This document shows positions 1-64,000 of a stretch of DNA of 64,000 nucleotides, piece after piece. The notes under the pieces were generated by a model that was not told the origin of the DNA, ran no database searches, and saw nothing but the letters and a program-made list of their open reading frames with translations. The DNA lies in the IMG/VR virus record IMGVR_UViG_3300028178_000001, positions 28,108 to 92,107 of that record; one strand, written 5' to 3'. Made by a program: the position numbers and the translations under genes. Numbering within the stretch: the first letter of the stretch is position 1; each line of letters begins with the position of its first letter. Source of the stretch: a virus.

Positions 1-1025
1 TTATAAATAAAGGCAATAATAACCACGATTACCCTCAAAGCATTAGTCTTCTTGCAAGATTAGGGGAAAATATCTTTGCTTACGAATACCCGATTGCACT
101 TGCCCTTTACCCGGATAATGGTAAAATAATAGGGGTTGATGTTTTAAGAGATGAGGATGAAATTATCGGGGGACCGGAATTTATTGTAAACCTTATGCCT
201 TATCCCACAAAAGCGATGATAGTAAGGAATATGAGCATTGATGACAATAACAAAGAGTTTGGAGAAGTATTTGACGGGTTAATGGATATGTTCGGGATAA
301 CCAACGAAAAGTTTAAATGCCCGAAAGCTTTTTCCTTCCACGGAAACGTAAGAGGCAGCCGGTTAAGTACAGGGCAGCCGTTACCAGGGCAGGATATTAT
401 TATTTCTCCTTTATCTCTACGAAAAGCCAAAGCGGATGTTTACGCATTCGGGCATATACATAACTGGCAAGAGTTTGCGCCGGATATGTTTTACACAGGC
501 CCATTGTACAACTGCAATTTCGGCGAAACGGAGCAGAAATATTTTATTATCAGTAAATTTGATCAGACGGATGGAGGGGTAAAAGTATCTTCAGAGAAAA
601 TAAAGTTTAAGACAGTCCGGCCGATGGTGAACGTTACAGCGGAATTCATTAACGGTGAGTTTGTGATTGACGAACAAGAAATGCCCGAAAATCCAGAAGT
701 CAAATTTAAATATAAGATAAATGAAGATGAACAAAGCCTCGTTACAGAAGCCAAGAAAGATGAAATAAGAGCACGATATGGGGCGGATGTAATTATTGCT
801 TCACCCGATGTAATACCGGTGCAGCGGGAAAGCCGCAGCGAGAAGATAATGGAGGCAGAGAATTTGGCTGAGGAGTTTACAGAGTTTTGCATTGTAACGG
901 GCAGAGATGAGGTGTTTAAGCCCAGCAATGACGGCAAAGAAAAAATACTCAAAACCGGATACCGGAAAAAGCTTGAATTGATTGAGCAGAATATCCCCCC
1001 GGACGGAAAAGAAGAAGAGCTTTAA
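1..1025 (+). CDS. SbcD/Mre11-like metallophosphoesterase nuclease (5' truncated by window edge)
   Basis: Frame is open from position 3 (INKGNNNHDYPQ...), giving a GNxxHD variant of GNHD, plus FHG and AFGHIH motifs; an SbcC-like partner lies downstream. Confidence 0.8.
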   Translation, partial: INKGNNNHDYPQSISLLARLGENIFAYEYPIALALYPDNGKIIGVDVLRDEDEIIGGPEFIVNLMPYPTKAMIVRNMSIDDNNKEFGEVFDGLMDMFGITNEKFKCPKAFSFHGNVRGSRLSTGQPLPGQDIIISPLSLRKAKADVYAFGHIHNWQEFAPDMFYTGPLYNCNFGETEQKYFIISKFDQTDGGVKVSSEKIKFKTVRPMVNVTAEFINGEFVIDEQEMPENPEVKFKYKINEDEQSLVTEAKKDEIRARYGADVIIASPDVIPVQRESRSEKIMEAENLAEEFTEFCIVTGRDEVFKPSNDGKEKILKTGYRKKLELIEQNIPPDGKEEEL

Positions 1026-1077
1026 GGAAGTGGAAAGAATTGAATAAAACAATAGAAGAATATTTGCCAAAATTACT

Positions 1078-1209
1078 TTATAACGGCTATCGGCTTAAAC
1101 CGATTGCGACATAAAAATGAAATTTATAATTAACAGAAATATTAACAAGACTACCAAACTTCAAATCCGAATTGCTTTGCAATTCTATGATTTGAAGCCG
1201 TAGTTATAA
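1078..1209 (+). mobile_element. attC-like recombination site 1
   Basis: TTATAAC (1078-1084) ... GTTATAA (1203-1209) with imperfect complementary arms TAACGGCTATCGGCTTAAA...ATTGC / GCAATT...TTTGAAGCCGTAGTTA; 132 bp. Confidence 0.65.
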
Positions 1210-1227
1210 TTTTGGCGGTGGGAGCTG

Positions 1228-1533
1228 ATGGAAATGAAAGAAGATAGAAGTGATTTTAACAACTACCCGCATAGAGTATTTGCGAATGTAGTATTAATAA
1301 AAGGGAAAATTGCGAATTGGAAAACCGGTGATTACAGGTGGACTATAAAAAACTTTTTTATGAGCCATCAGCCGACCAACGTATACACAAATGAGAAGCA
1401 AGTAATTATTAAGAGCCGATCATTTATTGTAAGAAATAGAGAGGAACACAATAAGGCGTTTAGCGAGCGAGCAGTAAAATTTTACAGACAATTTAAGTTT
1501 GTAAAAGGATATAATTTGATGCGACCATACTAA
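1228..1533 (+). CDS. hypothetical protein, putative gene cassette ORF
   Basis: 101 aa ORF with GGAG upstream, lying exactly between two attC-like sites. Confidence 0.6.
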   Translation: MEMKEDRSDFNNYPHRVFANVVLIKGKIANWKTGDYRWTIKNFFMSHQPTNVYTNEKQVIIKSRSFIVRNREEHNKAFSERAVKFYRQFKFVKGYNLMRPY

Positions 1534-1543
1534 CCGCCAATAA

Positions 1544-1674
1544 TTATAACAGCATGGAAATTAAGCGGCAGATAATGATTTCATATCAGAAACACATCCA
1601 TCGAAATTATTCGTTGGCTCTGGAGAAGTTAGAGAAAATGCTTGTTATCTGTCCGCTTGAGTTTTTAGTTATTT
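1544..1674 (+). mobile_element. attC-like recombination site 2
   Basis: TTATAAC (1544-1550) ... GTTATTT (1668-1674) with arms AAATTAAGCGGCAGATAA / TTATCTGTCCGCTTGAGTTT; 131 bp. Confidence 0.65.
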
Positions 1675-1695
1675 GGAAATTTTACGGAGAATGTA

Positions 1696-1950
1696 ATGAT
1701 TAAATGTGCGATGAAAAAAGCCGGGATATTAAAGTTCGGAAGTTGTCACACATTAAGACATAGTTTTGCCACGCATATGTTACAACACGGGAATGATATT
1801 AGAACGGTGCAAGAGCTGTTAAGGCATAAATCAGTTCGTACAACAATGATTTATACTCATGTTCTAGACACAGAAAAGAGAAGTGTTGAAAGTCCGCTTT
1901 CCTATTTATCAACACCAAAACCATTAACAAAAATATATAAGTTAGCTTAG
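1696..1950 (+). pseudogene. C-terminal fragment of integron-type tyrosine recombinase (IntI-like)
   Basis: [35 protein letters not shown] (HxxR, H, catalytic Y); only 84 aa, lacks N-terminal and first Arg regions; LLGH changed to LLRH. Confidence 0.75.
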
Positions 1951-1963
1951 CAAAGAAAAATAT

Positions 1964-3586
1964 ATGCCAAGATCATTAACCCTTTGGGGACATCCGTTGC
2001 GAGCTTGGCAGCAGAATGTACATGAAATAGCAATCCAAAAAGTTAAAGCGAAAGCGCAAGATGCCTTGTTTGTCGCTACACCGGCATCGGGGAAAACCCG
2101 CGCAGCTTTGCGGATAGCACACAAACTTTATTTCATGCAGTACATAAAACGCATTGTAATTGTTGTTCCAACCGAGAATTTAAAGGGACAATGGGCGGAA
2201 GATGCACATCTTTACGGTATTGATCTTGATCCAATGGTAGCGAACCGGATAGGGAAGGAAGGAAGCGATTATCACGGAGTTGTGCTTACTTACGCGCAAC
2301 TTGGGATGGATGCGGATATCCATAAACATTTTACGGAAACTACAAGCACGTTGGTAATATTGGACGAAATCCATCATGCGGGGGAAAGTAAAACTTGGGG
2401 AGACGCACTTTTAACAGCTTTTGAGAATGCTTTTTTTAGAGTTTCATTAAGCGGTACGCCATTTAGAAAAGATAATAACCCGATACCATTTGTTAAATAT
2501 GTGAATGATGTTAGTGTAGCTGATTATGTTTATTCATACCAGCAAGCAGTAGAAGATAATGTTTGCCGGGCAATTTACTTCCCGGCATACGATGGAATAA
2601 TGGAGTGGCAAACAGACGGAACTACCTACCGCCATAGTTTTGAGGAACAGATTAACCAGGCCAGAGAGAGCGAAAGATTAAGAACCGCGCTTGATCCATC
2701 CGGCGAGTTTATGAAGCAGTTTTTTCTTGATGCGGATAAAAAGTTAAATGAGATAAGAAGAGGCAATCATCCGGACGCGGGGGGATTAGTTTTGGCCATT
2801 GATCAAGAGCATGCGGCAAGGATTAAGAAGATGATCTTTGAGCTAATAGGGGAATCACCGGTTATTGCGGTTAGTGATGATAAGAACGCGAGTAAACACA
2901 TCAAAGAGTACAAGCGAAGAAAAGATAAATGGTTGATCAGCGTAAAAATGGTATCTGAAGGAGTTGATATCCCACGTTTACGTGTAGGAGTTTATGCAAC
3001 TAATGTAGAGAGCGAATTATTCTTTAGGCAGGTTACGGGAAGGTTTATAAGAGTATTGGCACACCTTAAAAGTCAAGATGCTTACTTGTACATTCCCAAA
3101 CGACATGAGTTAGTAAGATTTGCCAGAGAGATTGAACAGGAAAGAGACCATGCGTTAAACACAGCAAAAGAGAAGTGGGATAAAGATTTATTTGGGAAGG
3201 AAATTGAACCAAAGGAAAAAGAGAAAAAGGACTTCAAAGTAATTTCGGCGGAAGTTACCGGAACTTTGGAAATTAAAACAAATTTTACCGATAAGATCTC
3301 TACAATGTTTGGTTTGCCAAGGGGAAAAGCCCAACAAATAGCGCAGAACGTTGTACAGCAGCCAACCGCTGAAGAGATACCGATATTTGAGAAGATAAAG
3401 ACGCTTAGAAAAGAGATAAATGACTTAGCTATGGTTTACGCCAAGAATAGAGGAAACGGCACGGTAGATTGGCAATTAGGGCATAAGGATTGGATTAAGC
3501 TTGGTGGGAGAAGCATTGAACTTGAAACTATGCCGGAACTAATGAGACGGCGGAGATGGTTGCAAAATAATTTGCAGAAAAGTTAA
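1964..3586 (+). CDS. SF2 DEAD/DEAH-box helicase
   Basis: ATPASGKT, DEIHH, SGT, SEGVDIP, QVTGRFIR motifs. Confidence 0.88.
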   Translation: MPRSLTLWGHPLRAWQQNVHEIAIQKVKAKAQDALFVATPASGKTRAALRIAHKLYFMQYIKRIVIVVPTENLKGQWAEDAHLYGIDLDPMVANRIGKEGSDYHGVVLTYAQLGMDADIHKHFTETTSTLVILDEIHHAGESKTWGDALLTAFENAFFRVSLSGTPFRKDNNPIPFVKYVNDVSVADYVYSYQQAVEDNVCRAIYFPAYDGIMEWQTDGTTYRHSFEEQINQARESERLRTALDPSGEFMKQFFLDADKKLNEIRRGNHPDAGGLVLAIDQEHAARIKKMIFELIGESPVIAVSDDKNASKHIKEYKRRKDKWLISVKMVSEGVDIPRLRVGVYATNVESELFFRQVTGRFIRVLAHLKSQDAYLYIPKRHELVRFAREIEQERDHALNTAKEKWDKDLFGKEIEPKEKEKKDFKVISAEVTGTLEIKTNFTDKISTMFGLPRGKAQQIAQNVVQQPTAEEIPIFEKIKTLRKEINDLAMVYAKNRGNGTVDWQLGHKDWIKLGGRSIELETMPELMRRRRWLQNNLQKS

Positions 3587-3628
3587 TACATGTATTGTTT
3601 TATAAAATAACATTTAATAAATTTGGAA

Positions 3629-3746
3629 TGAGATGAAACTAAAATTTTTAATATTACGAAAAGCCATTTGCCTTCGGGAAACCCCAAAGTTTCATCTCAC
3701 CGTTTGCAGATGGCTTTCGTGTTTTAAAAGGAATTTGAGATGAAAC
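3629..3746 (+). promoter_or_regulatory. antisense hairpin leader (target / antisense loop / target over start codon)
   Basis: TGAGATGAAACT (3629-3640); its exact complement AGTTTCATCTCA (3688-3699) inside stem 3656-3720; TGAGATGAAAC again over the ATG (3736-3746). Confidence 0.65.
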
Positions 3747-4387
3747 CTTTAGAAATCGGGAAACGATACGGACGATTAACAGTTATAGCTGAGGGTGAGC
3801 GGCGTGTTTGCCCTTCGGGGAAAAGCAGAAGGGTTGCTAAATGTCAATGTGACTGTGGGGAAATTATTGGTGTATCAATTTGGTCACTTAACAGTAAAAC
3901 AAAACCTACGCTTAGTTGTGGTTGTCTTACAATTGAAATGATGAAAATTACAAAAACGAAGCATGGGCTTATAAATCATCCTTTATACAGAAAATTAATG
4001 GGGATGAAAAAACGTTGCTATAATCCTAAATATGGGCAATACCATCGTTACGGCGGACGCGGTATAAAAGTTTGTGAAGAGTGGTTGAATGATTTTATGT
4101 CATTTTATAATTGGGCAATGGCAAATGGATGGGAAGATGGACTTGAAATAGACCGAAAAGATAATGATGGGAATTATGAACCAAGCAATTGCAGGTTTGT
4201 GACAAGCCAAGAAAACACACACAATAGGAGAACATCAAAACTTAACTGGGAAGATGTGCACAATATAAGAAACGCTAAACTTTTGAATCCAGAGACAAAA
4301 AATACTGAATTAGCTAAAACTTTTGAAGTTAGTAGGCGCACTATTAACAATATTTTAAACAATGAAAGATGGAGAGAAGCAGTATGA
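3740..4387 (+). CDS. HNH-type homing endonuclease-like protein with C-terminal HTH
   Basis: GRLTV..CQCDCG..SCGC..MKKRCYNP..YGGRGIKVCEEW..IDRKDNDGNYEPSNCRFVT; paralog of 10350-11006. Confidence 0.8.
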   Translation: MKPLEIGKRYGRLTVIAEGERRVCPSGKSRRVAKCQCDCGEIIGVSIWSLNSKTKPTLSCGCLTIEMMKITKTKHGLINHPLYRKLMGMKKRCYNPKYGQYHRYGGRGIKVCEEWLNDFMSFYNWAMANGWEDGLEIDRKDNDGNYEPSNCRFVTSQENTHNRRTSKLNWEDVHNIRNAKLLNPETKNTELAKTFEVSRRTINNILNNERWREAV

Positions 4388-7131
4388 AATTATTAGGTCT
4401 CAATCTAAGAGGGAGTATCGGCGTTAGGAAGGGTATGGGTCTTGAAGAAATAGAGATTGATTTTACCCAATTTGGGCCGGGGCTAATTGCCATAACCGGA
4501 ATAACGGGGAGAGGCAAATCTACTATCATGGACAATTCACAACCATTCCGGGAGCTTCCATCAAAGCCCGGAACATTAGAAGAACACTTCGAACTAAAAG
4601 ATTCATACCGCGTGTTAAGGTTTACTCCGGGCGGAGAGAACATCTTCGAAACAAAATTATTAATTGACGGATTAACTAAAAAGAGCGAGGCCTATCTTTA
4701 TAAGAATGGTATTGCTTTGAATGACGGGTTGAAGTTGAGCTATGATAGAGAAGTAATAAAATTGTTTGGTTCGTCGAAGTTGTTTTTCAATTCGGTATTC
4801 GCAGCGCAAAAAACAAAAGGAATTTTTTCTTTAAAAGAAGGGGAAAGCCGTGAATTATTCTATGAAATACTTGATATTAACAACTACACTCCCAAAGAAG
4901 ATAACGCAAAGAAATATCTCCAAAACGAAAAGAATAAATTAGAGGTTTTGGAAAATGAAATTAAGGTATTCACTGCTGAAATGACCGGTTGTAAGACTTC
5001 CAAGGAAGATATTGAAAGCAAGATTTATGCAAGGGAGGAATTAGCATCTTCAAAAATGAAGTGTGAGGAAAAGATTAATGAGTATAGGGGAGGGATTGAA
5101 AACCTAAACGGAGTTATTGCCGGGCTAAGTATAAAAATTGAACAGCAGCAAGAAATAAATGATCGGATAACAGAACTTACCGAGGAGATAGAATTCCACA
5201 AAGAGAAGAAAGAACTTGAACTGGTTGAAATTGATGGGCAGCGAGATGCCGGACTAAATACTTTTGAATCTTCAAATGAATTTGATAAGCACATAAAAGA
5301 GTTGGAGACGAAAGAAGATTTTCTGACCGGTGAAGCCGACAGAGAGAAGGAAGAAATAAACAGTTCAATTGTTGTTTTAAATAATGAGATCAATGCAAAC
5401 GATTTGAAGAAAGTCCAAATTGAGGCAAAGATTACCAGAAGTAAAACAATACTTGAGAATAAGGGAACGATAGCTATTAATCTGGATGGAAAAAAGAAAT
5501 GGACGGAAGAAGCAGCGAAACTACTTGCAGAGGAGAAAGAGCATTTATTAGAAATAGGCAAATTGCAAGAAGGGAAAGAAGTAGAGGAAAAACTTTTACA
5601 GGCTTTGCGCGAGAGTTATTCGAATACCGATAAAATAAAATCTCAGAAAGATCACCAACTTTCCACAATAAAAGAACTTATCACATCTTTAGAACAATTG
5701 AAAAAAATCGGGTTAGATCGGCTAAGGGAAGAAATATCAACAATTGATAAAGTACCATGCAACGAAGTTATAGGACGCGATTGTATGTTCCTAACAAGAG
5801 CGATGGAAAGCAAGGATACGTTAAAAGACGTTGAGGACGACTATGATAATAAAATTGGGAGTAAAGATAAGGAACGTATAGCAATATTATTGCAACTCGA
5901 AGGGACCAAAAAGTTTTTGACTGAAGCAGATGAGGAGATTAAAGCGAAAGAGGAATTCATACAAAATAATTTTACCAGTAAAATTGAAGCTATCAATACA
6001 CTTGTAATTGCTTTAAAAGAAAAGGTAAAAGAAGCGGCGGGAAAATTAGCCGAACTTGCAAAAACTAATTGGGATGCGCTTGATAAAGAACTTGCGGAGG
6101 CAGAAAAGAACGACGAGTTATGGCAAAGCGAAATTAAAAATTTAGATAAAGCAAATGGAGACAAACGCAAACAAAAAAATGATTTACAAGAAAGACTTGT
6201 TAATATACAGGATAGATTAAACAATAACTTGCAAGATGTGGAAAATCAAATACTTAAGCATGGAGAGTTATTAGAAAAAGAACGGAAGGCAATCATTAAT
6301 TTTTATACGGAGAAGAAAAACTCTACTTTCACCAAATATGAGATGCAAAACGAAGGGTTAAAAAAGGAATTAGCCGCAAACTTAGTGAAGATAGATACAA
6401 CTCTTGAAATTCAAAAAAACGAAAAAGAGGTAATGTTGAAGAATTCAAGAACCGAGCTCGAGGCTGAAGAAAATTGGTTGAAAGAGACTGAAACGAAATT
6501 AACAGACATGCAAATAGAGATAGCAGACTTAAACAATAAATTGATAAAAAAACAATATTTAACAGATACAATTGAGTTGAAAAACGGAGAACGGTTATTT
6601 GTTGAAGAAGAAATTAAGCAGTGGGGGATTATAAGAGAGGCTATGTCAAAAACCGGAATTCCGGTTCTTAAATTGGAAATTTCCGGATCTGAAGTATCGA
6701 GGCTTACAAATGAATCTTTGAGAAATTATGACAATAAATTTAGGATAGTTTTTGAAACAACAAAATACACTAAGGATAAGAAGAAGCAAATAGAAATCTT
6801 CAAAACAAATGTTATTGATGAAGACGGTATTTGTGATGTTCTAAATAAAAGCGGGGGGCAGAAAACAGAAATTGAAACTGCAATGCAGCTAGCGATAGCT
6901 CATTTTAAAAGAAGCCAGGGGCAGGTGAAAGTAGATACCGGTTATTTGGACGAAGGAGATGGGTCTCTGGATGTAGAAAGTGCAGGAAATTATTTTAAGG
7001 TGATTGAGGAAGCTCACAAACGAAGCGGCGTTTATAACACAATAGTAATTACACACCGGCCCGAATTGATAGAACAGATTCCCCAGCGGATTGAATTGCA
7101 TGACGGATATTTTGAAATAATTAGGAATTAG
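4384..7131 (+). CDS. SbcC/Rad50-like SMC ATPase
   Basis: Walker A GITGRGKST, long coiled coil with central Cys pair, signature SGGQ, Walker B YLDEG, ITH; ATGA overlap with upstream stop. Confidence 0.88.
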   Translation: MKLLGLNLRGSIGVRKGMGLEEIEIDFTQFGPGLIAITGITGRGKSTIMDNSQPFRELPSKPGTLEEHFELKDSYRVLRFTPGGENIFETKLLIDGLTKKSEAYLYKNGIALNDGLKLSYDREVIKLFGSSKLFFNSVFAAQKTKGIFSLKEGESRELFYEILDINNYTPKEDNAKKYLQNEKNKLEVLENEIKVFTAEMTGCKTSKEDIESKIYAREELASSKMKCEEKINEYRGGIENLNGVIAGLSIKIEQQQEINDRITELTEEIEFHKEKKELELVEIDGQRDAGLNTFESSNEFDKHIKELETKEDFLTGEADREKEEINSSIVVLNNEINANDLKKVQIEAKITRSKTILENKGTIAINLDGKKKWTEEAAKLLAEEKEHLLEIGKLQEGKEVEEKLLQALRESYSNTDKIKSQKDHQLSTIKELITSLEQLKKIGLDRLREEISTIDKVPCNEVIGRDCMFLTRAMESKDTLKDVEDDYDNKIGSKDKERIAILLQLEGTKKFLTEADEEIKAKEEFIQNNFTSKIEAINTLVIALKEKVKEAAGKLAELAKTNWDALDKELAEAEKNDELWQSEIKNLDKANGDKRKQKNDLQERLVNIQDRLNNNLQDVENQILKHGELLEKERKAIINFYTEKKNSTFTKYEMQNEGLKKELAANLVKIDTTLEIQKNEKEVMLKNSRTELEAEENWLKETETKLTDMQIEIADLNNKLIKKQYLTDTIELKNGERLFVEEEIKQWGIIREAMSKTGIPVLKLEISGSEVSRLTNESLRNYDNKFRIVFETTKYTKDKKKQIEIFKTNVIDEDGICDVLNKSGGQKTEIETAMQLAIAHFKRSQGQVKVDTGYLDEGDGSLDVESAGNYFKVIEEAHKRSGVYNTIVITHRPELIEQIPQRIELHDGYFEIIRN

Positions 7132-7146
7132 GAATTGAGAATTAGG
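7119..7146 (+). repeat. AATTAGG heptamer tandem array (4 units, 1 variant)
   Basis: AATTAGG AATTAGG AATTGAG AATTAGG; supplies the SbcC stop codon. Confidence 0.8.
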
Positions 7147-7317
7147 GATAAAATCGGAATAAAAAAGAACGCGAATTACAAAGAGCAGCTTAATAATACT
7201 AAGATATTTGCAAATGCAATGTTTAATGGTGAAGTAAAACTTTTATACGAAGTCAACAACGGAAAAACGGTAGCAGTATATGTGCCAAAAAATTATTCAG
7301 AAGGGGATAAGAAATGA
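7135..7317 (+). CDS. hypothetical protein
   Basis: Small ORF in operon, overlapping stop/start with next gene; TTG start uncertain. Confidence 0.5.
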   Translation: MRIRDKIGIKKNANYKEQLNNTKIFANAMFNGEVKLLYEVNNGKTVAVYVPKNYSEGDKK

Positions 7318-7502
7318 ATAAGCCATTTTGTGGACACGGTAACCTAAGGTTTGTTTTGCTAGGGACATGTACTTTTTATGGACAACGGAAAAGTAAAATA
7401 TGGGGATGCTTGGATTGTAATGCGCATGTCGTGTTACCAAGAAAATCTTATATCTTAATAAAAGGGATAGTCTACCCAGAATTCATGAAAGGAAATAAAT
7501 GA
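7314..7502 (+). CDS. hypothetical Cys-rich small protein
   Basis: CGH..C..CLDC; ATGA-coupled on both sides. Confidence 0.55.
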   Translation: MNKPFCGHGNLRFVLLGTCTFYGQRKSKIWGCLDCNAHVVLPRKSYILIKGIVYPEFMKGNK

Positions 7503-8116
7503 AAGAGCATCCGATATTATTTAGCGGCGAAATGGTAAAAGCGATTTTAGAGGGGAGAAAAACTCAAACCAGAAGAATAATTAAACCACAGCCGGACGAA
7601 AATGGGGTAATCTATATGGAAAATCCTCCGGTATTAGATTGGGAGCAAATTTATAATGAAGAGTGGAAACCTTATCAATACGATACTTTGGAAGGGGAAA
7701 GCAGAGCCGTTTATTGCCCCTATGGCAACGTTGGAGATCAACTTTGGGTTAGGGAGACCTTTAGCTTTAGAAACGAGTGTTTTCGTGGAATTTGTTATAG
7801 AGCTGATAGCTTAGATGTACCGGTTGAAACAAAGGCAAAATGGAAACCATCTATTTTTATGCCTCGCAAAGCTTCAAGAATACAGCTTGAGATAGTTAAT
7901 ATACGAGTTGAAAGATTAAATAACATTAGCGGCGTAGATTGTATCGCCGAGGGCATTGATAAAGAATTATGCAAAGATTATAACCATGACAATATTTTTC
8001 TTGACGAGGAAGCGGCAAAAGAATATTATCAAGAGCTTTGGGAAAAGATTAACGGAAAAGAATCTTGGGAGAAAAATTCTTGGACGTGGGTGATTGAATT
8101 TAAGCGAATTAATTAG
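7499..8116 (+). CDS. ASCH/PUA-like phage protein
   Basis: PILFSGEMVKAILEGRKTQTRR..CPYG..GDQLWVRETF..WKPSIFMPRKASRI..WVIEF. Confidence 0.8.
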   Translation: MKEHPILFSGEMVKAILEGRKTQTRRIIKPQPDENGVIYMENPPVLDWEQIYNEEWKPYQYDTLEGESRAVYCPYGNVGDQLWVRETFSFRNECFRGICYRADSLDVPVETKAKWKPSIFMPRKASRIQLEIVNIRVERLNNISGVDCIAEGIDKELCKDYNHDNIFLDEEAAKEYYQELWEKINGKESWEKNSWTWVIEFKRIN

Positions 8117-8128
8117 CCGGGAGCGAAG

Positions 8129-8302
8129 ATGGATTTACGAAAGAAATTTATTGAAGACAATTTGAAGAAAGCCGAAATAAAGAAAGGCTTAACTGAATGG
8201 GAAAAAGAACTAATCGCTTCGGTAAAGGAGGATTTGAAAGAAAACCGTTTCGTCTCGCAATGGAAGTATAACCATTTGGAAATATTAGCAGAAAGTAAGT
8301 AA
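8129..8302 (+). CDS. small hypothetical protein (57 aa, not in ORF track)
   Basis: MDLRKKFIEDNL...ILAESK with GGGAG upstream; fills the gap between genes. Confidence 0.55.
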   Translation: MDLRKKFIEDNLKKAEIKKGLTEWEKELIASVKEDLKENRFVSQWKYNHLEILAESK

Positions 8303-8315
8303 CAAAGGAGCAAAT

Positions 8316-9296
8316 ATGGCGGCAGATACAAAAATAGAATATTTAACAAAATCTTGGAACCCGATACAAACCATAATAAAAGGTGAAAGCGGACAAGGTT
8401 ATCACTGTACACACGTAGACGAAGGATGCCGTAATTGTTGGGCTGAGGGGATGAATGACCGATTTGGGAACAAACTTCCTTTCGATACGAAAGTATTTGA
8501 ATACGAGATAAAGAATAGTGAGTTAGCCAAACCCTTTTCATGGCACAAACCGCAGACGATAGGAGTTCAATTTATGGGAGATTTATTTCATAAAGACATT
8601 CCATTTGAACTTATTTTCAAGGTATTTGTGGTAATGCAACGAGTGATAACCCAGCATGCATTTTTGGTTTTGACAAAAAGACCGGAGCGGATGTATGAAT
8701 TCTTTTCTTTGCCAATGGATAGAATTGATCCTTTGTGGATGGATTTATCATTAAACAAAACTAAAGTTGGAGATCTGTTCTCCCACTGTAAAAACATTTG
8801 GTATGGTACATCTGTAAATGATCAACAAAGCGCAAACACACGAATATCGGAATTACTGAAGATTAAAAAAAGATTTCCAACGGTGAAATTATGGGTAAGC
8901 ATTGAGCCGATGCTCGGAGTGATCGACATTAAAAAATATTTGCACGAAGTGAAAGACGGTTGCGGTGATGCTCTAGGGGTTGATTGGGTAGTGCTGGGAG
9001 GTGAAAGCGGACCAAACGCGCGACCATTACACCCGGATTGGGTACGCAATTTAAGAGATCAATGCAAAGAGGCAAACGTGCCATTCTTTTTCAAACAGTG
9101 GGGAGAATGGGTGCCGGAACCGGATATACACAAAGGCAGAACTCTTTGGTTCGATGGTTCGATGGATACGGGAATAGCAAGCAAAAACGGAATTGGTAGA
9201 AATGTAAGAAGAGTTGGGAAGAAAAAAGCGGGGCGATTGTTAGACGGAGTTGAACATAATGAATTCCCGGAAGGAGTAAATGATGGCAAGCATTAG
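8316..9296 (+). CDS. DUF5131 / phage Gp37Gp68 family protein
   Basis: TKIEY..WNP..CTHVDEGCRNCWA..MGDLFH..LTKRPERM..SIEPMLG..DWVVLGGESG..ARP..FFFKQWGEW. Confidence 0.88.
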   Translation: MAADTKIEYLTKSWNPIQTIIKGESGQGYHCTHVDEGCRNCWAEGMNDRFGNKLPFDTKVFEYEIKNSELAKPFSWHKPQTIGVQFMGDLFHKDIPFELIFKVFVVMQRVITQHAFLVLTKRPERMYEFFSLPMDRIDPLWMDLSLNKTKVGDLFSHCKNIWYGTSVNDQQSANTRISELLKIKKRFPTVKLWVSIEPMLGVIDIKKYLHEVKDGCGDALGVDWVVLGGESGPNARPLHPDWVRNLRDQCKEANVPFFFKQWGEWVPEPDIHKGRTLWFDGSMDTGIASKNGIGRNVRRVGKKKAGRLLDGVEHNEFPEGVNDGKH

Positions 9297-9534
9297 GAAC
9301 ACTAAAAAAGCAATTAAAAAAATAGAAGTTAATGACGGCGATATAATAATGCTTAGATGCAAAAACCCGTACATAATGAGACAATTTCAAAAAGCATTTT
9401 CAAAAAAAAGATTAAGTGAAAGAAGTATGGTTTTCCTAGTAAATAGTTTCGCGGATCTAAAGAAAGCTACGCCGGAGTTACTTAAAAGACTTGGATTGCG
9501 GAGAATTGAGGAGAATGCAGACGATGAAAATTAA
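9280..9534 (+). CDS. hypothetical protein
   Basis: AAGGAG upstream, operonic. Confidence 0.55.
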   Translation: MMASIRNTKKAIKKIEVNDGDIIMLRCKNPYIMRQFQKAFSKKRLSERSMVFLVNSFADLKKATPELLKRLGLRRIEENADDEN

Positions 9535-9796
9535 CGTATCAGATGCAGTTATAGGACATTTTTGGGAGGAACCGCCGGAAGATAGTTGGGAGTTTTGGGC
9601 TTTTGTTTGGCCGGTTAAGGCAAAAGTAGGAGACACAATATACTTCTACCACGATAAAAAGCTAATTGCGCAAGCAGTGATAGCAAAGATTGAGAAGCCC
9701 GGAGAAAGTGAATGCGAAGCAACCGGCAATTACCGGAACCGATGGAAGGTTTATTGGCGTCAAGAGAGTTTCGTCTGTTTAATATCTAAAAATTAA
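9515..9796 (+). CDS. hypothetical protein (possibly PUA/EVE-like)
   Basis: GAGGAG upstream; W-rich N-terminus and KVGDTIYFY motif. Confidence 0.55.
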   Translation: MQTMKINVSDAVIGHFWEEPPEDSWEFWAFVWPVKAKVGDTIYFYHDKKLIAQAVIAKIEKPGESECEATGNYRNRWKVYWRQESFVCLISKN

Positions 9797-9846
9797 AGAC
9801 AAAAAAATAATTTGGATAATATAAAAAAACATATTAATTTTCCGCC

Positions 9847-10010
9847 GTCTAAAATTACGAACGGTAAACCCGCTCCGTCAACGCGGTACTTTTATTTTAA
9901 AGTACAGAGCGATTTAATTTCAAGCCAAGACTCCGCTTTTCGTGAGAGAGCGGGTATCTTTCGTAGATATAGACAAGTCTTGGCGTTTTTTATTTGTCTA
10001 AAATTACGAA
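9847..10010 (+). ncRNA. C4-antisense-like structured RNA/leader, copy A
   Basis: Stem GCCAAGACT(9924)/AGTCTTGGC(9984) encloses GAGCGGGT and TTCGTAGATATAGAC, complementary to ACCCGCTC (9868) and GTCTAAAATTACGAA (9847, 9996). Confidence 0.7.
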
Positions 10011-10018
10011 GGTTCACC

Positions 10019-10363
10019 ATGAACTCAACCCAACAAAACCCACTATTTGCGATCCGCAAAAAACCCGATCAGTCCTTCGCTTGTGTCCTTTCAGAAAAAC
10101 TTGATGTGCTTGCAGTTGTTGTTAAGTGCATCGCCGACACCAACAATTACAACTTGGAGAAGCTTAATCATAGTCGTCTTCCCCGCGCTCTTGAGTATGC
10201 GTTCGAGGATTTTAATGAAGTGTTTGAGCTTTATCACTACGAGAACTTTGAGCTAAATATTCCTACGGAGAAGAAGCTGCTGGAGTTATCGGAGAAGCTA
10301 AACGAAACGCCATACAATATTATTGAGAAGATGCTGAAAGGGGTGCAAGATGAATCCAATTAA
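10019..10363 (+). CDS. hypothetical protein under C4-like control (paralog of 57946-58284)
   Basis: QNPLF..RKKPDQS..LSEKL..YENFE..IP.EKKL.ELSEKL..IEKMLK shared with the second copy. Confidence 0.7.
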   Translation: MNSTQQNPLFAIRKKPDQSFACVLSEKLDVLAVVVKCIADTNNYNLEKLNHSRLPRALEYAFEDFNEVFELYHYENFELNIPTEKKLLELSEKLNETPYNIIEKMLKGVQDESN

Positions 10364-11006
10364 TATAAAGATTGGGGATCGGTTTGGAAGGTTGGTGGTT
10401 ACAGGAGAAGCTGACCGACACATAACCAGTACAGGCCAAATTAAAAGAATAATTAGATGCCAATGTGATTGTGGTAGGGATACGAAAGTATTTCTTTCGG
10501 CTTTAAGGAATAGTAAAATACCTACTAATAGTTGTGGGTGTTTACAAGCTGAGCGTGCAAAAAATGCTAATACACAACACGGATTAAGCCAACATTCTTT
10601 ATATGGGAAGTTAGAGGGGATGAAAAAACGATGTTATAATCCAAAAGTAAGTGGATACCACCGTTATGGTGGACGCGGAATAAAGATATGCGAAGAATGG
10701 CTGAATAATTTTATGTCATTTTATAATTGGGCGATGGCTAATGGATGGAAAGAGGGTTTACAAATAGATCGAATAAATAATGACGGCAACTATGAACCAA
10801 ATAATTGTAGATTTGTGACTTCAGCAGTGAACAATCGTAATCAAAGTACGACAAAACTAACGTGGGATGATGTTAATGAAATACGTAACACTAAGCTTCT
10901 AAACCCAAAAATTAAAATAAATGAATTAGCCGCAAGTTTCGGGATAAAAAAAACTACGGTTTCAAAAATATTAAACAACAAAATTTGGCAAATAAGATTA
11001 AAATAA
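10350..11006 (+). CDS. HNH-type homing endonuclease-like protein with C-terminal HTH
   Basis: Same motifs as 3740-4387 (CQCDCG, SCGC, YGGRGI, IDRINNDGNYEPNNCRFVT). Confidence 0.8.
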   Translation: MNPINIKIGDRFGRLVVTGEADRHITSTGQIKRIIRCQCDCGRDTKVFLSALRNSKIPTNSCGCLQAERAKNANTQHGLSQHSLYGKLEGMKKRCYNPKVSGYHRYGGRGIKICEEWLNNFMSFYNWAMANGWKEGLQIDRINNDGNYEPNNCRFVTSAVNNRNQSTTKLTWDDVNEIRNTKLLNPKIKINELAASFGIKKTTVSKILNNKIWQIRLK

Positions 11007-11024
11007 ATTCAAAGGAGAAATAGT

Positions 11025-11495
11025 ATGCCGTTAATTGAGGTTACGGAAAAACAATTTGAGTTCTTAAAGAACTTACAAAATGAGATAAACACACAGGACA
11101 ATAGGGCAACCGCAAAACCTTATTTCTTCCAGGTAAAAAAGACCGACAGGGTTTATGGAGAGAGTTTGTGCCAATCGGGTGGATTTGGATATGTCGAAAA
11201 GGATGAGAGCCAATTTTATGACGAGATACCCGATAAGGAAGAAGCCGGATATGAGGATATGGGTGATGACGAATATCAAGATCGATTTGAAAGAACGGAA
11301 TTTCAAGAAATAGTTAGTTACGATAATTGTTTTTTTACGGAGAAAGCTTGTTTGCGGCACATTGAAGCGAACAAACACCATTATGCAAATGAAAAACCTA
11401 TCAGGCTAACATATTTGAACGCAGCTTGGAGAAATCCGGAGATGGAAATGATGTTTGAGTTTATTTTGTCAGTAAAATTTAACGAAGAGGCTTAA
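11025..11495 (+). CDS. conserved phage hypothetical protein
   Basis: AAGGAG RBS; TQDNRATAKP..FFTEKAC..HI..N.HHY..RNPEM. Confidence 0.65.
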   Translation: MPLIEVTEKQFEFLKNLQNEINTQDNRATAKPYFFQVKKTDRVYGESLCQSGGFGYVEKDESQFYDEIPDKEEAGYEDMGDDEYQDRFERTEFQEIVSYDNCFFTEKACLRHIEANKHHYANEKPIRLTYLNAAWRNPEMEMMFEFILSVKFNEEA

Positions 11496-11496
11496 A

Positions 11497-11871
11497 ATGG
11501 AAATAGAAATAAATCCAGAAGAAACAGAAAAGGGGCCGGTTGGATTTATAGGCCTTAAAGCACATGTTAATGTATTTCGAGTTGAACCAATTAAAACAAA
11601 GAGGAAAAATATGATTGCATGGATTATAGAACTTTTGGAGGAAAGAAGGAAAAAGAGAGATCTTCTCTTCCATTCAGCGAATGTAATTGTTGAAAAGAAA
11701 ATGACATTTACACAGGCAATTGATCAATTGATCTCGAGTAAGATTAAATACGGGATAGAGATACAGAACGGCGAACGGAAACTTGAACTATACACCGGTT
11801 TAGGGCGCGGTTCGTTTCTTTGGAATGAAGGGGGCGCGGTGTTGGTCCATTACCAGGTAAAATTAAATTAA
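11497..11871 (+). CDS. hypothetical protein
   Basis: Operonic ORF, GAGG upstream. Confidence 0.55.
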   Translation: MEIEINPEETEKGPVGFIGLKAHVNVFRVEPIKTKRKNMIAWIIELLEERRKKRDLLFHSANVIVEKKMTFTQAIDQLISSKIKYGIEIQNGERKLELYTGLGRGSFLWNEGGAVLVHYQVKLN

Positions 11872-11885
11872 CGAAAGCAAACATT

Positions 11886-12905
11886 ATGGCACGCCCAACA
11901 AAAGTAGGGATAAGTTATTTCCCGTATAACGTTGACTTTTATGAAGATGAGAAAACTGAATTTATTCCGGCTAAGTACGGATTGATCGGTGAGGCAATTA
12001 CAGCAAGATTGTTAGAGCGTATTTATCGGAATGGGTATTTAACAAAATGGGATGAAGACGTTAAGATTTTGTTTGTAAGCAAATTGAGAGCGCCGGATTG
12101 TGATAATTTGAGTGAAATTGTTGACGGGGTTGTAACTGAATTATTGAAAAGAGATTTTTTTAGTAAAAAATTGTTTGACAAATACAAGGTTTTAACCGGC
12201 AGAGGGATACAAAAGAGGTATCTTAAAATTTGCGCCGATGCAAAGCGAAAACATAGTGTGATCGGTCAAGAATATAATTTGATAGATGAAGATGAAACCC
12301 CGAAAGTTGAAACTTTAGAGTTATTTACGGAGGAAACCCCTATTGCCGCCGGAGTAATACCAGAGAAAACCCCTATTAACACGGAGAAAGCACCGGAGTT
12401 TAGTACACAAAGTAAAGTAAATAAAACTATACAAAACAAAAGTAAAGAAGAGGAAACAAAAACAGAAGAAACTCCTTACTTTTTTACGTTTTCAAATTTT
12501 AACGATCCTTACTTTTTACAAACCGCGCTGATTGACATGGTAAAGTATTATTGTGAATTGGGAATAACAAAATCGGTAAGAACGAGGCTTTTTAATATTT
12601 TTTTTCAGAGTGTACTCCCGAAAGACCGATGTTATAAAATCGCACTCAACGTTTTTATTGAGTACAAAGGTTTTACGGCAGAACAGAAAAACTTCCGGTA
12701 TTTATTTTCAAGAATTGAGGGAAAAATAAAGGATGCAATAATTATTTACCGTGAGGAATTAGCCCAAAACGATAAGGATAAAGAAAAAATTGAGGCGGAA
12801 ACGGTGTTGCACGATAACGGCAAAGGACCACCAGGAGAAGAAAACTTTCAATCGATTCTTAAGGAAATTATTAATTCAAAAAGCATAGCGGAGAAAAAAG
12901 TATGA
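11886..12905 (+). CDS. DUF4373/Lin1244-type replication initiator-like protein
   Basis: MARPTKVGISYFP..DF..D.K..LLERIYRNGY..LF...VLT.RGIQKRY, low-complexity linker, C-terminal domain. Confidence 0.75.
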   Translation: MARPTKVGISYFPYNVDFYEDEKTEFIPAKYGLIGEAITARLLERIYRNGYLTKWDEDVKILFVSKLRAPDCDNLSEIVDGVVTELLKRDFFSKKLFDKYKVLTGRGIQKRYLKICADAKRKHSVIGQEYNLIDEDETPKVETLELFTEETPIAAGVIPEKTPINTEKAPEFSTQSKVNKTIQNKSKEEETKTEETPYFFTFSNFNDPYFLQTALIDMVKYYCELGITKSVRTRLFNIFFQSVLPKDRCYKIALNVFIEYKGFTAEQKNFRYLFSRIEGKIKDAIIIYREELAQNDKDKEKIEAETVLHDNGKGPPGEENFQSILKEIINSKSIAEKKV

Positions 12906-13705
12906 GCTTAGAAAAAGTTTTTGACAGGAAAAAAGTGAAAGAGGAAGCAGGGAGAATATCTCTAAAACTTGGGGAAATGCAAGGGATGTTTCACGATTAC
13001 GGAATACGTGTGTTTAACACAGAAACGAATGAACTTGAAATTGCAACCTTGCATACAGCAACAACCGCTGATTTGTTGAGTGTGATTAAATATTATGAGG
13101 ATAAAATAGGTGAAGAAACTAAAGATTTACAAGAACTGGTTAAGCAAAGGAAAGAAGAATTATTTGCTATATCGGAAAAACTTAAAGCTCAGACGAAACC
13201 ATTTGAATATATAATGATTCAATGGAGATACATTGAGCAATCCTTGATTGATTTCTTTGGATTTGGTCAACATAAAGTAGAATCAAATTCATCCACTCAA
13301 TTAATTGAGGAGAACAGACCTACGGCGTTCGCATTATTGGTGGATAGATGGGAAAATGAAGAAATATCTGCCGTTGAATTGGCGCACGAAGCCCTCCAAC
13401 TCGGTAAACGGCAAAACAAGATCGCCGGGATTATTTGGGAGAAGCGTTACAGCATAACTGAAGCTGATGATAAGTTCGGACGCTGGATGAGGATTGGGAG
13501 GATAAACGATATGACAGTAGCCATAATAACCAAAGTAGAATCTGTTGGGAAAATTAAGTTTGTAGTAAAGCTCCCCAACATTAAGGGGGATGAGACCTTG
13601 CAAAACAATCTTCTTGTGGATAGCGAAGATGAAGCGATGATTGAAGCCGGAGAGTACATCCGCGGGTATGCTGATAATTTTAGAAAAATGGAAGTAAACA
13701 ATTGA
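12902..13705 (+). CDS. hypothetical protein
   Basis: 267 aa ORF, ATGA-coupled to upstream gene. Confidence 0.65.
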   Translation: MSLEKVFDRKKVKEEAGRISLKLGEMQGMFHDYGIRVFNTETNELEIATLHTATTADLLSVIKYYEDKIGEETKDLQELVKQRKEELFAISEKLKAQTKPFEYIMIQWRYIEQSLIDFFGFGQHKVESNSSTQLIEENRPTAFALLVDRWENEEISAVELAHEALQLGKRQNKIAGIIWEKRYSITEADDKFGRWMRIGRINDMTVAIITKVESVGKIKFVVKLPNIKGDETLQNNLLVDSEDEAMIEAGEYIRGYADNFRKMEVNN

Positions 13706-13712
13706 GGCAGAA

Positions 13713-14171
13713 ATGGCAAAAACAATTAAAAATAAATTCGGTACTTTTATTGAGGAGCATAAATGTTCGGGGAATTGCTGTAGATTCTTTTTTATAGGAG
13801 GAGAGACGAAAGAAGGGATAACTGAAAGGATTAAAAGCGGGAAATATTCTAAGAGAGATAGACAAATCCCGGATATGTTAATTCCGTTAACATTCGAAGA
13901 AGCGAACAAAAGAGACTTATTATTTGGTAGCGGAGAATTCCAAATGAAAACGGAAGAGGAGTATAAAAACAATGCTTTCACTTGCAAGAATCTTGATGAT
14001 GAGAATGGTAAGTGTCTCATATATAAAGACCGACCGGATATGTGTAGAACGTATCCATATTGCAGAGGAGGGGAAGGGTGTGAATATAAGAATTGCACTT
14101 TGAAATTTATAAATAGTACAGCCCCCATAACAACAGTAGGGGGGGATAAACAACTAGTGATTAAAAAATAG
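13713..14171 (+). CDS. YkgJ-family Cys-cluster (Zn/Fe-chelating) protein
   Basis: CSGNCC..C.NL....GKCLIYKDRPDMCRTYP. Confidence 0.8.
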   Translation: MAKTIKNKFGTFIEEHKCSGNCCRFFFIGGETKEGITERIKSGKYSKRDRQIPDMLIPLTFEEANKRDLLFGSGEFQMKTEEEYKNNAFTCKNLDDENGKCLIYKDRPDMCRTYPYCRGGEGCEYKNCTLKFINSTAPITTVGGDKQLVIKK

Positions 14172-14243
14172 TTTTTGTAAAATTAAATAAAATGGAATAA
14201 GTTAACACATGAGATTTTTATTTAAATAACATCGGAGCCAAGC

Positions 14244-14576
14244 ATGGAGAAGAGGACAAGAGTTAAGCCGCGATTTGATCTTGAGGAAGTGAAAAAAATA
14301 TTTGAAGAATTATCAACGAACAAAAGTAAAAGCGAAGGGGAAACAGTAACAAAGATAGTTACGAGGTGGAGACGCGGGGAGTTGAAACGGATAGAAGTTA
14401 ACGGTGAGGACGCAGGAGTCACAAGGCGTCACCAATACGAGACAAAACTTATCCGAGCATTATTAATGAGCGGGAGATACCGTCCAAATTTTACCGGTAA
14501 ACTTGAGTTCGAAGTAAAACTAATAGAGGGAGAGGTAAAGAAACTCCATTACTCAATAAGCAATTTTATTTTTTAG
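14244..14576 (+). CDS. hypothetical protein
   Basis: GGAG upstream, 110 aa. Confidence 0.6.
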   Translation: MEKRTRVKPRFDLEEVKKIFEELSTNKSKSEGETVTKIVTRWRRGELKRIEVNGEDAGVTRRHQYETKLIRALLMSGRYRPNFTGKLEFEVKLIEGEVKKLHYSISNFIF

Positions 14577-14592
14577 CAAAGGAGAAGAGATC

Positions 14593-15012
14593 ATGTCATT
14601 TACAGCAAATAAGGTAATACTTTTAGGGACGATGGGGAGAGACGCAGAGACGAGAGCCGTGGCCCAAAGTACCGTTTCATCATTTAGTGTAGCAACGGAA
14701 AGAAGTTGGAAGGACAAAGCGGGGAATTGGATTAAGGAAACGGACTGGCATAATATTGTTGTTTGGAACCCTTCGGAATATTTAAAGGAACGGTTAAAGA
14801 AAGGGGCAAAGGTTTTTATTGAGGGAGAAATGAGGACGGATTGTTTCGAAAAAGATAATGTAAAACAGTACCGGACGAAAGTTGTAGCAAGCAAAATTAT
14901 CCCACTTGGCGCGAACGAAGCGCGCGGCGAGAGCAGCGAGCAAAGTAACCAGGGAGATCAGCAAGGAGAAGCGCCGCCGAATGGTGAGGCTGAAGAAGAT
15001 CTGCCATTTTAA
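14593..15012 (+). CDS. ssb: single-stranded DNA-binding protein
   Basis: NKVILLG..GRDAE..FSVAT..W..TDWHNIVVW..KG..V.IEG; acidic tail ending EDLPF. Confidence 0.95.
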   Translation: MSFTANKVILLGTMGRDAETRAVAQSTVSSFSVATERSWKDKAGNWIKETDWHNIVVWNPSEYLKERLKKGAKVFIEGEMRTDCFEKDNVKQYRTKVVASKIIPLGANEARGESSEQSNQGDQQGEAPPNGEAEEDLPF

Positions 15013-15033
15013 GAGAAAAATAGCAAAACACAA

Positions 15034-15048
15034 TCCGCCAGAGGCGGA
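15034..15048. repeat. short palindrome TCCGCCAGAGGCGGA (second copy 24826-24840)
   Basis: Identical 15-bp hairpin in two intergenic regions. Confidence 0.6.
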
Positions 15049-15078
15049 GTAAACACAATAAACACAAAGGAACGTACT

Positions 15079-15924
15079 ATGAAAAAGTTATTCATTTCAA
15101 TTTTGGCATTTATTTTCTCACCGATAATAAGCGCAATAAAGGAGATTGGGGACAAAATAATCAAAATGAATAGGGAATCATTATTTGAGTTGTCTGCATC
15201 CGTTGAAGGAGAGATAAATAAATTTGGGGAGAAGGTGGAACAGCGACAATTAGATGGGAATTATTTCTTAGGAGGGAAAGCAAAAACGGATGATAGTGAT
15301 GAAGAATTGGGGATTATTCAGATCCTCTCAAATATAGTTCAACAGCTTAACCACATCGGGAAGAAAGCGGCAATGCCGTTAATATTTACAGCTAAAGGGG
15401 TTGTTGTTAATGTTTTACAATGCAAGAAGATCATGTTTGAATGCTATTGGGATAACATTAACACTTTGAGATTTCATCTAATGGTTGACGGGATAAATTC
15501 AGACACGTTTGAATATAACTTAGAAAAGATTTCGCTTGACCCGGCATTTGATAAGTCACCGGATAAACCGGTATTTGATTTCGCGCGGATATTCTTAAAG
15601 AAACATACTACGCTTACAAATGGGAGAAAGAATATTAGTATCATAGATCACATTGCAACAAATGCAAGCAAGTTACTTATTAGCTTCGTACCGCAAAGAG
15701 ACATCACCTACCATACTGAGCTTGATATGATTTGTTTTAGATCAATCATTTCAGCAGTGACACCATTTTACGAAAAGGATAAAGCCCAAACTGCAGCAGA
15801 ACAACCAAAAGAAGAGCAGAACAGCGAAGGGAAAACAGAACAGACTAACATTTTCCCCTTAAATGATGCGGGTAGAACAGATGTTGCAGAACAGTCCGAA
15901 AAATCAGAACAAAAAGAACAATAA
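15079..15924 (+). CDS. hypothetical protein with hydrophobic N-terminus
   Basis: 281 aa; MKKLFISILAFIFSPIISA. Confidence 0.6.
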   Translation: MKKLFISILAFIFSPIISAIKEIGDKIIKMNRESLFELSASVEGEINKFGEKVEQRQLDGNYFLGGKAKTDDSDEELGIIQILSNIVQQLNHIGKKAAMPLIFTAKGVVVNVLQCKKIMFECYWDNINTLRFHLMVDGINSDTFEYNLEKISLDPAFDKSPDKPVFDFARIFLKKHTTLTNGRKNISIIDHIATNASKLLISFVPQRDITYHTELDMICFRSIISAVTPFYEKDKAQTAAEQPKEEQNSEGKTEQTNIFPLNDAGRTDVAEQSEKSEQKEQ

Positions 15925-15940
15925 ATAAGAACGAACTATA

Positions 15941-16717
15941 ATGCGGACAAAAGAATTCGACCAAGAGATAGTTGAGCTTATAAAGAAAAACGTTCCGTTT
16001 CGGGAAATAATGGTGAAATACGGCTTCAAGAGCACTTCAAAAATTGCACGGATAAAAGCCGAGTACATTGATGAGCCGAAAGGGAAAAAGACGCGCAAAG
16101 CCCGACCGATGAAGCAAGCGCACAAAAACAAACTTAGCGTTACCGCCAATGCTATTGCCATAACTAAGAAGAGCGAGATAATTGTAAACAACGTAATTGA
16201 TATCCTTGCGGGGATGAAGTACAGTGTTTACAATCTTGAAAGCATACAAGGTGAGCAGAAAGAGAAAAGTGAGAAAGTTGTAGGAGAGTTAGAAGAGCTA
16301 AATAAAAAGGTAGATCAATTCTTGGATGCAAGCACGGAGGTGAGTACCGAAGCCGGAATGATTGAATTGCAGAAAGAAAAGGATGCGCTTTATAAACGGA
16401 TAGGGCTTGCAATAGCTGAGGCGGGGAACTTTTACGCAAGGGATAATTTGAGGATAAAAGCGATAGCAGAGTTAAGGAATCAGTTTAAGGCATTTGTTGA
16501 GTTGGAGATTGTAGCAAAGGGGTTGACGCAAGTGAAGGAAGTCTTAGACACACTATTTACAGCAATGAAAATATTATCAGATAAAACTTATGTTGAATAT
16601 CGAACAAGAGCAATCGAAATTAACCCAGTGGTTAGAGGATTATTCGCCAAGAACGAAGAGACCCTGGAAGAAACGATTGACAGCGCAGAAATACTCAATA
16701 GCGATCCAGACGAGTAA
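15941..16717 (+). CDS. putative terminase small subunit
   Basis: N-terminal HTH-like segment plus helical body, immediately upstream of TerL; assignment mainly positional. Confidence 0.5.
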   Translation: MRTKEFDQEIVELIKKNVPFREIMVKYGFKSTSKIARIKAEYIDEPKGKKTRKARPMKQAHKNKLSVTANAIAITKKSEIIVNNVIDILAGMKYSVYNLESIQGEQKEKSEKVVGELEELNKKVDQFLDASTEVSTEAGMIELQKEKDALYKRIGLAIAEAGNFYARDNLRIKAIAELRNQFKAFVELEIVAKGLTQVKEVLDTLFTAMKILSDKTYVEYRTRAIEINPVVRGLFAKNEETLEETIDSAEILNSDPDE

Positions 16718-18614
16718 GAACGCAATATACCGGCGCGATGTTGGTGAGGTTGCGGACGTACTTTCTTTTCTAAGAGAATTTCTTGGAAGAGAACCGGGCA
16801 AACTTCAGCGAGAGGCTTATCTTGCTGTTTGGGGCGATGATCCGGCAATTTGGGATAAGAAGTTTCATGAAATAGTGTTGCTTGTTGGAATGAAGGGAGG
16901 GAAAAACTATTGGGCTGAGGGTGATATTGCTTACGCAACTTATAGGATAAGCTGTTTAGAAAATCCGCATGAATATTTTGGTAAAGTAACGGGTTCACTT
17001 GTCCCTTATCCTCCGGAAAAAACGTTTGATCTCGTAAACGTTAGCATGGTAAACGAGTTGCAAGCAAAGCGAGCGTTCTTTGAAAGTGTGAAAAACGTAT
17101 TGAAGCTAACAAAAGACCCGAAGACGGGAGATAATTGGTTTGAGAGATACGCCGGGCTGGACCTTCGGGAACAGTTTGGAGATCTGAAGAAGAAAGAAAT
17201 TATTTTCCCGGTAAAGAAGAGCGGCGGCGGAAGCATAAGGCTTTTATCCTTTAACAGCAGCAAGCAAGCGCCGGAAGGGATTCACATGCTCAGGGGGTAT
17301 GCGGACGAACTTTCCCGGGCTGAAACAAAGGTAACTTACGCGCAGGCGGAAGGATTGCTGGAACTTCTTTTAGGCAATACAAAGGCGAGTTTCCCGGGCA
17401 ACATAGGGAAAACAATGGAATGGGCTTATCCGAATGAAACAGATTTTGATCTAACAAACTACAGGTTTGAGTTATCGCAAGAACTTGACGAACAAGGGAA
17501 GTTAAAGAATCCCGACATGTACGGAATGAAAGCCACAACCTGGGATTTTAACCCGGCAAGAACGGAAGCGATGTTTGAAAAGGAATTTAGGACAAATCCA
17601 TTACGTGCCAATTGCCGGTTCGGTTGTGTAAAGCCGATAAGCAAGGACAACTTTTACCAGCCTTACAGCTTTAAGTTGAAAGAAGCGGTTGATCCGGCGA
17701 TAAAGAACAAGATACACTACAAGCAAACCAAAGTGTATCGAAAATTAGAGAACGGACAAACAAAAACAGTTTCAAGTATTGAGGTAATAAATATCGTAGG
17801 AGACAAGAGGGAGAGATGTTTAGCATACGACGCGGGTAAAACAAAGGATAGGTTTATTGTGGGCGTTGGTTACGGCGAAACGATTGATGTAAAAAGGATG
17901 GAGTTGTTTCTAGATGCAGAGACAGAAGTTATTCTTACCAACAAAAAACCGATTGTAGATGTGCTTGTTGTTATTGAACCATCTCCCGGTTGTCCGGTTG
18001 ATTATTTGAAGATAGGCGATATCCTTTCGATATTTTTAAAAGCATTCCCAAACATAAAAACGGCGAACAGTGATCACTTCCAGAATGAAAAGCTTAGGCA
18101 GGAACTTGAGGCGAAAGGGAAGGACGCGAACACTTATAATTTTAGCAACAAACAGCAAGTGAAGCTTTACGAAATGGTAAGGTGGAACGTTTGGAACAAC
18201 AACCTTGCAATTTGCGATGACACGGAAGAAACACACAAGCTGCAAATATTGATGAAGAAAATCTCTCCTTCCGGTTTGTGGGTGAGCGAGGGGGAGAAGT
18301 TATTAAACCTTGGAAATAAAATTGATCATCCGGTTTCTTCCAGCAAAGATGTGCAGGACGTTGTAGCAATATTAAACCACGATATTATGGCGCTTGAAAC
18401 GCAAGGAGTAGCAGGCATGGCAGATGGAATTGACGGATTAAGCGAAGCAAAGCTAAGGGAACTTGCAGAGCAGTTTATGAATATTAAGAGCGACTTGTTA
18501 AGGGAAGAGGTTAGCCCGGACAAGATGCTGAAGATGATAGCGGAAAAGATGAATCTTGATTTGCGGCGAACGGTAAAGTTAGCCGAGTATGTAAGGGAAA
18601 TTTATGATTATTAA
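16590..18614 (+). CDS. terminase large subunit (start uncertain)
   Basis: Walker A-like LVGMKGGKN, Walker B GYADE, TWDFNP, RNase-H-like LAYDAG..D, KIDHP..SKDV.D. Confidence 0.78.
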   Translation: MLNIEQEQSKLTQWLEDYSPRTKRPWKKRLTAQKYSIAIQTSKNAIYRRDVGEVADVLSFLREFLGREPGKLQREAYLAVWGDDPAIWDKKFHEIVLLVGMKGGKNYWAEGDIAYATYRISCLENPHEYFGKVTGSLVPYPPEKTFDLVNVSMVNELQAKRAFFESVKNVLKLTKDPKTGDNWFERYAGLDLREQFGDLKKKEIIFPVKKSGGGSIRLLSFNSSKQAPEGIHMLRGYADELSRAETKVTYAQAEGLLELLLGNTKASFPGNIGKTMEWAYPNETDFDLTNYRFELSQELDEQGKLKNPDMYGMKATTWDFNPARTEAMFEKEFRTNPLRANCRFGCVKPISKDNFYQPYSFKLKEAVDPAIKNKIHYKQTKVYRKLENGQTKTVSSIEVINIVGDKRERCLAYDAGKTKDRFIVGVGYGETIDVKRMELFLDAETEVILTNKKPIVDVLVVIEPSPGCPVDYLKIGDILSIFLKAFPNIKTANSDHFQNEKLRQELEAKGKDANTYNFSNKQQVKLYEMVRWNVWNNNLAICDDTEETHKLQILMKKISPSGLWVSEGEKLLNLGNKIDHPVSSSKDVQDVVAILNHDIMALETQGVAGMADGIDGLSEAKLRELAEQFMNIKSDLLREEVSPDKMLKMIAEKMNLDLRRTVKLAEYVREIYDY

Positions 18615-18942
18615 CGGGCAAGTTAAGATGAGAGAAAAGCGGATTTGTGAATATCCGCCGTGTAATAACGAGGTAACATCTCCAAACAAAGCGGTAACAC
18701 ATTGTTGTTGTGAATGCGGGTGCGCGGACAGGTTGTTGAAGGTGAAGAACTGTAAACAATGCGGAGGGGAAATTGATAGGAAGGGATTTATCTGCAAAAA
18801 GTGTTTTAGAGAAAATGACGAAGCGCAGCATAAAAAGGATAATGCTAAAAGAGAGGGGAGAAAGAAATCTAATTTTGAGAAGAAGTATGAAATCCCCTTA
18901 CGGCATGACATAGTTGCGTTAGCGTATGGGTGGGTACAATAA
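18604..18942 (+). CDS. Cys-rich zinc-binding hypothetical protein
   Basis: CEYPPC, CCCECGC, CKQC, CKKC. Confidence 0.6.
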   Translation: MIINGQVKMREKRICEYPPCNNEVTSPNKAVTHCCCECGCADRLLKVKNCKQCGGEIDRKGFICKKCFRENDEAQHKKDNAKREGRKKSNFEKKYEIPLRHDIVALAYGWVQ

Positions 18943-18967
18943 TAAATAACAAAAGGAGTTCTAGATT

Positions 18968-20551
18968 ATGGAGTTTGTAGTAATTGATTTATTTAGCGGA
19001 GCGGGAGGAGTGACAACGGGGATTGAACAAGCAGTAGTTGATGGGATGAAAATAGCGACGGTTATTTGTGCAATTAACCATGACCGGCTTGCAATTGAGA
19101 GCCATTGGAGAAACCATCCGCACGTAAAACATTTTGTTGAAGACATTAGAACGTTTGATGTGAAGAGATTACCGGAAGTCCCGTCAGATCAATTCACAAA
19201 GAAATTTCTTTGGGCAAGTTTGGAATGTACAAATCATAGCAACGCGAAAGGAGGATTGAGCAGAGACGCAGACAGCAGGACACTTGCAGAACATCTTCCT
19301 CCGTACATTGTAGAATTTGATCCGGAATATATCGGGATTGAAAATGTAAGAGAGTTTAAGGATTGGGGACCACTGGTACAGAAGAAAAATGGCAAAGGCG
19401 AACTGATGTTTGATAAGAAGGGAAAACCTTACATGATACCGGATAAGGAGAAGAAGGGAATTGATTTTGAGAAGTGGTTAAGATCAATTTGTGAACTTGG
19501 TTATCACTATGAAATGAAAATGTTAAATGCTGCTGATTTTGGAGCGAACACTTCCAGAAAAAGATTGTTCATATTATTTGCAAAGGAAGGAATGCCGATT
19601 GTTTGGCCGGAACCAACACATGATAAGAACGGGAAGAATGGTTTGCCAAAATGGAGACCGGTAAAAGAGTGTTTGGATTTTTCGGATAAGGGAGAAAATA
19701 TTTTTGGGAGGAAAAAAGATTTGTGTGAGAACACGTATAGAAGAATATACGCAGGACTATTAAAGTTTATTGCCAACGGGGATGAATCATTTATAACAAA
19801 GTATTTTGGGAATAACGAACACACCGGAATTAATAACGGAAAGAGTGTAAACGAACCGAGCTTAACGGTAACAAAGCAAAACGCAGGCAACGGCATCGAT
19901 GAGCCTTGCTCAACAATTTTAGTTCGTTCCGGGTTAGGGCTTGTTTCGGTAGATCATTTTATTGATATGCAGCATGGCAGTGGTAAACAGAACGAATCTG
20001 TTAATAAACCATGCGGCGCAATATTGCCGGTTGTTAAAAAGAATCTTGTAACGGTTGAAAGGTTTATTGATCAGCAGTTTGGAGCGAGTGAACCGATTTC
20101 GGTTGATGATGCTTGCAACACTTTAACGGCGAATCCGAAGTTTAATTTGGTATCGGCTTTTTTAATGAACCGGCAGTATAACAATGTAGGGGGAGATATT
20201 GAGAAACCTTGTTTTACTTTAATTGCCAACATGAATAAAAGACCTGGTTATTTAATACAAGTTGAAACGGGAGAGCTTGCGATTAAAGTTGAGGAGGCAG
20301 ACACAGAGGACATGAAGAAAATAAAAATGTTTATGGCAGCATACGGGATAATTGCTATTTACATGAGAATGTTGAGAATTCCCGAGCTGAAAAGAATTAC
20401 CGGTTTTGATGAAGATTATATTCTTGAAGGAACGCAGGCAGATCAAAAGAAGTACATAGGGAACGCGGTGCCTTCGGTATTGCCTAAATCAATTTTTGAG
20501 GCATTGTATAGAGCAAATACTACTTATGAAGATATTAGGATAGCCGTTTGA
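18968..20551 (+). CDS. DNA (cytosine-5) methyltransferase
   Basis: DLFSGAGG, SLECTNHS (catalytic Cys), ENV, R.RLF, IGNAV; internal S(I/V)xEPCxTI repeats. Confidence 0.9.
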   Translation: MEFVVIDLFSGAGGVTTGIEQAVVDGMKIATVICAINHDRLAIESHWRNHPHVKHFVEDIRTFDVKRLPEVPSDQFTKKFLWASLECTNHSNAKGGLSRDADSRTLAEHLPPYIVEFDPEYIGIENVREFKDWGPLVQKKNGKGELMFDKKGKPYMIPDKEKKGIDFEKWLRSICELGYHYEMKMLNAADFGANTSRKRLFILFAKEGMPIVWPEPTHDKNGKNGLPKWRPVKECLDFSDKGENIFGRKKDLCENTYRRIYAGLLKFIANGDESFITKYFGNNEHTGINNGKSVNEPSLTVTKQNAGNGIDEPCSTILVRSGLGLVSVDHFIDMQHGSGKQNESVNKPCGAILPVVKKNLVTVERFIDQQFGASEPISVDDACNTLTANPKFNLVSAFLMNRQYNNVGGDIEKPCFTLIANMNKRPGYLIQVETGELAIKVEEADTEDMKKIKMFMAAYGIIAIYMRMLRIPELKRITGFDEDYILEGTQADQKKYIGNAVPSVLPKSIFEALYRANTTYEDIRIAV

Positions 20552-20593
20552 TAATTAAATTATTTATAAATGTTAATACATAAAATAAAATAT

Positions 20594-20737
20594 ATGTTAA
20601 GTTTGAAACTGAAATATAAAATTAAATACTACTACACAAAGTTTTGCCATTTGTTTGGCTTCTGCCCGAAGTGTTTTACAAATGTTAATTATACGCAAAG
20701 CGGAAAAGCTATTTGTCCGCGAGGATGCAAGTATTGA
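20594..20737 (+). CDS. small zinc-finger protein (47 aa, not in ORF track)
   Basis: MLSLKLKYKIKYYYTKFCHLFGFCPKC...ICPRGCKY. Confidence 0.5.
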   Translation: MLSLKLKYKIKYYYTKFCHLFGFCPKCFTNVNYTQSGKAICPRGCKY

Positions 20738-22566
20738 GAAACATAATATTACAAGGAAATGTACTTGAAAGGTTGAAAGATATGGAAACCGGAAGTGTAC
20801 ACTGCATGATAACTTCGCCACCTTATTACGGAGTTAGAAATTACGGAACAGAGCCGCAGATATGGAAACCGGAAGGATACACTGCATGCGGCGAACATGA
20901 ATTTTATGAAGGGAAAAAGAAACATAATTTAGGCGGATGCAGCAGCAAAAGCACATTGAGAGACATACCCGGACAAAAGGCAAAAGAGAATTGGGCAAAG
21001 GGAGCAAGTTGCGAGCATGAATTTGATACATGTACAATAATAAAAGATAAAGCTCAAAAAGATTTTTCAAAAAGTGGATTGAAGAATGACGGCAGACCGG
21101 AAGAAAAGAGAATAGCCACAAATGAAAAGTCTAAATATAATCTTCAACTAGCAACAAAAGTTTTAAGCGGTTTTTGTATTAAGTGCGGCGCATGGAAAGG
21201 GGAACTTGGACTTGAACCAACGCCGGAGCTTTACATAGAACATGTTGTACAAATCTTCCGTGAGATAAAAAGAGTATTGCGAAAGGACGGAACGGCTTGG
21301 CTTAACCTTGGAGATAGTTATTGGGGAAGTTGGGGAAATTACGGCGGGCAAAACCGGGGGAACGGAAAGCAGAGAGAAATTATTAACGGCAGTCAAGCGC
21401 CAAACCCCGCGTACGATGGATTAGAAGATTTTATACCACCGACAGCCACTAAACATAATTATTTAAAACCAAAAGATTTAATAGGCATACCGTGGAGAGT
21501 TGCAATAGCTTTGCAGCGAGACGGCTGGTGGTTAAGGAGCGATATAATTTGGAGCAAAAAGAACCCGATGCCCGAGAGTGTAACGGATAGACCAACCAAA
21601 GCGCATGAGTACATATTTTTACTAACGAAAAGTCAAAAGTATTATTATGATGCAGAAGCCATAAGAGAAGAAGCGGTACGATCAGGCGATACACAGATAT
21701 TTGGCGGACAAAAAGCATTGAATAACATTATTGGAGAGAATGACCCACGGTTTAGAAACGGGCATGAACAATGGGGAAGAACACACACACAATTATCGGG
21801 AAGGAATAAGCGTTCGGTTTGGGAAGTGACCACAACGCCATTTGCAGAGGCGCACTTTGCGACATTTCCCCAAAAGCTGATTGGGCCTTGCATACTTGCC
21901 GGAACGAGTGAGCACGGTGTTTGTGCGGAGTGCGGGAAGCCGTATGAAAGGATTTTGGAGAAAGTTTCTAAAAGAGATTTCTTGAAAGATGCAGACAAAC
22001 AATATCGAAGCAGAGCAACCGAACATCAAATAATGCCGAAAGATCAACCGAACCGAGGTTCGGTTGATACGCCAAGAGCCGCAAGCGCAACAAAATATGA
22101 CACGGAAAATTCGACTGCCGGAAGGTTGCCAACCTTCCGGCAAGGGGAACGGATGTATAACACAAAATACGCTGATGAATCTCACGGGCAGCAGCTTAAT
22201 GCATTTATGAGGGAACAAACCATAGTAGCGGAAAGAGATGAGAGTAGAGTGGAAGCGGAAGCGTTATATCCGGGTGATATTCAGGCACAAAAAGCGTACA
22301 TAAATTACGTTCACGAGCACGGACAGTTAAGAAAAACCAAAACAATTGGATGGAAGAAAACTTGCAAGTGTGAAACGGAGAAAGTTAAACCGGCGATAGT
22401 GCTTGATCCTTTCTTTGGTGCCGGAACAACGGGCTTAGTTGCATTGAGGAGCGGAAGAAATTTTATAGGGATAGAGTTAAACGAAGAATACATAAAGATC
22501 GCAGAGAAAAGATTAGCACCGTTTATGCAAAACTTGTTCAATCAGCAAGAAGAGGAGGCAGCGTAA
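20725..22566 (+). CDS. DNA N6-adenine/N4-cytosine methyltransferase (beta class) with insertions
   Basis: TSPPY, LGLEPTP, LNLGDSY, IIWSK.NPMPES..DRPT..HEY, HFATFP, DPFFGAGTTG, GIELN. Confidence 0.9.
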   Translation: MQVLRNIILQGNVLERLKDMETGSVHCMITSPPYYGVRNYGTEPQIWKPEGYTACGEHEFYEGKKKHNLGGCSSKSTLRDIPGQKAKENWAKGASCEHEFDTCTIIKDKAQKDFSKSGLKNDGRPEEKRIATNEKSKYNLQLATKVLSGFCIKCGAWKGELGLEPTPELYIEHVVQIFREIKRVLRKDGTAWLNLGDSYWGSWGNYGGQNRGNGKQREIINGSQAPNPAYDGLEDFIPPTATKHNYLKPKDLIGIPWRVAIALQRDGWWLRSDIIWSKKNPMPESVTDRPTKAHEYIFLLTKSQKYYYDAEAIREEAVRSGDTQIFGGQKALNNIIGENDPRFRNGHEQWGRTHTQLSGRNKRSVWEVTTTPFAEAHFATFPQKLIGPCILAGTSEHGVCAECGKPYERILEKVSKRDFLKDADKQYRSRATEHQIMPKDQPNRGSVDTPRAASATKYDTENSTAGRLPTFRQGERMYNTKYADESHGQQLNAFMREQTIVAERDESRVEAEALYPGDIQAQKAYINYVHEHGQLRKTKTIGWKKTCKCETEKVKPAIVLDPFFGAGTTGLVALRSGRNFIGIELNEEYIKIAEKRLAPFMQNLFNQQEEEAA

Positions 22567-23018
22567 TGGGCAGATTTACGGGATGGACGGGAGCAGCAGT
22601 TGTAAAATTGGAAATTAGTAGAAATAGTGGAGGTAAACCGGGATTTGCTATTTCAAAAAAAGGGAAAAGAGATGATTTGGGAATTTATGTTCGTTCTACA
22701 TGGGAAGCTAATTATGCGAGATATTTGAATTGGTTGGTTAAGCTGAAAGAGATAATAAGTTGGAAATATGAAAAGAAAACATTCGAGTTCCCCGTAAAAA
22801 AGGGAACTCGGTTTTATACTCCAGATTTCGAAGTGCTTACTAAAAACAACCAAATAGAATATCATGAAGTTAAAGGTTACATGACACAAAAGGGACAAAC
22901 AGCATTAAACAGGATGAGTAAATATTATCCGCAAATCAAAATAATAATGGTGCAAAAGAAGGAATATGAAGCGATAGCCAAAATAAAAAATCTTATTGAT
23001 GGTTGGGAGAGAGGCTGA
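22566..23018 (+). CDS. PD-(D/E)XK nuclease
   Basis: RS.WEA.YA..L..W.YE..F..YTPDF..YHEVKG. Confidence 0.78.
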   Translation: MGRFTGWTGAAVVKLEISRNSGGKPGFAISKKGKRDDLGIYVRSTWEANYARYLNWLVKLKEIISWKYEKKTFEFPVKKGTRFYTPDFEVLTKNNQIEYHEVKGYMTQKGQTALNRMSKYYPQIKIIMVQKKEYEAIAKIKNLIDGWERG

Positions 23019-23363
23019 TTGAAAAGCGATAGTGATAGCGATGTCTTGTTTTATCGGATAAAGAATGTTGCTTTGCAAAATCCGCAGCGGGATGAAGAGT
23101 TTAAGGATTTAGTGAGAGAGCAAATACCGGGAAGTGAATTCCATCATGTGTTTACAAGTACGGTAGGGCTAAAGAGCACGGATTTATTGGGTGTAGCGGT
23201 AAGGACGGAAGATCATAACGAAAACCAAACGAACCGTGATTGGCTGATTGAGAAGATACCGGGAGCAATAAGGAATTTAATTTTATATGTGATCAAACTG
23301 AAGAAGGAAATTATTCAATTAAGAAAGGAGCTGAGTGATGAGCGTAAAAAATCCATTGGGTGA
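23019..23363 (+). CDS. hypothetical protein (possible degenerate nuclease, HH motif)
   Basis: EFHHVF...EDH; TTG start. Confidence 0.5.
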   Translation: MKSDSDSDVLFYRIKNVALQNPQRDEEFKDLVREQIPGSEFHHVFTSTVGLKSTDLLGVAVRTEDHNENQTNRDWLIEKIPGAIRNLILYVIKLKKEIIQLRKELSDERKKSIG

Positions 23364-23586
23364 AATAATAAGTGATGAGCAATTTGAACAATTAATGAAC
23401 GAGGGGTTGTTAAACCCTATGCGCGTAAGGGATAGAACGATAAAGGCAAGGTATGACGAAATGAGGATAGGTAAACCGTTGTCCTCCGATAAGTGCATTG
23501 AGAAAATCCGGGATGAGGAATATCCTTATCTAACTTTTGAAACAATTAGAAAGATAGTGATGTGCAGATGGAAAAAGAGAAATTAA
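23335..23586 (+). CDS. small helical hypothetical protein, possibly host-derived
   Basis: NPL.EIIS...L...GLL....VRD..I..RY..EEYPYL.FETIRKIV; AAGGAG upstream. Confidence 0.65.
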   Translation: MMSVKNPLGEIISDEQFEQLMNEGLLNPMRVRDRTIKARYDEMRIGKPLSSDKCIEKIRDEEYPYLTFETIRKIVMCRWKKRN

Positions 23587-24053
23587 AAAATATAGATCCG
23601 GAAATGATTTTAGAGGAAGCCATAGAGATAGCTGAAGGGCTAGCTTGCGGTTATAGCAATGAAAGCGGGGACGCTATGAGCACTTACCTTAGTGTGCTGG
23701 TTACTTATCTAGCACGTTTGCCGAAGATGGAAGCAGATGCAGAATACTTAATGAATTACGCGAAAGGGGATAAGGCAGACAAGGAGGCAAGCAAAGCGAA
23801 GAAAGATCAGATAAGCGCAACGCTGTTTAAGGAAGTGATGGGAGGAGAGGTTTCAACATTTACGCGGATATACAGTTTCGTGCATAGGTTAAACTCAAAC
23901 ATAATTGAGATACAAAAATCTGTAATAACGCAGTTGAGTTATCTAAAGTCAACGATGCCAAAAAACATAAACGAAGGTGAACTGGTGAAGAAGATTGAGA
24001 GCTTAACGCGGGAAGTTTCGGCACTAAAGAAGTGGAAAGAAGAAGTGCTTTAA
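23568..24053 (+). CDS. hypothetical helical protein
   Basis: Operonic ORF, coiled-coil C-terminus. Confidence 0.6.
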   Translation: MEKEKLKNIDPEMILEEAIEIAEGLACGYSNESGDAMSTYLSVLVTYLARLPKMEADAEYLMNYAKGDKADKEASKAKKDQISATLFKEVMGGEVSTFTRIYSFVHRLNSNIIEIQKSVITQLSYLKSTMPKNINEGELVKKIESLTREVSALKKWKEEVL

Positions 24054-24054
24054 T

Positions 24055-24103
24055 AATTAGGAATTAGGAATTAGGAATTAGGAATTAGGAATTAGGAATT
24101 AGG
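24055..24103 (+). repeat. AATTAGG heptamer tandem array (7 perfect units)
   Basis: Directly visible; ends in AGGAG, 10 nt before the ATG at 24116. Confidence 0.92.
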
Positions 24104-24115
24104 AGAAAAAATAAA

Positions 24116-24334
24116 ATGTGTGTAACAGTTTATAAAGGGAAGGAAGTAATTGGGACGGTAGGGGAGTTGAAAAAGGGATTCCCGGGTGTACCGTTAATTA
24201 TTTATAAAGAATATAGTGAGGTTAAGGACGAACAATGTTTGTGCCCGATTGACTTGGACCAAATGTTTAAGGGCGCGGGGATAAGGTTTGAATATGATTA
24301 TGATTATTTCATCTTAAATGAAAGTGAACAATGA
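24116..24334 (+). CDS. hypothetical protein
   Basis: 72 aa, RBS provided by heptamer array. Confidence 0.6.
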   Translation: MCVTVYKGKEVIGTVGELKKGFPGVPLIIYKEYSEVKDEQCLCPIDLDQMFKGAGIRFEYDYDYFILNESEQ

Positions 24335-24519
24335 AAAAGAAAGATCAAGAACCGGTTTATTTGATGTTTGATGCAAAGAATAAGCTGTATGTAGCTTCGT
24401 TGGGGCATACGACCCAGGCGAAGTATGGAAGAAGGTTTACGGAAGCGGGAGTAAAGAAGTTTATGAAAAAGCATCCAGGAGATGAGAAAAAGCCGATAGC
24501 TGAAGACGTGGAGCAATAA
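24331..24519 (+). CDS. hypothetical protein
   Basis: 62 aa, ATGA-coupled. Confidence 0.55.
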   Translation: MKKKDQEPVYLMFDAKNKLYVASLGHTTQAKYGRRFTEAGVKKFMKKHPGDEKKPIAEDVEQ

Positions 24520-24521
24520 CC

Positions 24522-24824
24522 ATGAAAATAAACGGTGAAGATGTAAATGTTTTGGAGGAAGGGAAAGAACAATTAACGGATGAAACGGTAGCGAAGTTTT
24601 TTGTGATAAAGAAATTATTCCAGGAGAAGAGATTACCGCCGCACGACAGCAATTATGTGAAATATTTTCTCGAAATGTATAAGATCGGGTTTGATGTTGA
24701 GGAAATGGTTGAGTTCCGAAGTTTTTGTGAGGAGGATTTTGCTGATTGGAAGCGAACACAAATAGCTGAGGATTTTGCGCGGGGGGCTTCGTTTGTAAAT
24801 TTAAAAGAATTAGGGCTTGAGTAA
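24522..24824 (+). CDS. hypothetical protein
   Basis: 100 aa, GGAG upstream. Confidence 0.6.
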   Translation: MKINGEDVNVLEEGKEQLTDETVAKFFVIKKLFQEKRLPPHDSNYVKYFLEMYKIGFDVEEMVEFRSFCEEDFADWKRTQIAEDFARGASFVNLKELGLE

Positions 24825-24921
24825 TTCCGCCAGAGGCGGACACGTAGGGAGTAGGAATGAAAACAGAAAGCATAATTGAGCAGACTAAGAAATTCCGAAT
24901 AATATTTAACGGAATAAAAAG

Positions 24922-25227
24922 ATGAGAGAGTTTATTATTTGTGCGGCGATACATTTTAAGGACGGAGTGAAACGTGAACACCAGCCGAAGAATATTGAGA
25001 GCGGGATTGTAGTGACCGGGAGAAGGCATCATAATTGTTATTTCACCGTGTTTATGTTAAGTGGGGAAAGGTGGAACGCGGTTGAGCATGTTCAGGGGTT
25101 TTTAACTTCCTTGGATAGGTTTGTAACTAGGGCTGAAGGATACGAGATAGCAAAACGGGAAGGACAATTGTTTAGCGGGATGTTGCATGATGATAAACCG
25201 ATACTTATTAGTGAGGAGTTGTATTAA
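24922..25227 (+). CDS. conserved phage hypothetical protein
   Basis: ICAAIHF..G.RH.NC..QGFLTS..RFV.R.E...IA...GQ..L.SE.LY. Confidence 0.72.
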   Translation: MREFIICAAIHFKDGVKREHQPKNIESGIVVTGRRHHNCYFTVFMLSGERWNAVEHVQGFLTSLDRFVTRAEGYEIAKREGQLFSGMLHDDKPILISEELY

Positions 25228-25228
25228 A

Positions 25229-25747
25229 ATGAAGGATAAAATAACAACGCTTGAAATAGAGGCGAGATTAGCCGGGCATTTTAATTACCGGCAGAATTTA
25301 ATTGTACCAAATATTTCTTGGGGGATGAATATACATGAGTGTGATTTGTTGATAGTTACTAAAAGCGGATATGCGACTGAGGTTGAAATTAAAATAAGTA
25401 AGGGAGATCTGAAAAAAGATGCAGAGAAGAAGCATAACCACGAAGATAGATATAACAGGATAAGGCGATTGTATTTTGCAATCCCGGAAAGTTTGACGGA
25501 TTGTATAGAGTTTATCCCGGAACGAGCGGAGATAATAGTTCTAAGTAGGGGCAAGAATTATGGAGAGGATTATCTTTATTGTAGGGTGTTAAGGGAGGCC
25601 AGGGTTAATAATACTTGCAAAAAGTTTACTGATGAGGAACGATTTAATGTTGCAAGATTGGGAACAATGAGAATCTGGGGATTGAAAAGAAAGATAATTA
25701 CAGCGAGGAAGAAAGAAAAAGTTAAAATAGGAGATAGAACAACATGA
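25229..25747 (+). CDS. MmcB-like PD-(D/E)XK protein
   Basis: IVPN..W..HECDLL..TKSGY..EVEIKIS..D...D..K.H. Confidence 0.7.
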   Translation: MKDKITTLEIEARLAGHFNYRQNLIVPNISWGMNIHECDLLIVTKSGYATEVEIKISKGDLKKDAEKKHNHEDRYNRIRRLYFAIPESLTDCIEFIPERAEIIVLSRGKNYGEDYLYCRVLREARVNNTCKKFTDEERFNVARLGTMRIWGLKRKIITARKKEKVKIGDRTT

Positions 25748-26031
25748 ACAAAAAGATAAAAAGAGTTGAGGAACTAGGGGTTAATGGTTGTACGGAAGCG
25801 ATGCACAATAGGGCTATGGAGCTTAAGGCCGAATTAATTAAACGGCTTACTGAGTTGGAGAAAATTAAGAAAAAATCATTGTTGGGAAGGATACTCTGTC
25901 TATTTGGGCTACATTCTTATAGTGAGGAGTATGCCGGATTATTGAACAGGAAATGTAAACGTTGTAGTAAAATAACCCAAGGGAAGCAGGATACTTATGA
26001 TTTGAAAGGAATTAAGATTAAGAAGGGTTGA
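25744..26031 (+). CDS. hypothetical protein
   Basis: LC.FGLH..CKRC motif; ATGA-coupled. Confidence 0.55.
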   Translation: MNKKIKRVEELGVNGCTEAMHNRAMELKAELIKRLTELEKIKKKSLLGRILCLFGLHSYSEEYAGLLNRKCKRCSKITQGKQDTYDLKGIKIKKG

Positions 26032-26107
26032 ATAAGTTGAATATTCAACCCTAAAAATTAGAAATAAATAAGTAAATCGGATTGTTAATACATAGGAACT
26101 CTAAACC

Positions 26108-27925
26108 ATGAACATTTTTTTAGATAAAACCGGACAACCCCAAGCGCAAAATACGGAAAAGCATATTTTAAGCACAGAAGAAATGCTTGACGATATTTTG
26201 CAAGACGACCAGCTGCAGAAACAACTGAATGAGCAGAGTAAGGCGGGCGGGATTGTTTTACCTCTTGCTGAAGAAATGATTTCGACGTTACAAGAAATTG
26301 AAGGGCTTAATTTTGACTATGCAGGGCAACAAAAAATTATTAACTGGGAAAACCAGGACGTTCCATACCGTGTGTTAAGAAAGGCAGGAAATACGGAGGC
26401 GGGGAGACTTGTTAAGAACCATCGCCGGTTAGGTTTAACGCAGTATGGGCGGACACCAAAATCAGACGGGATACAACGAGGGGCAAAATTAGTTTTTAGT
26501 GATCCGGATTATTCCCCCACAAAAGAGGAAAAATTAAAGCTAAGGATTTGGGAGGATAAGATTTTTAAGAATTTCTTTTTCCCGGCAAACGACCGTTGGG
26601 CGAATTTTGCCAAGTTTATAGGAAATGCTTATGAAGATTGGTTTGACCTGGACGATATAACGGCTGAGATACGGAGGGACGGGCTTGGAGACCCACTAGC
26701 GGTACATTTACAAGATCCGATAATTTATAAGCCGGTATTAAAGAAAAGCAGAGTTTACCCAAATTGGAGAGGGGAGGAGGATTATCTAAACCCTTACATT
26801 GAAGATTGGGAAGCGATGGTAACGGGTAAGAGAGCTTTTATTGATGAAGACGAAGTGCCGCTTGAACCGGATTATGTTTTGCATTATAACAATATGCGGC
26901 TAGGAGCAACTACTGATTATCATGTAAGGAAATTCCACTTTTTTACCCGTAGTGATTTTAGATTTGCACAGCGCGGGTACGGGATAGTTGAACAATCCAT
27001 TTCAATTCTAACATACATAATTAATGCGTTAAAAATGAATGCCAGCAATTTTATGAATAATAAATTGCCGAAGGGGTTTGTATTATTCACCGGAGGCGGA
27101 ATTGGGGCAATGCAGCTTGAAAAATTGAAGAAGATAATGAGCGCATACATGGGAGGACTTGCTCCAAACCGTTTCCCGATTCTTGGACTGAATAGCGAAA
27201 AGGGAGATGGTAAATGGGTGGGAATAGGTGGGAACAGCCGCGAGATGGAATACCACCTTTGGATTACTCTTCTATTTTCGATCTTTTGCCGGTTGAGTGG
27301 AACAGATCCGCGGGAAGTGAGTTTAGGGGCTCATTCAGACGCGATAAGACCGCAAAGTATAGGGGAAAAGAGCGCGGACGGTGTTGTAAATGAGAATAAG
27401 GATATGGGGGAAAGAACATTTCTTATCCATCTAAAAGATTCACTGAATGCTACCGATAAATACGGTTTGAATTTATTCCAACAAATTACAAAGATGAGAG
27501 TTGAGCTGGATTTTGCCGGATTTGAGATTGAGGATAAGAAACTTAAGCAGGAGATTACAAAAGGATACTTACAGACAAGTAAATCAATAAACGATGTTTT
27601 AGCGGAAGAGGATAAGGAGAAATATACTTTAATGATTGATGAGGATACAAACCTCTTTGATATCCCGGCAGCTAATTGTGAAGTAGTTAAAAGTGTAATA
27701 CAATTTAAGCTAAATGCCTTTGCACAAAAGCAGGCCGCCGAACAGCAGCAAGCCGCCGAACAGCAGCAAGCCGCAATGGGTGGAGGGATGCCAGGACAGC
27801 CGGGAGCGGGACCAGGTGAGGAAGGTGATCAGAACGGGGAGGGATTAACTGAAGACGATAAAGCATTAATTGAAAAATATAAAGGAGCAAGTAATGTTGA
27901 GATTGATAAGGAATTAAAGCAATGA
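26108..27925 (+). CDS. portal protein
   Basis: 605 aa; D...EIRRD..G.P...H..D, GYG..E..I, N...F.N..PKG, MEY..W...L....C..DP.E; Q/G-rich C-tail; first gene of head module. Confidence 0.8.
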   Translation: MNIFLDKTGQPQAQNTEKHILSTEEMLDDILQDDQLQKQLNEQSKAGGIVLPLAEEMISTLQEIEGLNFDYAGQQKIINWENQDVPYRVLRKAGNTEAGRLVKNHRRLGLTQYGRTPKSDGIQRGAKLVFSDPDYSPTKEEKLKLRIWEDKIFKNFFFPANDRWANFAKFIGNAYEDWFDLDDITAEIRRDGLGDPLAVHLQDPIIYKPVLKKSRVYPNWRGEEDYLNPYIEDWEAMVTGKRAFIDEDEVPLEPDYVLHYNNMRLGATTDYHVRKFHFFTRSDFRFAQRGYGIVEQSISILTYIINALKMNASNFMNNKLPKGFVLFTGGGIGAMQLEKLKKIMSAYMGGLAPNRFPILGLNSEKGDGKWVGIGGNSREMEYHLWITLLFSIFCRLSGTDPREVSLGAHSDAIRPQSIGEKSADGVVNENKDMGERTFLIHLKDSLNATDKYGLNLFQQITKMRVELDFAGFEIEDKKLKQEITKGYLQTSKSINDVLAEEDKEKYTLMIDEDTNLFDIPAANCEVVKSVIQFKLNAFAQKQAAEQQQAAEQQQAAMGGGMPGQPGAGPGEEGDQNGEGLTEDDKALIEKYKGASNVEIDKELKQ

Positions 27926-28209
27926 TAAAAATTAAAATGTGGGGGCAGACAGTATTAGAAATAGAGGGGATTGAAACGAAAGGGACAGTAAACAATTTCC
28001 ACTACCGGGATTGTGTTTTCGGGCAGCCGATAATTGTAACGATGAAAAGCGAGGGGACAACAGCACAACGGGAGATAAAAAGAGAGACGATATCCGAAGA
28101 AAAGTATCTTGGTATGGTAAAGGACGTTGCGAACAAGACTGGATTTGACCCAAGTGAAGTTGAGTGGATTTTAAGAGAGGCTGAGGGTTATTTAGGAGGA
28201 GCATCATAA
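27922..28209 (+). CDS. hypothetical protein
   Basis: Coupled between portal and MuF-like gene. Confidence 0.55.
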   Translation: MIKIKMWGQTVLEIEGIETKGTVNNFHYRDCVFGQPIIVTMKSEGTTAQREIKRETISEEKYLGMVKDVANKTGFDPSEVEWILREAEGYLGGAS

Positions 28210-29261
28210 TGCTGATTTCGCCGTTAGACGGGAAAATATTGCATCTAAAAGAACTCGGGATGATTGAGGATATACTTTTTAACGAAGTAGTTTCACCGGA
28301 TGAATTTTATAGAGAGCTAACATCATTTCTAAAGAAGAATTACGATCTTGATAATAGGGCAATGTTTACTACCCAGGAACTTGAGCAAGTTGATTCCTTT
28401 ATTAAAAATTATTTCACTACAAAAATAAACGAAGCTAAGATATGGCTTTTACGCGCTTATGTGATGGGACGGTATTTAGCGCATACTGATTTAACCGGAA
28501 ACATCTTCAGGCTTGGAAATTTAAGCAGCTTACCAAAGTATGTAACAGACGCGGCAAAGCAATACGGCTTAAGCATTGAGGAGGCAATGGCATTACAGCA
28601 GGCAGTAGAGGAAAGCGCCGTGCTGATGACAAACACAACGCAGAGCACAATCCAGACGATACGAGAAGCACTTGTAGAAAATGTTAAGACACAAGGGGAC
28701 GGGAAAAAGTTAATTGGAAAGTTGCGGGAACTTTGCAAGGATGATGTTGGAGAAATTAATCGGGATTGGAAAAGGGTTAGCATTACGGAAGCCAATTACA
28801 TTTTTAACAACGGTTATATATCAATGCAGGAAGAGGGCGCTTATGTTGTTGGGCTGAGTATGCCGGATGCCTGCGGGTTTTGTGCGACTGAAATTAATGG
28901 GCAAGTTTTTAAAGTAAGAAAAGATATTCCGCCAGATTACACAACTATGAAGGGGGCAGAGTATGAGAAGTGGGCAAAGGTTTGGGAGACTGAAATTTGG
29001 GTAGGGAAAAACAATTACGGCAGAAGTACGAGCATTCGGAAACGGATTGACAAGAACCGCGGGAACAAGGAAGATAATTTACGAGAGAAAGAACATCACG
29101 AACATTCGATGCCAACTTGTCCCGCACACCCAGAATGTCATTGTAGATGGGTTAGTATAAAACCTAAATTTATGTGGATAGATGAGCATGGGCAAATGAG
29201 AGCGCGGGTTGAGGATGAGGATGCTTGGCAGGAATGGTATGAGGAAACAATTACGAATTAG
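28209..29261 (+). CDS. head morphogenesis (MuF/gp7-like) protein
   Basis: RDWKRVSITE, AC.FC, P.HP.C.CRW motifs downstream of portal. Confidence 0.75.
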   Translation: MLISPLDGKILHLKELGMIEDILFNEVVSPDEFYRELTSFLKKNYDLDNRAMFTTQELEQVDSFIKNYFTTKINEAKIWLLRAYVMGRYLAHTDLTGNIFRLGNLSSLPKYVTDAAKQYGLSIEEAMALQQAVEESAVLMTNTTQSTIQTIREALVENVKTQGDGKKLIGKLRELCKDDVGEINRDWKRVSITEANYIFNNGYISMQEEGAYVVGLSMPDACGFCATEINGQVFKVRKDIPPDYTTMKGAEYEKWAKVWETEIWVGKNNYGRSTSIRKRIDKNRGNKEDNLREKEHHEHSMPTCPAHPECHCRWVSIKPKFMWIDEHGQMRARVEDEDAWQEWYEETITN

Positions 29262-29283
29262 GAATTAGGAATTAGGAATTAGG
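29249..29283 (+). repeat. AATTA(C/G)G heptamer array (5 units)
   Basis: Supplies the stop of the MuF-like gene and AGGAG for the next ORF. Confidence 0.88.
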
Positions 29284-29294
29284 AGAAAATAATA

Positions 29295-29468
29295 ATGAAA
29301 GATTTGATTGAAAAAGTAAAAGTATTTTTAAGCGGATTGCTCCCAAATAAGGCGGAGAAGAAAAGGCCCGTTATAATTAAAAAGATTGAACCAGGCGCGG
29401 CAAAGAAAAAGAAAGTAGTTAAGAAAACGGTAGTGCATATAAAGTTAAAAGGAAAGGGACGAAAATGA
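29295..29468 (+). CDS. small highly basic protein (57 aa, not in ORF track)
   Basis: MKDLIEKVKVFLSGLLPNKAEKKRPVIIKKIEPGAAKKKKVVKK...; AGGAG upstream; ATGA overlap with next gene. Confidence 0.6.
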   Translation: MKDLIEKVKVFLSGLLPNKAEKKRPVIIKKIEPGAAKKKKVVKKTVVHIKLKGKGRK

Positions 29469-29854
29469 TAACTGCAATAATGTTTGGTTTGTTGTTTGTG
29501 GTGTTTGCGGCTTTAGCAGAAAGCTTTGAATATGCAGAGCGTTATGTTGTCACGGATATTTTACGCGATAAATATTTAAGTAAACTTTGGCATTGGTTCC
29601 AACTGTTTGAAAGAATATTCGCGATCACATTTGGTTTTAGTTTGGCATATTCAATGGACCTAGGAGACGCTATTAAGGTAATATTCTTAATAGCGTCCAT
29701 TTTTTGGATAGCCTATGACGGAGCGATAAATATTGCACGGAATAAAAATATTTTTTTTATCAGCGGAGAGAGCACAAGCGCGTTTGACCCTTTTGCTTAT
29801 CCTTGGTTGAAGATCGGGTTATTAATTACTTCAATTATTTTATTGCTAATATAG
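29465..29854 (+). CDS. integral membrane protein
   Basis: About four hydrophobic segments. Confidence 0.7.
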   Translation: MITAIMFGLLFVVFAALAESFEYAERYVVTDILRDKYLSKLWHWFQLFERIFAITFGFSLAYSMDLGDAIKVIFLIASIFWIAYDGAINIARNKNIFFISGESTSAFDPFAYPWLKIGLLITSIILLLI

Positions 29855-29865
29855 GAAAAAGAAAA

Positions 29866-30336
29866 ATGGACGAAAAAGATTCACTTGTAAAAGAGTTTAA
29901 CAACGAACTATTCAAAGCAGATTATAATGAGTTCAAAGAAGAAATTAGAGAAAAGATTGGTCACATAGGGGATAAGTTTGACCGCATTATAAATAAACTT
30001 GATAACCTTGACATGGTTTACATTGTGAATGGGGGAAGTGACGGGAAAGAAGTTGGATGGAAGAGGAAAGATTTGTTCCAGGTACTTTATGATAATGGTG
30101 TGAAGAAAACGAAGATGATGGAAGAAATGTTTAAGAGGGAAATTGGAGAGCTTAAAAGATTGATTACGCAACATATTGACAGTGGGTTTAAAAGCGGTGT
30201 TAACAAATTAAGCTGGTGGGGAACAAAGCTATTACCGATTATCATTGTAACGGGAATAGTGTTATCGCTAATATTTGTATTGTTGGGACAGCATGAGCTT
30301 GCAGAGAAAATACAAACTTTAACAAAAAATAATTAG
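29866..30336 (+). CDS. coiled-coil protein with C-terminal TM helix (holin/spanin-associated?)
   Basis: LLPIIIVTGIVLSLIFVLL near C-terminus. Confidence 0.55.
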   Translation: MDEKDSLVKEFNNELFKADYNEFKEEIREKIGHIGDKFDRIINKLDNLDMVYIVNGGSDGKEVGWKRKDLFQVLYDNGVKKTKMMEEMFKREIGELKRLITQHIDSGFKSGVNKLSWWGTKLLPIIIVTGIVLSLIFVLLGQHELAEKIQTLTKNN

Positions 30337-30346
30337 AGTTGATGAA

Positions 30347-33300
30347 ATGATTTCTTACAAATTACCGGATTATGAAGGCGGATTTATTACCAAATCAGTT
30401 GAATGTAATTGCATTGTTACGCGGGATGCTAACGGGTACTTACTAGGGAGTAAACCGGTTAATTGTGTAAAGAAGGGAGTTAATACCAACTTTGGGAAAG
30501 TTGTGGATTATTCAACTAATTATGTTGTTCTAAAAAATGGCTCGAATGTTAAACGGGTGAGACGGGAAGATCTGAACAATATTTTGTTAAAAAGTTTGGA
30601 CCAACCGGAAGTTATATCTGAAGAGATAAAAGTATCGGGGAGTTTTGAAACTTTAGCGGGGAAGGTTTTGGTTAAAAGTGAAAGTGAAATTGTTCGTGAC
30701 TTACTTACCGATCCGGATAAAGTTTTAGCCAGGGGGAATAGCATAATTTTTTCTAAAACCAAAAATGGGGTAGAATATGAAGCTGAAGCAGTAAAGAAAG
30801 GATTGCTTGCAAAATCATTGTTATTAAAGGGGATTACATCAAAAGAATTAGTTGTAACGAAAAGAATATTATTCAAAGGGGTAGCGTTGTCTTTAAAGAC
30901 TCCGAAAGTATTTAATTTGAATAGTTCACCGGCGGGGAGCAGTGGAAGTGCATGGAACGCAAAAGGAGGGATGAAACCAAATCATAAATACATTGAACGA
31001 AAACCGGCGAAGAGCGGAGACGGTTATATTTATTTGTATGAACTTCCTTCCGGTAAAAAGGAATGGAGAGATGAGGCGGGAAAAGCGGTTGAGGGAGGTC
31101 AAGCGAGCGCGGATTATCAGTTAGAAGAGTTTAAGGTTGGTGATATTGTAAGACAAGGAGAACGGCTTGGAAGAATAAAGGAATCTTCTACAAACATGCT
31201 TGCGGTAAATTTTGGGGGAGAGATGAAAGTGATCAACAAAAAAGAGCATGTTGAAAAGGTTAAGCAACACCAATTGATGAGAGAAGGGGATACGATGTTG
31301 TATGAGGGAAACGATGCAAAAATACTCCGTGTAACCGGGAAAGCAGCATTGATAAACACGGCTGATAATAAGCTGAAGGTGATAAATCTTGAGAAACAAC
31401 TCGAGAAATACGAGCCCCAAAAAGATGAGAAACGATTAAATAAATACAGTGATGTATACCAGGGAGAAGCAGAGCGAAGAGCCGGACAAGGAGGAGCGGA
31501 TAATTACAATATCAGTTATGAAGAACAGCCGGGGTATAAGGATTTTATAAACAACGCAAAGCAAACCGGATTTGGGAGGAAAAGCGATCTTGAAATGGTT
31601 AAGCGAATAGAGACCGGGAACCGTTTACGAACAGTCCGGTGGGACTATAACCCGGAGACACAAGATATTAGTTTTATGGTTGACGGAGTTGAGGATTATC
31701 CGTTAAGTTTTATGGGGAAGAAATACAAAATTAGGGATATTACCGATGAAGGGTATAGTTTGGAGGATGCAGAAACAAAAGAAAAAGGTTTATTCTTATC
31801 GCACAAAGATTATGCAGCTCATTCGAAAGATAATGAAATGCGAACTGATTTGAAGCATGAAAAGGTTGGAGGAGTAAACGGATATGAGGTTGTAAAAGAA
31901 CCAGCCAGAACTTTTAGTTTTAAGCCGAAATATACTGAAGAGGAAAGGGCAAGATTTGATAAACGCGGCGGAAGCCGGCCCAGCCGTTGGACACGGGGGA
32001 AAGAACGGAGTTTGCAAAGCACAGAGGAAAAGAAACGATTAGTTGAGGCACTAGCCGAACAACGTAAAAAGAATCTTGAAGTTTTGGGGACAAAAGATTT
32101 TGCAGATTTTGAAAAGCTGCACAAGGAGAAAGGATTTTCAATTGGAGAGAATAGATTTCATGCTGTAAAAGAAATTGAGGCAGGAGGAAGAACTTTTAGA
32201 ATAAAAAGTCAATTTAAACCGGATAAAATGAGTTGGGAAACATCGATCGATGGACCGGTTAAAAAATTACAGTTGGGAGAAAAGCATTTACCGATAACGG
32301 ATATATCGAAGGATAAAGTTTTTTACCATGAAGGAGGGGATGAAAAAAGTATATCCTTTGATGAGCTGAAGACCATTAACGGGAAAAGTTTGTTTGAACC
32401 GACAAAAGAGAGCAAAGGAATTGTAAGTAATTTAGATCCGATGAAGATTTATTTTGGTGATAAGGATGTAACAAGCGGTATTTATGAAATAGTTGAGGCA
32501 AAGGATTTAGTAGCTTCTCATAAACCGGATGGAACCCCAAATAAAGATTATCAGATATCAGACGCGCAGAACAGAGACCGCAGCACTCCGCAAAGTATTG
32601 CACAAATAAACAAGATTGCAACTAATCCAAATTTTGATTTCCTAAGCGACAGCAAGACCGCACAGGACGGTGCACCTATTGTTGACGAAGATTATAACGT
32701 TATTGCCGGGAATGGGCGGGGAATAGGCGTACAGCAGCATTACGACAATAAAGGGGAGAAATACCGGAGCGATCTTTTAAAGAATGCCGGGAAATATGGT
32801 TTTAGCGCTGAGGATGTTGAGAAGATGGAACAGCCGGTTTTGGTGAGGCGAACGAATGTTGACGCGAAGGAGGCGCAACGACTGGGAGCAATAAGTAATA
32901 CTTCAAATATGCTCGCAACGGAGGAACGGGAAGCAGCGAAAGGAAAAGCAACGAGAATTGACGACGCAACGTTTAACAATTTATCAGGAATGTTTACTTC
33001 GGCTGAGGGAGTACACGAAACACTTAACCAATATCTTGATGAAATTGGACCGGATATTGTGAATGAATTGCTTAAGAAGAAAATAATCCCGGAGAATGAA
33101 GCGCACTTGTACATTGATCCAAAGAGCGGAAAGATGGATGCAGGGCATAAGGAAAAGGTTAAGCAGATATTAACGCAATCGGTTTTGGGAGAGAGCAGCC
33201 AGCATTTTGAGAAGATACCGGAAGCGGCAAGGGCGGGAACGGTTAAAAGTCTTGGAGATATTTTTGCGCTGAAGGGGAAAGCCGGTGATATTGTTCCTAA

Positions 33301-34408
33301 TCTACAGGAAGCCGTAAAGATATTGGCAAAGTATGAGGCAGTTAAGGATAATTTTAAGTCCCCGGATGATTTTGTTAAGCAAGCGGCAAATGACGCGTTT
33401 GAACCGTTGAAAGGGAGCAAAGAGGGATTAGCATTGTTCGAATTACTTTCCGGCAGCAAACCAAATGAGATGAAGGATAAAATACATGATTACAAGTTAA
33501 GCATGGGAGGGGATATGTTTAGCGAAGGCAAACCGGCGAATGAAGCGTTTGATGAAGTGTTTAAGCCGAGGTATGTAAGCGGGGTTAATAAGAGTTTGTT
33601 TAGCAGAATAAAGATGTTCGGGAAACGATTGAGAAAATCTTTAAGTGGAAATGAACGGGATGAGTTTAACAAAAAACACCCGAGAGATAAAAAAGGTAAA
33701 TTTGAAGTAAAGAAAGGGGGGGAGTTAAAAAAACTATTTGATGAATTTAGGAGTAAGTATGTAAAAGCATATGAGACACCACTTGGTATTGTTAAGTTGC
33801 GCGAAAAAGACTTTCATAAAATAGTTGGGATACACCAATTCGGAAGAGATGCTTTTGAAAGAATGCTTGCTGAGGGTTCTATAAATTGGGATGTAATTGA
33901 GAGTGGGGATATCCGTGATTTGGAAGTATTCAATTTTATAGAAGATATTCTTATTAAGCCGGATGAAATAAGAATTGCAAAAGAGGGGAAGCTTGATTCG
34001 GATTTTATTTTCATTTTAGATAGAGGAGGTATTCAATATTATGTAGCGTTTACAAAAAATGATTTAGTAAGGACACTTCATAATTTTGATAAAAATTATA
34101 TTGAACGCAATAGCGGTAAAACTATTTATACAAAAGAAAAAGGGCTTATTAAATCAATAAGCCCTATAAAAAATCGTCACTCCTTTCGCCTCAGCACGGC
34201 GAGTGACTTTCCAAGGGCAAATATAGTGAGTGCAGGTATTATTGTCAAGGGGAATCATAAATTAAGCGAAGAATTATTTAATGAATCGTCAACGGGGAAT
34301 GACGGGAGTTTTGATTCGGAGAACGCGGATATAACGCAGGGGACAAAGATAACGAGGAAAATAATTATGAAGAGAAAGAAGAAGAGGGACGAAACTTTTT
34401 TATTGTAG
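30347..34408 (+). CDS. large polyvalent virion protein: DdrB-like ParB domain plus C-terminal PBECR-like nuclease domain
   Basis: YEIVEA.DL..SH, QNRDR, GAPIV...NVIAGNGR (about 32450-33580); HPRD..GKF; IEDIL..PDEI region (about 33720-34140). Confidence 0.72.
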   Translation: MISYKLPDYEGGFITKSVECNCIVTRDANGYLLGSKPVNCVKKGVNTNFGKVVDYSTNYVVLKNGSNVKRVRREDLNNILLKSLDQPEVISEEIKVSGSFETLAGKVLVKSESEIVRDLLTDPDKVLARGNSIIFSKTKNGVEYEAEAVKKGLLAKSLLLKGITSKELVVTKRILFKGVALSLKTPKVFNLNSSPAGSSGSAWNAKGGMKPNHKYIERKPAKSGDGYIYLYELPSGKKEWRDEAGKAVEGGQASADYQLEEFKVGDIVRQGERLGRIKESSTNMLAVNFGGEMKVINKKEHVEKVKQHQLMREGDTMLYEGNDAKILRVTGKAALINTADNKLKVINLEKQLEKYEPQKDEKRLNKYSDVYQGEAERRAGQGGADNYNISYEEQPGYKDFINNAKQTGFGRKSDLEMVKRIETGNRLRTVRWDYNPETQDISFMVDGVEDYPLSFMGKKYKIRDITDEGYSLEDAETKEKGLFLSHKDYAAHSKDNEMRTDLKHEKVGGVNGYEVVKEPARTFSFKPKYTEEERARFDKRGGSRPSRWTRGKERSLQSTEEKKRLVEALAEQRKKNLEVLGTKDFADFEKLHKEKGFSIGENRFHAVKEIEAGGRTFRIKSQFKPDKMSWETSIDGPVKKLQLGEKHLPITDISKDKVFYHEGGDEKSISFDELKTINGKSLFEPTKESKGIVSNLDPMKIYFGDKDVTSGIYEIVEAKDLVASHKPDGTPNKDYQISDAQNRDRSTPQSIAQINKIATNPNFDFLSDSKTAQDGAPIVDEDYNVIAGNGRGIGVQQHYDNKGEKYRSDLLKNAGKYGFSAEDVEKMEQPVLVRRTNVDAKEAQRLGAISNTSNMLATEEREAAKGKATRIDDATFNNLSGMFTSAEGVHETLNQYLDEIGPDIVNELLKKKIIPENEAHLYIDPKSGKMDAGHKEKVKQILTQSVLGESSQHFEKIPEAARAGTVKSLGDIFALKGKAGDIVPNLQEAVKILAKYEAVKDNFKSPDDFVKQAANDAFEPLKGSKEGLALFELLSGSKPNEMKDKIHDYKLSMGGDMFSEGKPANEAFDEVFKPRYVSGVNKSLFSRIKMFGKRLRKSLSGNERDEFNKKHPRDKKGKFEVKKGGELKKLFDEFRSKYVKAYETPLGIVKLREKDFHKIVGIHQFGRDAFERMLAEGSINWDVIESGDIRDLEVFNFIEDILIKPDEIRIAKEGKLDSDFIFILDRGGIQYYVAFTKNDLVRTLHNFDKNYIERNSGKTIYTKEKGLIKSISPIKNRHSFRLSTASDFPRANIVSAGIIVKGNHKLSEELFNESSTGNDGSFDSENADITQGTKITRKIIMKRKKKRDETFLL
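34133..34213 (-). ncRNA. putative antisense small RNA embedded in the CDS
   Basis: Minus-strand TTGACA-17-TATATT promoter, GTCACTC/GAGTGAC stem, then 10-bp terminator hairpin with U-run. Confidence 0.55.
34220..34248 (-). promoter_or_regulatory. sigma70-type promoter on minus strand
   Basis: -35 TTGACA (34248-34243), 17-nt spacer, -10 TATATT (34225-34220), also matching TAnnTTTG. Confidence 0.6.
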
Positions 34409-34497
34409 GTGAATAAAAGATTTTATAAGTTAATACATAAGAATAAATGTAAATTAACAGAACAAATAACAATAACTTAACACAAGGAGTTAGAACA

Positions 34498-34962
34498 ATG
34501 GTACAATTCCCATTACTCACAAACGCTGAGGTTCAGGCAAAAGACTTTATGAACCAGGGAGATATTACGAAAGCATTAGACCTTTTGCAGAATCTTCCGT
34601 ATGTAAACGTTTCATCCGCATTGGCAGCAGGCGCAACGGGTGTAACGGTAAACGAACACATCTTTGTAGCGCCATGCAAAATGGAAGTTTTGCAGGCAAA
34701 GTTCATTACAACCGCAGTTAACACGGGTTCGGGCAACGAGCCGGTAGTAAAATTGATGGCCGGGACTGATGAAGTTGGAGCCAGCGGCGCAGTTGTGGTA
34801 GCAGGCGCGGCGATCGGTGATGTTGCAAGCTTAACACTCGACAGCGCCAAGGTTGTAGTAGCGTCCGGAGGAAAACTTATTCTTAGAATAGTTAACCCCG
34901 GAGGAACAATAACCACACCGTTAACCGGAAAACTTCAGTTCATTTGGAAACCAACTGTTTAG
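34498..34962 (+). CDS. putative capsid decoration/structural protein
   Basis: A/G/V/T-rich beta-type sequence, strong AAGGAG RBS. Confidence 0.55.
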   Translation: MVQFPLLTNAEVQAKDFMNQGDITKALDLLQNLPYVNVSSALAAGATGVTVNEHIFVAPCKMEVLQAKFITTAVNTGSGNEPVVKLMAGTDEVGASGAVVVAGAAIGDVASLTLDSAKVVVASGGKLILRIVNPGGTITTPLTGKLQFIWKPTV

Positions 34963-35045
34963 TTGGTGGTTATTAGTAGTCAGTTATCAGTTATCAGTTG
35001 ATAGAAGAAATTTTATCAATAATTGATGACTGACTTCTTTTTTTT

Positions 35046-35073
35046 AATTACGAATTAGGAATTAGGAATTAGG
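35046..35073 (+). repeat. AATTA(C/G)G heptamer array (4 units)
   Basis: Directly visible, ends in AGGAG. Confidence 0.85.
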
Positions 35074-35084
35074 AGATTGAGGTT

Positions 35085-35393
35085 ATGTTAATATTTTACA
35101 CAGAGAGAGAAGGAGGGAACTGGATACCGTTGAGGGTAAAAACTACACGGGGCAAATTATTGAAGCGGTTGAAAAAATTTGCATTTAAGAAATTAGCAGA
35201 GATTATAATTGAAGGGGAAAAGTTTCTTATGGCTAGTGTGTTGTTCCCAAACGATTTGGTTTACTGCCCTATTCTTAACCAAACAGATAGAATTAAATCA
35301 AAAGGGAAAACTTGGTTTTTTAAAAGTGGTAAACTCACCAAAGTAACTACGAATTATCATAAATGGTTGAAAGGACAATTAGGGATTAAATGA
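35085..35393 (+). CDS. hypothetical protein
   Basis: 102 aa, GAGG upstream. Confidence 0.55.
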   Translation: MLIFYTEREGGNWIPLRVKTTRGKLLKRLKKFAFKKLAEIIIEGEKFLMASVLFPNDLVYCPILNQTDRIKSKGKTWFFKSGKLTKVTTNYHKWLKGQLGIK

Positions 35394-37111
35394 GCGGCAG
35401 GATAGGACAGTGCGATAGTTTGGAGTTTATGAAAAAGCAAGAAGATTTTTCTGCTGATATTATCTATTGTGATCCGCCGTATGCGTTGGGGAGTGAAGTT
35501 ATTATACGCAAAGACGGGAAACCGGATTATAAAAAAGCCGTAGATTTTATGAATAAATGGGATATGCCAAACGGCGATTATTGGGAGGCTTGGTTTAAGG
35601 AAGCATTTAGAGTATTAAAGTACGGCGGGCGTGTAATAATGTTTGGAATGGACCGCCAATTAATGCTGAATAAATATTATGCTTGTTACGCCGGATTTGA
35701 GGAACAGCAAAGTTTGTATTGGTATTTTATTTCGAACTTTCCGAAAGCTACTGATTTAAGCAAAATGATTGACCGAAACGCAGGAGCGGGAAGGGAAGTT
35801 GTTGGAATAACTTCTATCCCAAATGGGAAAGAAAGTGCATACCAAGGTGAACGATATAAAGAAAAAAGGGAAACTGCTTTTGGGGTTATTCAAGACCAAC
35901 CGGATAAAACCGCGCCATTCACAGAGCTTGCAAAAAAATATGAGGGATACAAATATTCTATTTCACCATTAAAGCAAACGAACGAAACGATAATGGTTTT
36001 TCAAAAGCCATATAAAACCGGAAGTTGTTTGCACGACACTTTTGCGTATGAAAATGGAGATAGGGAATGTTTATGCGGGGCTTTGAATATTGAGGGAAAT
36101 AGAGTTGGATTCGCTTCAAATGAAGATGAAGCGGAGAGTAAAAATAAAAATCAACATGAAGATTTTGGCACAAAGCCAATGACGGGTAATAATGTTTACG
36201 GCGATTTTTCTATGATCGGACAAAAGAATTATAATCCTCCCGGTCGTTATCCTTCGCAAACTTTTATTGAGTGCATTTGTGATGAAGTAGTTATTAAAAA
36301 GAATGAGGCGCAGCCATATTCTTACAGCGGAAAAGAATACCAGAACAAAGAAACATCGATGTTTAACGGAGACAAACCACAAGCGCCAAGTAATTATAAT
36401 GATAAAGGAAGCGGCCAGATACACACGAATCCGAATTGTCCGTGTGCAAGATTAGATTTACAAAGCGGAGAATTGCAAAAAGGGAAAGGGGACTATGTAC
36501 GCAAAAACGGAGCGGAACAATTTTTAAGCGCAATGGGGCAAGATAAAACAGACCCGCCAAATAAAATATCAGATACCGGCGGATGCAGCAAGATTTTACA
36601 CAAGTGTGAGTTTGATGAAGAAGAGCATGATATTTATTTTTATTTCCCGAAGGTGAGTAAGGCTGAACGAAACGGCGGACTGGAGGAGCTATCACTAAAA
36701 GGAAGGGAACCAAAGGGCAATAATCAAGGAGTGAGATATTGTAAAGATTGTGGTTTAACAGATAATGGGACCAATAATCATAACAATTGCTCTGGTATAT
36801 TTGAATATAAACTTTGTCAGTCTGTTAAGAATAACCATCCCACATTAAAACCAATTGCGTTAAACAAAAGAATTTTATCTCTGTTCAAGACACCGAACGG
36901 GCAGAAAATACTTTATCCTTTTGCCGGAACCTTTTCAGAAGTAATAGGGGGATATTTAGCGGGGTTTACAAATTTTGAAGGTTGCGAGTTAAAAGAAGAA
37001 TGGATAACCATAGGCGAAGCAAGGTTTAGTTACTGGACAAATAGAGAGAAGAAAGAAGCTGCTGAAAATGAAGATCAGTTTAATTTATTCACCCAGACCG
37101 AGGCAGCATAA
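35390..37111 (+). CDS. DNA N6/N4 methyltransferase (beta class)
   Basis: CDPPY, RVLK.GG, FPK, GRYP, NNHPTLKP, variant motif I YPFAGTFS, GCEL. Confidence 0.82.
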   Translation: MSGRIGQCDSLEFMKKQEDFSADIIYCDPPYALGSEVIIRKDGKPDYKKAVDFMNKWDMPNGDYWEAWFKEAFRVLKYGGRVIMFGMDRQLMLNKYYACYAGFEEQQSLYWYFISNFPKATDLSKMIDRNAGAGREVVGITSIPNGKESAYQGERYKEKRETAFGVIQDQPDKTAPFTELAKKYEGYKYSISPLKQTNETIMVFQKPYKTGSCLHDTFAYENGDRECLCGALNIEGNRVGFASNEDEAESKNKNQHEDFGTKPMTGNNVYGDFSMIGQKNYNPPGRYPSQTFIECICDEVVIKKNEAQPYSYSGKEYQNKETSMFNGDKPQAPSNYNDKGSGQIHTNPNCPCARLDLQSGELQKGKGDYVRKNGAEQFLSAMGQDKTDPPNKISDTGGCSKILHKCEFDEEEHDIYFYFPKVSKAERNGGLEELSLKGREPKGNNQGVRYCKDCGLTDNGTNNHNNCSGIFEYKLCQSVKNNHPTLKPIALNKRILSLFKTPNGQKILYPFAGTFSEVIGGYLAGFTNFEGCELKEEWITIGEARFSYWTNREKKEAAENEDQFNLFTQTEAA

Positions 37112-40100
37112 TGAAATTATTTGGCAGAACAATAGTAAAAAGTAAAGTAATTGTTGAAAATCTTGATGATAAGTTGAAGGCTGAAAAGACTTTCAAACTT
37201 CAGGATAGAATTTATTTTAAAGGTCTTGATATTGCAGTTGAGAATAAAAAGGGAAGCATACGGCGCGGTGTAAATGATGATGGTACAAAATGGGAAACGT
37301 TTATGCACATTCCTTACGGCTATATTAGGCGAACGGAGAGTGTTTCGGACGGTGAGAAGATCGATTGTTACATTGGAGAAAATAAGGATAGTGAAAAAGT
37401 TTTTATTGTAAATCAGAATAACCCTTACACGGGAAAGTTTGACGAACAAAAGTGCATGTTGGGATTTGACACGGCAGAAGAAGCGAAGAAGGCATATTTG
37501 AAACAGTATGACAATCCTAAGTTTTTCGGGAGTATAAAAGAAATGAGCTTTGATGAATTCAAGAAAAAAGCACTTTCAACGGAAGATAAGCCGAAACTAT
37601 TAAAAGCGTTCGGGCTAATGTTGAAAGCGTTCGGTACGCAACTTGGAATGTTTGATGGAGTTATCGAAGGGCAAACGAAGCAGAAAGACGGGCATACTTA
37701 TGAAGTGAGGCGGAGTAAAAAGAATCCGCTAGTAAAGAGATTATTTAGGGCCGATAAGGAAGAGAGCAAACCAAAGGAATTGAGTTTATTTGATCAGAAG
37801 GTGAGGGTAGGCAGCAGGCAATCGGCAGTAGGAAGAAAGTTGCAAGTAGAAAGTGGAAAGTCGAAAGAGGATTTGCTTTGGGAAGAGTTGGAGAGTATAA
37901 AGCAAGCTCGTATAGATAGACCAAGAAAGAATGATTGGGACCGACAAAAGAAAATGCTGAGGATACAAGATGAAATTATAAAATTGGGGAACGATAAAAA
38001 GGGAGGGGGGAACGATCATTTGGGGTTATCTAATTATAAAGATGATTTGACAATGGATAACACACCGATTGCGCCGGAAGTGCTTGCAGGCAATGTGTTA
38101 TCGGGATATTATGATAGAAAAGAACCGGACTATGAAGAGATAGAAGATCTTTTTAACCAGCCGCAAGAACCGAAAAAGGAAACACCCAAACCAAAAGAAC
38201 CGAAGGCAGAAATTAAAGCGGTGAAAGGGAAGAAGAACCGGAAGGAGATTAATTCTAAGGTTGAGGAGTTATTAAAGACAAAGAAGAATGAAGAGATGAG
38301 CGCCGAGGATATTGAACTATTAGCGCAGTACACCGGACGCGGCGGGTTGTTAGGAGATACGCTTGAGGATATCTCGCTTAATGAATTTTACACACGTAAG
38401 GATGAAGCGGAATTTATTTGGGATATGATAGGGAAGTTAGGTTTTAAGGGAGGAAATGTTTTGGAGCCAAGTTGTTTTATAAAAGGGACAAACATTATAA
38501 CAGAAAAAGGAATAAAAACAATTGAGAATATTGAAATTGGGGATATGGTTTTAACTCATAGGACCATATTTCAAAAAGTATATAATACAACTATCAAGAA
38601 AACAAAAGAAATTGTTGAAATTGAAATTCCAAATTCACCAACCACTATACAAACCACAAGAGAACATCCCTTTTATGCAGTTAAAGTTCCCAAGTGTTCA
38701 ATAAAACATAGACCTTGCCATGTTGGGCATTCATCAAACGACGAGAAATGCGAAAAACGATGGCAAGAGTATACACCACAATGGATACCGGTGGGCGAAT
38801 TAAACCAAGGGGATTATATAATTGACGTTTTTGATAAAACGGAAGAAAGAAAAGAGTTTATAGAATTAGAAATAAAAAATTTGCTTAATTCAAAAACTCC
38901 GGAACGGATTGCGATTACTGAAGAACTATTAAAAATCATAGGTTTATACATTTCGCAAGGGTGCTCTGATGGTAATTGCGTTATATTCACCATCCATGAA
39001 GATAGAAAGGAATTGCATGATTTAATTATAAATTATTTTAATGGACTTGGTATAAAAGCAACATTAAAAATAAAAAAGAATAATAAATCAATTGAAATAA
39101 GAGTAAATAGTTCACCTCTTGCAAGATTGCTTTTGGAGAATATAGGGAGATTATCTTTTAATAAAAGCATACCAGGATGGTTAATGAAACTTTCGATTAA
39201 CCAACAGAAACATTTAATATGGGGATTAGCGAATGGGGATGGGCATATAGATAAGAAAAATTTTTTTAGTTATGATACAACAAGCAAGAATCTTGCTGAA
39301 CAAATAAAAAGAATTTTTTATAGACAGAGTATTGTCCCTTCTTATAGAACAACTAAAATTAAAAAGGGGAAAAAGTTTATTAATGGTAGAGAAGTTATTT
39401 CAAAACACGAAATGTACCATGTTATTGTTGCTGGTTTTTATTTTGAAAAGTTTTTAGAAATTATATATAACCAGAAAAATGAGAAAAGGGCAAAATCATC
39501 ATCAAGAACGGGTTTTGTAAGGGGTAATTATGCCTATATAAAATTACAAAAAATCAGGATAAAAGAGGTTGAAGAAACCGAGGTCTATAATTTTTCAGTT
39601 GAATCAGATGAAAGCTATTGCATACAAGGTGCTACTGTCCATAATTGTGGAACGGGGATTTTTGTTGAGACCGCACCGGAGAAAGCATTAGTAACCGGGA
39701 TTGAGATCGAGGAAACAAGCGGACGTATTGGGCAGATACTCCACGGCAATGAACATGATATCAGAATTCAGAGCTTTGAGCAGTTTATAAAAGACTATGA
39801 CAATATGGGGGCAGATTTAGAGGGGGGAGAATATGACGCGATAGTTGGGAATTGTCCGTTTGGTAAAAGGGGATTGAGCGCAATGGATGATAGGGAAAAG
39901 AGTGATATAAAATTCCATGAGCAATATTTTATTGATAGAGGTTTAGATATGTTGAAGCCGGGGGGAATAATGGCAATGATTGTTCCAACGAGTATTATGG
40001 ATAACCAACTTAATCAATGGCGGGGAGAGATAAATAAAAAAGGAGAATTTTTAGGAGCGATAAGAGTACCAACCGGAGCATTCAAACACACAGACGCGCA

Positions 40101-43100
40101 AGTAACAACAGACATAGTTTTCTTTAAGAAAAGACCGCCGGAAGTGATCGAGCATTTGAATAAACTTTCTAAGGAAGAACTTGGGGAAGCTTATGATGAT
40201 ATGGTGTTGGACGCTGATTTTGTTTCGGGAAATTTCTTTAAGAATAATTCTGAGTACGCATTAGGCACGGAAACAAGTGGAATGTTCGGGATGAAGATTT
40301 GGAAGGGGGATGTTACAAAGGCTGATCTTGAGAAAGTCGGTGAGTTATTAAATCATGAAGCAAGGGATTACAACAGTTTAGGTATTGATGTTGGCAAATA
40401 TGGTGAGTTGGAAAAAGAACTTGAACCGGGAGACGTAAAGATATTAAACGGAAGGACTTACATACTTAATAAAAACCATAGATGGGAAAGGTTGAAAGAT
40501 CAGGAAGTAGTATTACAAAACTTACCGGAAGATATTAAAAAACTTGGTATTAAGAGTTGGGATGAATGGAGAATTAAAAGTGAAGACACAGCTTATTTAT
40601 ATGGTTTGAATAAAGACCAACTAAAACTTTTCGGACAAACAAGGATAGTAAATGAGCTAGATGGATACAATGGTAAGAGTGATTTTCAGACGGAATATTT
40701 GACTAAGGGAGTTATTCTTGGTTTAGCTGTAAAGGATTTTAGGAAGGAATTGCAGGACGGAAGATTATCCGCTGAAGAGGCACAAATAGAAGCGGGGAAA
40801 CTGAAGATATTACTGAAGGATTTTATTGAAAAGTATGGACACCCAATTGATAATTTGAAGTTGAATAAATTTTTTAGGAACAGCGGAAATACGCCACTCT
40901 TGGATTTAGCAGGAAGCTATGATAAGAACGGGAACACAATCAAGATGTTTGATGATCCGCTGTCTTTTTATAAAGTTTATCAAACAAAAAGCGAGATTGG
41001 AACGGTGGATAGGAATGATATTGTTTCAGTGATTAGTTTTCTTTTTGCAAATAATTTTCCAACGGATTATCAAACCGTAAGAGGCGAATATGAAGGGGAT
41101 GGAGATATTGAAAGAGAACTTGCTTACAGCGATGAAATTTATTTTGATGAAGAAGGAAATTATAAACCAAAAGAGGAAGTTCTTTACGGTTATATTTACG
41201 AAAAAATAGACGCTTGGGAAAAGCAAAGAACCGAACTGAAGAAGGAAGCGAAAAACGATAAGTTAAGCGATAAAGAAAAAGAACTTAACACACAAAAGAT
41301 GCGGAAACTTGAAGATCAGATAATTGAGGCGAAAACGAGAGCAAATATTAGAGAGATTAAACAACTTCCGATAATGTTAAGCGATGCAGGGAGTATTTAC
41401 GATATAGGCATCTTAAACAAATATTTGGAAGAAAAGATAGGAGCGCATTTCTTAGGTGAATTACGCAAGGATGAAAAGAGCGGGTTTATTCTCCCGGTTG
41501 ATCAGAGTTCAGCAAATTTGTATTTAAGCTACGCTGATATTACCAAAGAAGGTAAATCAACAGAAGTAAAAAAAGATTTACGCAATTTGTTTAACAAAGA
41601 TGAGCACCCCTTGTTATTTATGATATTGAATAAGATGAACGGGTTGGGTTTACCGGCATTACGAACTGAGGGAGGTATAGCAAAGAAAGAACAAGTGTTA
41701 CAACTTGAAACCGATTTTAAGCAATATTTGTCAGATAGTGAGGAAGCTGATAAAATTGCGGATACTTATAATAGGTTGTTCAATTCGTACATACAAAAAA
41801 CGTATGATGAAACACCAATTGAGGGGATAAAGCATTTTGCCTATGATAGAGTAGTTGGAAAAGACGCAAGCGGAAAGGATATAACCGGAAGAGATAAGGC
41901 GGGCGGCCATACATGGGCAACGGTTCGCCGTATGTATGAACAGGGCAAAGGCATGATAGCGCACGGGGTAGGTTTGGGGAAGACGTTAGAAGCGTTGATC
42001 TTAGTTCTCTTAAGTAAAGAGACGGGCCGGGTAAGTAAACCGAGTATAGTAGCGCCGAAATCGGTATTGTTAAATTGGGTAGCAGAAATTGAGAAATGGA
42101 CGCAAGGGGTAAATTATTTATTGGTAGGGTATAGGAAGGATTCAACCGGTGCATGGATTGAAGAAACGAGGGAAGAAAAGGAACTAAAGTTACAACGGGC
42201 GGCGAACGAAGAATTTGATATGATTTTAATGAGCCGTGATTTGTTCGGGACAATTGATTTTTCGCCGGGGACGAAAAAGAATATGCTTAATGAATTGATG
42301 GATAAATATTACCCGGAAGGGAATAGGTTGTCAACGTTTTCTGATAAGAATAGTAAGCATGCGAAGAACGTTAAAAAGAAGAGAGATACTTTGTTAAGAA
42401 ATCTTTCTTCAATGATGAATATTCCGGGACCATTAGGAGGAATTTATCTTGACAATATAGGGATAGATCTGCTGGTGAGAGATGAAGCGCATGATACGAA
42501 AAATTTGTTAGTGCCAATGGAAAATGAGATTAGCGGTGTAAACAGCAGCACATCTCAAAGAGCGATGCACAATTTATTCGCAAGCAAGATCATTCGCGGG
42601 CAAAATAATGATATGGGTTATTTTGCATTAACGGCAACGCCAATAAGTAATTCACCGTTAGAAGTTTTTAACATGATGGTCCCGTTTGCAGAGAAGGAGC
42701 TTGAAAAGTTAAACGTACAGAACATGGATGATTTTATTGGAAGATTTGCCGATATTGATAATATCCCGACTACAAATGCAGATGGAAGAGTTTTTGTAAA
42801 GAATAAGTTTGCAGGTTGGAAGTCAGCTGAGGCATTAAGAAATACTTTCTTCCGTTTTGTTGATTATAAAACCAAGGACGATGTTGAAAGCGTAAAAGCA
42901 AATATCAAATTCCCCAAAGAGAAAGCCGGAAACGTACTGAGTGATTTAAATGAAGGGCAAAGGGAATTAGTAAAACATTGTAAACTACGGTTATGGGCAT
43001 TAAGCAGCCGAAAGTTTGATAAAGATTCAGGCGAGTTGGTATTTGATGCTGATAAATTGCAGGAAAAAGTTGCAAATGGTTTAATTTCGCAGAATGAAGC

Positions 43101-45072
43101 AAATGAAGTGCTAGATTATTATGAAAATGAATATCTGCCAACGTTTAATGCCTTAAATGGAAACCGGAATGAAGATGAGCCGCCGAATGATGATCACTTT
43201 TTTAAGGTGCAGCAAGATTTAATAAAGGCAACGAGTGATTTGCCGTGGTATAAAGATAAGCACAGCGAATATTCAAAAGAAGTGGACGATAGTTTTGTAT
43301 CGCAGCACAGTGATTTAAAGAAATTCGCACAGTTAAATGAGAATGCACTCTCGATTCATAACAGCGGAGGGAAACAAATTATTTTTGCGATCAATACAGC
43401 ATTACACGATAAGATAAAGAGGGATTTAGTAAAATCGGGGATCCCGGAAAATGAAATTGTAATTGTAAACGGGAAGACGGTTAGCAGCTCGAGTAAAAGA
43501 TTACAGATAAGTAAAGCTTACAACGATGGAAAGTATAAGGTTGTAATTGGTAATTATGCGACAATGGGAGAAGGATTAAACTTTAATTACATGACAAGCG
43601 ACATTCATCACTTGCAACCAGCTTGGAACCATTTACAAATTGAACAAGGGAACGGGAGAGGGATACGGCAAGGGAATCCGTTAGACAGTGTAAATACGCA
43701 TTACTATTTGACGAAGGGGAGTATTGACGGATTTATGAATACCAAGATTATGGATAAGGCGGGAATGGTTGATAAGTTCTTAAAAGGAGAAACAAGCCGT
43801 TGGGATGATGAAGTACAATTAGAGGCTGATGAAATGATGATTGAGTTAGCTGATAACCCGGAGCAGGCAAAAGCATTGTTAGCGTTTAGGAATAAAAAAT
43901 TACAGGACGCACTTGCAGAACAGCAACGACAATCGAACTATAAACAGTTGGACCGACTTTATGAAGTAAAAAGGAAAATGGCAGGGATTGAGGAGAAGAC
44001 TTCCAAGAAATTTCAGATGATGCAGCAGGAAGAAAGAAGTTTAACCGAGAAACTTATTGAAGCAGATTTTGAGCATAAAGGAAAACTTGATCTTAATAGA
44101 ACGCCGGTAATACTCCCAGGAATAAATAAAGTTGTCCCAATTGGAAGTATTTTGGGAGGGAGTGACGGCGAATTTTATGTGGTTGAGGATTATGCGCCAT
44201 CTACCCAAAGAGTAAAGATAAGAACTTACAAAGCGGGGACGCAAGGGGATATGGTCGCAACACGGGCAATAAGCGCAAAAGATCTTGATAAAGAGTTTCC
44301 TGCTTTGTATAAGGAAACTGATTTGGATTTAGGCGGGATGTTTAATAAAATTATTGAGGATAATGACGAAGTAGGATTAAATTTTGTTGCTAAGATTCCG
44401 AAGGAAATTTTACAGGCAAACAAGGTAAAGCTTCTTGAAAAACTTAAGGAAAGCGATGAAGTGTTATATCAAACTATGGATGGGAATTATAATGTAGCTG
44501 ATTATGAAGACGCAAAAATAGAAATGGCAACCGAGGGAGGAAAGATCATTTTCCCACAGGAGAAAGTAGAATTCTCTAAGATACTTAATGAGCTGATAAA
44601 ACAGAATAAACCGCGTCAGCAGTACGGGCAAGAATATTCCCGGTTCAGAAGGTTTAAAAATTTAGCCGTCTCAATTTATGGTGAGAATTATGAGAACGCG
44701 ATTAAAAAAGAAATTAAGCGGTTGAACGGAGAAGCAACGGAAACAAGTGTAGCAATACATACAACGGGAGCGCAGTATAAAAAAGAGTTAATGCATCTCT
44801 ACGATAAAGGCTATCTAAGTGATTGGAATTATAAACAAATAACGCAGGGGAAAGCATGGGATGAAATGTCAATGTTTAACAATGCTCTTAGGGCAGAGTT
44901 TCTAGATGTTTACAATATTAAGGACGACTATGGGGAGTATAGAATAAACCCGAGTTTGATAACACCGGAAATGCTTGATAGGGCAAGGGCAATTGATGAA
45001 ATTAAGAGTGATGACAACAAAGATTTATTAGAGGATATACTTACAAATAAAATGAGAGGAGTAGCGGCATAA
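37111..45072 (+). CDS. DarB-like large polyvalent protein: pyrophosphatase-like + N6-MTase (intein-containing) + SNF2 helicase
   Basis: ENKKGS.R.G..YGYI..T...DG..ID..FDE.K.MLGF; YTG.GG, EFYT, LEPS|CGTG, GNCPFG; AHGVGLGKT, DEAH, TATPISNS, EQGNGRGIRQGN. Confidence 0.88.
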   Translation: MKLFGRTIVKSKVIVENLDDKLKAEKTFKLQDRIYFKGLDIAVENKKGSIRRGVNDDGTKWETFMHIPYGYIRRTESVSDGEKIDCYIGENKDSEKVFIVNQNNPYTGKFDEQKCMLGFDTAEEAKKAYLKQYDNPKFFGSIKEMSFDEFKKKALSTEDKPKLLKAFGLMLKAFGTQLGMFDGVIEGQTKQKDGHTYEVRRSKKNPLVKRLFRADKEESKPKELSLFDQKVRVGSRQSAVGRKLQVESGKSKEDLLWEELESIKQARIDRPRKNDWDRQKKMLRIQDEIIKLGNDKKGGGNDHLGLSNYKDDLTMDNTPIAPEVLAGNVLSGYYDRKEPDYEEIEDLFNQPQEPKKETPKPKEPKAEIKAVKGKKNRKEINSKVEELLKTKKNEEMSAEDIELLAQYTGRGGLLGDTLEDISLNEFYTRKDEAEFIWDMIGKLGFKGGNVLEPSCFIKGTNIITEKGIKTIENIEIGDMVLTHRTIFQKVYNTTIKKTKEIVEIEIPNSPTTIQTTREHPFYAVKVPKCSIKHRPCHVGHSSNDEKCEKRWQEYTPQWIPVGELNQGDYIIDVFDKTEERKEFIELEIKNLLNSKTPERIAITEELLKIIGLYISQGCSDGNCVIFTIHEDRKELHDLIINYFNGLGIKATLKIKKNNKSIEIRVNSSPLARLLLENIGRLSFNKSIPGWLMKLSINQQKHLIWGLANGDGHIDKKNFFSYDTTSKNLAEQIKRIFYRQSIVPSYRTTKIKKGKKFINGREVISKHEMYHVIVAGFYFEKFLEIIYNQKNEKRAKSSSRTGFVRGNYAYIKLQKIRIKEVEETEVYNFSVESDESYCIQGATVHNCGTGIFVETAPEKALVTGIEIEETSGRIGQILHGNEHDIRIQSFEQFIKDYDNMGADLEGGEYDAIVGNCPFGKRGLSAMDDREKSDIKFHEQYFIDRGLDMLKPGGIMAMIVPTSIMDNQLNQWRGEINKKGEFLGAIRVPTGAFKHTDAQVTTDIVFFKKRPPEVIEHLNKLSKEELGEAYDDMVLDADFVSGNFFKNNSEYALGTETSGMFGMKIWKGDVTKADLEKVGELLNHEARDYNSLGIDVGKYGELEKELEPGDVKILNGRTYILNKNHRWERLKDQEVVLQNLPEDIKKLGIKSWDEWRIKSEDTAYLYGLNKDQLKLFGQTRIVNELDGYNGKSDFQTEYLTKGVILGLAVKDFRKELQDGRLSAEEAQIEAGKLKILLKDFIEKYGHPIDNLKLNKFFRNSGNTPLLDLAGSYDKNGNTIKMFDDPLSFYKVYQTKSEIGTVDRNDIVSVISFLFANNFPTDYQTVRGEYEGDGDIERELAYSDEIYFDEEGNYKPKEEVLYGYIYEKIDAWEKQRTELKKEAKNDKLSDKEKELNTQKMRKLEDQIIEAKTRANIREIKQLPIMLSDAGSIYDIGILNKYLEEKIGAHFLGELRKDEKSGFILPVDQSSANLYLSYADITKEGKSTEVKKDLRNLFNKDEHPLLFMILNKMNGLGLPALRTEGGIAKKEQVLQLETDFKQYLSDSEEADKIADTYNRLFNSYIQKTYDETPIEGIKHFAYDRVVGKDASGKDITGRDKAGGHTWATVRRMYEQGKGMIAHGVGLGKTLEALILVLLSKETGRVSKPSIVAPKSVLLNWVAEIEKWTQGVNYLLVGYRKDSTGAWIEETREEKELKLQRAANEEFDMILMSRDLFGTIDFSPGTKKNMLNELMDKYYPEGNRLSTFSDKNSKHAKNVKKKRDTLLRNLSSMMNIPGPLGGIYLDNIGIDLLVRDEAHDTKNLLVPMENEISGVNSSTSQRAMHNLFASKIIRGQNNDMGYFALTATPISNSPLEVFNMMVPFAEKELEKLNVQNMDDFIGRFADIDNIPTTNADGRVFVKNKFAGWKSAEALRNTFFRFVDYKTKDDVESVKANIKFPKEKAGNVLSDLNEGQRELVKHCKLRLWALSSRKFDKDSGELVFDADKLQEKVANGLISQNEANEVLDYYENEYLPTFNALNGNRNEDEPPNDDHFFKVQQDLIKATSDLPWYKDKHSEYSKEVDDSFVSQHSDLKKFAQLNENALSIHNSGGKQIIFAINTALHDKIKRDLVKSGIPENEIVIVNGKTVSSSSKRLQISKAYNDGKYKVVIGNYATMGEGLNFNYMTSDIHHLQPAWNHLQIEQGNGRGIRQGNPLDSVNTHYYLTKGSIDGFMNTKIMDKAGMVDKFLKGETSRWDDEVQLEADEMMIELADNPEQAKALLAFRNKKLQDALAEQQRQSNYKQLDRLYEVKRKMAGIEEKTSKKFQMMQQEERSLTEKLIEADFEHKGKLDLNRTPVILPGINKVVPIGSILGGSDGEFYVVEDYAPSTQRVKIRTYKAGTQGDMVATRAISAKDLDKEFPALYKETDLDLGGMFNKIIEDNDEVGLNFVAKIPKEILQANKVKLLEKLKESDEVLYQTMDGNYNVADYEDAKIEMATEGGKIIFPQEKVEFSKILNELIKQNKPRQQYGQEYSRFRRFKNLAVSIYGENYENAIKKEIKRLNGEATETSVAIHTTGAQYKKELMHLYDKGYLSDWNYKQITQGKAWDEMSMFNNALRAEFLDVYNIKDDYGEYRINPSLITPEMLDRARAIDEIKSDDNKDLLEDILTNKMRGVAA
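38473..39645 (+). mobile_element. intein with LAGLIDADG endonuclease (391 aa)
   Basis: Starts CFIKGT after LEPS; TT.EHPF block B; IIGLYISQG and LIWGLANGDG; ends VYNFSV..ATVHN followed by C; removal restores LEPSCGTG. Confidence 0.92.
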
Positions 45073-45452
45073 TGGGACTAAGAGAAAAAGTTGAGCAATT
45101 ACTTAGCACATGGATACAAACGGAAGACGGAACGGGAACGTTTAAGCTTACCGGACCATATTGGGAAGTGTTATACCCGATATTGGAAAAGCATGAGCCG
45201 GATCTGTTAAAGAAGTATGAGAACAAATTGCAGGAACGGTTTGAAAACTTCAATGAAGAAGTTAGAGCGAAAGTTTCCTCCGGGGATGAGGGACAAGACT
45301 ACATTAACGCCATCAACTATATGAACGAGCGAGAACGGCAGTACGCAAATAATAGCGATGTTCATTATGTTGATATTGATGGTGATGGTGATGATTATGC
45401 TTATATCCCGAATGAGAGCATTGACCAGAGTGAACATTTTGGGAGAGAGTAA
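45072..45452 (+). CDS. acidic hypothetical protein
   Basis: 126 aa, TAATG-coupled to the DarB-like gene. Confidence 0.65.
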   Translation: MGLREKVEQLLSTWIQTEDGTGTFKLTGPYWEVLYPILEKHEPDLLKKYENKLQERFENFNEEVRAKVSSGDEGQDYINAINYMNERERQYANNSDVHYVDIDGDGDDYAYIPNESIDQSEHFGRE

Positions 45453-45491
45453 AACCTCACCCCTTGCCCCTCTCCTTATGAAGGAGAGGGG
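45453..45491 (+). repeat. REP-like hairpin repeat (copies at 46256-46290 and 58283-58321)
   Basis: AACCTCACCCCTT.CCCCTCTCCTT-N3-AAGGAGAGGGG. Confidence 0.7.
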
Positions 45492-45559
45492 GATAGAATA
45501 TTAGAAGGAGCTTGTTCACGGGAAAAGACAAATCTAAAACGTAGGATAGGAATAGAACC

Positions 45560-46036
45560 ATGCAGATTTGTGATGTGGACGAGGAATTGTTAGAACAACT
45601 GATAAAAGAATTTACAGATGAGTTTGGTGAGGAAGTGCTGAAGGAGGTTTACCGATTTCACCGGAAGCTAGCGAATAGAATTAATGTTAAGAATTTCCCG
45701 GCGGCGGAGATTTATCACAGACTTTTGATAAAAAACTTACACGAAGATAAGTATGCAAAGATGAGTGTACGTGAAATTGCGGCAATCGAAAAGATAAGCG
45801 AAGGTACGGTTTATAATATCTTAAGAAAAGCTTGCCGGATAAAAAAGCCGATTTATCAATATTCGGTGAAAGGTAAATTATTAAAAAAGTGGGAGAGCGC
45901 CAATGCTGTTGAAAGGAGTTTGGGGCATTCAGCGGGTAATATTAGGGATGGATGCAGGACAGGGCGAATGATATATGGTTTTATTTGGAAATACAAGGAG
46001 TTGACAGGAAAAGAGCTTTTATCAATTAGGAATTAG
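45560..46036 (+). CDS. HTH + NUMOD1-like DNA-binding protein
   Basis: SVREIAAIEKISEGTVYNILR (HTH); KPIYQYS..G..LK.WES...V..I...C....YGFIWKY (NUMOD1). Confidence 0.7.
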   Translation: MQICDVDEELLEQLIKEFTDEFGEEVLKEVYRFHRKLANRINVKNFPAAEIYHRLLIKNLHEDKYAKMSVREIAAIEKISEGTVYNILRKACRIKKPIYQYSVKGKLLKKWESANAVERSLGHSAGNIRDGCRTGRMIYGFIWKYKELTGKELLSIRN

Positions 46037-46051
46037 GAATTAGGGATTAGG
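46024..46051 (+). repeat. AATTAGG heptamer array (4 units)
   Basis: Supplies the stop codon of 45560-46036. Confidence 0.85.
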
Positions 46052-46206
46052 AATTAAAAAAAATAGAAGGAGCAGTTCGTGGAATGTCCTATTTGTAAAG
46101 CGAAAAGACAAATTTAGTTTAAAAGTGTAAAGCTTTGGGGTTACATATTTTCCATACATAATAATTTACATATTCTACGTGCTTATTTGCGCGAGGGCAA
46201 AGAGTT

Positions 46207-46243
46207 AAACCTCCGGAGTTTTGAAATCTTCGGAGGTTTTTTT
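46207..46243 (+). terminator. intrinsic terminator
   Basis: AAACCTCCGGAG-loop-CTTCGGAGGTTT followed by T-run. Confidence 0.75.
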
Positions 46244-46325
46244 GTTTTTAAAGCGAACCCCACCTAGCCTCCCCTTTAAGAAAGGAGAGGAAATATAACA
46301 CATAAAAGAACTTACCTATTAACTT

Positions 46326-46369
46326 TCTTTAAATTTCAACCCTTCGGAGAGAAACGCATTCCTTAAATA
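46326..46369 (+). promoter_or_regulatory. putative late promoter upstream of head operon
   Basis: TCTTTAAA.TTCAACCCTTCGGAGAGAAA..CCTTAAATA, near-identical to 58339-58382. Confidence 0.65.
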
Positions 46370-46394
46370 TGCAATAAAAAAAGAGTAAATAATT

Positions 46395-47771
46395 TTGGAT
46401 AACAAGTTTGAATTTTTCGCACCGGCTTATTTGGCTAAAAGCGGAAGTAAAACCGAACCATATAAAGTTGGTGGGATTATTTCTACTGAAGAACGAGATA
46501 CAGATGGGGAAATAATGAAAAGTATTGACTGGGGTTATTTCACTTCCGGGTTTGGCAAAATAAAATATGAACATAAAGAAGTTTCCGAACCACACTGCAT
46601 AATGGGCTTCCCGACAGGATTGAAAAAGAGTGGTAAGAAATGGATTTTTGAAGGAGAGTTGGTTGCGTTCGATCCGGATTTACCCCACGAAAAATTGACA
46701 CAACCACAACAATTTGCAAAATCAACTGTAGCATTATTGCAAAATATGGAAGAGTTCAATAAACGACATCCGAACACAACGCAAAAAGCGGGGTGGAGTA
46801 TAGAAGGTGAATATCTTTCTAAGAGCAAAAGTGGGGATGTTGCGGCTCGGGCGGTAAATGTAGTGTTCACGACAAAACCCCGGAACAGAGGAACGTTTGC
46901 AGAATTAAGAAAGAGTTTGGAAGTAGGATACGGAATGGCACCGGGAGGACAAACCGGATTTGGAGCTACAAGAAAAGAATCAATTGATCATAACATTAAA
47001 CTAAATGGAGTTACAAAAATGGAAACGAAAAATGATGTTTACAAAAAATGTTTAGCCAAAGGCATGACCCCGGAACAGGCGAAGAAAGAGGCAGACGATT
47101 TTGAAACAAAGCAAAAAGGGGAGATGAACGAAAGTTTTGAAACCGCTGCAAAGTCATTAGGCACAGCGAAATTATCTCTTCAAAAATCGCTTGATACGGC
47201 GAAATCAATCTCCGATGTAGAGATTGATATTGATATCAAAGCTCAAGAAAAAAGTTTGCAGAAATCAATTGCGCTGATGAATAAAGGCGGGGAAGATGCG
47301 GACATTTCCGAGTATCTTGAAAAATCCTCTGAAGTTTCATTAACCGCGCTTAAAGCGATGGACGCGATTAATCAGAAAATTGATTTGCTTGCGAAATCGA
47401 TTGAGTTATTTGCCGAAGGACAACTTGGACAAATTGCCGGTAACGAGCACCTCGTTAAATCAATCGATGTTGCGAATAACCAAATAGAAGACCAGAGAAT
47501 GGGTCTAGTTGCTTTATACAACCAACTAAGAAAAAGCGGCGGCAATAGATTGTTGACGGACAATATCAAATTTGTTGAGAACAATAAGGACGTAGGAACA
47601 GGAGCAGAATTGAACAAAGCTCAAAAAATTAAAGTGCTTGAAAAATTGGTTGTAGAAAAATCAGTTGATGAAGTAGTTCTAGTTGATTTTTGCGCCGGTG
47701 GAACACAGGCAACTTTGCCGGAAAATGTTGAACAGCTGGTGAAATCAAAAGCTGTTGACATGTTTAAGTAA
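46395..47771 (+). CDS. prohead protease / scaffold
   Basis: GIISTE..D.DGE..G.IKYEH..GWSIEG..V.FT.KP.N; coiled-coil C-half rich in KS motifs; directly before MCP. Confidence 0.8.
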   Translation: MDNKFEFFAPAYLAKSGSKTEPYKVGGIISTEERDTDGEIMKSIDWGYFTSGFGKIKYEHKEVSEPHCIMGFPTGLKKSGKKWIFEGELVAFDPDLPHEKLTQPQQFAKSTVALLQNMEEFNKRHPNTTQKAGWSIEGEYLSKSKSGDVAARAVNVVFTTKPRNRGTFAELRKSLEVGYGMAPGGQTGFGATRKESIDHNIKLNGVTKMETKNDVYKKCLAKGMTPEQAKKEADDFETKQKGEMNESFETAAKSLGTAKLSLQKSLDTAKSISDVEIDIDIKAQEKSLQKSIALMNKGGEDADISEYLEKSSEVSLTALKAMDAINQKIDLLAKSIELFAEGQLGQIAGNEHLVKSIDVANNQIEDQRMGLVALYNQLRKSGGNRLLTDNIKFVENNKDVGTGAELNKAQKIKVLEKLVVEKSVDEVVLVDFCAGGTQATLPENVEQLVKSKAVDMFK

Positions 47772-47840
47772 GAAAAGGTTAACACATAAGAAAGTTTAAT
47801 AACTAACTTTTTAAAAATAAAAAACTATTGGAGTAATAAA

Positions 47841-49262
47841 ATGGACGATTTAATGTTTGGCGAACAATACGCAAATAGCGGTGCTTCGACAATGAAAGAC
47901 CTCCAGGACTTAGCCAAAGCACTTGAGGTTGGCTATGCGATGGGGACAACGGACCAAGCCGGGTTCGCGGCCACGAGACTGGAGAGTCTTGACCCGGTTG
48001 TAAAATGGCTGACACTCAATGAATCTTCACCGGCTTTTTTTAGAGCAATGAGAAAAGGTAAGGCATCTAGCACGGTTGAAGAATTTGTAACGATGAATGA
48101 AGTTGGTGACGCCAATTTTTATGCTGAAGGCGGAATCCCGGATGAATACGATGAAGATATCCGAAGAGAATTTGAGCAGGTGAAATACATCGGAACAGTA
48201 GGGAAAATACCTTTGCAAGCATTGATGGTGAAGAGCAATACCAACAATGAAGCTTTGATAACAAGAGCAAAAGCACTTGCTATTATGAAAACCGCAGACA
48301 GCAAAATGATCTACGGCGATTCCGGACGAAATCCTTACGAATGGAACGGATATTACAAACAATTCAAAGCCAAGGCGAAAAATCTTAACCAGAACACAAT
48401 TGATTTGCGCGGCAAACGTATTAGACCGGAAACCCTTAATGAATCTGTAAAGATTATTGCGGATAACTGGGGGAACCCAAATAACGCGAAGTGTTGGATG
48501 AGCGCAAATGATTTTCAATACTATACTGATGAATTGTTAGCGGGTAGAAGATTTGTTACGGGAAGCTCAGAAGCTCGTGATCTTATTGCCGCTGCAAGAA
48601 AATTCGAGTTAGGAAACGGAAAGGGAAATATTGAAACCGATATTCTCTTGAAGTACAAAGGGCAAAATTACATCGGCGCAGAATACCCAAAAACAAACAC
48701 CGCAGGGACAGTATTTGCCGCAACAAACAGCAAAGCACCGGCAACGTTAGACTCAGGTAGCGCCTCTATCTCTATTGATTCAGATGCAGCTACACAGCTT
48801 GACGCAGCAACTTATGACTATGCATTTGTTCCGGTAAATAGATTTGGATCTGGAAAAGCCTTTGAACTGAAGACTAATGTTGTTGCAGCTTCTAAACGTT
48901 GTACGTTTACGTTGACTGATAACGGATCACCGGCGGGACAAGAAGCCACGAGTTTTGATGTTTACCGCAAACTTTCATCCGCTGCTGCAATTACAAGTTA
49001 TAGATATTTGGTCTCATTTACCGCTGCAGAAGTAAAGATCGATAACGGCGAATGGATACCGGGGTCAACAAACATCTTTGTTTGGGATTGGGACTTTGAA
49101 CAAGTGCTCGATTTCCGGCAATTGCTACCAATGACCAAAATGGAATTAGCAAGAATTGATGATTCCAAACGTTGGATGCAAAAGCTATGGGCTGTACCGA
49201 TCCTTGCAGCACCGAACAAAATGGTGATGATAAAGAACGCAGGTTCAACAGCTTGGTCTTAA
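47841..49262 (+). CDS. major capsid protein (SPO1/Twort-like)
   Basis: LAKALEVGY..DQ....A.RLESLD..V..LT; STVEE; EGG.P; YGDS; LLPM.KM.LA..D..W..L.AP.K...IKN. Confidence 0.88.
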   Translation: MDDLMFGEQYANSGASTMKDLQDLAKALEVGYAMGTTDQAGFAATRLESLDPVVKWLTLNESSPAFFRAMRKGKASSTVEEFVTMNEVGDANFYAEGGIPDEYDEDIRREFEQVKYIGTVGKIPLQALMVKSNTNNEALITRAKALAIMKTADSKMIYGDSGRNPYEWNGYYKQFKAKAKNLNQNTIDLRGKRIRPETLNESVKIIADNWGNPNNAKCWMSANDFQYYTDELLAGRRFVTGSSEARDLIAAARKFELGNGKGNIETDILLKYKGQNYIGAEYPKTNTAGTVFAATNSKAPATLDSGSASISIDSDAATQLDAATYDYAFVPVNRFGSGKAFELKTNVVAASKRCTFTLTDNGSPAGQEATSFDVYRKLSSAAAITSYRYLVSFTAAEVKIDNGEWIPGSTNIFVWDWDFEQVLDFRQLLPMTKMELARIDDSKRWMQKLWAVPILAAPNKMVMIKNAGSTAWS

Positions 49263-49285
49263 CGGATTCTAACTAACAAATTTCT

Positions 49286-49321
49286 ATTCCCCTCTTCTGT
49301 ATTTATGCGGCGGAGGGGAAT
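49286..49321 (+). terminator. hairpin after MCP (terminator or stabiliser)
   Basis: ATTCCCCTC.../...GAGGGGAAT stem. Confidence 0.55.
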
Positions 49322-49350
49322 CTTAATTAAAACATTTCAGAGGCTATAAA

Positions 49351-49710
49351 ATGATTAAACATACATATCTTAACAATTTAACGTTAAATGTCCCGGTTTC
49401 CATTCATAAAACGGGCAAACTCCATTTAGATGAAGACGGTTGTATAACCGAGGAATTAAGTTTTGAGCAGGAAAAGGAATTAATCGATCATCCGGATTTT
49501 GTTACAGTGGAAAGTGAAACGATTTTGCCGAAGCTTGGGACGGGTGAGAGTGCTGAAAGCAAAACCGAGGGACAAGGTGAAATTAAACCTGACCCTGAAT
49601 TTAAAGAAGGAGATACCAAAATTGTAGGCGGGAAAGGGTTTATTTACAAAAAGAATAAAGCCGAGGTTTTAACGTGGTTACGTCACCCCGAAATTGACGA
49701 AAAAGGGTAA
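49351..49710 (+). CDS. hypothetical virion-associated protein
   Basis: Follows MCP; carries EGDTK..GG..Y motif. Confidence 0.6.
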   Translation: MIKHTYLNNLTLNVPVSIHKTGKLHLDEDGCITEELSFEQEKELIDHPDFVTVESETILPKLGTGESAESKTEGQGEIKPDPEFKEGDTKIVGGKGFIYKKNKAEVLTWLRHPEIDEKG

Positions 49711-49714
49711 GCAA

Positions 49715-50080
49715 ATGTTAGTAATAGAGGTATTGATTTATCTTGCCGCTGTTTTTTTACTTACGGCATTAGGTGCGTTACTTTTTCTAATTTTTACTCC
49801 TCCTTATAGAGAAAAATTATTGAAACGGTTAGATACCATGCTATCTGAAAAGGATGGGTATTGGAGTAGTACACGTTTCAGATTTCTCTTGGAAACTCTT
49901 GTAGCCAACGCCGCGTTTTGGGGATTAGTAATTTTTCTAACCATAAAAAACAACAAGTTTCCCAATATTCCGGAAAGTATATTAATTGCTTACGGAGGGA
50001 TACAAATAATTTCAGCCGTGTTAAAATTTAAGCAGAAAACTATTGAGAGCGAGCCCACAGAACCGATAGAAGAGAAGTAG
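49715..50080 (+). CDS. membrane protein, putative holin
   Basis: Three hydrophobic segments; SE.DG..SSTR motif. Confidence 0.55.
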   Translation: MLVIEVLIYLAAVFLLTALGALLFLIFTPPYREKLLKRLDTMLSEKDGYWSSTRFRFLLETLVANAAFWGLVIFLTIKNNKFPNIPESILIAYGGIQIISAVLKFKQKTIESEPTEPIEEK

Positions 50081-50089
50081 AGATGTGCA

Positions 50090-51166
50090 ATGAAGACAAT
50101 AAAAAAAGGGGTAGAACAGCTTATAGTTCTTGATCAAGCAGGCTTAGGAAGCGGAAAACACGTTTACCTAACATTGATTGGCGGGAATGGTCTAGCAATT
50201 AAAAATTCTTCAGCGGTTGACATAAAAGATTTGCCACTTTCCTACAACGCAACTTCATCTCTCTATGAAGCAGCCGTAACTGTAGCCTCGGATGAGCCGG
50301 ACCAATTCGTCCGGCTCTTCTTTTACGCAACAGACACAAACGTAGAAAACAAATATTACCCGGAAGACGCAAAGTTAGAGCCAGTAGCCGGAGTGATAGC
50401 TTCAGAGGTTGAAATAGTACCCGTACAATTTTTTATTGATTACATCCTTGCAAAATCGAGCAGATTAGACCCGGGATATGAACAAGCAATTACTAAGTAT
50501 TGTGAAGACCGGACAGGGCTAAGAAGTTTCTTAAGATCGGCCCAAGACACACTTGAAAAAGATAGTGAACTCTATTTTACCGAGAGGACATTAACCGAGA
50601 ACCGGGATAATTACTTCGAAAAATTCAGCATGAATCTTTGGCAAATCCAAGCTTATTATCCTCCCATAAATGAATTAACCAGTGTAAAGATAAAATACGG
50701 AAACGTTGAACTTCTTGGAATTGGAGTTGATCTTTTTACATTCGATAGGATGACCGGCATTATTGAATTTTTGCCTTTGCCAACGGGCGGAACGGCCGGG
50801 CTTTATACCTTACTTCTAGGCAGTTTAAGCGCCTTGGGGTTGAATATATTGACCGGAGGAGCGTTGGAGAGAATACCAAACTTTTTTCAATTTACTTATA
50901 AGACCGGCTTGGTTTATACAGGCGCAGACCAGTTTGAGGTTGAAGGGATAAGACAAGCAGTTTGCCGCCGGGCATTTTTAAGTGTGGTCCATCATCTAGA
51001 CCCGGCAGCAAGAGTTATTAGCGAGAGCGAAAGTATTGACGGAGTAACCGGGAGCATAAGTTCGGGTGTAGCAAAGGTTATTACAGAGCTAAAACAGGAT
51101 GAAACAAAATATATAAATAGTTTGCGCCAGAAGTATGGTAAGAATTTTAACGTTGTGGTCGGGTAA
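50090..51166 (+). CDS. putative head-tail adaptor
   Basis: Position after MCP; PINE..SV, IP..F..TY.TG, S.SIDGV..S motifs. Confidence 0.6.
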   Translation: MKTIKKGVEQLIVLDQAGLGSGKHVYLTLIGGNGLAIKNSSAVDIKDLPLSYNATSSLYEAAVTVASDEPDQFVRLFFYATDTNVENKYYPEDAKLEPVAGVIASEVEIVPVQFFIDYILAKSSRLDPGYEQAITKYCEDRTGLRSFLRSAQDTLEKDSELYFTERTLTENRDNYFEKFSMNLWQIQAYYPPINELTSVKIKYGNVELLGIGVDLFTFDRMTGIIEFLPLPTGGTAGLYTLLLGSLSALGLNILTGGALERIPNFFQFTYKTGLVYTGADQFEVEGIRQAVCRRAFLSVVHHLDPAARVISESESIDGVTGSISSGVAKVITELKQDETKYINSLRQKYGKNFNVVVG

Positions 51167-51169
51167 GTT

Positions 51170-51197
51170 AATTAGGAATTACGAATTAGGGATTAGG
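51170..51197 (+). repeat. AATTA(C/G)G heptamer array (4 units)
   Basis: Directly before the ATG at 51199. Confidence 0.8.
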
Positions 51198-51198
51198 A

Positions 51199-51333
51199 AT
51201 GGACGAAAAGTATTTTGAAAGTTTAAGAAAATTACCGGTTAATGATTGGACAACAATTGCTCAATTCCATAGAATAATTATGAATTACAAAAAGATGAAA
51301 TTGTTAGCTGAAAAGCATAAAGTAAAATGTTAA
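51199..51333 (+). CDS. small hypothetical protein (44 aa, not in ORF track)
   Basis: MDEKYFESLRKLPVNDW... Confidence 0.4.
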   Translation: MDEKYFESLRKLPVNDWTTIAQFHRIIMNYKKMKLLAEKHKVKC

Positions 51334-52034
51334 AAATTATTGATGAAAATATTGTACGAAGTTTGAGAAGGTTCGGGCAGACGGTAAAGCATTACCCGGG
51401 TACGTTGTGCAGTTGTATAGGTGAAAATAACGGGGTACCGCTATTAAACCATACTTGCAACCAGGGTTATTATTATGGGGCACCCGAAACAATTGTTGCA
51501 ATAAGAACAGCGATATCTTACAAATATTTGAACACACCGCAGGGAGTTATTTATGACGGCGGGGCAACGTTTACAATACCAAGATTAAATTTAAGCGGAG
51601 TTGAACAGAGAGCTTATTCAACAATTATCCACGGTGACATTTTAGTATGTGAGAACAAAACGAGACGGGATACGGATATACTAAAGCGCGGAGTACGTGA
51701 TTTTATTTATGCGTTTGATGTTACTGAAGTCTTAGGCATTTACAAGAATAGTGCTAAATATGCAAGTTCGAATTATACAATTACTGAGGCAATAAGCATT
51801 GCCGGTAAGTTAATGACCATTGTTTGGAATACGGGGAAGGGGCCGGAGGTTGGTGAAAGTTACACGGTAGAATTTATTTGTGCTCAACAATTTAAAGTGT
51901 GGGAAGATGCGGGAAGCGATAGAGGAACGGATGAAAACAGACTACCGAAAAAGATGCTTACCGTATTAAGGAGATTTGTTTCACCGGTAGAAAATAATCT
52001 TGACACAGTAGAAACGCAGCAGGAGTTGTACTAA
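51327..52034 (+). CDS. putative head closure/neck protein
   Basis: GQ.V.....LC.C.....C..GY pattern of myovirus neck proteins; P..G..Y.VEF. Confidence 0.6.
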   Translation: MLKIIDENIVRSLRRFGQTVKHYPGTLCSCIGENNGVPLLNHTCNQGYYYGAPETIVAIRTAISYKYLNTPQGVIYDGGATFTIPRLNLSGVEQRAYSTIIHGDILVCENKTRRDTDILKRGVRDFIYAFDVTEVLGIYKNSAKYASSNYTITEAISIAGKLMTIVWNTGKGPEVGESYTVEFICAQQFKVWEDAGSDRGTDENRLPKKMLTVLRRFVSPVENNLDTVETQQELY

Positions 52035-55000
52035 TGATAATTACCATATTTGGAAAATCGATAAAGCTAGGGAATAACCCCAACCAAATAGATATGTTTG
52101 CAACAGCCGGAACGGAAAAGGAATTTGCCCCGGGTGATAAGCGAAGATTAGAAGTTACAAACGGCGGAAAATTGCGTTGGAAAAATGCGGATGAGGAGAA
52201 AAAAGAAGAACCTATAAAACAAAATTCTATGCTTGCGGAATTAGCAAAAATTAAAATATCGAATAAACCGGAAGACGTAGTAAAAAGAATGACTTTGCAC
52301 GATTTAGAACAATTTATTAACACCGTTGATAAAGCCCATACTTACGATAGCAATAAAGATGTTTATAACGAAGCAAAGAAAAGACTTGCTAAATTGAAAG
52401 GGGAGAAAGATCAGATAATTAATTTGATGAGCGATTATGAGGTTGTGCCGCCAAAATTAGCAAGACCTTCTGCAGATGATATTTTATTACCAAGTGATTC
52501 ACGAACAAGAAAAGAAGATTATCATAAACGTTTCCAAGCGGAAGATGTTAAGTTTGAGGAAATTAAGAAACCAAAGGGGAAGAAAGCAAAAATTACGATT
52601 AAGGGAATAAAGAAGGAAGAGCCGGTTAAAAAAGAGCCTTGGGAAACAACAAGGAGTGAATTTTTAAAACAGATACATATTAAAAAATATAGAGAAGTAT
52701 CCGTCCCTTATGATTTATACGAACTTTCGCACAACGGAACCGTTATTATAAGAGGACTTGACGTGACTCAAAAGGATAGTCTGTTAAATAACGATATTCT
52801 GACTTTCGCAGCGTTGGACAGTGATGGCTTAGGGCTAAAAGATGAAGATTTTAGGAGGGGAGTAATATCATTATTGCCAGATAAATTTTCTACATATAAA
52901 ATACATAAAAACAGTGTTCTACAAGCCCTATCCGAAGGCAAGCCCGTACCGCCGGAAGTGTTGAAGGATTACCCGGAGTTAGTGGATGAATATGGCTATG
53001 GCAAAAAGAGCAAAGTTTTAATAATCGGTAAAAACGATAAAATAATTTCGAGGGGAAAACTTACTAATGATTCAGAATTAAAAAACTATGTTGGGGAAGA
53101 TTACGCAAACAAGTTATTGGGGCAAGAACCAAAAGAAGATGATGGATGGGTTTATTTGGAAAAACAAGGAGAAACGTTTAAAGCGACTAATAATGCGGAA
53201 CCAATAAAGGCAGAAGAAGTAAGTAACGATAAAATACTTGATACAAAATTTGTTCATCATAGTTGGTATAGGAATACAAAGTCAGGTCCATATAAAACAA
53301 AAAGAGAAGCTTTAGACGAGATGGCGAAAAGCAATGATTTTGTTCTTGATAAAAAGCCGTCTAAAACGCAATCTAATAATTTAATGGACGATATAAATTA
53401 TGATGACATTCTTAGATACACAGGTAAAGAAAAAGGGACTTACAGACTTAGTGAAGTAGAGAAAAAATATTTCCTTGAACGGTCAGAGTACTATAAAAAA
53501 CAACGAGAAGCGGAAAGAACTAATAAACCCGCGACCAAAAGTATCTTCAAAAATTTATTTAAAGCCTTTGGTAAGCAAATATCAATGTTTGGAGCGCAAC
53601 CATACGCTAAGGAAGGACAAACGAAAGAAGGACGCGGTGGAACATTGAAATTAACGCGGGACAGCTCTGGGAAAGGGGCGCATTGGAAACTTGTGAACAA
53701 GCAAAACACAAATGACAATTCGCTAAAGGCGAACCAAACTGCAAAAGAAGAGAATAAAACCGGTGGGAAAATAATTAGCCCAACAAACGCGTTTGATCTA
53801 TTACAGGATAAAATTGGGAACAGCGTATTGTTGCAGGATAACGAGGGGAATTTATTGGGTGAGGGGGCTTTGCAGTTAGTTAACGAGAACAGCGAAGGGA
53901 ATTACTCGTTGTTTGTAAAGGAAGCAAATGGATTTGATTCACTTATTCCAATTCCGAAAAACCAAGCAGTTATACAAAAGGAAGATGGAATAAATTTCAA
54001 ATTTGCTGATAAAAACATTGTGATATCTACAGAACAAAAAAGTAAAATTGCGTCAAAGCCGGTTGAGATCCAAAAAGCGGAAGAGAACGCCAAACATGCT
54101 AGAAACTTAGAGAAGATGCGAAATTACAACGATTGGCAAAAGAAGGCTGATAATTATGCAAATATTGCAAACGGACAAAAAGATTGGTTTTTCGGAGATC
54201 TTGAAAATGCTGCTGATGCAGAAGATATAAACTTTAGTGTGAGAGACCGTATCATTAAAAAAGCGGATACGTTGTTTAAGGAAATAAAGAGGGGTGCAAC
54301 AAAGGCTGATAAGCCGGAAATTTACTCGGCATTAATTGGCGCGGTTGAGGTAAAAAGTATAGCCAAGGCAAAGGCAGTAATTTCTCAATTGAAGAAAAAA
54401 GGATATGAGATAACTGTTAATGAATTTGATAAAGGGATTGATGATGTAAAGGATAAGGAAAATTTCTTTACAAGAGTAAAAATAAGCAAAGGTGAAAACG
54501 ATCCATTGCCGAAGGAGTTGCAGTTTGCAACCGGTGAATATGCGAAAGCATTTGATGAATGCGCAAAGAAACCGAATCCGTTAAGAGAAACGGAAATGAG
54601 CTTGGGATTAAAAATCGCCGCTGAAGCGGTGCCGGAATTCAATACAATTAAGAAACAACTATTTAATAAAGCCGGAGAAGGGGTGGGGCAATTATGGGTT
54701 ACAGGGGGTTTGCCAGGGAGCGGGAAGAGCAGCACGTTAGGAGGAGAGTTTTACAAGAATAAGGTTTTGATAGATCCGGATAGTATAAAATATATGATTG
54801 CTGAGGAAAGAGGAATTACAAAAGAACAAGTTAATAAGAAGCCGTGGGAGCTGCATGAGGAGAGTTCGAATATTGCAAAGCATTTGGTTCGTGAGGCAAT
54901 ACGCGAAAAGAAGGATGTAATTTATGATGTTACTATGAAAGGGACGGAAAACTTAAACGATCTTCTTTATATGGTGAATAGCGACACCTTCCAAGCAAAC

Positions 55001-55726
55001 GCTGAGTTTATTCATCTACCTATTGAGAAAGGAATAGAACGCGACAAAGTTAGAGGTGAAAGAGGGGGTAGAAGCATAGGCGCTGATCTGTATAAAAAGT
55101 TGTTTGAGGATTATCCTACACACAAAGCATTTTTTCAGTTGAAAGATAGCTTTGATAATTTTAGGGTATATGATAACAGCGCGCCTTTGGGGGAAGGGGC
55201 GAAATTATTTTATGTAAAAAATGACGGACAGGAGAAAATACTTCACCCGGATATCCACGATGAATTTAAAAAATTTGGTTTGAAACAAATGGGAAAATCC
55301 TTACATTTAAAATACCAAATGAAAAAATTAATAAAATCCCTCGAAACAGAATTCCCATCCTCCGAATCCGATCAACCGGGTCAAGGCGGAGAAAACTTGC
55401 AAGAGTTACCCACAAGCGAAAAGATAAAATTATTTTTAAATTTTTCCGAACAAGGAATAGAACGAGACATCGATCCGGAACAAGATTTTGTTGGACTTGG
55501 CATGTTGAAGATGCATGGATTGATTGATGAGAATATGAACTTGACACCGGAAGGGGAACAGAAATATCAAGAACAGTTCGGGAATAAGTTCAACAACATG
55601 AACGGTGAAGAAAGCGATTTAGAACAAGTTATCAACCCGACAAAGAATATTGCTGAAGGGAATAACGGCGAGAAAAAATCGACAATAAAAGCGTTCGGGA
55701 AAAAGTTTAATAAAAGGGAGCAATAA
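52034..55726 (+). CDS. large polyvalent protein with zeta-toxin-like P-loop kinase domain
   Basis: TGGLPGSGKSS (about 54700), IDPD.IK, HEESS, VIYD.T, R..RGGR, VYDNS; also QAL.EGKPVP.EVL.DYPEL motif. Confidence 0.8.
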   Translation: MIITIFGKSIKLGNNPNQIDMFATAGTEKEFAPGDKRRLEVTNGGKLRWKNADEEKKEEPIKQNSMLAELAKIKISNKPEDVVKRMTLHDLEQFINTVDKAHTYDSNKDVYNEAKKRLAKLKGEKDQIINLMSDYEVVPPKLARPSADDILLPSDSRTRKEDYHKRFQAEDVKFEEIKKPKGKKAKITIKGIKKEEPVKKEPWETTRSEFLKQIHIKKYREVSVPYDLYELSHNGTVIIRGLDVTQKDSLLNNDILTFAALDSDGLGLKDEDFRRGVISLLPDKFSTYKIHKNSVLQALSEGKPVPPEVLKDYPELVDEYGYGKKSKVLIIGKNDKIISRGKLTNDSELKNYVGEDYANKLLGQEPKEDDGWVYLEKQGETFKATNNAEPIKAEEVSNDKILDTKFVHHSWYRNTKSGPYKTKREALDEMAKSNDFVLDKKPSKTQSNNLMDDINYDDILRYTGKEKGTYRLSEVEKKYFLERSEYYKKQREAERTNKPATKSIFKNLFKAFGKQISMFGAQPYAKEGQTKEGRGGTLKLTRDSSGKGAHWKLVNKQNTNDNSLKANQTAKEENKTGGKIISPTNAFDLLQDKIGNSVLLQDNEGNLLGEGALQLVNENSEGNYSLFVKEANGFDSLIPIPKNQAVIQKEDGINFKFADKNIVISTEQKSKIASKPVEIQKAEENAKHARNLEKMRNYNDWQKKADNYANIANGQKDWFFGDLENAADAEDINFSVRDRIIKKADTLFKEIKRGATKADKPEIYSALIGAVEVKSIAKAKAVISQLKKKGYEITVNEFDKGIDDVKDKENFFTRVKISKGENDPLPKELQFATGEYAKAFDECAKKPNPLRETEMSLGLKIAAEAVPEFNTIKKQLFNKAGEGVGQLWVTGGLPGSGKSSTLGGEFYKNKVLIDPDSIKYMIAEERGITKEQVNKKPWELHEESSNIAKHLVREAIREKKDVIYDVTMKGTENLNDLLYMVNSDTFQANAEFIHLPIEKGIERDKVRGERGGRSIGADLYKKLFEDYPTHKAFFQLKDSFDNFRVYDNSAPLGEGAKLFYVKNDGQEKILHPDIHDEFKKFGLKQMGKSLHLKYQMKKLIKSLETEFPSSESDQPGQGGENLQELPTSEKIKLFLNFSEQGIERDIDPEQDFVGLGMLKMHGLIDENMNLTPEGEQKYQEQFGNKFNNMNGEESDLEQVINPTKNIAEGNNGEKKSTIKAFGKKFNKREQ

Positions 55727-55781
55727 GTCCCCTTCTCCTTACTACATAAGTTAACTTATAAGTTAATTTTAAAGATGCGAC

Positions 55782-56831
55782 ATGAATTACCAAATTGTTT
55801 ATGATATTGATTATTCAAAACTCTATGAGCTGATAAATCATATTGAACAACGACTTGGGAAGGAAGCGGAATTACCGCAGGCAGTTGAAGCCGCCGGTGA
55901 TCTAGCGGTACAGACATGGTTAAATGTTGCAGCAAGCAAGTTCAAACACTCCCAGGGGGAATATGCAAACGGAATAGTCTCGGGCGCGAAATACCCTTAC
56001 CAGAGTGATAACCTTCATTATAAGATCATCCACACCAGCCCACATGCAAAAGCTCTTGAAGAAGGATTCGAAGCATTCGATATGAAGAAGGCGCTTGATA
56101 CTTCGCCAAAGGTACGGATAGGGAAAGACGGTAAAAGGTATTTGGTAATCCCTTTTCAGCACGGTACACCAGGGACAACCTCAATGCGGAGTATGCCTAA
56201 AGAAGTTTACGACAAAGCGCCGGTTTACCAGCGCGAGGTAATTATGGGGAAGGTAAAATATTCTTTGGACGAAACGAGAACCGGTGCAAAAAATTTACGG
56301 CATTCTGTAGCGGTTAAAATGTACAACGAAGGAAGCATAAGAGGAGCGCGAAATTTAGCGGATGCAGAATTAATGAGGAGAAATAATCCGGAGCGGGTAC
56401 AACGGACAATGTATGCATGGGGAGACAAAATTAAGAACACGGGACAGCTGTTGCTTAGATCAGAACCGACGGAATATACGCTAACTGATAAAACAACCGG
56501 CGAAAAGTTTAAGGTAACATCCCCGGCACATAAAAGTAATATTTATGAAGGAATGATGAGATTCCAAACCAATCCTAATGTGAATAGGTTTAATTTCGGT
56601 AAGTTTATTTTTAAGCCGCACAACCAGACGGAGAACATGAGGAACTCAAGCGCATATTTTACCTTTCGGATTATGTCTGAAAATAGTCAAGGATGGATTC
56701 ATCCGGGATTAAGCGGAATGTTTATCTTAAAAGAGACCAAAGAAAGAATTGAACAGCCGGTTATGCAAATGTTGGCGGATGCAGCGCAAAAAGATTTGAG
56801 TGCCACCATTATGTCCTTTACAAACACTTAA
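55782..56831 (+). CDS. putative neck/tail morphogenesis protein
   Basis: A..LEEG...FDMK, YL.IPF.HGTPG, SNIYEGM.R, Y.TFR.MS..S.GWIHPG. Confidence 0.6.
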   Translation: MNYQIVYDIDYSKLYELINHIEQRLGKEAELPQAVEAAGDLAVQTWLNVAASKFKHSQGEYANGIVSGAKYPYQSDNLHYKIIHTSPHAKALEEGFEAFDMKKALDTSPKVRIGKDGKRYLVIPFQHGTPGTTSMRSMPKEVYDKAPVYQREVIMGKVKYSLDETRTGAKNLRHSVAVKMYNEGSIRGARNLADAELMRRNNPERVQRTMYAWGDKIKNTGQLLLRSEPTEYTLTDKTTGEKFKVTSPAHKSNIYEGMMRFQTNPNVNRFNFGKFIFKPHNQTENMRNSSAYFTFRIMSENSQGWIHPGLSGMFILKETKERIEQPVMQMLADAAQKDLSATIMSFTNT

Positions 56832-56894
56832 AAAAATCATAAGTTTGAGATGCTTAATTACCCCCGTAATAAAGCTCCTTTGAATAAGTTCTAG

Positions 56895-56921
56895 AAAATC
56901 CCGCTTCCCGGCGGGATTTTT
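56895..56921 (+). terminator. intrinsic (possibly bidirectional) terminator
   Basis: AAAATCCCGC-TTCCCG-GCGGGATTTTT. Confidence 0.75.
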
Positions 56922-56993
56922 ATTTTTAAAGAATTTGGTTTAAATGTTAATATACAGTTTGCTTTGTAAAGTAACATTTAATATATTTCGAGC

Positions 56994-57119
56994 GCTTACA
57001 AAAGGAATTTAGCAAAATGAAATTAAGAACCCTTGTTACAGATGTGAACGTTTTCCCTCAAAAGAATTCCGTTGTAAGCACACGTTTGAGCAAGGGTTCT
57101 GTTATTATTGGAGTTTGTG
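56994..57119 (+). promoter_or_regulatory. antisense hairpin leader of HNH gene
   Basis: GCTTACAAAAGGAATT (56994) is near-complementary to AATTCCGTTGTAAGC (57065-57079), which lies within stem AGAACCCTTG/CAAGGGTTCT. Confidence 0.55.
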
Positions 57120-57749
57120 ATGCCATATAAAGACAAACAAAAACAAAAGGAATACTATGCAGAATATCACTCCGAACACAGAGACAAGAGAAACAAGCAA
57201 AACGCATTATACAAAGTAGAACATAAACAAGAATTAGAAGAACAAGGTAAACAGTATAGGCTTGAACACAAAGAAGAAATAAAAGCGAAAAAAACAAAAT
57301 ACCGTTTTGATAACATAGAAGAAATTAGAAAATATAAGGCTGTATATTCATTTACGAATAAAGATAGAATTAGAACACATCGGAGGGAATATAAAAAACG
57401 CAGAAAATTAATTGATCCATCATTCAAAACAAAATGTTATTTAAGGAAAAGAATCTGGTATGCTTTTAATAGAATGGGCTTAAACAAACCATGTAAGACC
57501 GAAGAATTGCTTGGTGCAGACTTTGAAACAGTAATGCGGCATATAGAATCGCAGTTTATCTTTGGCATGAGTTGGGAAAATTACGGTGAATGGCATATTG
57601 ATCACAAAAAACCACTAGCTTTGGCAAAAACCGAGAAGCAATTGATTAAACTTTGCCATTACACGAACTTGCAACCACTGTGGGCAGAAGAAAACCGGAG
57701 GAAACAAGCAAAAACCGATTACAAAATAAAAGAAGTACGATTTGGATAA
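57120..57749 (+). CDS. HNH endonuclease-like protein with charged repeats
   Basis: ELLG...HIESQF..GMSWENYGEWHIDHKKP..CHYTNLQPLWAEEN..K. Confidence 0.8.
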   Translation: MPYKDKQKQKEYYAEYHSEHRDKRNKQNALYKVEHKQELEEQGKQYRLEHKEEIKAKKTKYRFDNIEEIRKYKAVYSFTNKDRIRTHRREYKKRRKLIDPSFKTKCYLRKRIWYAFNRMGLNKPCKTEELLGADFETVMRHIESQFIFGMSWENYGEWHIDHKKPLALAKTEKQLIKLCHYTNLQPLWAEENRRKQAKTDYKIKEVRFG

Positions 57750-57776
57750 TTCAGAGAAAGGTAGTAGTTTTCCGCC

Positions 57777-57940
57777 GTCTAATAATCCAGGCGGTAAACC
57801 CGCTCCGTAATTGCGGTATTCTTATTTTAAAGAGTACAAGCGAATTAATAATAGCCAAGACTCCGCTTTTCGTGAGAGAGCGGGTATCTCCTGGAGATAT
57901 AGACAAGTCTTGGCATCTTTTCTGTCTAAAAATTCAGGAG
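57777..57940 (+). ncRNA. C4-antisense-like structured RNA/leader, copy B
   Basis: Same scaffold as 9847-10010, with CCTGGAGATATAGAC (57890) complementary to GTCTAATAATCCAGG (57777) and GTCTAAAAATTCAGG (57924). Confidence 0.7.
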
Positions 57941-57945
57941 TTCCT

Positions 57946-58284
57946 ATGTCCACATCCCAAAACCCACTATTCTTGCATCGCAAGAAGCCCGACCAATCAT
58001 ACGGTTGGTTACTTTCCGATAAACTTCAAGTATTGGAAGCTGTTGTAAGATGCATCAGCCTCACCAACGAACAAGGGATAAATGACCTTGGCACAACATT
58101 ACTACCCTTAACTCTTGCGAATGTTTTTGAGGAGTTTAGAGAGATTTACAACCACTACTTTTATGAGAACTTTGAATTTTCTATTCCGGTAGAAAAGAAA
58201 CTGATTGAGTTGTCAGAAAAACTTCACACCACCCCCAACATGTTAATAGAGAAGATGCTGAAGAGTATCGAGATAACCTCTTAA
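57946..58284 (+). CDS. hypothetical protein under C4-like control (paralog of 10019-10363)
   Basis: AGGAG RBS; clear similarity to copy A protein. Confidence 0.7.
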   Translation: MSTSQNPLFLHRKKPDQSYGWLLSDKLQVLEAVVRCISLTNEQGINDLGTTLLPLTLANVFEEFREIYNHYFYENFEFSIPVEKKLIELSEKLHTTPNMLIEKMLKSIEITS

Positions 58285-58338
58285 CCTCACCCCTTACCCC
58301 TCTCCTTAAAAAGGAGAGGGGTTTTCTATTTTAAACAA

Positions 58339-58382
58339 TCTTTAAAATTCAACCCTTCGGAGAGAAAACTTTCCCTTAAATA
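58339..58382 (+). promoter_or_regulatory. putative late promoter upstream of tail operon
   Basis: Near-identical to 46326-46369. Confidence 0.65.
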
Positions 58383-58426
58383 ACGGCTGTATTTAACAAA
58401 GTATTTCTCTTAGTATAAACATCAAC

Positions 58427-59317
58427 ATGATTACACCATTAACGACCCTTGAAGTTACTCCGCATCAATTAGGCAGCGAGCTCGATGTCTTTTGGGGTTT
58501 GCCAACGGTATTACCAACGAATTATAAAGTTTACATCTTTCAAAGATCGCAAACCGATGTTACTCCGGAAGAAATTGCCGATTATTTTGCTCACATCGCC
58601 GACCTTTCAACCTTTGTTTACAATGGTTTATTTGTGTTTGACAAAATACAAAACGGATCGGAAGGGATGGGGGTTTATGAAGTTGTAAATGGATTAGTGT
58701 ATTATTATAAGGGTGTGATAAGAGATGAGACCACGGGAGAATATTCGGCAACAATTTCAGCGCATACAACACCTAATGCGGATGTACTTGTAGAAATACA
58801 TGACGGGAAAGATATTGTAGCAAAAACATTAAAAAAAATGTTGGACGGGTTAAAGAATAAAGCCGGGAACAAAATACAATTAAGTAAGGATGTTGAGGTT
58901 GTAAAGCAATTTACAATGGGCGAACCAAAGGGTGATCAGTTTATGGTTGAACGGGTGAATGGTGCCAACTATCAGAACTATTGGGGGAACATATTATCAG
59001 CGCACGGACGAAGTGTTATTCTAGGTGATATGGATACGGATGTGATTAGAGCAACGTACATAACCATAAGCGGACCGGATAGACGGGATTTAATTACAAA
59101 TATTTTGAGAGGGCGCAAACCATTTTTAAAAATAATGGCAAAAAAATTGGGAGCGACCGATTGCCAGGTTACGATAGAGGGAGATTATTATAATCCTTCA
59201 TTCCACGGCGCAAATGTAGTGGGCACAACAATGATATTCAATTTATTGATTGAGAACAAAACAGAAATTAACTACGATGAAATTAATCAACATATAACCG
59301 ATATGAAGGTGATATAA
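58427..59317 (+). CDS. putative tail completion protein with FnIII-like N-terminus
   Basis: W..P..Y.I.R..NG..YYY pattern; upstream of sheath. Confidence 0.5.
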   Translation: MITPLTTLEVTPHQLGSELDVFWGLPTVLPTNYKVYIFQRSQTDVTPEEIADYFAHIADLSTFVYNGLFVFDKIQNGSEGMGVYEVVNGLVYYYKGVIRDETTGEYSATISAHTTPNADVLVEIHDGKDIVAKTLKKMLDGLKNKAGNKIQLSKDVEVVKQFTMGEPKGDQFMVERVNGANYQNYWGNILSAHGRSVILGDMDTDVIRATYITISGPDRRDLITNILRGRKPFLKIMAKKLGATDCQVTIEGDYYNPSFHGANVVGTTMIFNLLIENKTEINYDEINQHITDMKVI

Positions 59318-59529
59318 TGGCAAAAAAAATAAACGATGAAGAAACCGTTAGCATAGCTGAAGGACAATCAAAAGAGGAAGTTGTTGAAATAAATATCAAT
59401 ACTTTCATTCATTTGAAAAAACTCCCTAGTTGGGCGAAGACGAGATTAGAGCATTATTTAATACTTAATCCAAAAGTAAAAACAGAAAATACGGTAGAGC
59501 AATGGGAAAAGATTTTACAAAAACTTTAA
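59317..59529 (+). CDS. small hypothetical protein
   Basis: 70 aa, TAATG-coupled; T.EQW motif. Confidence 0.55.
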   Translation: MAKKINDEETVSIAEGQSKEEVVEININTFIHLKKLPSWAKTRLEHYLILNPKVKTENTVEQWEKILQKL

Positions 59530-60275
59530 AACTTTGGTCAACAGACGAAGAAGTTAAAACCTGGCAAAAGTTTCTTGTGCAGAAGGGCTATTTTACGCAA
59601 GAAATAGACGGCGTATTTGGTGATAAACTAAATGAAGCAACAAAAAAATACCAGGCAGCCAACGGGCTTATTGCCGATGGAGTGGTAGGTAAAATAACCT
59701 GGGGTTTTGCCTTTGCAAATGTTGTAGAAGTTAAACCCGAGCATATTAGAACAGAGAGTGATTTGCTGTTGTGGGTAAAAAAGAATTTGGGACCATATAT
59801 AAGCAAAGCTATTGCCGGGACTATTTTTACCGAAGATTGGCTTGGAGCAATTGCGGCAAGGGAAACCGGTTTTTTAATTATTCGATATGTTAACCAAGGT
59901 TTGGGGTTAAATGAGATTTCAAAACGCATGAAAGGGGATTTCAATAACGGGATCTACCACGGATTTAGTTTTTGGCAGATTGATATTAGATCATTTCCGG
60001 AGTTTATTGCCGCCGGTAAGTGGTTAGACATACAAGCGAGCGTAAATAAGGCAGTAGAAGTGCTTACCGGTAAAATGAATGCTTTGAAAGAGCACAAGGA
60101 GAAACTTGGTGAATACTGGTTTAGCCGTGCGATAACCGCCGCATACAATTGCGGGGAAAGAAATGTAGAGAAAGCGATCTTAGCCGGGAAGGATATTGAT
60201 TCACGAACTTTTAACAAGGATTATTCAAAGGATGTTTTTAGGATGAGAAATATTTACATGAATGTTAACATATAA
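59502..60275 (+). CDS. endolysin: peptidoglycan-binding domain + lysozyme/transglycosylase-like domain
   Basis: WQ.FL...IDG.FG..T..YQ..NGL.ADG.VG..TW; A.RET, QID.RS, AAYNCG..V..D..T...DYS.DV. Confidence 0.82.
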   Translation: MGKDFTKTLKLWSTDEEVKTWQKFLVQKGYFTQEIDGVFGDKLNEATKKYQAANGLIADGVVGKITWGFAFANVVEVKPEHIRTESDLLLWVKKNLGPYISKAIAGTIFTEDWLGAIAARETGFLIIRYVNQGLGLNEISKRMKGDFNNGIYHGFSFWQIDIRSFPEFIAAGKWLDIQASVNKAVEVLTGKMNALKEHKEKLGEYWFSRAITAAYNCGERNVEKAILAGKDIDSRTFNKDYSKDVFRMRNIYMNVNI

Positions 60276-60313
60276 TAAAATTGATAAACTAACTTAATTT
60301 AGGAGAATTAGCC

Positions 60314-62053
60314 ATGCCAATGACATTAGAAGGAAAAACCTTTACCGTACCGGGTGTTTACGGTACAACTGAAGTTGTGAATTTAGGCAGTACGGCAGTC
60401 CCGATTTTTAACACACTGCTAATTGTAGCGGGAGCGAAAAAGGGAGTACCATATAATGCAACAGGAAAGAAAGGGTATCAGGTAATTTTACCCTATGCAT
60501 CGTTAAACACCGTGAAGGAATATTACGGAGTAAGTGATATTTCGAGAGCGTTTGAGTACGCTAAAAAAGGAGGAGCAGGAGCTGTCTATTGTATTAATGC
60601 AGCGAGTTTAACAAATGCTCTTGCAACGATATTGGACAATTCAGGCGCACCAGCCGCAAGTTTTGATGTTTACCCGAGAGATAACTTTTACGGAGCGGCG
60701 GGAAACGACATTTCATTAACGATGTCAACCGATACGAGCTTATTAACGCTAACTGTTATTCCGCCTAAGTTGACGAAGTTTTTAACGGCAAACGCAAGCA
60801 CATCATCTCCATTTATTAGTCTTGGAGATGTTGAGGGACTTGCAGCTGGTATGGCCGTAAAAGTTTACAGCAATGCAATTACAAGTGCACCGGATAGTGT
60901 AACTATTGTAAGTATTGATACGGTAAATAACCTGGTTGAACTAAGCATAAACCCAACAGCGGCTTTTGCAACTTCAGCATACGCGCGTTTATTTGTTGAA
61001 GATACCGATAAACAAGCTACTAAAACATTTAGCGCAACTGCAACCGTTCCCGATGTAATAAATTGGATTAACGGAGGAAATATCTTGACCGCAGATAGAA
61101 AAACTTACACTGGGATAAAACCAACTACTTTAGCAAAAGTTTATTTGCAGAATATTACCAGCGCCACAAAAGGGACAAGCCCGGCAGCGACAGAAACCGG
61201 CGGAGGAGATTTTGATCTTTTGGCAGGTTTAGCGCCGCAATTGTTTGAAGAAATGACGAATTATACCAAACAGCGAGTAAGATTAATTAATGTTGTCTCT
61301 AGCTCTGCAGCGGTGCAGGCAGTTTATAAAACCCTTGCCGTAACAGAACGAGCTGCAGGTAAATCATTACAGCTTATCCTTGGCTGCGCTAGAGGAGATA
61401 TTCTTCTTGCCGCAGATAATGTAGCACATCCTAAAAATAGAGCAAAAGTATTGAATAGTGATGATTGTATCCTTGCCGGAATGGGAATAGACGGCAAAGC
61501 AGCTTATTTAAGTTTCGCCCCATTTACAGCTGGACTGATGAGCGCAAATTCGGTTAAACGTAATCTTACAAATGATGCGGTTGACGCACAGAGCGTTGAA
61601 AAGACTTTCGGAGAATTTAACAAAGAAACCGTAACAGCCGGATACCTTGCAAACGGCGTGTTGTTAATCGGTACGGGTAAGAACGGGTATTACATTATTC
61701 AAGGAATAAACACCTATCAGAACCAAGCCACTATTTGGAATACGGACGATAAGAAGTCTTACTTAATTCAGCAACGGCAAATTGTTGACTTTGTTTACGA
61801 AGGCTACAAGAACGAAATGGAACAAGGTGTAGGAGCCGATGGATATGGGCCAAGTGTAGCTTCTGTCCAGGGTGGAAGAATCTTAAAGAAATTTAAGGAC
61901 GATGGATTCCTTGAAGATTCTGATGCCGGACCGGCATGGAAGATTATGGCAGCTTACCGCGAAGGAAATGCCGTGATAACAGAACCGCAAATCAATCCAG
62001 TTGATTCAACGGATTTTGTAGGGTTTAAATTAAAAATATTAGTTGACGCATAA
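60314..62053 (+). CDS. contractile tail sheath protein
   Basis: PGVY N-terminus, 579 aa, LT......VE, L.NGV..I....G..I.QGI.TY. Confidence 0.85.
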   Translation: MPMTLEGKTFTVPGVYGTTEVVNLGSTAVPIFNTLLIVAGAKKGVPYNATGKKGYQVILPYASLNTVKEYYGVSDISRAFEYAKKGGAGAVYCINAASLTNALATILDNSGAPAASFDVYPRDNFYGAAGNDISLTMSTDTSLLTLTVIPPKLTKFLTANASTSSPFISLGDVEGLAAGMAVKVYSNAITSAPDSVTIVSIDTVNNLVELSINPTAAFATSAYARLFVEDTDKQATKTFSATATVPDVINWINGGNILTADRKTYTGIKPTTLAKVYLQNITSATKGTSPAATETGGGDFDLLAGLAPQLFEEMTNYTKQRVRLINVVSSSAAVQAVYKTLAVTERAAGKSLQLILGCARGDILLAADNVAHPKNRAKVLNSDDCILAGMGIDGKAAYLSFAPFTAGLMSANSVKRNLTNDAVDAQSVEKTFGEFNKETVTAGYLANGVLLIGTGKNGYYIIQGINTYQNQATIWNTDDKKSYLIQQRQIVDFVYEGYKNEMEQGVGADGYGPSVASVQGGRILKKFKDDGFLEDSDAGPAWKIMAAYREGNAVITEPQINPVDSTDFVGFKLKILVDA

Positions 62054-62070
62054 AATAAGGAATTACTAAA

Positions 62071-62616
62071 ATGCCATTTGGAGAAATTTTATCACCTAGA
62101 ATTATAGTTGGGGAAGTAACGGACCGCGAGTATTATTATAAAGCTATGTCGGGCAGCCAACTTGTTTGTTCTATCCTTGACGGGACAAACAATATTGTTG
62201 CGAGAGGGTCAGGTATGAGTTGGAACGAGACATTCCAGCAAACAGATCTACCGGAATGGGGGCAACGAAATTCGCTTGAGATTGTTACCGGAAGACAGCC
62301 AATCGGACAGATAACAATTCAAACGTTCTTCTATATGCACCTTAACGATTCATTGCCAACCACGGCAGGCATAAAAGCTTGGGCAAAAAATGAATTAAGT
62401 GGGATTGTACAAATTGCCGACCATGAAGATCCCGCGTTAGCAGGACTAATTGTTGACGCATTTGAAGGTGTGAAAATTGCCGGACAATCGGGCAATTGGA
62501 ATGCACAAAGCCAATACATAAGGAATGTTTCACTCGTTTACCGCATAAGATTAAACGGCCTAGAATGGGTAGAAAAACATGCAGGCGGGACAGCTTACCC
62601 GGCTAAAAAGGCATAA
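62071..62616 (+). CDS. tail tube protein
   Basis: Follows sheath; E.G....EIV.G pattern; F.GVK. Confidence 0.72.
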   Translation: MPFGEILSPRIIVGEVTDREYYYKAMSGSQLVCSILDGTNNIVARGSGMSWNETFQQTDLPEWGQRNSLEIVTGRQPIGQITIQTFFYMHLNDSLPTTAGIKAWAKNELSGIVQIADHEDPALAGLIVDAFEGVKIAGQSGNWNAQSQYIRNVSLVYRIRLNGLEWVEKHAGGTAYPAKKA

Positions 62617-62684
62617 TTAAATAATTCCCATAACCTCCCGCCTCTTGTGTAAAAGCAAGGGGTGGGAATATTTTAGAGGAAGTA

Positions 62685-63140
62685 ATGGACAGCAGAGAGA
62701 AAGTATCTTTTGAAGTAGAAGATAAAACATTTGAGTTTTACGCAGAACCCACCGCGATAGAAAGCAGGCAAATACGAAACGTAATGGGGGATTTGTTGGG
62801 CGGACTTAATAACCTTTTAGATCTTGAAAATTTGATAAGCCGCGAGTATAGTGCATACTATGACAAACTCGATAAGTTACCTGGCAGAAAAGAAGCTGAG
62901 GGGAAGAAGGATGAAGTATTTGAAGCGATGGTTCGTGACCAAAAGTTTTATGTAAAACTCATCAGCGTGATCAATGAAAAGAAAAACTTACAGCAGCTTG
63001 CATTCTTAAAGGTAATGTGTGTTAAACCGTATGGATATGATTTCTATTCACAGAAGGAAGAATTTTTAAGAAAGATCGTTATAGAGTTAGATGCAAAGCT
63101 TGATGGAGTAAAAAAAAAGTCAGTCACTACCGAAGCCTAA
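62685..63140 (+). CDS. tail assembly chaperone (G)
   Basis: Between tube and tape measure; ends in slippery A AAA AAG (63113-63119). Confidence 0.7.
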   Translation: MDSREKVSFEVEDKTFEFYAEPTAIESRQIRNVMGDLLGGLNNLLDLENLISREYSAYYDKLDKLPGRKEAEGKKDEVFEAMVRDQKFYVKLISVINEKKNLQQLAFLKVMCVKPYGYDFYSQKEEFLRKIVIELDAKLDGVKKKSVTTEA

Positions 63141-63451
63141 TAAATCTTGACGAACGAGGACAACTATTAAGTGAAGATTTTGCGCGGGAAATAGAAGACC
63201 GGGTAACCATAAAACGCTGGTGGAAAAAGCATTACAATTACAGCAGTAATGATGAACGTTACCTAACCGCGACCGAAAGCCAAATGATGGACGATTATCT
63301 TGATTACATCATTAAGAATTATCGTGAGAAGTTTCCGGATAAATTTATCGAGGGGACAGCAAGAGCACGGGCGCTGAACCCAAACTATGATAAAGAAACA
63401 AACGAGAAATTTAAAGAAGCACTTAAAAATATTAAGAGAATTACGATATGA
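63119..63451 (+). CDS. -1 frameshift extension of tail chaperone (GT)
   Basis: Open -1 frame of 110 codons (VSHYRSL...RWWKKHYNYSSNDERYLTATESQM...) with no ATG in its first half. Confidence 0.72.
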   Translation, partial: VSHYRSLINLDERGQLLSEDFAREIEDRVTIKRWWKKHYNYSSNDERYLTATESQMMDDYLDYIIKNYREKFPDKFIEGTARARALNPNYDKETNEKFKEALKNIKRITI

Positions 63452-64000
63452 CAACAGCAGCCGAAAGCGAATTAGCATTATCTGTACGGGCACGGATCCT
63501 ACCAATGATTGAAGGAAGCGATCAATTCTTCCAAACCCTAGAACAAATCCCAAACAGGGTAACCGCACCCATGCAACAATTAACCCAAGAACCGGGATTT
63601 GTGGAGGGATTAACTCCAGGACAAATTTCAAAAGTACAAAACTTCGCCGGTGGCGAAGATGAAATGGTAATGCAGGATTACCAGGCAAAGATAAAAAAAC
63701 TAAGAGATGAAATATCCATAACCATGAAAGCAAGCGAAGAGAGCGGGCATAAAATAACAACGTATGATCTCTTTGGTATGCATAAAAAAATGCTTACCGA
63801 GCAGGCTGCTTTAGAAGATTTTCGTGGGAAACAAATGTCTGCTATTGACGAGATGGACATACCAAAAGAGAAAAAAGAGTTTATGAAAGAAGCTCTTGTA
63901 AGCGGGATAAAAGATGCAAGCGCGGGGTTAGATGAACTGAACCCCAAACTGAAAGAAATGGTAGGGCAGATGAAAGAAGGGGGCGAAGCGGGGAAAAGTA
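63448..64000 (+). CDS. tape measure protein (3' truncated by window edge)
   Basis: ATG overlapping GT stop (MTTAAESELALSVRARI...), open to end of window, helical; positional call. Confidence 0.65.
   Translation, partial: MTTAAESELALSVRARILPMIEGSDQFFQTLEQIPNRVTAPMQQLTQEPGFVEGLTPGQISKVQNFAGGEDEMVMQDYQAKIKKLRDEISITMKASEESGHKITTYDLFGMHKKMLTEQAALEDFRGKQMSAIDEMDIPKEKKEFMKEALVSGIKDASAGLDELNPKLKEMVGQMKEGGEAGKS

What the first reader, a model, noticed from the sequence alone, without database searches (positions are those of the whole stretch)
9811..10020. Two paralogous C4-like antisense modules with compensatory changes, suggesting orthogonal RNA switches
Seen: copy A (9811-10020) and copy B (57741-57948) share a scaffold (TTTGGATAAT..TTTTCCGCCGTCTA..CGGTAAACCCGCTCCGT..GCCAAGACTCCGCTTTTCGTGAGAGAGCGGGTATCT..AGATATAGACAAGTCTTGGC) and precede paralogous ~113-aa ORFs. 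The specificity bases co-vary at three places: A has target TACGAA / loop TTCGTA / target TACGAA; B has TCCAGG / CCTGGA / TTCAGG, the last overlapping the AGGAG RBS. This is within-genome covariation evidence for base pairing. Inference: two independently addressed antisense switches controlling an uncharacterised protein family (antirepressor, exclusion or toxin).
Basis: partly seen in the sequence, partly recalled or inferred. Interest (0 to 1): 0.75.

Follow-up and report, generated by a model that had tools for sequence, protein, structure and literature searches.

The report
Two address-coded c4-like RNA switches
A 92-kb lake-water phage carries two copies of a small folded RNA, built like the c4 immunity RNA of coliphage P1 but belonging to an uncatalogued family; each copy's two exposed 'key' segments match two 'locks' beside it, one on the ribosome-binding site of the next gene, so it most likely switches that gene off, and relatives carry about ten different key-lock codes.

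Summary
Both copies have the same parts in the same order:
- a promoter-like box;
- an upstream target (T1);
- a small hairpin followed by a U-rich box;
- a 61-nt three-way-junction RNA followed by a U-run;
- a second target (T2) abutting the Shine-Dalgarno sequence and ATG of a 112-114-aa orphan ORF.

The hairpin loop (A TTCGTA, B CCTGGA) and a single-stranded joint (TAGAC in both) pair with both targets. This is the topology and target order of P1 c4 (a1b1 - c4 - a2b2 - gene).

Rfam's C4 and c4-a1b1 models hit P1 but not this RNA, and my model does not hit P1. I therefore file it as a functional analogue from an uncatalogued family, not as a member of C4.

I found 10 more copies: 2 on metagenome contigs and 8 in genomes of the class and order of an Ignavibacteriaceae MAG. 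Across 12 distinct sequences, 97% of pair cells pair and 18 of 24 pairs show compensatory changes. About ten different addresses co-vary with their targets.

In this phage both modules sit in accessory cassettes next to HNH-type nuclease genes. Cassette A (RNA + ORF + HNH) is precisely absent from a collinear relative.

No transcript data exist, so trans-repression is inferred. This scan has noted similar uncatalogued c4-like switches on other DNA before.

The parts
9811..9842 (+). Module A promoter-like region: TTTG (9811-9814), a 20-nt spacer, then TAATTTTC (9835-9842). This resembles the Bacteroidota -33/-7 type.
   Evidence: Read directly. It is conserved in all four close copies, and the only variable bases are the two 'nn' of TAnnTTT. 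Homology in four metagenome contigs begins at 9802-9806. The strict consensus is not enriched elsewhere in the window, so its function is inferred.
9847..9861 (+). Module A upstream target T1 (a1 GTCTA, b1 TACGAA), displayed in a hairpin closed by CCG/CGG.
9870..9902 (+). Second small hairpin (CCGC..GCGG, 9870-9886) and the near-invariant box TTTTATTTTAAAG (9890-9902). Role unknown.
   Evidence: Conserved in A, B, L003 and L004, with recognisable versions in L023-L029. The stem shows no covariation.
9924..9984 (+). Module A small RNA, 61 nt, a three-way junction. Closing stem 9924-9932/9976-9984. Hairpin 1 at 9933-9953 with a GUGA loop. Hairpin 2 at 9954-9970, whose loop carries b' TTCGTA (9960-9965). 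Single-stranded joint a' TAGAC at 9970-9974.
   Evidence: Fold z-score -3.4. Covariation. CM score 75.8-85 bits.
9985..9995 (+). U-run after the closing stem (GTTTTTTATTT). Probably a partial intrinsic terminator that makes the 3' end of the RNA.
   Evidence: A U-run follows the closing stem in most of the 12 copies but is weak in L021 and L028. Function is inferred.
9996..10018 (+). Module A downstream target T2 (a2 GTCTA 9996-10000, b2 TACGAA 10005-10010), running into the SD-like GAAGG (10008-10012) ahead of ATG 10019.
10019..10363 (+). ORF A, 114 aa: an acidic, all-helical orphan protein ('ORF113').
   Evidence: Differences from ORF B fall mostly on third codon positions (36/28/68). No Pfam, PHROG or PADLOC match. 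AF2 pLDDT 63 with six helices. No fold match. Only 6 clusters among 5.8 billion proteins.
10350..11006 (+). HNH endonuclease gene (218 aa, with a C-terminal HTH) that overlaps the end of ORF A by 14 nt. It is probably translationally coupled to ORF A and is part of cassette A.
   Evidence: phrog_374, E = 1.5e-61. The whole stretch of about 9797-11010 is absent from the collinear relative G001:C1.
57108..57749 (+). HNH/endonuclease VII-like gene (213 aa) that ends at the promoter of module B.
   Evidence: phrog_1035, E = 8.5e-09, and phrog_28061, E = 9e-11. The same arrangement occurs in L003 and in L024, where the upstream gene matches Pfam HNH at E = 3.8e-07.
57741..57772 (+). Module B promoter-like region: TTTG (57741-57744), a 20-nt spacer, then TAGTTTTC (57765-57772).
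57777..57791 (+). Module B upstream target T1 (GTCTA / TCCAGG) in the hairpin CCGCC..GGCGG.
57854..57914 (+). Module B small RNA, 61 nt. Loop b' CCTGGA at 57890-57895; joint a' TAGAC at 57900-57904.
57924..57945 (+). Module B downstream target T2 (GTCTA / TTCAGG, with one G-U pair) overlapping SD AGGAG (57936-57940) ahead of ATG 57946.
57946..58284 (+). ORF B, 112 aa, a paralogue of ORF A (55% identity).
58296..58322 (+). Strong intrinsic terminator that closes cassette B.
   Evidence: It is conserved at the right edge of the slot in L003 and in the relative phage.

Best explanation
Each module is a self-contained, address-coded antisense-RNA switch of the P1 c4 / P4 CI kind.

Proposed sequence of events:
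1. A promoter at the left edge of the module starts a transcript that holds, in order, T1, a small hairpin with a U-rich box, the 61-nt three-way-junction RNA, a U-run, T2 and the cargo gene.
2. The U-run probably ends a share of the transcripts, so the small RNA is made in excess over the read-through mRNA.
3. The RNA's single-stranded joint (a') and hairpin-2 loop (b') pair with the two halves of T2. This covers about positions -23 to -8, including the Shine-Dalgarno sequence, and blocks translation of ORF113. In cassette A it also blocks the overlapping HNH nuclease gene that depends on ORF113 translation.
4. T1 is an upstream copy of the lock. It probably occupies the key in cis on the nascent transcript, or acts as a decoy. 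The first transcripts would then be translated and later ones silenced.

The net effect would be a short pulse of cargo protein on entry into a naive cell, and silence in a cell that already holds the cognate RNA.

A and B differ in 5 of 6 loop bases, so each RNA should govern mainly its own gene.

What is shown: the fold, the bipartite complementarity and its covariation, the cassette boundaries, and the far stronger conservation of the leader than of the ORF.

What is inferred: the transcription start, termination, processing, action in trans, and the translational block.
For: Anatomy and exclusivity of the targets:
-.

Fold:
- z-scores of -3.4 and -2.8.
- On 4, 6 and 12 distinct sequences, 100%, 98.6% and 97.1% of cells pair, and 9, 13 and 18 pairs change on both sides.
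- 0 of 500 shuffles reach the covariation score, and slid controls pair in at most 51% of cells.

Key-lock covariation:
- Loop/joint and matching targets are TTCGTA/TAGAC (A), CCTGGA/TAGAC (B, L003), CCGTA/CTGATA (L004) and GCATAACG/TGAC (L021), with further addresses in L023-L029.
- Mean duplex energy is -14.8 (T1) and -13.8 (T2) kcal/mol for cognate pairs, against -8.3 and -7.4 for non-cognate pairs.
- The cognate is the best partner in 10 of 12 rows for T1 and 7 of 12 for T2.

Position of T2:
- T2 abuts GGAG and the start codon in 10 of 12 copies.

Same topology and target order as annotated P1 immI:
- In P1, b' lies in the hairpin-2 loop, a' lies in the joint, and b2 lies on the icd SD.

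Leader conservation compared with the ORF:
- In drinking-water, sludge and groundwater contigs the leader shows 4-6 differences in about 220-230 nt, and none of those listed for these three lies inside the RNA or its targets.
- In the aquatic contig the leader shows 8 differences whose positions were not listed.
- In the drinking-water and aquatic contigs, which reach past the start codon, the ORF falls to about 84% nucleotide identity or below the 80% alignment floor.
- P0006 has the same leader translation as A with only 71% ORF identity.

Modularity:
- L003 joins a B-type leader (94.6%) to an A-type ORF (86%) at the start codon.

Published background:
- c4 is a trans-acting RNA that blocks the ant RBS and sets P1/P7 heteroimmunity (PMC8546580, PMC12197685).
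Against: - No RNA evidence: no listed sequencing run is on record as RNA.
- The Rfam C4 clan models give nothing at E <= 10, and my model finds nothing in P1. Homology with c4 is therefore unproven, and the likeness may be convergent.
- A and B share the joint element. The A RNA scores -8.7 kcal/mol on B's T1, so cross-talk is not excluded.
- In B the MFE fold closes the loop to 3 nt, which would slow a loop-first contact.
- L022/L023 and L028 have T1 but no clear T2.
- The promoter reading is weak: the strict Bacteroidota consensus is not enriched in the window.
- The 3' tail is a U-run, not the ACC-type tail of P1 c4, so RNase P-type processing cannot be assumed.
Confidence: 0.7

Rival explanations
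1. A purely cis-acting leader switch. The key segment pairs within the same transcript with either T1 (gene ON) or T2 (gene OFF), or it modulates the U-run terminator. No diffusible RNA is involved and there is no immunity function.
For: T1, the RNA and T2 always lie on one strand within about 170 nt behind a single promoter-like box, and no conserved internal promoter exists. The U-run directly follows the closing stem. Copies that have T1 but no T2 (L023, L028) show that T1 pairing alone is maintained.
Against: The compact, very stable three-way junction (-24 to -42 kcal/mol) with exposed loop and joint is the design of a stand-alone RNA, as in P1 c4, where action in trans is established (PMC8546580). 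A cis switch needs mutually exclusive folds, and none was found that disrupts the junction. The two readings are not exclusive.
Confidence: 0.2
2. A type I toxin-antitoxin-like addiction module. ORF113 would be a toxin and the RNA its antitoxin, stabilising the selfish cassette.
For: An RNA that blocks the RBS of a small orphan ORF inside a mobile cassette. The cargoes differ and are mostly orphans in the other copies.
Against: ORF113 is acidic and hydrophilic: pI 4.9-5.3, GRAVY -0.2 to -0.5, maximum 19-residue hydropathy 1.0-1.7. That is unlike the short membrane peptides of type I systems. There is no PADLOC or Pfam match. The RNA is co-transcribed on the same strand rather than antisense or divergent. 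One relative's cargo is a RadC-like JAB protein.
Confidence: 0.08
3. The 'leader' is coding. The true protein would be 183 aa, as gene callers predict from TTG 9812, and the complementarities would be incidental.
For: The frame is open from 9812 to the ATG in A (69 codons). It is also open in P0006 and L004, and databases hold the long form.
Against: B and L003 have an in-frame TAA in the leader, and the frame across the RNA differs between B and L003. A and L004 differ by frame-breaking indels. The RNA is identical at all three codon positions between A and B, whereas the ORF changes mostly at third positions. Stems change by compensatory pairs.
Confidence: 0.01

Closest known systems
immI operon of phages P1/P7: P1c4 promoter - a1 b1 - c4 RNA (77 nt) - a2 b2 - icd - ant1/2 (Rfam C4 RF01695, c4-a1b1 RF03163, clan CL00128)
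   Same: - The order of parts is the same: promoter, upstream target copy, RNA, downstream target at the RBS, then the gene.
- The RNA topology is the same: a closing stem, hairpin 1 with a tetraloop, hairpin 2 whose loop is one recognition element, and a single-stranded joint that is the other.
- The 5'-to-3' order of target halves is the same, with the loop's target next to the SD (searches compared with 17, 64, 86).
- In both, specificity changes by matched changes of key and locks. For P1 versus P7 heteroimmunity see PMC12197685, citing Citron and Schuster 1990.
   Different: - There is no sequence- or CM-level similarity in either direction.
- This RNA is shorter: 61-64 nt against 77, with a closing stem of 9-10 bp against 17.
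- Hairpin 1 ends in a GNRA-type loop instead of UUCG.
- The recognition loop has 5-8 nt instead of 12.
- Both target halves are 3-6 nt apart, whereas a2 and b2 are 22 nt apart in P1.
- A U-run replaces the ACC-like 3' tail.
- The cargo is an orphan 113-aa protein (plus HNH), unrelated to Icd.
- The host range is Ignavibacteriales-type genomes and their phages, whereas Rfam's C4 is described for Proteobacteria (PMC2864571).
Satellite phage P4 immunity: seqA - CI RNA (seqB) - seqC in the leader of the early operon (from my own knowledge; not tested here)
   Same: A target - antisense - target layout within one leader transcript. The module sits at the head of the early operon of an integrative element, as in L025, L027 and L028, where it follows integrase, excisionase-type or HTH genes.
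   Different: P4 CI acts mainly by premature transcription termination. Here T2 lies after the U-run and on the RBS. No sequence comparison was made.
Translational control of phage homing endonuclease genes by RBS-sequestering hairpins (I-TevI, segB, mobE; Edgell et al. 2010, PMC2988022)
   Same: Nuclease genes of mobile cassettes are kept nearly silent by RNA pairing over their RBS and by translational coupling to an upstream ORF. Here HNH overlaps ORF A by 14 nt.
   Different: In those cases a local hairpin in cis does the job and carries no address. Here a separate structured RNA with duplicated, co-varying targets does it, and the RBS under direct control belongs to ORF113, not to the nuclease.

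Membership tests
Rfam C4 antisense RNA (RF01695) | Scores at or above the family's gathering score (45 bits) with the covariance model | tested here: not met
   No C4 match in the window at gathering. None at E <= 10 on 400-nt stretches around A and B. The positive control, P1, scores 68.8 bits.
Rfam C4 antisense RNA (RF01695) | Three-way junction: closing stem, tetraloop hairpin, recognition hairpin, single-stranded joint | tested here: met
   for this RNA. for P1.
Rfam C4 antisense RNA (RF01695) | Two exposed elements (a', b') complementary to a2 and b2 on the mRNA, with b2 at the RBS of the first gene | tested here: met
   P1 annotation.
Rfam c4-a1b1 (RF03163) | An upstream copy of both targets in the same leader, and a match to the model | tested here: inconclusive
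   An upstream bipartite copy is present in all 12 copies. The RF03163 model gives no match, whereas P1 scores 51 bits.
P1-type immI system | The RNA is processed from the operon transcript (RNase P 5' end, 77 nt) and represses in trans, giving immunity | not testable with these tools
   No RNA run is listed. The 3' flank is a U-run, not the ACC tail seen in P1.
P1-type immI system | The cargo is icd followed by the antirepressor ant | tested here: not met
   hhalign of ORF113 against P1 Icd gives probability 0.2%. No Pfam or PHROG match. The downstream gene in A is an HNH nuclease.
Free-standing homing endonuclease cassette | A nuclease gene of an HNH or GIY-YIG family in an intergenic insertion that is present or absent between otherwise collinear phage genomes | tested here: met
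   HNH by phrog_374, E = 1.5e-61. Window positions of about 9797-11010 have no counterpart between the two flanking genes of G001:C1, where L020 825 joins to 834. Slot B holds other genes in the relative.
Free-standing homing endonuclease cassette | The nuclease cuts the cassette-less allele and the cassette is copied in | not testable with these tools
   Needs a cleavage assay or a cross.
Type I toxin-antitoxin | A small hydrophobic or membrane toxin peptide repressed by an antisense RNA | tested here: not met
   ORF113 is acidic and hydrophilic. No PADLOC match.

The most novel reading that the evidence does not exclude
The RNA is a portable private off-switch that travels with selfish nuclease or early-gene cassettes of Ignavibacteriales phages and integrative elements. 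Each cassette carries its own key-lock code, so several can coexist in one genome without cross-repression (A and B here). Recombination at the start codon re-assigns codes to cargo alleles (L003). The resident RNA also silences the homologous cassette of an incoming competitor, giving cassette-level immunity. This natural set of about ten orthogonal codes would be a c4-like regulatory system outside the Proteobacteria, possibly evolved independently of c4.
Probability: 0.3. Interest if true: 0.75.

Novelty: new variant of a known kind. Interest (0 to 1): 0.6.

Why it matters
- It adds an uncatalogued structured-RNA family with unusually clean covariation. The family works on the c4 principle (a key in a loop plus a joint, duplicated locks, one on the RBS) in a bacterial lineage and in phages where no such regulator is described.
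- It shows that the principle is used for accessory cassettes next to homing-type nucleases and for the early operons of integrative elements, not only for antirepressors.
- The roughly ten natural addresses on one scaffold form a ready-made test set for RNA-RNA specificity rules and for orthogonal translational switches.
- It corrects database entries that translate the leader as an N-terminal extension (the 183-186-aa 'proteins').

Tried and rejected

The Logan/ENA contigs of P0004-P0006 and the X8 variant contig could therefore not be fetched.

**Searches for relatives that found nothing or little**
- Exact or IUPAC pattern scans for the scaffold found nothing in viral contigs, genome contigs or metagenome contigs.
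- The ORF-based scan found nothing in viral contigs or genome contigs, and 2 loci in metagenomes.
- blastn against the phage collection gave no match.
- The profile search of 1.8 billion representatives returned only the window's own two proteins.
- The related phage contig in the MAG holds no copy of the RNA, the leader or the ORF.

**ORF113 function**
- ESM Atlas gave no usable hit.
- The AF2 model has pLDDT 63. Foldseek against PDB and BFVD gave nothing at E <= 0.001.
- Icd comparison was negative. PADLOC was negative.

**RNA evidence**
- No RNA holder was listed among the sequencing runs.

**Promoter and cross-model tests**
- The Bacteroidota promoter consensus TTTG-N18-21-TAnnTTTG gave 2 matches against 2.4 expected, so it is not enriched.
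- My CM R1 on P1 immI gave nothing.

**Papers**
- Citron & Schuster 1992 and Heinrich 1994 are not held.

**Alignment problem**
- The CM-fitted alignment of L004 hairpin 1 was off by one register. I replaced it with the MAFFT alignment and the L004-type structure.

**Readings rejected**
- A coding leader; a chance inverted repeat or plain terminator; an assembly duplicate (the copies differ and lie 48 kb apart).
Full report
**1. What is there**

The window is bases 28108-92107 of a 92,107-bp IMG/VR virus record that CheckV rates complete. Almost all genes lie on the + strand. The genome encodes a helicase, an SbcC-like protein, terminase, portal, a capsid protease, a major capsid protein and several DNA methyltransferases.

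They have the same parts in the same order.

Module A:
- TTTG at 9811-9814 and TAATTTTC at 9835-9842, 20 nt apart.
- T1 GTCTAAAATTACGAA at 9847-9861, inside a hairpin.
- A small hairpin CCGC..GCGG at 9870-9886, followed by the box TTTTATTTTAAAG at 9890-9902.
- A 61-nt RNA at 9924-9984.
- A U-run at 9985-9995.
- T2 GTCTAAAATTACGAA at 9996-10010.
- GAAGG, then ATG at 10019.

Module B has the same parts at 57741-57945, with T1 GTCTAATAATCCAGG and T2 GTCTAAAAATTCAGG, the latter running into AGGAG.

The ORFs are 114 and 112 aa and share 55% of residues. The whole genome holds exactly two scaffolds and exactly four bipartite targets, all in these modules. About 0.0002-0.0006 such target matches are expected by chance within 150 nt of each RNA.

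**2. The RNA fold**

Both RNAs fold into a three-way junction (z-scores -3.4 and -2.8):
- a 9-bp closing stem;
- hairpin 1 with a GUGA-type loop;
- a 6-bp hairpin 2 with a 5-nt loop;
- a 5-nt single-stranded joint.

The variable hexamer (A TTCGTA, B CCTGGA) is the hairpin-2 loop plus one base. The invariant TAGAC is the joint. Pairing with each target is therefore bipartite: the joint pairs with GTCTA and the loop pairs with TACGAA (A), TCCAGG (B, T1) or TTCAGG (B, T2).

**3. Relatives**

*The protein family is tiny.* It has 6 clusters among 5.8 billion proteins and 2 at the 50% level.

*Two metagenome loci were informative*:
- L003 lies at locus B of a related phage. It has a B-type leader (94.6% identical) in front of an A-type ORF (86% nucleotide, 93% residue identity), so it is a recombinant with its breakpoint at the start codon. 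It also carries a compensatory A-U to G-C change in the closing stem.
- L004 sits at a third site, equivalent to about window position 20740, behind the terminase and methyltransferase region. Its stems are rewritten by compensatory changes and it has a third address: loop CCGTA with two TACGG targets, and joint CTGATA with targets ATCAG and TATCA.

*Covariance-model searches found eight more copies.* A model built from these sequences was used to search 151 genomes of the class, and another 151 of the order, of a MAG titled Ignavibacteriaceae. That MAG holds a phage contig with 88% capsid identity to this phage. The searches found copies in 3 and 6 genomes. All of them keep T1, the second hairpin with its U-rich box, the junction RNA and a U-run, which is weak in two of them. 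All but L022/L023 and L028 also keep T2 abutting GGAG and the start codon.

**4. Covariation**

| Alignment | Distinct sequences | Cells paired | Pairs changed on both sides |
|---|---|---|---|
| MAFFT | 4 | 100% of 94 | 9 |
| MAFFT | 6 | 98.6% | 13 |
| Model-fitted | 12 | 97.1% of 277 | 18 of 24 (72 cells) |

For the 12-sequence alignment the covariation score is 0.729, against 0.249 in shuffles (0 of 500 reach it). Slid controls pair in at most 51% of cells. The model-fitted alignment leans towards the structure, but the MAFFT alignments give the same answer.

About ten addresses exist between molecules. Mean duplex energy of the key segment with its own T1 is -14.8 kcal/mol, against -8.3 for other copies' T1. 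For T2 the figures are -13.8 and -7.4. The cognate is the best partner in 10 of 12 rows for T1 and 7 of 12 for T2. For A versus B, cognate duplexes are -11.2 to -13.9 and cross duplexes -5.7 to -8.7. The residue of cross-pairing comes from the shared joint element.

**5. The leader is under stronger constraint than the gene, and it is not coding**

Contigs of four studies (aquatic, groundwater, sludge and drinking water) hold the A-type leader, positions 9802-10033, with 4-8 differences. For the groundwater, sludge and drinking-water contigs, the differences listed lie at 9838, 9913 and 9985, all outside the RNA and its targets. The positions of the 8 differences in the aquatic contig were not listed.

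In the drinking-water and aquatic contigs, which extend past the start codon, the ORF drops to about 84% identity or below the 80% alignment floor. Homology begins sharply at 9802-9806, behind three different upstream sequences.

One sludge contig keeps the flanks but replaces 117 nt. Both of its targets diverge at the same base, after GTCTAAAATTAC. That points to a further address, but the loop could not be seen.

Gene callers translate the leader because the frame is open: the database forms are 183-186 aa. That reading fails for three reasons:
- B and L003 have an in-frame stop.
- The frame across the RNA differs between B and L003.
- The RNA is identical at all codon positions between A and B, whereas the ORFs differ mostly at third positions (36/28/68).

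**6. Comparison with c4**

The annotated P1 record gives the following order: promoter P1c4, a1, b1, the 77-nt c4 RNA, a2, b2 on the icd SD, icd, then ant.

P1 c4 folds into the same topology. By the Rfam consensus and the P1 sequence, b' lies in the hairpin-2 loop and a' in the joint, and the targets run a then b towards the gene. In that nomenclature, the joint TAGAC here is a' and the loop is b'.

Rfam C4 and c4-a1b1 hit P1 at 68.8 and 51 bits. They give nothing here even at E <= 10. My model gives nothing in P1. So this RNA works like c4 but is not a demonstrable member of that family, and whether it is a distant homologue or convergent is open.

Further differences:
- It is shorter.
- Hairpin 1 ends in a GNRA-type loop.
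- The two target halves sit closer together.
- A U-run replaces the ACC tail.
- The cargo is unrelated to Icd.

**7. Context**

A collinear relative (G001:C1) lacks the stretch from about 9797 to 11010 exactly. Its two flanking genes are 9 bp apart. Module A, ORF A and the overlapping HNH gene (phrog_374, E = 1.5e-61) therefore form one accessory cassette.

Slot B holds four unrelated small genes in the relative, between conserved flanks and a conserved terminator. In this phage and in L003, slot B holds an HNH/EndoVII-like gene followed by the module. L024 also has an HNH gene directly upstream of its module.

In other genomes the module follows a tyrosine integrase (L028), excisionase-type HTH genes (L025) or an HTH gene (L027). 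There it precedes orphan ORFs or a RadC-like JAB protein. That is the head of an early operon of an integrative element, as with P4 CI (from my own knowledge).

ORF113 is acidic and helical, and no sequence or fold relative was found.

**8. Mechanism**

The best-supported reading is an RNA repressor of translation that is co-transcribed with its target, as in P1. There, c4 acts in trans, blocks the RBS region and sets P1/P7 heteroimmunity (PMC8546580, PMC12197685).

The U-run suggests that most transcripts stop after the RNA. T1 may hold the key in cis or act as a decoy. The HNH gene of cassette A would be silenced through loss of translational coupling. This fits the known need to keep phage homing nucleases at very low levels by RNA structure and coupling (PMC2988022).

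All of this is inference. No RNA data could be found.

**9. Host**

The evidence is indirect:
- The relative sits in an Ignavibacteriaceae-titled MAG.
- Copies of the RNA occur in 9 of 302 sampled genomes of that class and order.
- The promoter-like boxes fit the Bacteroidota -33/-7 type, including a perfect TACATTTG in L023. That motif is not enriched in the window, however.

**10. Standing**

The concept (c4-type, address-coded, heteroimmune RNAs) is known. What is not described in the papers I could search is this RNA family, its lineage, its link with HNH cassettes and the two differently coded copies in one phage.

Earlier notes of this scan report other uncatalogued c4-like switches, several before homing nucleases and in Bacteroidota phages, and tandem orthogonal c4 arrays in E. 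coli prophages. Those are unchecked leads. I did not test whether any is the same family.

Noticed in passing
window 9812-10363; L004 1411-1926: Public protein collections hold 183-186-aa 'proteins' (P0001, P0006) whose first ~70 residues are the translated RNA leader. This is an annotation artefact of a frame that happens to be open.
   Followed up: yes
window 45454-45491, 46326-46370 and 58285-58410; L003 2447-2546: The terminator-plus-downstream element that closes slot B (CCTCACCCCTTACCCCTCTCC..GGAGAGGGG and the sequence after it) has 82-92% identical partial copies at two other intergenic places in the window. It is a repeated terminator/promoter-like punctuation element.
   Followed up: no
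window 18968-20551, 20713-22566, 35390-37111: Three DNA methyltransferase ORFs span 500-600 aa but cover only about 230-290 positions of their PHROG profiles. They may carry large insertions such as inteins or nested domains.
   Followed up: no
L004 1071-1274: A 67-aa fragment with the N-terminal motif of a C5 cytosine methyltransferase (FSGIGG) lies just upstream of the third insertion site of the module. The insertion may have truncated the gene.
   Followed up: no
L018 7926-9443 (relative phage, slot B): The slot that holds HNH + module B in this phage holds four unrelated small genes (192, 158, 63 and 80 aa) in the relative. It is a hot spot for accessory genes.
   Followed up: partly
L023 1501-1600, L022 1501-1561 (minus strand), L028 1501-1590: These copies keep T1 and the RNA but have no recognisable T2 before the next ORF. 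They may be decayed, or they may be regulated through T1 only.
   Followed up: partly
L021 1640-1700 (minus strand): Upstream of T1 lies GCATAACG, a copy of the RNA's own loop sequence. It can pair with T1 in cis, making a built-in mimic of the key.
   Followed up: no
window 9890-9902, 57820-57832: The box TTATTTTAAAG between T1 and the RNA is invariant in the four close copies and recognisable in the distant ones, although it is not part of any supported helix. It could be a processing site or a protein-binding site.
   Followed up: no
window 62789-62871: A tRNA-Ser (anticodon TGA) gene lies near the right end of the genome.
   Followed up: no

Follow-up and report, generated by a model that had tools for sequence, protein, structure and literature searches.

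Why should a phage virion protein have, after its RNase-like domain, a linker whose coding sequence reads, on the opposite strand, as a promoter followed by two hairpins and a U-run? The locus lies in the window analysed here, a 64,000-nt stretch of viral DNA (positions 28,108 to 92,107 of IMG/VR record IMGVR_UViG_3300028178_000001). The answer we favour, with a probability of roughly 60% as judged from sequence, is that the linker harbours a gene for a cis-antisense RNA of roughly 80 nt that travels with the RNase-like cassette and resembles the OOP RNA of phage lambda or the antitoxins of type I toxin–antitoxin systems.

The gene concerned (30347..34408, plus strand) encodes a 1353-aa polyvalent (virion cargo) protein, P0001, and has a portal gene upstream and protease and major head genes downstream. 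A DdrB-like ParB domain (aa 713-836; 32483..32854, plus strand) is matched by Pfam family PF18763 (cut-off 27.6 bits) with E = 5e-28 and a score of 98 bits. Orthologues share about 80% identity across aa 1-1100 and differ beyond that point in their C-terminal cassettes, which are ART-type, HExxH-type or of other kinds, and a conserved C-terminal tail ending in TFLL (aa 1314-1353; 34286..34408, plus strand) is common to orthologues with other cassettes. P0001 is, therefore, a polyvalent protein by its large multi-domain build, its DdrB-ParB domain, its setting among virion genes and its variable architecture. Polyvalent proteins with PBECR domains were described by Iyer, Burroughs, Anand, de Souza & Aravind in 2017 (PMC5512222); like P0001, they are multi-domain proteins of the virion module with a DdrB-ParB domain and a predicted BECR-fold RNase domain, and their architectures are highly variable among orthologues. 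They differ from the present case in that only protein domains were described and in that the PBECR2 match reported here falls below the Pfam cut-off; a search of the text of PMC5512222 found neither ‘antisense’ nor ‘small RNA’.

Identity of P0001 to P0002, P0003 and the proteins of L020-L024 stops at about aa 1085-1100 and returns at aa 1308-1314, and these break-points delimit a swapped-in cassette (aa 1090-1313; 33614..34285, plus strand) that comprises an HPRD-KGKF motif, a PBECR2-like domain and a linker, and has homologues in P0005-P0011. An earlier sequence-only reading of this DNA had called the domain a PBECR-like nuclease. Its BECR-fold RNase-like core (aa 1187-1261; 33905..34129, plus strand) matches PBECR2 (PF18810) with E = 0.011 and 16.4 bits, and the homologues P0008 (23.3 bits, E = 8e-5) and P0010 (20.1 bits, E = 8e-4) match the same family; the gathering cut-off of 27.1 bits is reached neither by the window cassette nor by these two. 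Because the matches are consistent yet lie below the cut-off, we regard the domain as a divergent relative of PBECR2 and not as a curated member. AlphaFold2 modelled cassette residues 40-175 with a pLDDT of 80-90. A Foldseek search with this model returned nothing at E <= 0.001 (the top row was CdiA-CT 7m5f, E = 0.39), and the top rows of VIA-align were, at low Z, colicin D (1tfk, 4.2; 5znm, 4.1), CdiA-CT (3.8) and colicin E5 (3.3). The nuclease call is plausible in part: Pfam finds PBECR2 in three homologues, and colicin D, colicin E5 and CdiA-CT head the structural comparison of the model, but the Pfam scores are below the cut-off and Z does not exceed 4.2.

No protein immunity gene follows the domain, as that reading had stated. 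The next ORF, a 154-aa gene at 34498..34962 (plus strand), is 75-82% identical in L020-L023 whatever cassette they carry, and because it is conserved to this degree beside other cassettes it is a core gene with no partnership to the cassette; the candidature of this ORF as a cassette-specific immunity protein was, therefore, rejected. The core gene is present in RNA libraries: assembled contigs from three lake metatranscriptome runs cover 34395-34983 as well as 33885-34136, and not 34137-34394, and these contigs, whose strand and ends are not shown, are silent on expression of an RNA of about 80 nt.

The putative RNA gene lies on the minus strand of the linker. Its predicted promoter (34248-34220) consists of the -35 hexamer TTGACA at 34243..34248, antisense to the codons (AT)T GTC AA(G) for I-V-K, and the -10 hexamer TATATT at 34220..34225, antisense to the codons AAT ATA for N-I, with a 17-nt spacer between them. 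A transcript starting about 7 nt past the -10 hexamer and ending in the U-run would be about 80 nt long (34133..34213). It would fold first into hairpin 2 (34176..34207), with a 7-bp outer stem GTCACTC/GAGTGAC, a 3-bp inner stem GCC/GGC, a 7-nt loop and an A-rich internal loop on the 3′ side, and then into hairpin 1 (34141..34165; 54 nt downstream of the promoter), a perfect 10-bp terminator-like stem AGGGCTTATT/AATAAGCCCT with a 5-nt loop, whose left arm encodes K-G-L-I and whose right arm encodes S-I-S-P on the plus strand. The terminator U-run TTTTTCTTTT (34131..34140) is antisense to the codons for K-E-K. Promoter, both hairpins and U-run are all present where the sequence-only reading had placed them, and the plus frame of ORF 30347-34408 is open through the whole unit, again in agreement with it; the linker peptide encoded there is predicted by AlphaFold2 to be disordered (pLDDT about 33). 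The unit would, therefore, have a promoter and an intrinsic terminator of its own, and it lies opposite to, and overlaps, its presumptive target gene. No small ORF on the minus strand of the unit was conserved when the sequences were inspected, and a search of the rest of the genome for trans targets of the element gave nothing but A-rich matches of low complexity. In Rfam, L026, L027 and L029, which carry related units, had no match at E <= 1, and window positions 33000-35500 gave chance rows only (E >= 1.7); there was no covariance-model match of the unit to the skipping-rope family RF02924, and a 2026 preprint on skipping-rope RNA mentions neither toxins nor phages.

Scored against TTGACA/TATAAT, a consensus whose use by the host is an assumption, the promoter reaches 11/12. 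It is the best sigma-70-type match of the 92-kb genome, where just three sites reach 11/12 or more, and it comes first in the 26-45 kb region. As to the host, the strong AGGAG ribosome-binding sites speak only against Bacteroidota. Hairpin 1 is the sole perfect hairpin on the minus strand of the 92-kb genome that has a stem of at least 7 bp and a T-rich tail, and the unit is the sole combination of promoter and terminator on that strand; a claim that it was the only recognisable minus-strand transcription unit holds, on this promoter and terminator scan, for the genome as a whole. An RNA of 83 nt from the unit has a predicted folding energy of -27.5 kcal/mol (z = -3.5 relative to dinucleotide shuffles).

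A stretch with a nucleotide-level homologue (34126..34258; blastn, 81-87% identity) occurs in the metagenome contigs L025 and L026, which are riddled with MITEs and in which the copy has decayed. In the near copy of L026, hairpin 1 is kept by one compensatory change from G:C to A:T, and a 3-nt insertion re-registers the stem to 11 continuous pairs (13 with the flanking A-U pairs); the re-registered stem contains one G.U pair and can form in the minus-strand RNA only.

Comparison of the unit at the DNA level covered three independent lineages: the window, L027 (the P0008 gene, with the cassette in an N-terminal slot) and L029 (the P0007 gene, with the cassette in a C-terminal slot). The window, which derives from a lake-water phage, is itself an independent lineage with covariation at the DNA level. 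The cassettes of L027 and L029 are only 31-37% identical to that of the window in amino acid sequence, and both loci have, on the minus strand at the same position in the linker, a promoter, a stem-loop, a perfect hairpin of 10-13 bp and a T-run. The promoters read TTGAC(T/A)-17-TA(AGT/AAT)T, with the 17-nt spacer kept and TAAGTT or TAAATT as the -10 hexamer; the score in L027, where the -10 hexamer is TAAGTT, is just 8/12. The terminator-like hairpin ranks first in both loci, and the promoter also ranks first in L029. The sequence of the 10-bp terminator stem is entirely different among the three lineages, all of which have the T-run on the minus strand, and the three lineage comparisons show 4, 8 and 7 compensatory pairs in hairpin 1 and no broken pair. 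In the outer stems of hairpin 2 of L027 and L029, 3-6 of 6 pairs are changed and none is broken; the inner loop is 7 nt in the window and L026, 5 nt in L027 and 6-11 nt in L029. These pairs were counted in folds of coordinate-defined sub-regions. The survey of homologues for a reverse promoter, hairpin and terminator with covariation, which had been proposed as a check, came out in favour of the unit. Distant relatives have preserved the design by matching base changes, and the unit therefore probably serves the RNase-like domain as an inbuilt RNA regulator or antidote.

It could be argued that the linker peptide (K-E-K-G-L-I-K-S ... N-I-V..I-V-K), encoded in an AT-rich genome, has given the opposite strand the look of promoter, hairpin and T-run as a by-product of coding or by chance. 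The peptide is partly conserved among the cassette homologues, the U-run arises from Lys/Glu codons (and the K-rich codons behind it are conserved as a peptide feature too), the -35 and -10 hexamers arise from conserved V-K/N and N-I/L residues, and promoter-like sites are overall no more frequent than in shuffled sequence. However, a promoter score as high as that of the window, or higher, has P = 0.0034 given the encoded peptide and the codon usage of the gene, and a perfect stem of at least 10 bp at hairpin 1 has P = 0.00055. On the same footing, the perfect stem has P = 5.5e-4, <5e-5 and 2.5e-4 at the three loci, so that no lineage exceeds 5.5e-4, and the promoter has P = 0.003 and 0.007 in two lineages and 0.59 in L027. 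The C of TTGAC is supplied at 3/3 loci (window, L027 and L029) by the rare Val codon GTC, which makes up 2/79 of the Val codons in the window gene and 5/52 and 2/63 in the other two (a range of 2.5-10%; product about 8e-5). The residue after this Val is K or N, and since these dissimilar residues share codons that begin with AA, a constraint on nucleotides, not on protein, is indicated. The peptides of the right arm are unrelated (SISP, LTDL and AVDS), and so the stems are always perfect whilst being wholly different in sequence and, in the right arm, encoding residues that show no conservation. An origin by chance or as a by-product of coding is, accordingly, disfavoured, and we consider it very improbable. 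Hairpin 2 given the peptide is a weaker feature: 4/1000 synonymous shuffles fold as well in the window, as against 84/1000 in L027 and 154/1000 in L029, neither of which is significant, and the score is slightly better on the plus strand.

The orthologues at L020-L023, which have other cassettes, lack a minus-strand unit. The predicted RNA gene, thus, belongs to the domain cassette, which it accompanies in an N- or C-terminal slot, being absent where another cassette is present, and it lies 10-30 nt from the right recombination junction of the cassette. At another cassette junction, L023 5908-5935, a perfect hairpin of 12 bp occurs without any promoter that could be recognised. No further relatives were found with the window cassette, with P0006 (in genome contigs) or with P0010 (in viral contigs), and a search with the cassette alignment recovered only loci already known. 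A degenerate KEKGLIKSI pattern gave chance matches only in viral contigs, and viral and genome contigs contained no exact match to the hairpin-2 pattern. With tblastn, none of the three cassettes had a match in cultured phages and the window cassette had none in plasmids; a blastn search of phages with the region was likewise negative, and no publication describing such a unit was found.

Closeness to the junction also suits a different explanation, in which the conserved signal acts in the plus-strand mRNA, where it would direct processing, affect stability or pause translation between domains, or in the DNA, as a hot-spot of recombination for cassette exchange, and the promoter-like hexamers are incidental. 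The promoterless hairpin at the L023 junction is in keeping with this, and so are the folds, which are at least as strong on the plus strand at the three loci (z = -6.2, -5.3 and -3.8 against -3.5, -4.4 and -2.6 for the minus strand), and hairpin 2, which is marginally more significant on the plus strand given the peptide. Because the inner helix of hairpin 2 in L027 is extended on the plus strand only, by three G.U pairs, the wobble evidence on which strand is functional is mixed. What a sense or DNA signal leaves unexplained is the T-run on the minus strand in all lineages, together with the GTC and AA-initial codons that keep TTGAC 17 nt from TAnnTT in three lineages; ribosomes would, moreover, unwind hairpins within a translated ORF. 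Hairpin 1 is unfit as a frameshift signal because it lies directly against the A-run with no spacer, and programmed frameshifting at the A-run and hairpin was rejected on this ground and for want of a canonical heptamer in 2/3 lineages. An attC-like recombination site was likewise rejected, as the element consists of two separate hairpins, each local, where a single long and imperfect palindrome would be expected. We hold a sense-strand or DNA signal to be unlikely, though it is the strongest competitor of the antisense RNA gene.

The sequence-only reading had itself proposed that the antisense RNA neutralises the PBECR-like RNase in the producing cell, either as a protein-binding antitoxin of type III character or as an anticodon-loop decoy. 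In the type III system ToxIN, the antitoxin ToxI is a tandem-repeat RNA encoded on the same strand as toxN and upstream of it, with a terminator between the two, and is processed by ToxN. The proposed pairing is similar in that an endoribonuclease toxin would be countered by RNA, and the RNA gene is indeed linked to an RNase-like cassette that lacks a cassette-specific protein partner, but none of the features of ToxIN is found at the unit, which has no repeats, is antisense and is downstream of the domain; without same-strand tandem repeats upstream of the toxin, a ToxI-like antitoxin is not supported. For the decoy, the hairpin 2 loop of the window and L026 is anticodon-loop-like, having 7 nt of which the second is U and the sixth a purine, and the best fold matches, at low Z, are colicin D and colicin E5, which are anticodon-cleaving tRNases. 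Length and sequence of this loop are, however, not kept in L027 (5 nt) and L029 (6-11 nt), so that the mimic is confined to the window and L026, and no part of the element has less support than hairpin 2, which is weakly supported beyond the window; in addition, the RNase activity of the domain is only predicted (Pfam below the cut-off, Z <= 4.2). An antitoxin or decoy that binds the protein is, in our judgement, improbable. Of the toxin–RNA pairing that had been suggested, the part that is supported is a self-contained, covarying unit behind a PBECR-like domain, and the part that is not supported is the type III or decoy mechanism.

A cis-antisense role in the manner of lambda OOP or a type I antitoxin appears to fit the anatomy better than a type III-like mechanism. 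The OOP RNA of phage lambda, a 77-nt countertranscript, is made from the promoter pO and runs antisense to cII at its 3′ end. It resembles the unit as predicted: both are short (about 80 nt), phage-encoded and little more than a promoter of constitutive type, one stem-loop and an intrinsic terminator, and each is antisense to the 3′ portion of a coding region that must yield little product. There is no sequence or Rfam relationship between the two, and the unit, unlike OOP, lies wholly within an ORF, on an inter-domain linker of a 1353-aa structural or cargo protein, travels with a cassette and has a predicted transcript. Type I systems with 3′-overlapping antisense antitoxins occur on prophages of B. 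subtilis, as txpA/RatA, bsrG/SR4 and yonT/SR6 (PMC5848175, PMC3531482), and in C. difficile (PMC7699646). With the prophage antitoxins the unit would share a cis-antisense RNA that is convergent, about 100 nt long and served by a promoter and a terminator of its own, together with the lack of a protein antitoxin and an overlap with the 3′ side of a toxic gene, toxicity being presumed here. Type I toxins, however, are small hydrophobic peptides (fewer than about 60 aa) with an mRNA of their own, whereas the overlapped gene here encodes a soluble multi-domain protein of 1353 aa, a giant in which toxicity is presumed to reside in an RNase-like domain, and type I antitoxins overlap a 3′ UTR, whereas the RNA here would overlap an internal linker.

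Our model is, therefore, one in which a self-contained small-RNA gene has been overprinted on the disordered linker behind the PBECR2-like domain of a polyvalent virion protein. The gene would have a promoter of sigma-70 type and an intrinsic terminator with a perfect stem, and its RNA, about 80 nt long, would form a stem-loop at the 5′ end. The part N-[IL]-x6-V-[KN] of the ‘conserved linker peptide’ would then be an imprint of the promoter hexamers, and the variable residues after K-G-L-x-K would be dictated by the terminator stem. The RNA would be perfectly complementary to the mRNA of the polyvalent protein just 3′ of the RNase-like domain and may act in cis as a countertranscript, as OOP and the 3′-overlapping type I antitoxin RNAs do, and lower the expression of a potentially toxic, RNase-bearing protein while late transcription is weak, for example by way of RNase III cleavage of the RNA–mRNA duplex. 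A bolder version, which we put forward tentatively and consider doubtful, is that PBECR-type RNase domain and antisense RNA together form a mobile module of ‘domain-level toxin plus RNA antidote’, in which the RNA is a dedicated immunity factor. Phages could then equip an injected virion protein with a tRNase-like weapon and need no protein antitoxin, and the linker peptide would be the footprint of the RNA gene.

If the antisense RNA gene is real, it would be an RNA gene hidden in a protein-coding linker, inherited with a single domain and invisible to standard annotation. It would explain how an RNase-like toxin domain can be part of a packaged phage protein with no protein immunity gene, and the ‘conserved linker motif’ would turn out to be an imprint left by promoter and terminator. 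Polyvalent proteins, so far described as assemblies of protein domains only (PMC5512222), would then gain a regulatory layer.

The window derives from a complete 92,107-bp IMG/VR virus record from lake water, in which the plus strand holds nearly all long ORFs. The gene encoding the 1353-aa protein P0001 lies on this strand (30347-34408), after the portal gene (26108-27925) and before the protease and major head genes (46395-49262). P0001 is a 'polyvalent protein' as defined by Iyer et al. 2017 (PMC5512222), because Pfam places a DdrB-like ParB domain at aa 713-836. Motifs resembling L-L-K-S or K-G-L-[LI]-K-S recur at module junctions of P0001 and its relatives (P0001 aa 76-84, 160-172, 1095-1100 and 1265-1270; window positions ~30572, 30824, 33629 and 34139), and may be maturation-protease cleavage sites. 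The window also contains two perfect 11-12-bp hairpins without T-runs (22043-22068 and 22116-22142) inside a methyltransferase-like ORF (20713-22566), and a short repeat (35039-35076), in the same place as AATTAGG heptamer arrays, that has further copies in the genome and in numerous other source-metagenome contigs (summed depth 295, versus 17.5 for its flanks).

The close orthologues P0002 and P0003 and five IMG/VR loci (L020-L024) share about 80% identity with aa 1-1100 of P0001. As these orthologues bear unrelated C-terminal cassettes beyond aa 1100, including ART-PolyVal and HExxH types, and some match P0001 again in a 40-aa tail ending TFLL, aa 1090-1313 (nt 33614-34285) are a swapped-in cassette. 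A conserved 111-aa ORF overlaps the polyvalent-gene stop codon only in orthologues with an HExxH-type domain as the last cassette (L020:6376-6711, L022:5620-5955, L023:6616-6939), and may encode a cassette-specific partner protein. In P0001 the Pfam PBECR2 match to the cassette falls under the cut-off (E = 0.011); PBECR2 also matches two homologues at the corresponding position, P0008 (E = 8e-5) and P0010 (E = 8e-4). An AlphaFold2 model of the cassette has a well-folded core (residues 40-175, pLDDT 80-90) and a disordered tail (residues 178-224, pLDDT ~33). The sequence-only reading had proposed a nuclease here. Foldseek returned no significant match to the model. Among VIA-align matches, colicin D tRNase (Z 4.2 and 4.1), a CdiA-CT toxin (Z 3.8) and colicin E5 (Z 3.3) came first or close to first, which is weak evidence, though compatible with a BECR fold. 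That no protein immunity gene follows the domain was borne out, since relatives conserve the next gene (34498-34962) at 75-82% irrespective of their cassette; on that ground it was rejected as a cassette-specific immunity gene.

The putative RNA element, at the 3' end of the cassette, lies in precisely the stretch that codes for the disordered tail. All the components first recognized from the sequence alone were found on the minus strand: a -35 TTGACA (34248-34243), a 17-nt spacer and a -10 TATATT (34225-34220); hairpin 2 (34207-34176; outer stem GTCACTC/GAGTGAC, inner GCC-7 nt-GGC); and hairpin 1 (34165-34141), a perfect 10-bp stem AGGGCTTATT-GATTT-AATAAGCCCT directly followed by the T-run TTTTTCTTTT. 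The promoter matches 11/12 consensus positions, ranks first within 26-45 kb and is one of three matches of at least 11/12 in the whole genome; the only other 11/12 sigma-70-type matches (whole-genome positions 8737 and 4807) occupy the minus strand of the first 28 kb, outside the window. Apart from hairpin 1, no perfect hairpin on the minus strand of the 92 kb has a T-rich tail, and, as originally claimed, promoter and terminator form the sole such pair on that strand.

Seven other proteins contain the cassette at 25-40% identity, as an exhaustive HMMER search showed: it sits in the N-terminal slot of related polyvalent proteins (P0005, P0006, P0008 and P0009), in the C-terminal slot of P0007, in P0010 (369 aa) and in the fragment P0011 (79 aa). 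Across the cassettes the linker peptide is conserved in part (K-[EK]-K-G-L-x-K, followed by N-[IL]-x6-V-[KN]). We compared the window at the DNA level with two distant IMG/VR homologues, L027 (the P0008 gene) and L029 (the P0007 gene), both of which show an identical minus-strand architecture at the matching linker position, built from different sequences. L027 has the promoter TTGACT-17-TAAGTT, a hairpin 2 with outer stem TTGCCTC/GAGGCAA, and hairpin 1 AGGTCTGTTA-GTTT-TAACAGACCT followed by TTTTTTT; the L029 counterparts are TTGACA-17-TAAATT, TCTGAA/TTCAGA, and AATCCACTGC-TTTTT-GCAGTGGATT followed by TCTTTTTT. In both loci hairpin 1 is the strongest perfect hairpin of the 4-kb gene and ranks first among terminator-like sites, and the L029 promoter likewise ranks first among promoter-like sites. 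Counting pairs from the stem base, hairpin 1 differs by both-sided changes at four pairs between the window and L027, eight between the window and L029, and seven between L027 and L029, with no broken pair in any comparison; the corresponding numbers for the outer stem of hairpin 2 are 3, 6 and 5, and its pairs, too, all remain intact. A survey of PBECR homologues for this layout and for covariation had been proposed from the sequence alone; both loci have the layout, with covariation. The right arm of hairpin 1 encodes unrelated peptides (SISP, LTDL and AVDS): as read from these sequences, the stem dictates the protein here, not the reverse.

Whether the element could be a by-product of coding was assessed by back-translating each peptide with its own gene's codon usage. 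Perfect stems of the observed length or longer arose with P = 5.5e-4, < 5e-5 and 2.5e-4 in the three loci, and promoter scores equal to or above the observed one with P = 0.0034 (window), 0.0067 (L029) and 0.59 (L027, where the -10 is weak). The C of TTGAC is supplied by the Val codon GTC, which is used for 2/79, 5/52 and 2/63 of the Val residues of these genes and yet is chosen at this site in all three (product ~8e-5); the next residue is K or N, dissimilar amino acids whose codons nevertheless both start with AA. Within the 'linker motif', conservation falls on the residues that spell the two hexamers and the six residues in between vary, a pattern pointing to nucleotide-level selection.

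Hairpin 2, given the peptide, is significant in the window alone (4/1000); on the minus strand the values for L027 (84/1000) and L029 (154/1000) are not significant, and the plus strand does slightly better. The predicted 83-nt minus-strand RNA folds at -27.5 kcal/mol (z = -3.5), and the plus strand also folds (z = -6.2). With the functional-strand evidence thus mixed, a role of the hairpins on the sense strand or at the DNA level is a serious rival to an antisense gene.

A search with P0011 of JGI metagenome contigs retrieved two contigs, L025 and L026, with a nucleotide-level homologue of window 34126-34258 (81-87% identity) that lies outside a polyvalent gene, in surroundings that show no further homology to the cassette and are crowded with MITE-like repeats. 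We read this near copy as what is probably left of a related cassette after decay. On the right, the homology ends (34258) where the cassette joins the conserved tail; its left end is fixed by a MITE. One MITE-like element (~120 nt, 13-bp terminal inverted repeats CTCACGTTACGCA, 7-bp target duplication TTATTAA) is inserted in the hairpin 1 loop of L025, with additional copies on either side of the remnant in both contigs (L025:2850-3170, L026:2498-2605). Relative to the window, hairpin 1 carries one compensatory change from G:C to A:T, made by two synonymous substitutions, and a 3-nt insertion re-registers it to 11 continuous pairs (13 with flanking A-U pairs), including a G.U pair that only minus-strand RNA can form. 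The stems of hairpin 2 are unchanged, with differences confined to loop and bulge, and the promoter retains TTGACA with a -10 of TAAGTT. Two homopolymer indels shift four codons to another frame (NRHS versus SVTP), which shows protein constraint to be weak at this point. No minus-strand promoter and terminator unit was found in the orthologues L020-L023, where the slot is filled by other cassettes. L023 has, at another of its cassette junctions, a minus-strand 12-bp perfect hairpin followed by TTTTTTT (5908-5935; peptide KKADVSSETSA), which lacks a recognizable upstream promoter and is absent in L021.

Contigs assembled from three lake metatranscriptome runs span 33885-34136 and 34395-34983; as such contigs reveal no strand or ends and libraries of this type usually lose small RNAs, they speak neither for nor against expression of the element. 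Coverage of the region in the three runs is best over the latter interval, which holds the 154-aa gene downstream of P0001; its contigs begin at 34395, 34407 and 34448 and give no level or strand. Rfam had no match in the window, L026, L027 or L029, and the skipping-rope RNA, checked as a candidate, was rejected. No trans target stands out within the genome.

Our data favour, with a probability of roughly 60%, a model in which the element is a small antisense transcription unit belonging to the PBECR2-like cassette. This reading rests on the comparison of three independent lineages: such a unit best accounts for a perfect hairpin that fully covaries, a T-run always on the minus strand, a TTGAC-17-TAnnTT motif kept via rare codons, a position in a disordered linker, co-transfer with the cassette between protein slots, and absence where other cassettes are present. 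The earlier proposal of a type III antitoxin or anticodon mimic gains no support: the 7-nt loop lacks conservation, and the layout differs from that of ToxIN.

Iyer et al. 2017 (PMC5512222) do not mention antisense or small RNAs, and as far as literature searches reach the element is unpublished. Its kind would already be known, as a cis-antisense countertranscript or RNA antitoxin, and its particular form appears to be new. In position and size it resembles the lambda OOP RNA and the 3'-overlapping type I antitoxin RNAs of prophages (PMC5848175, PMC3531482, PMC7699646), and by this likeness the putative antisense RNA would act in cis, holding the RNase-bearing protein low while late transcription is weak.
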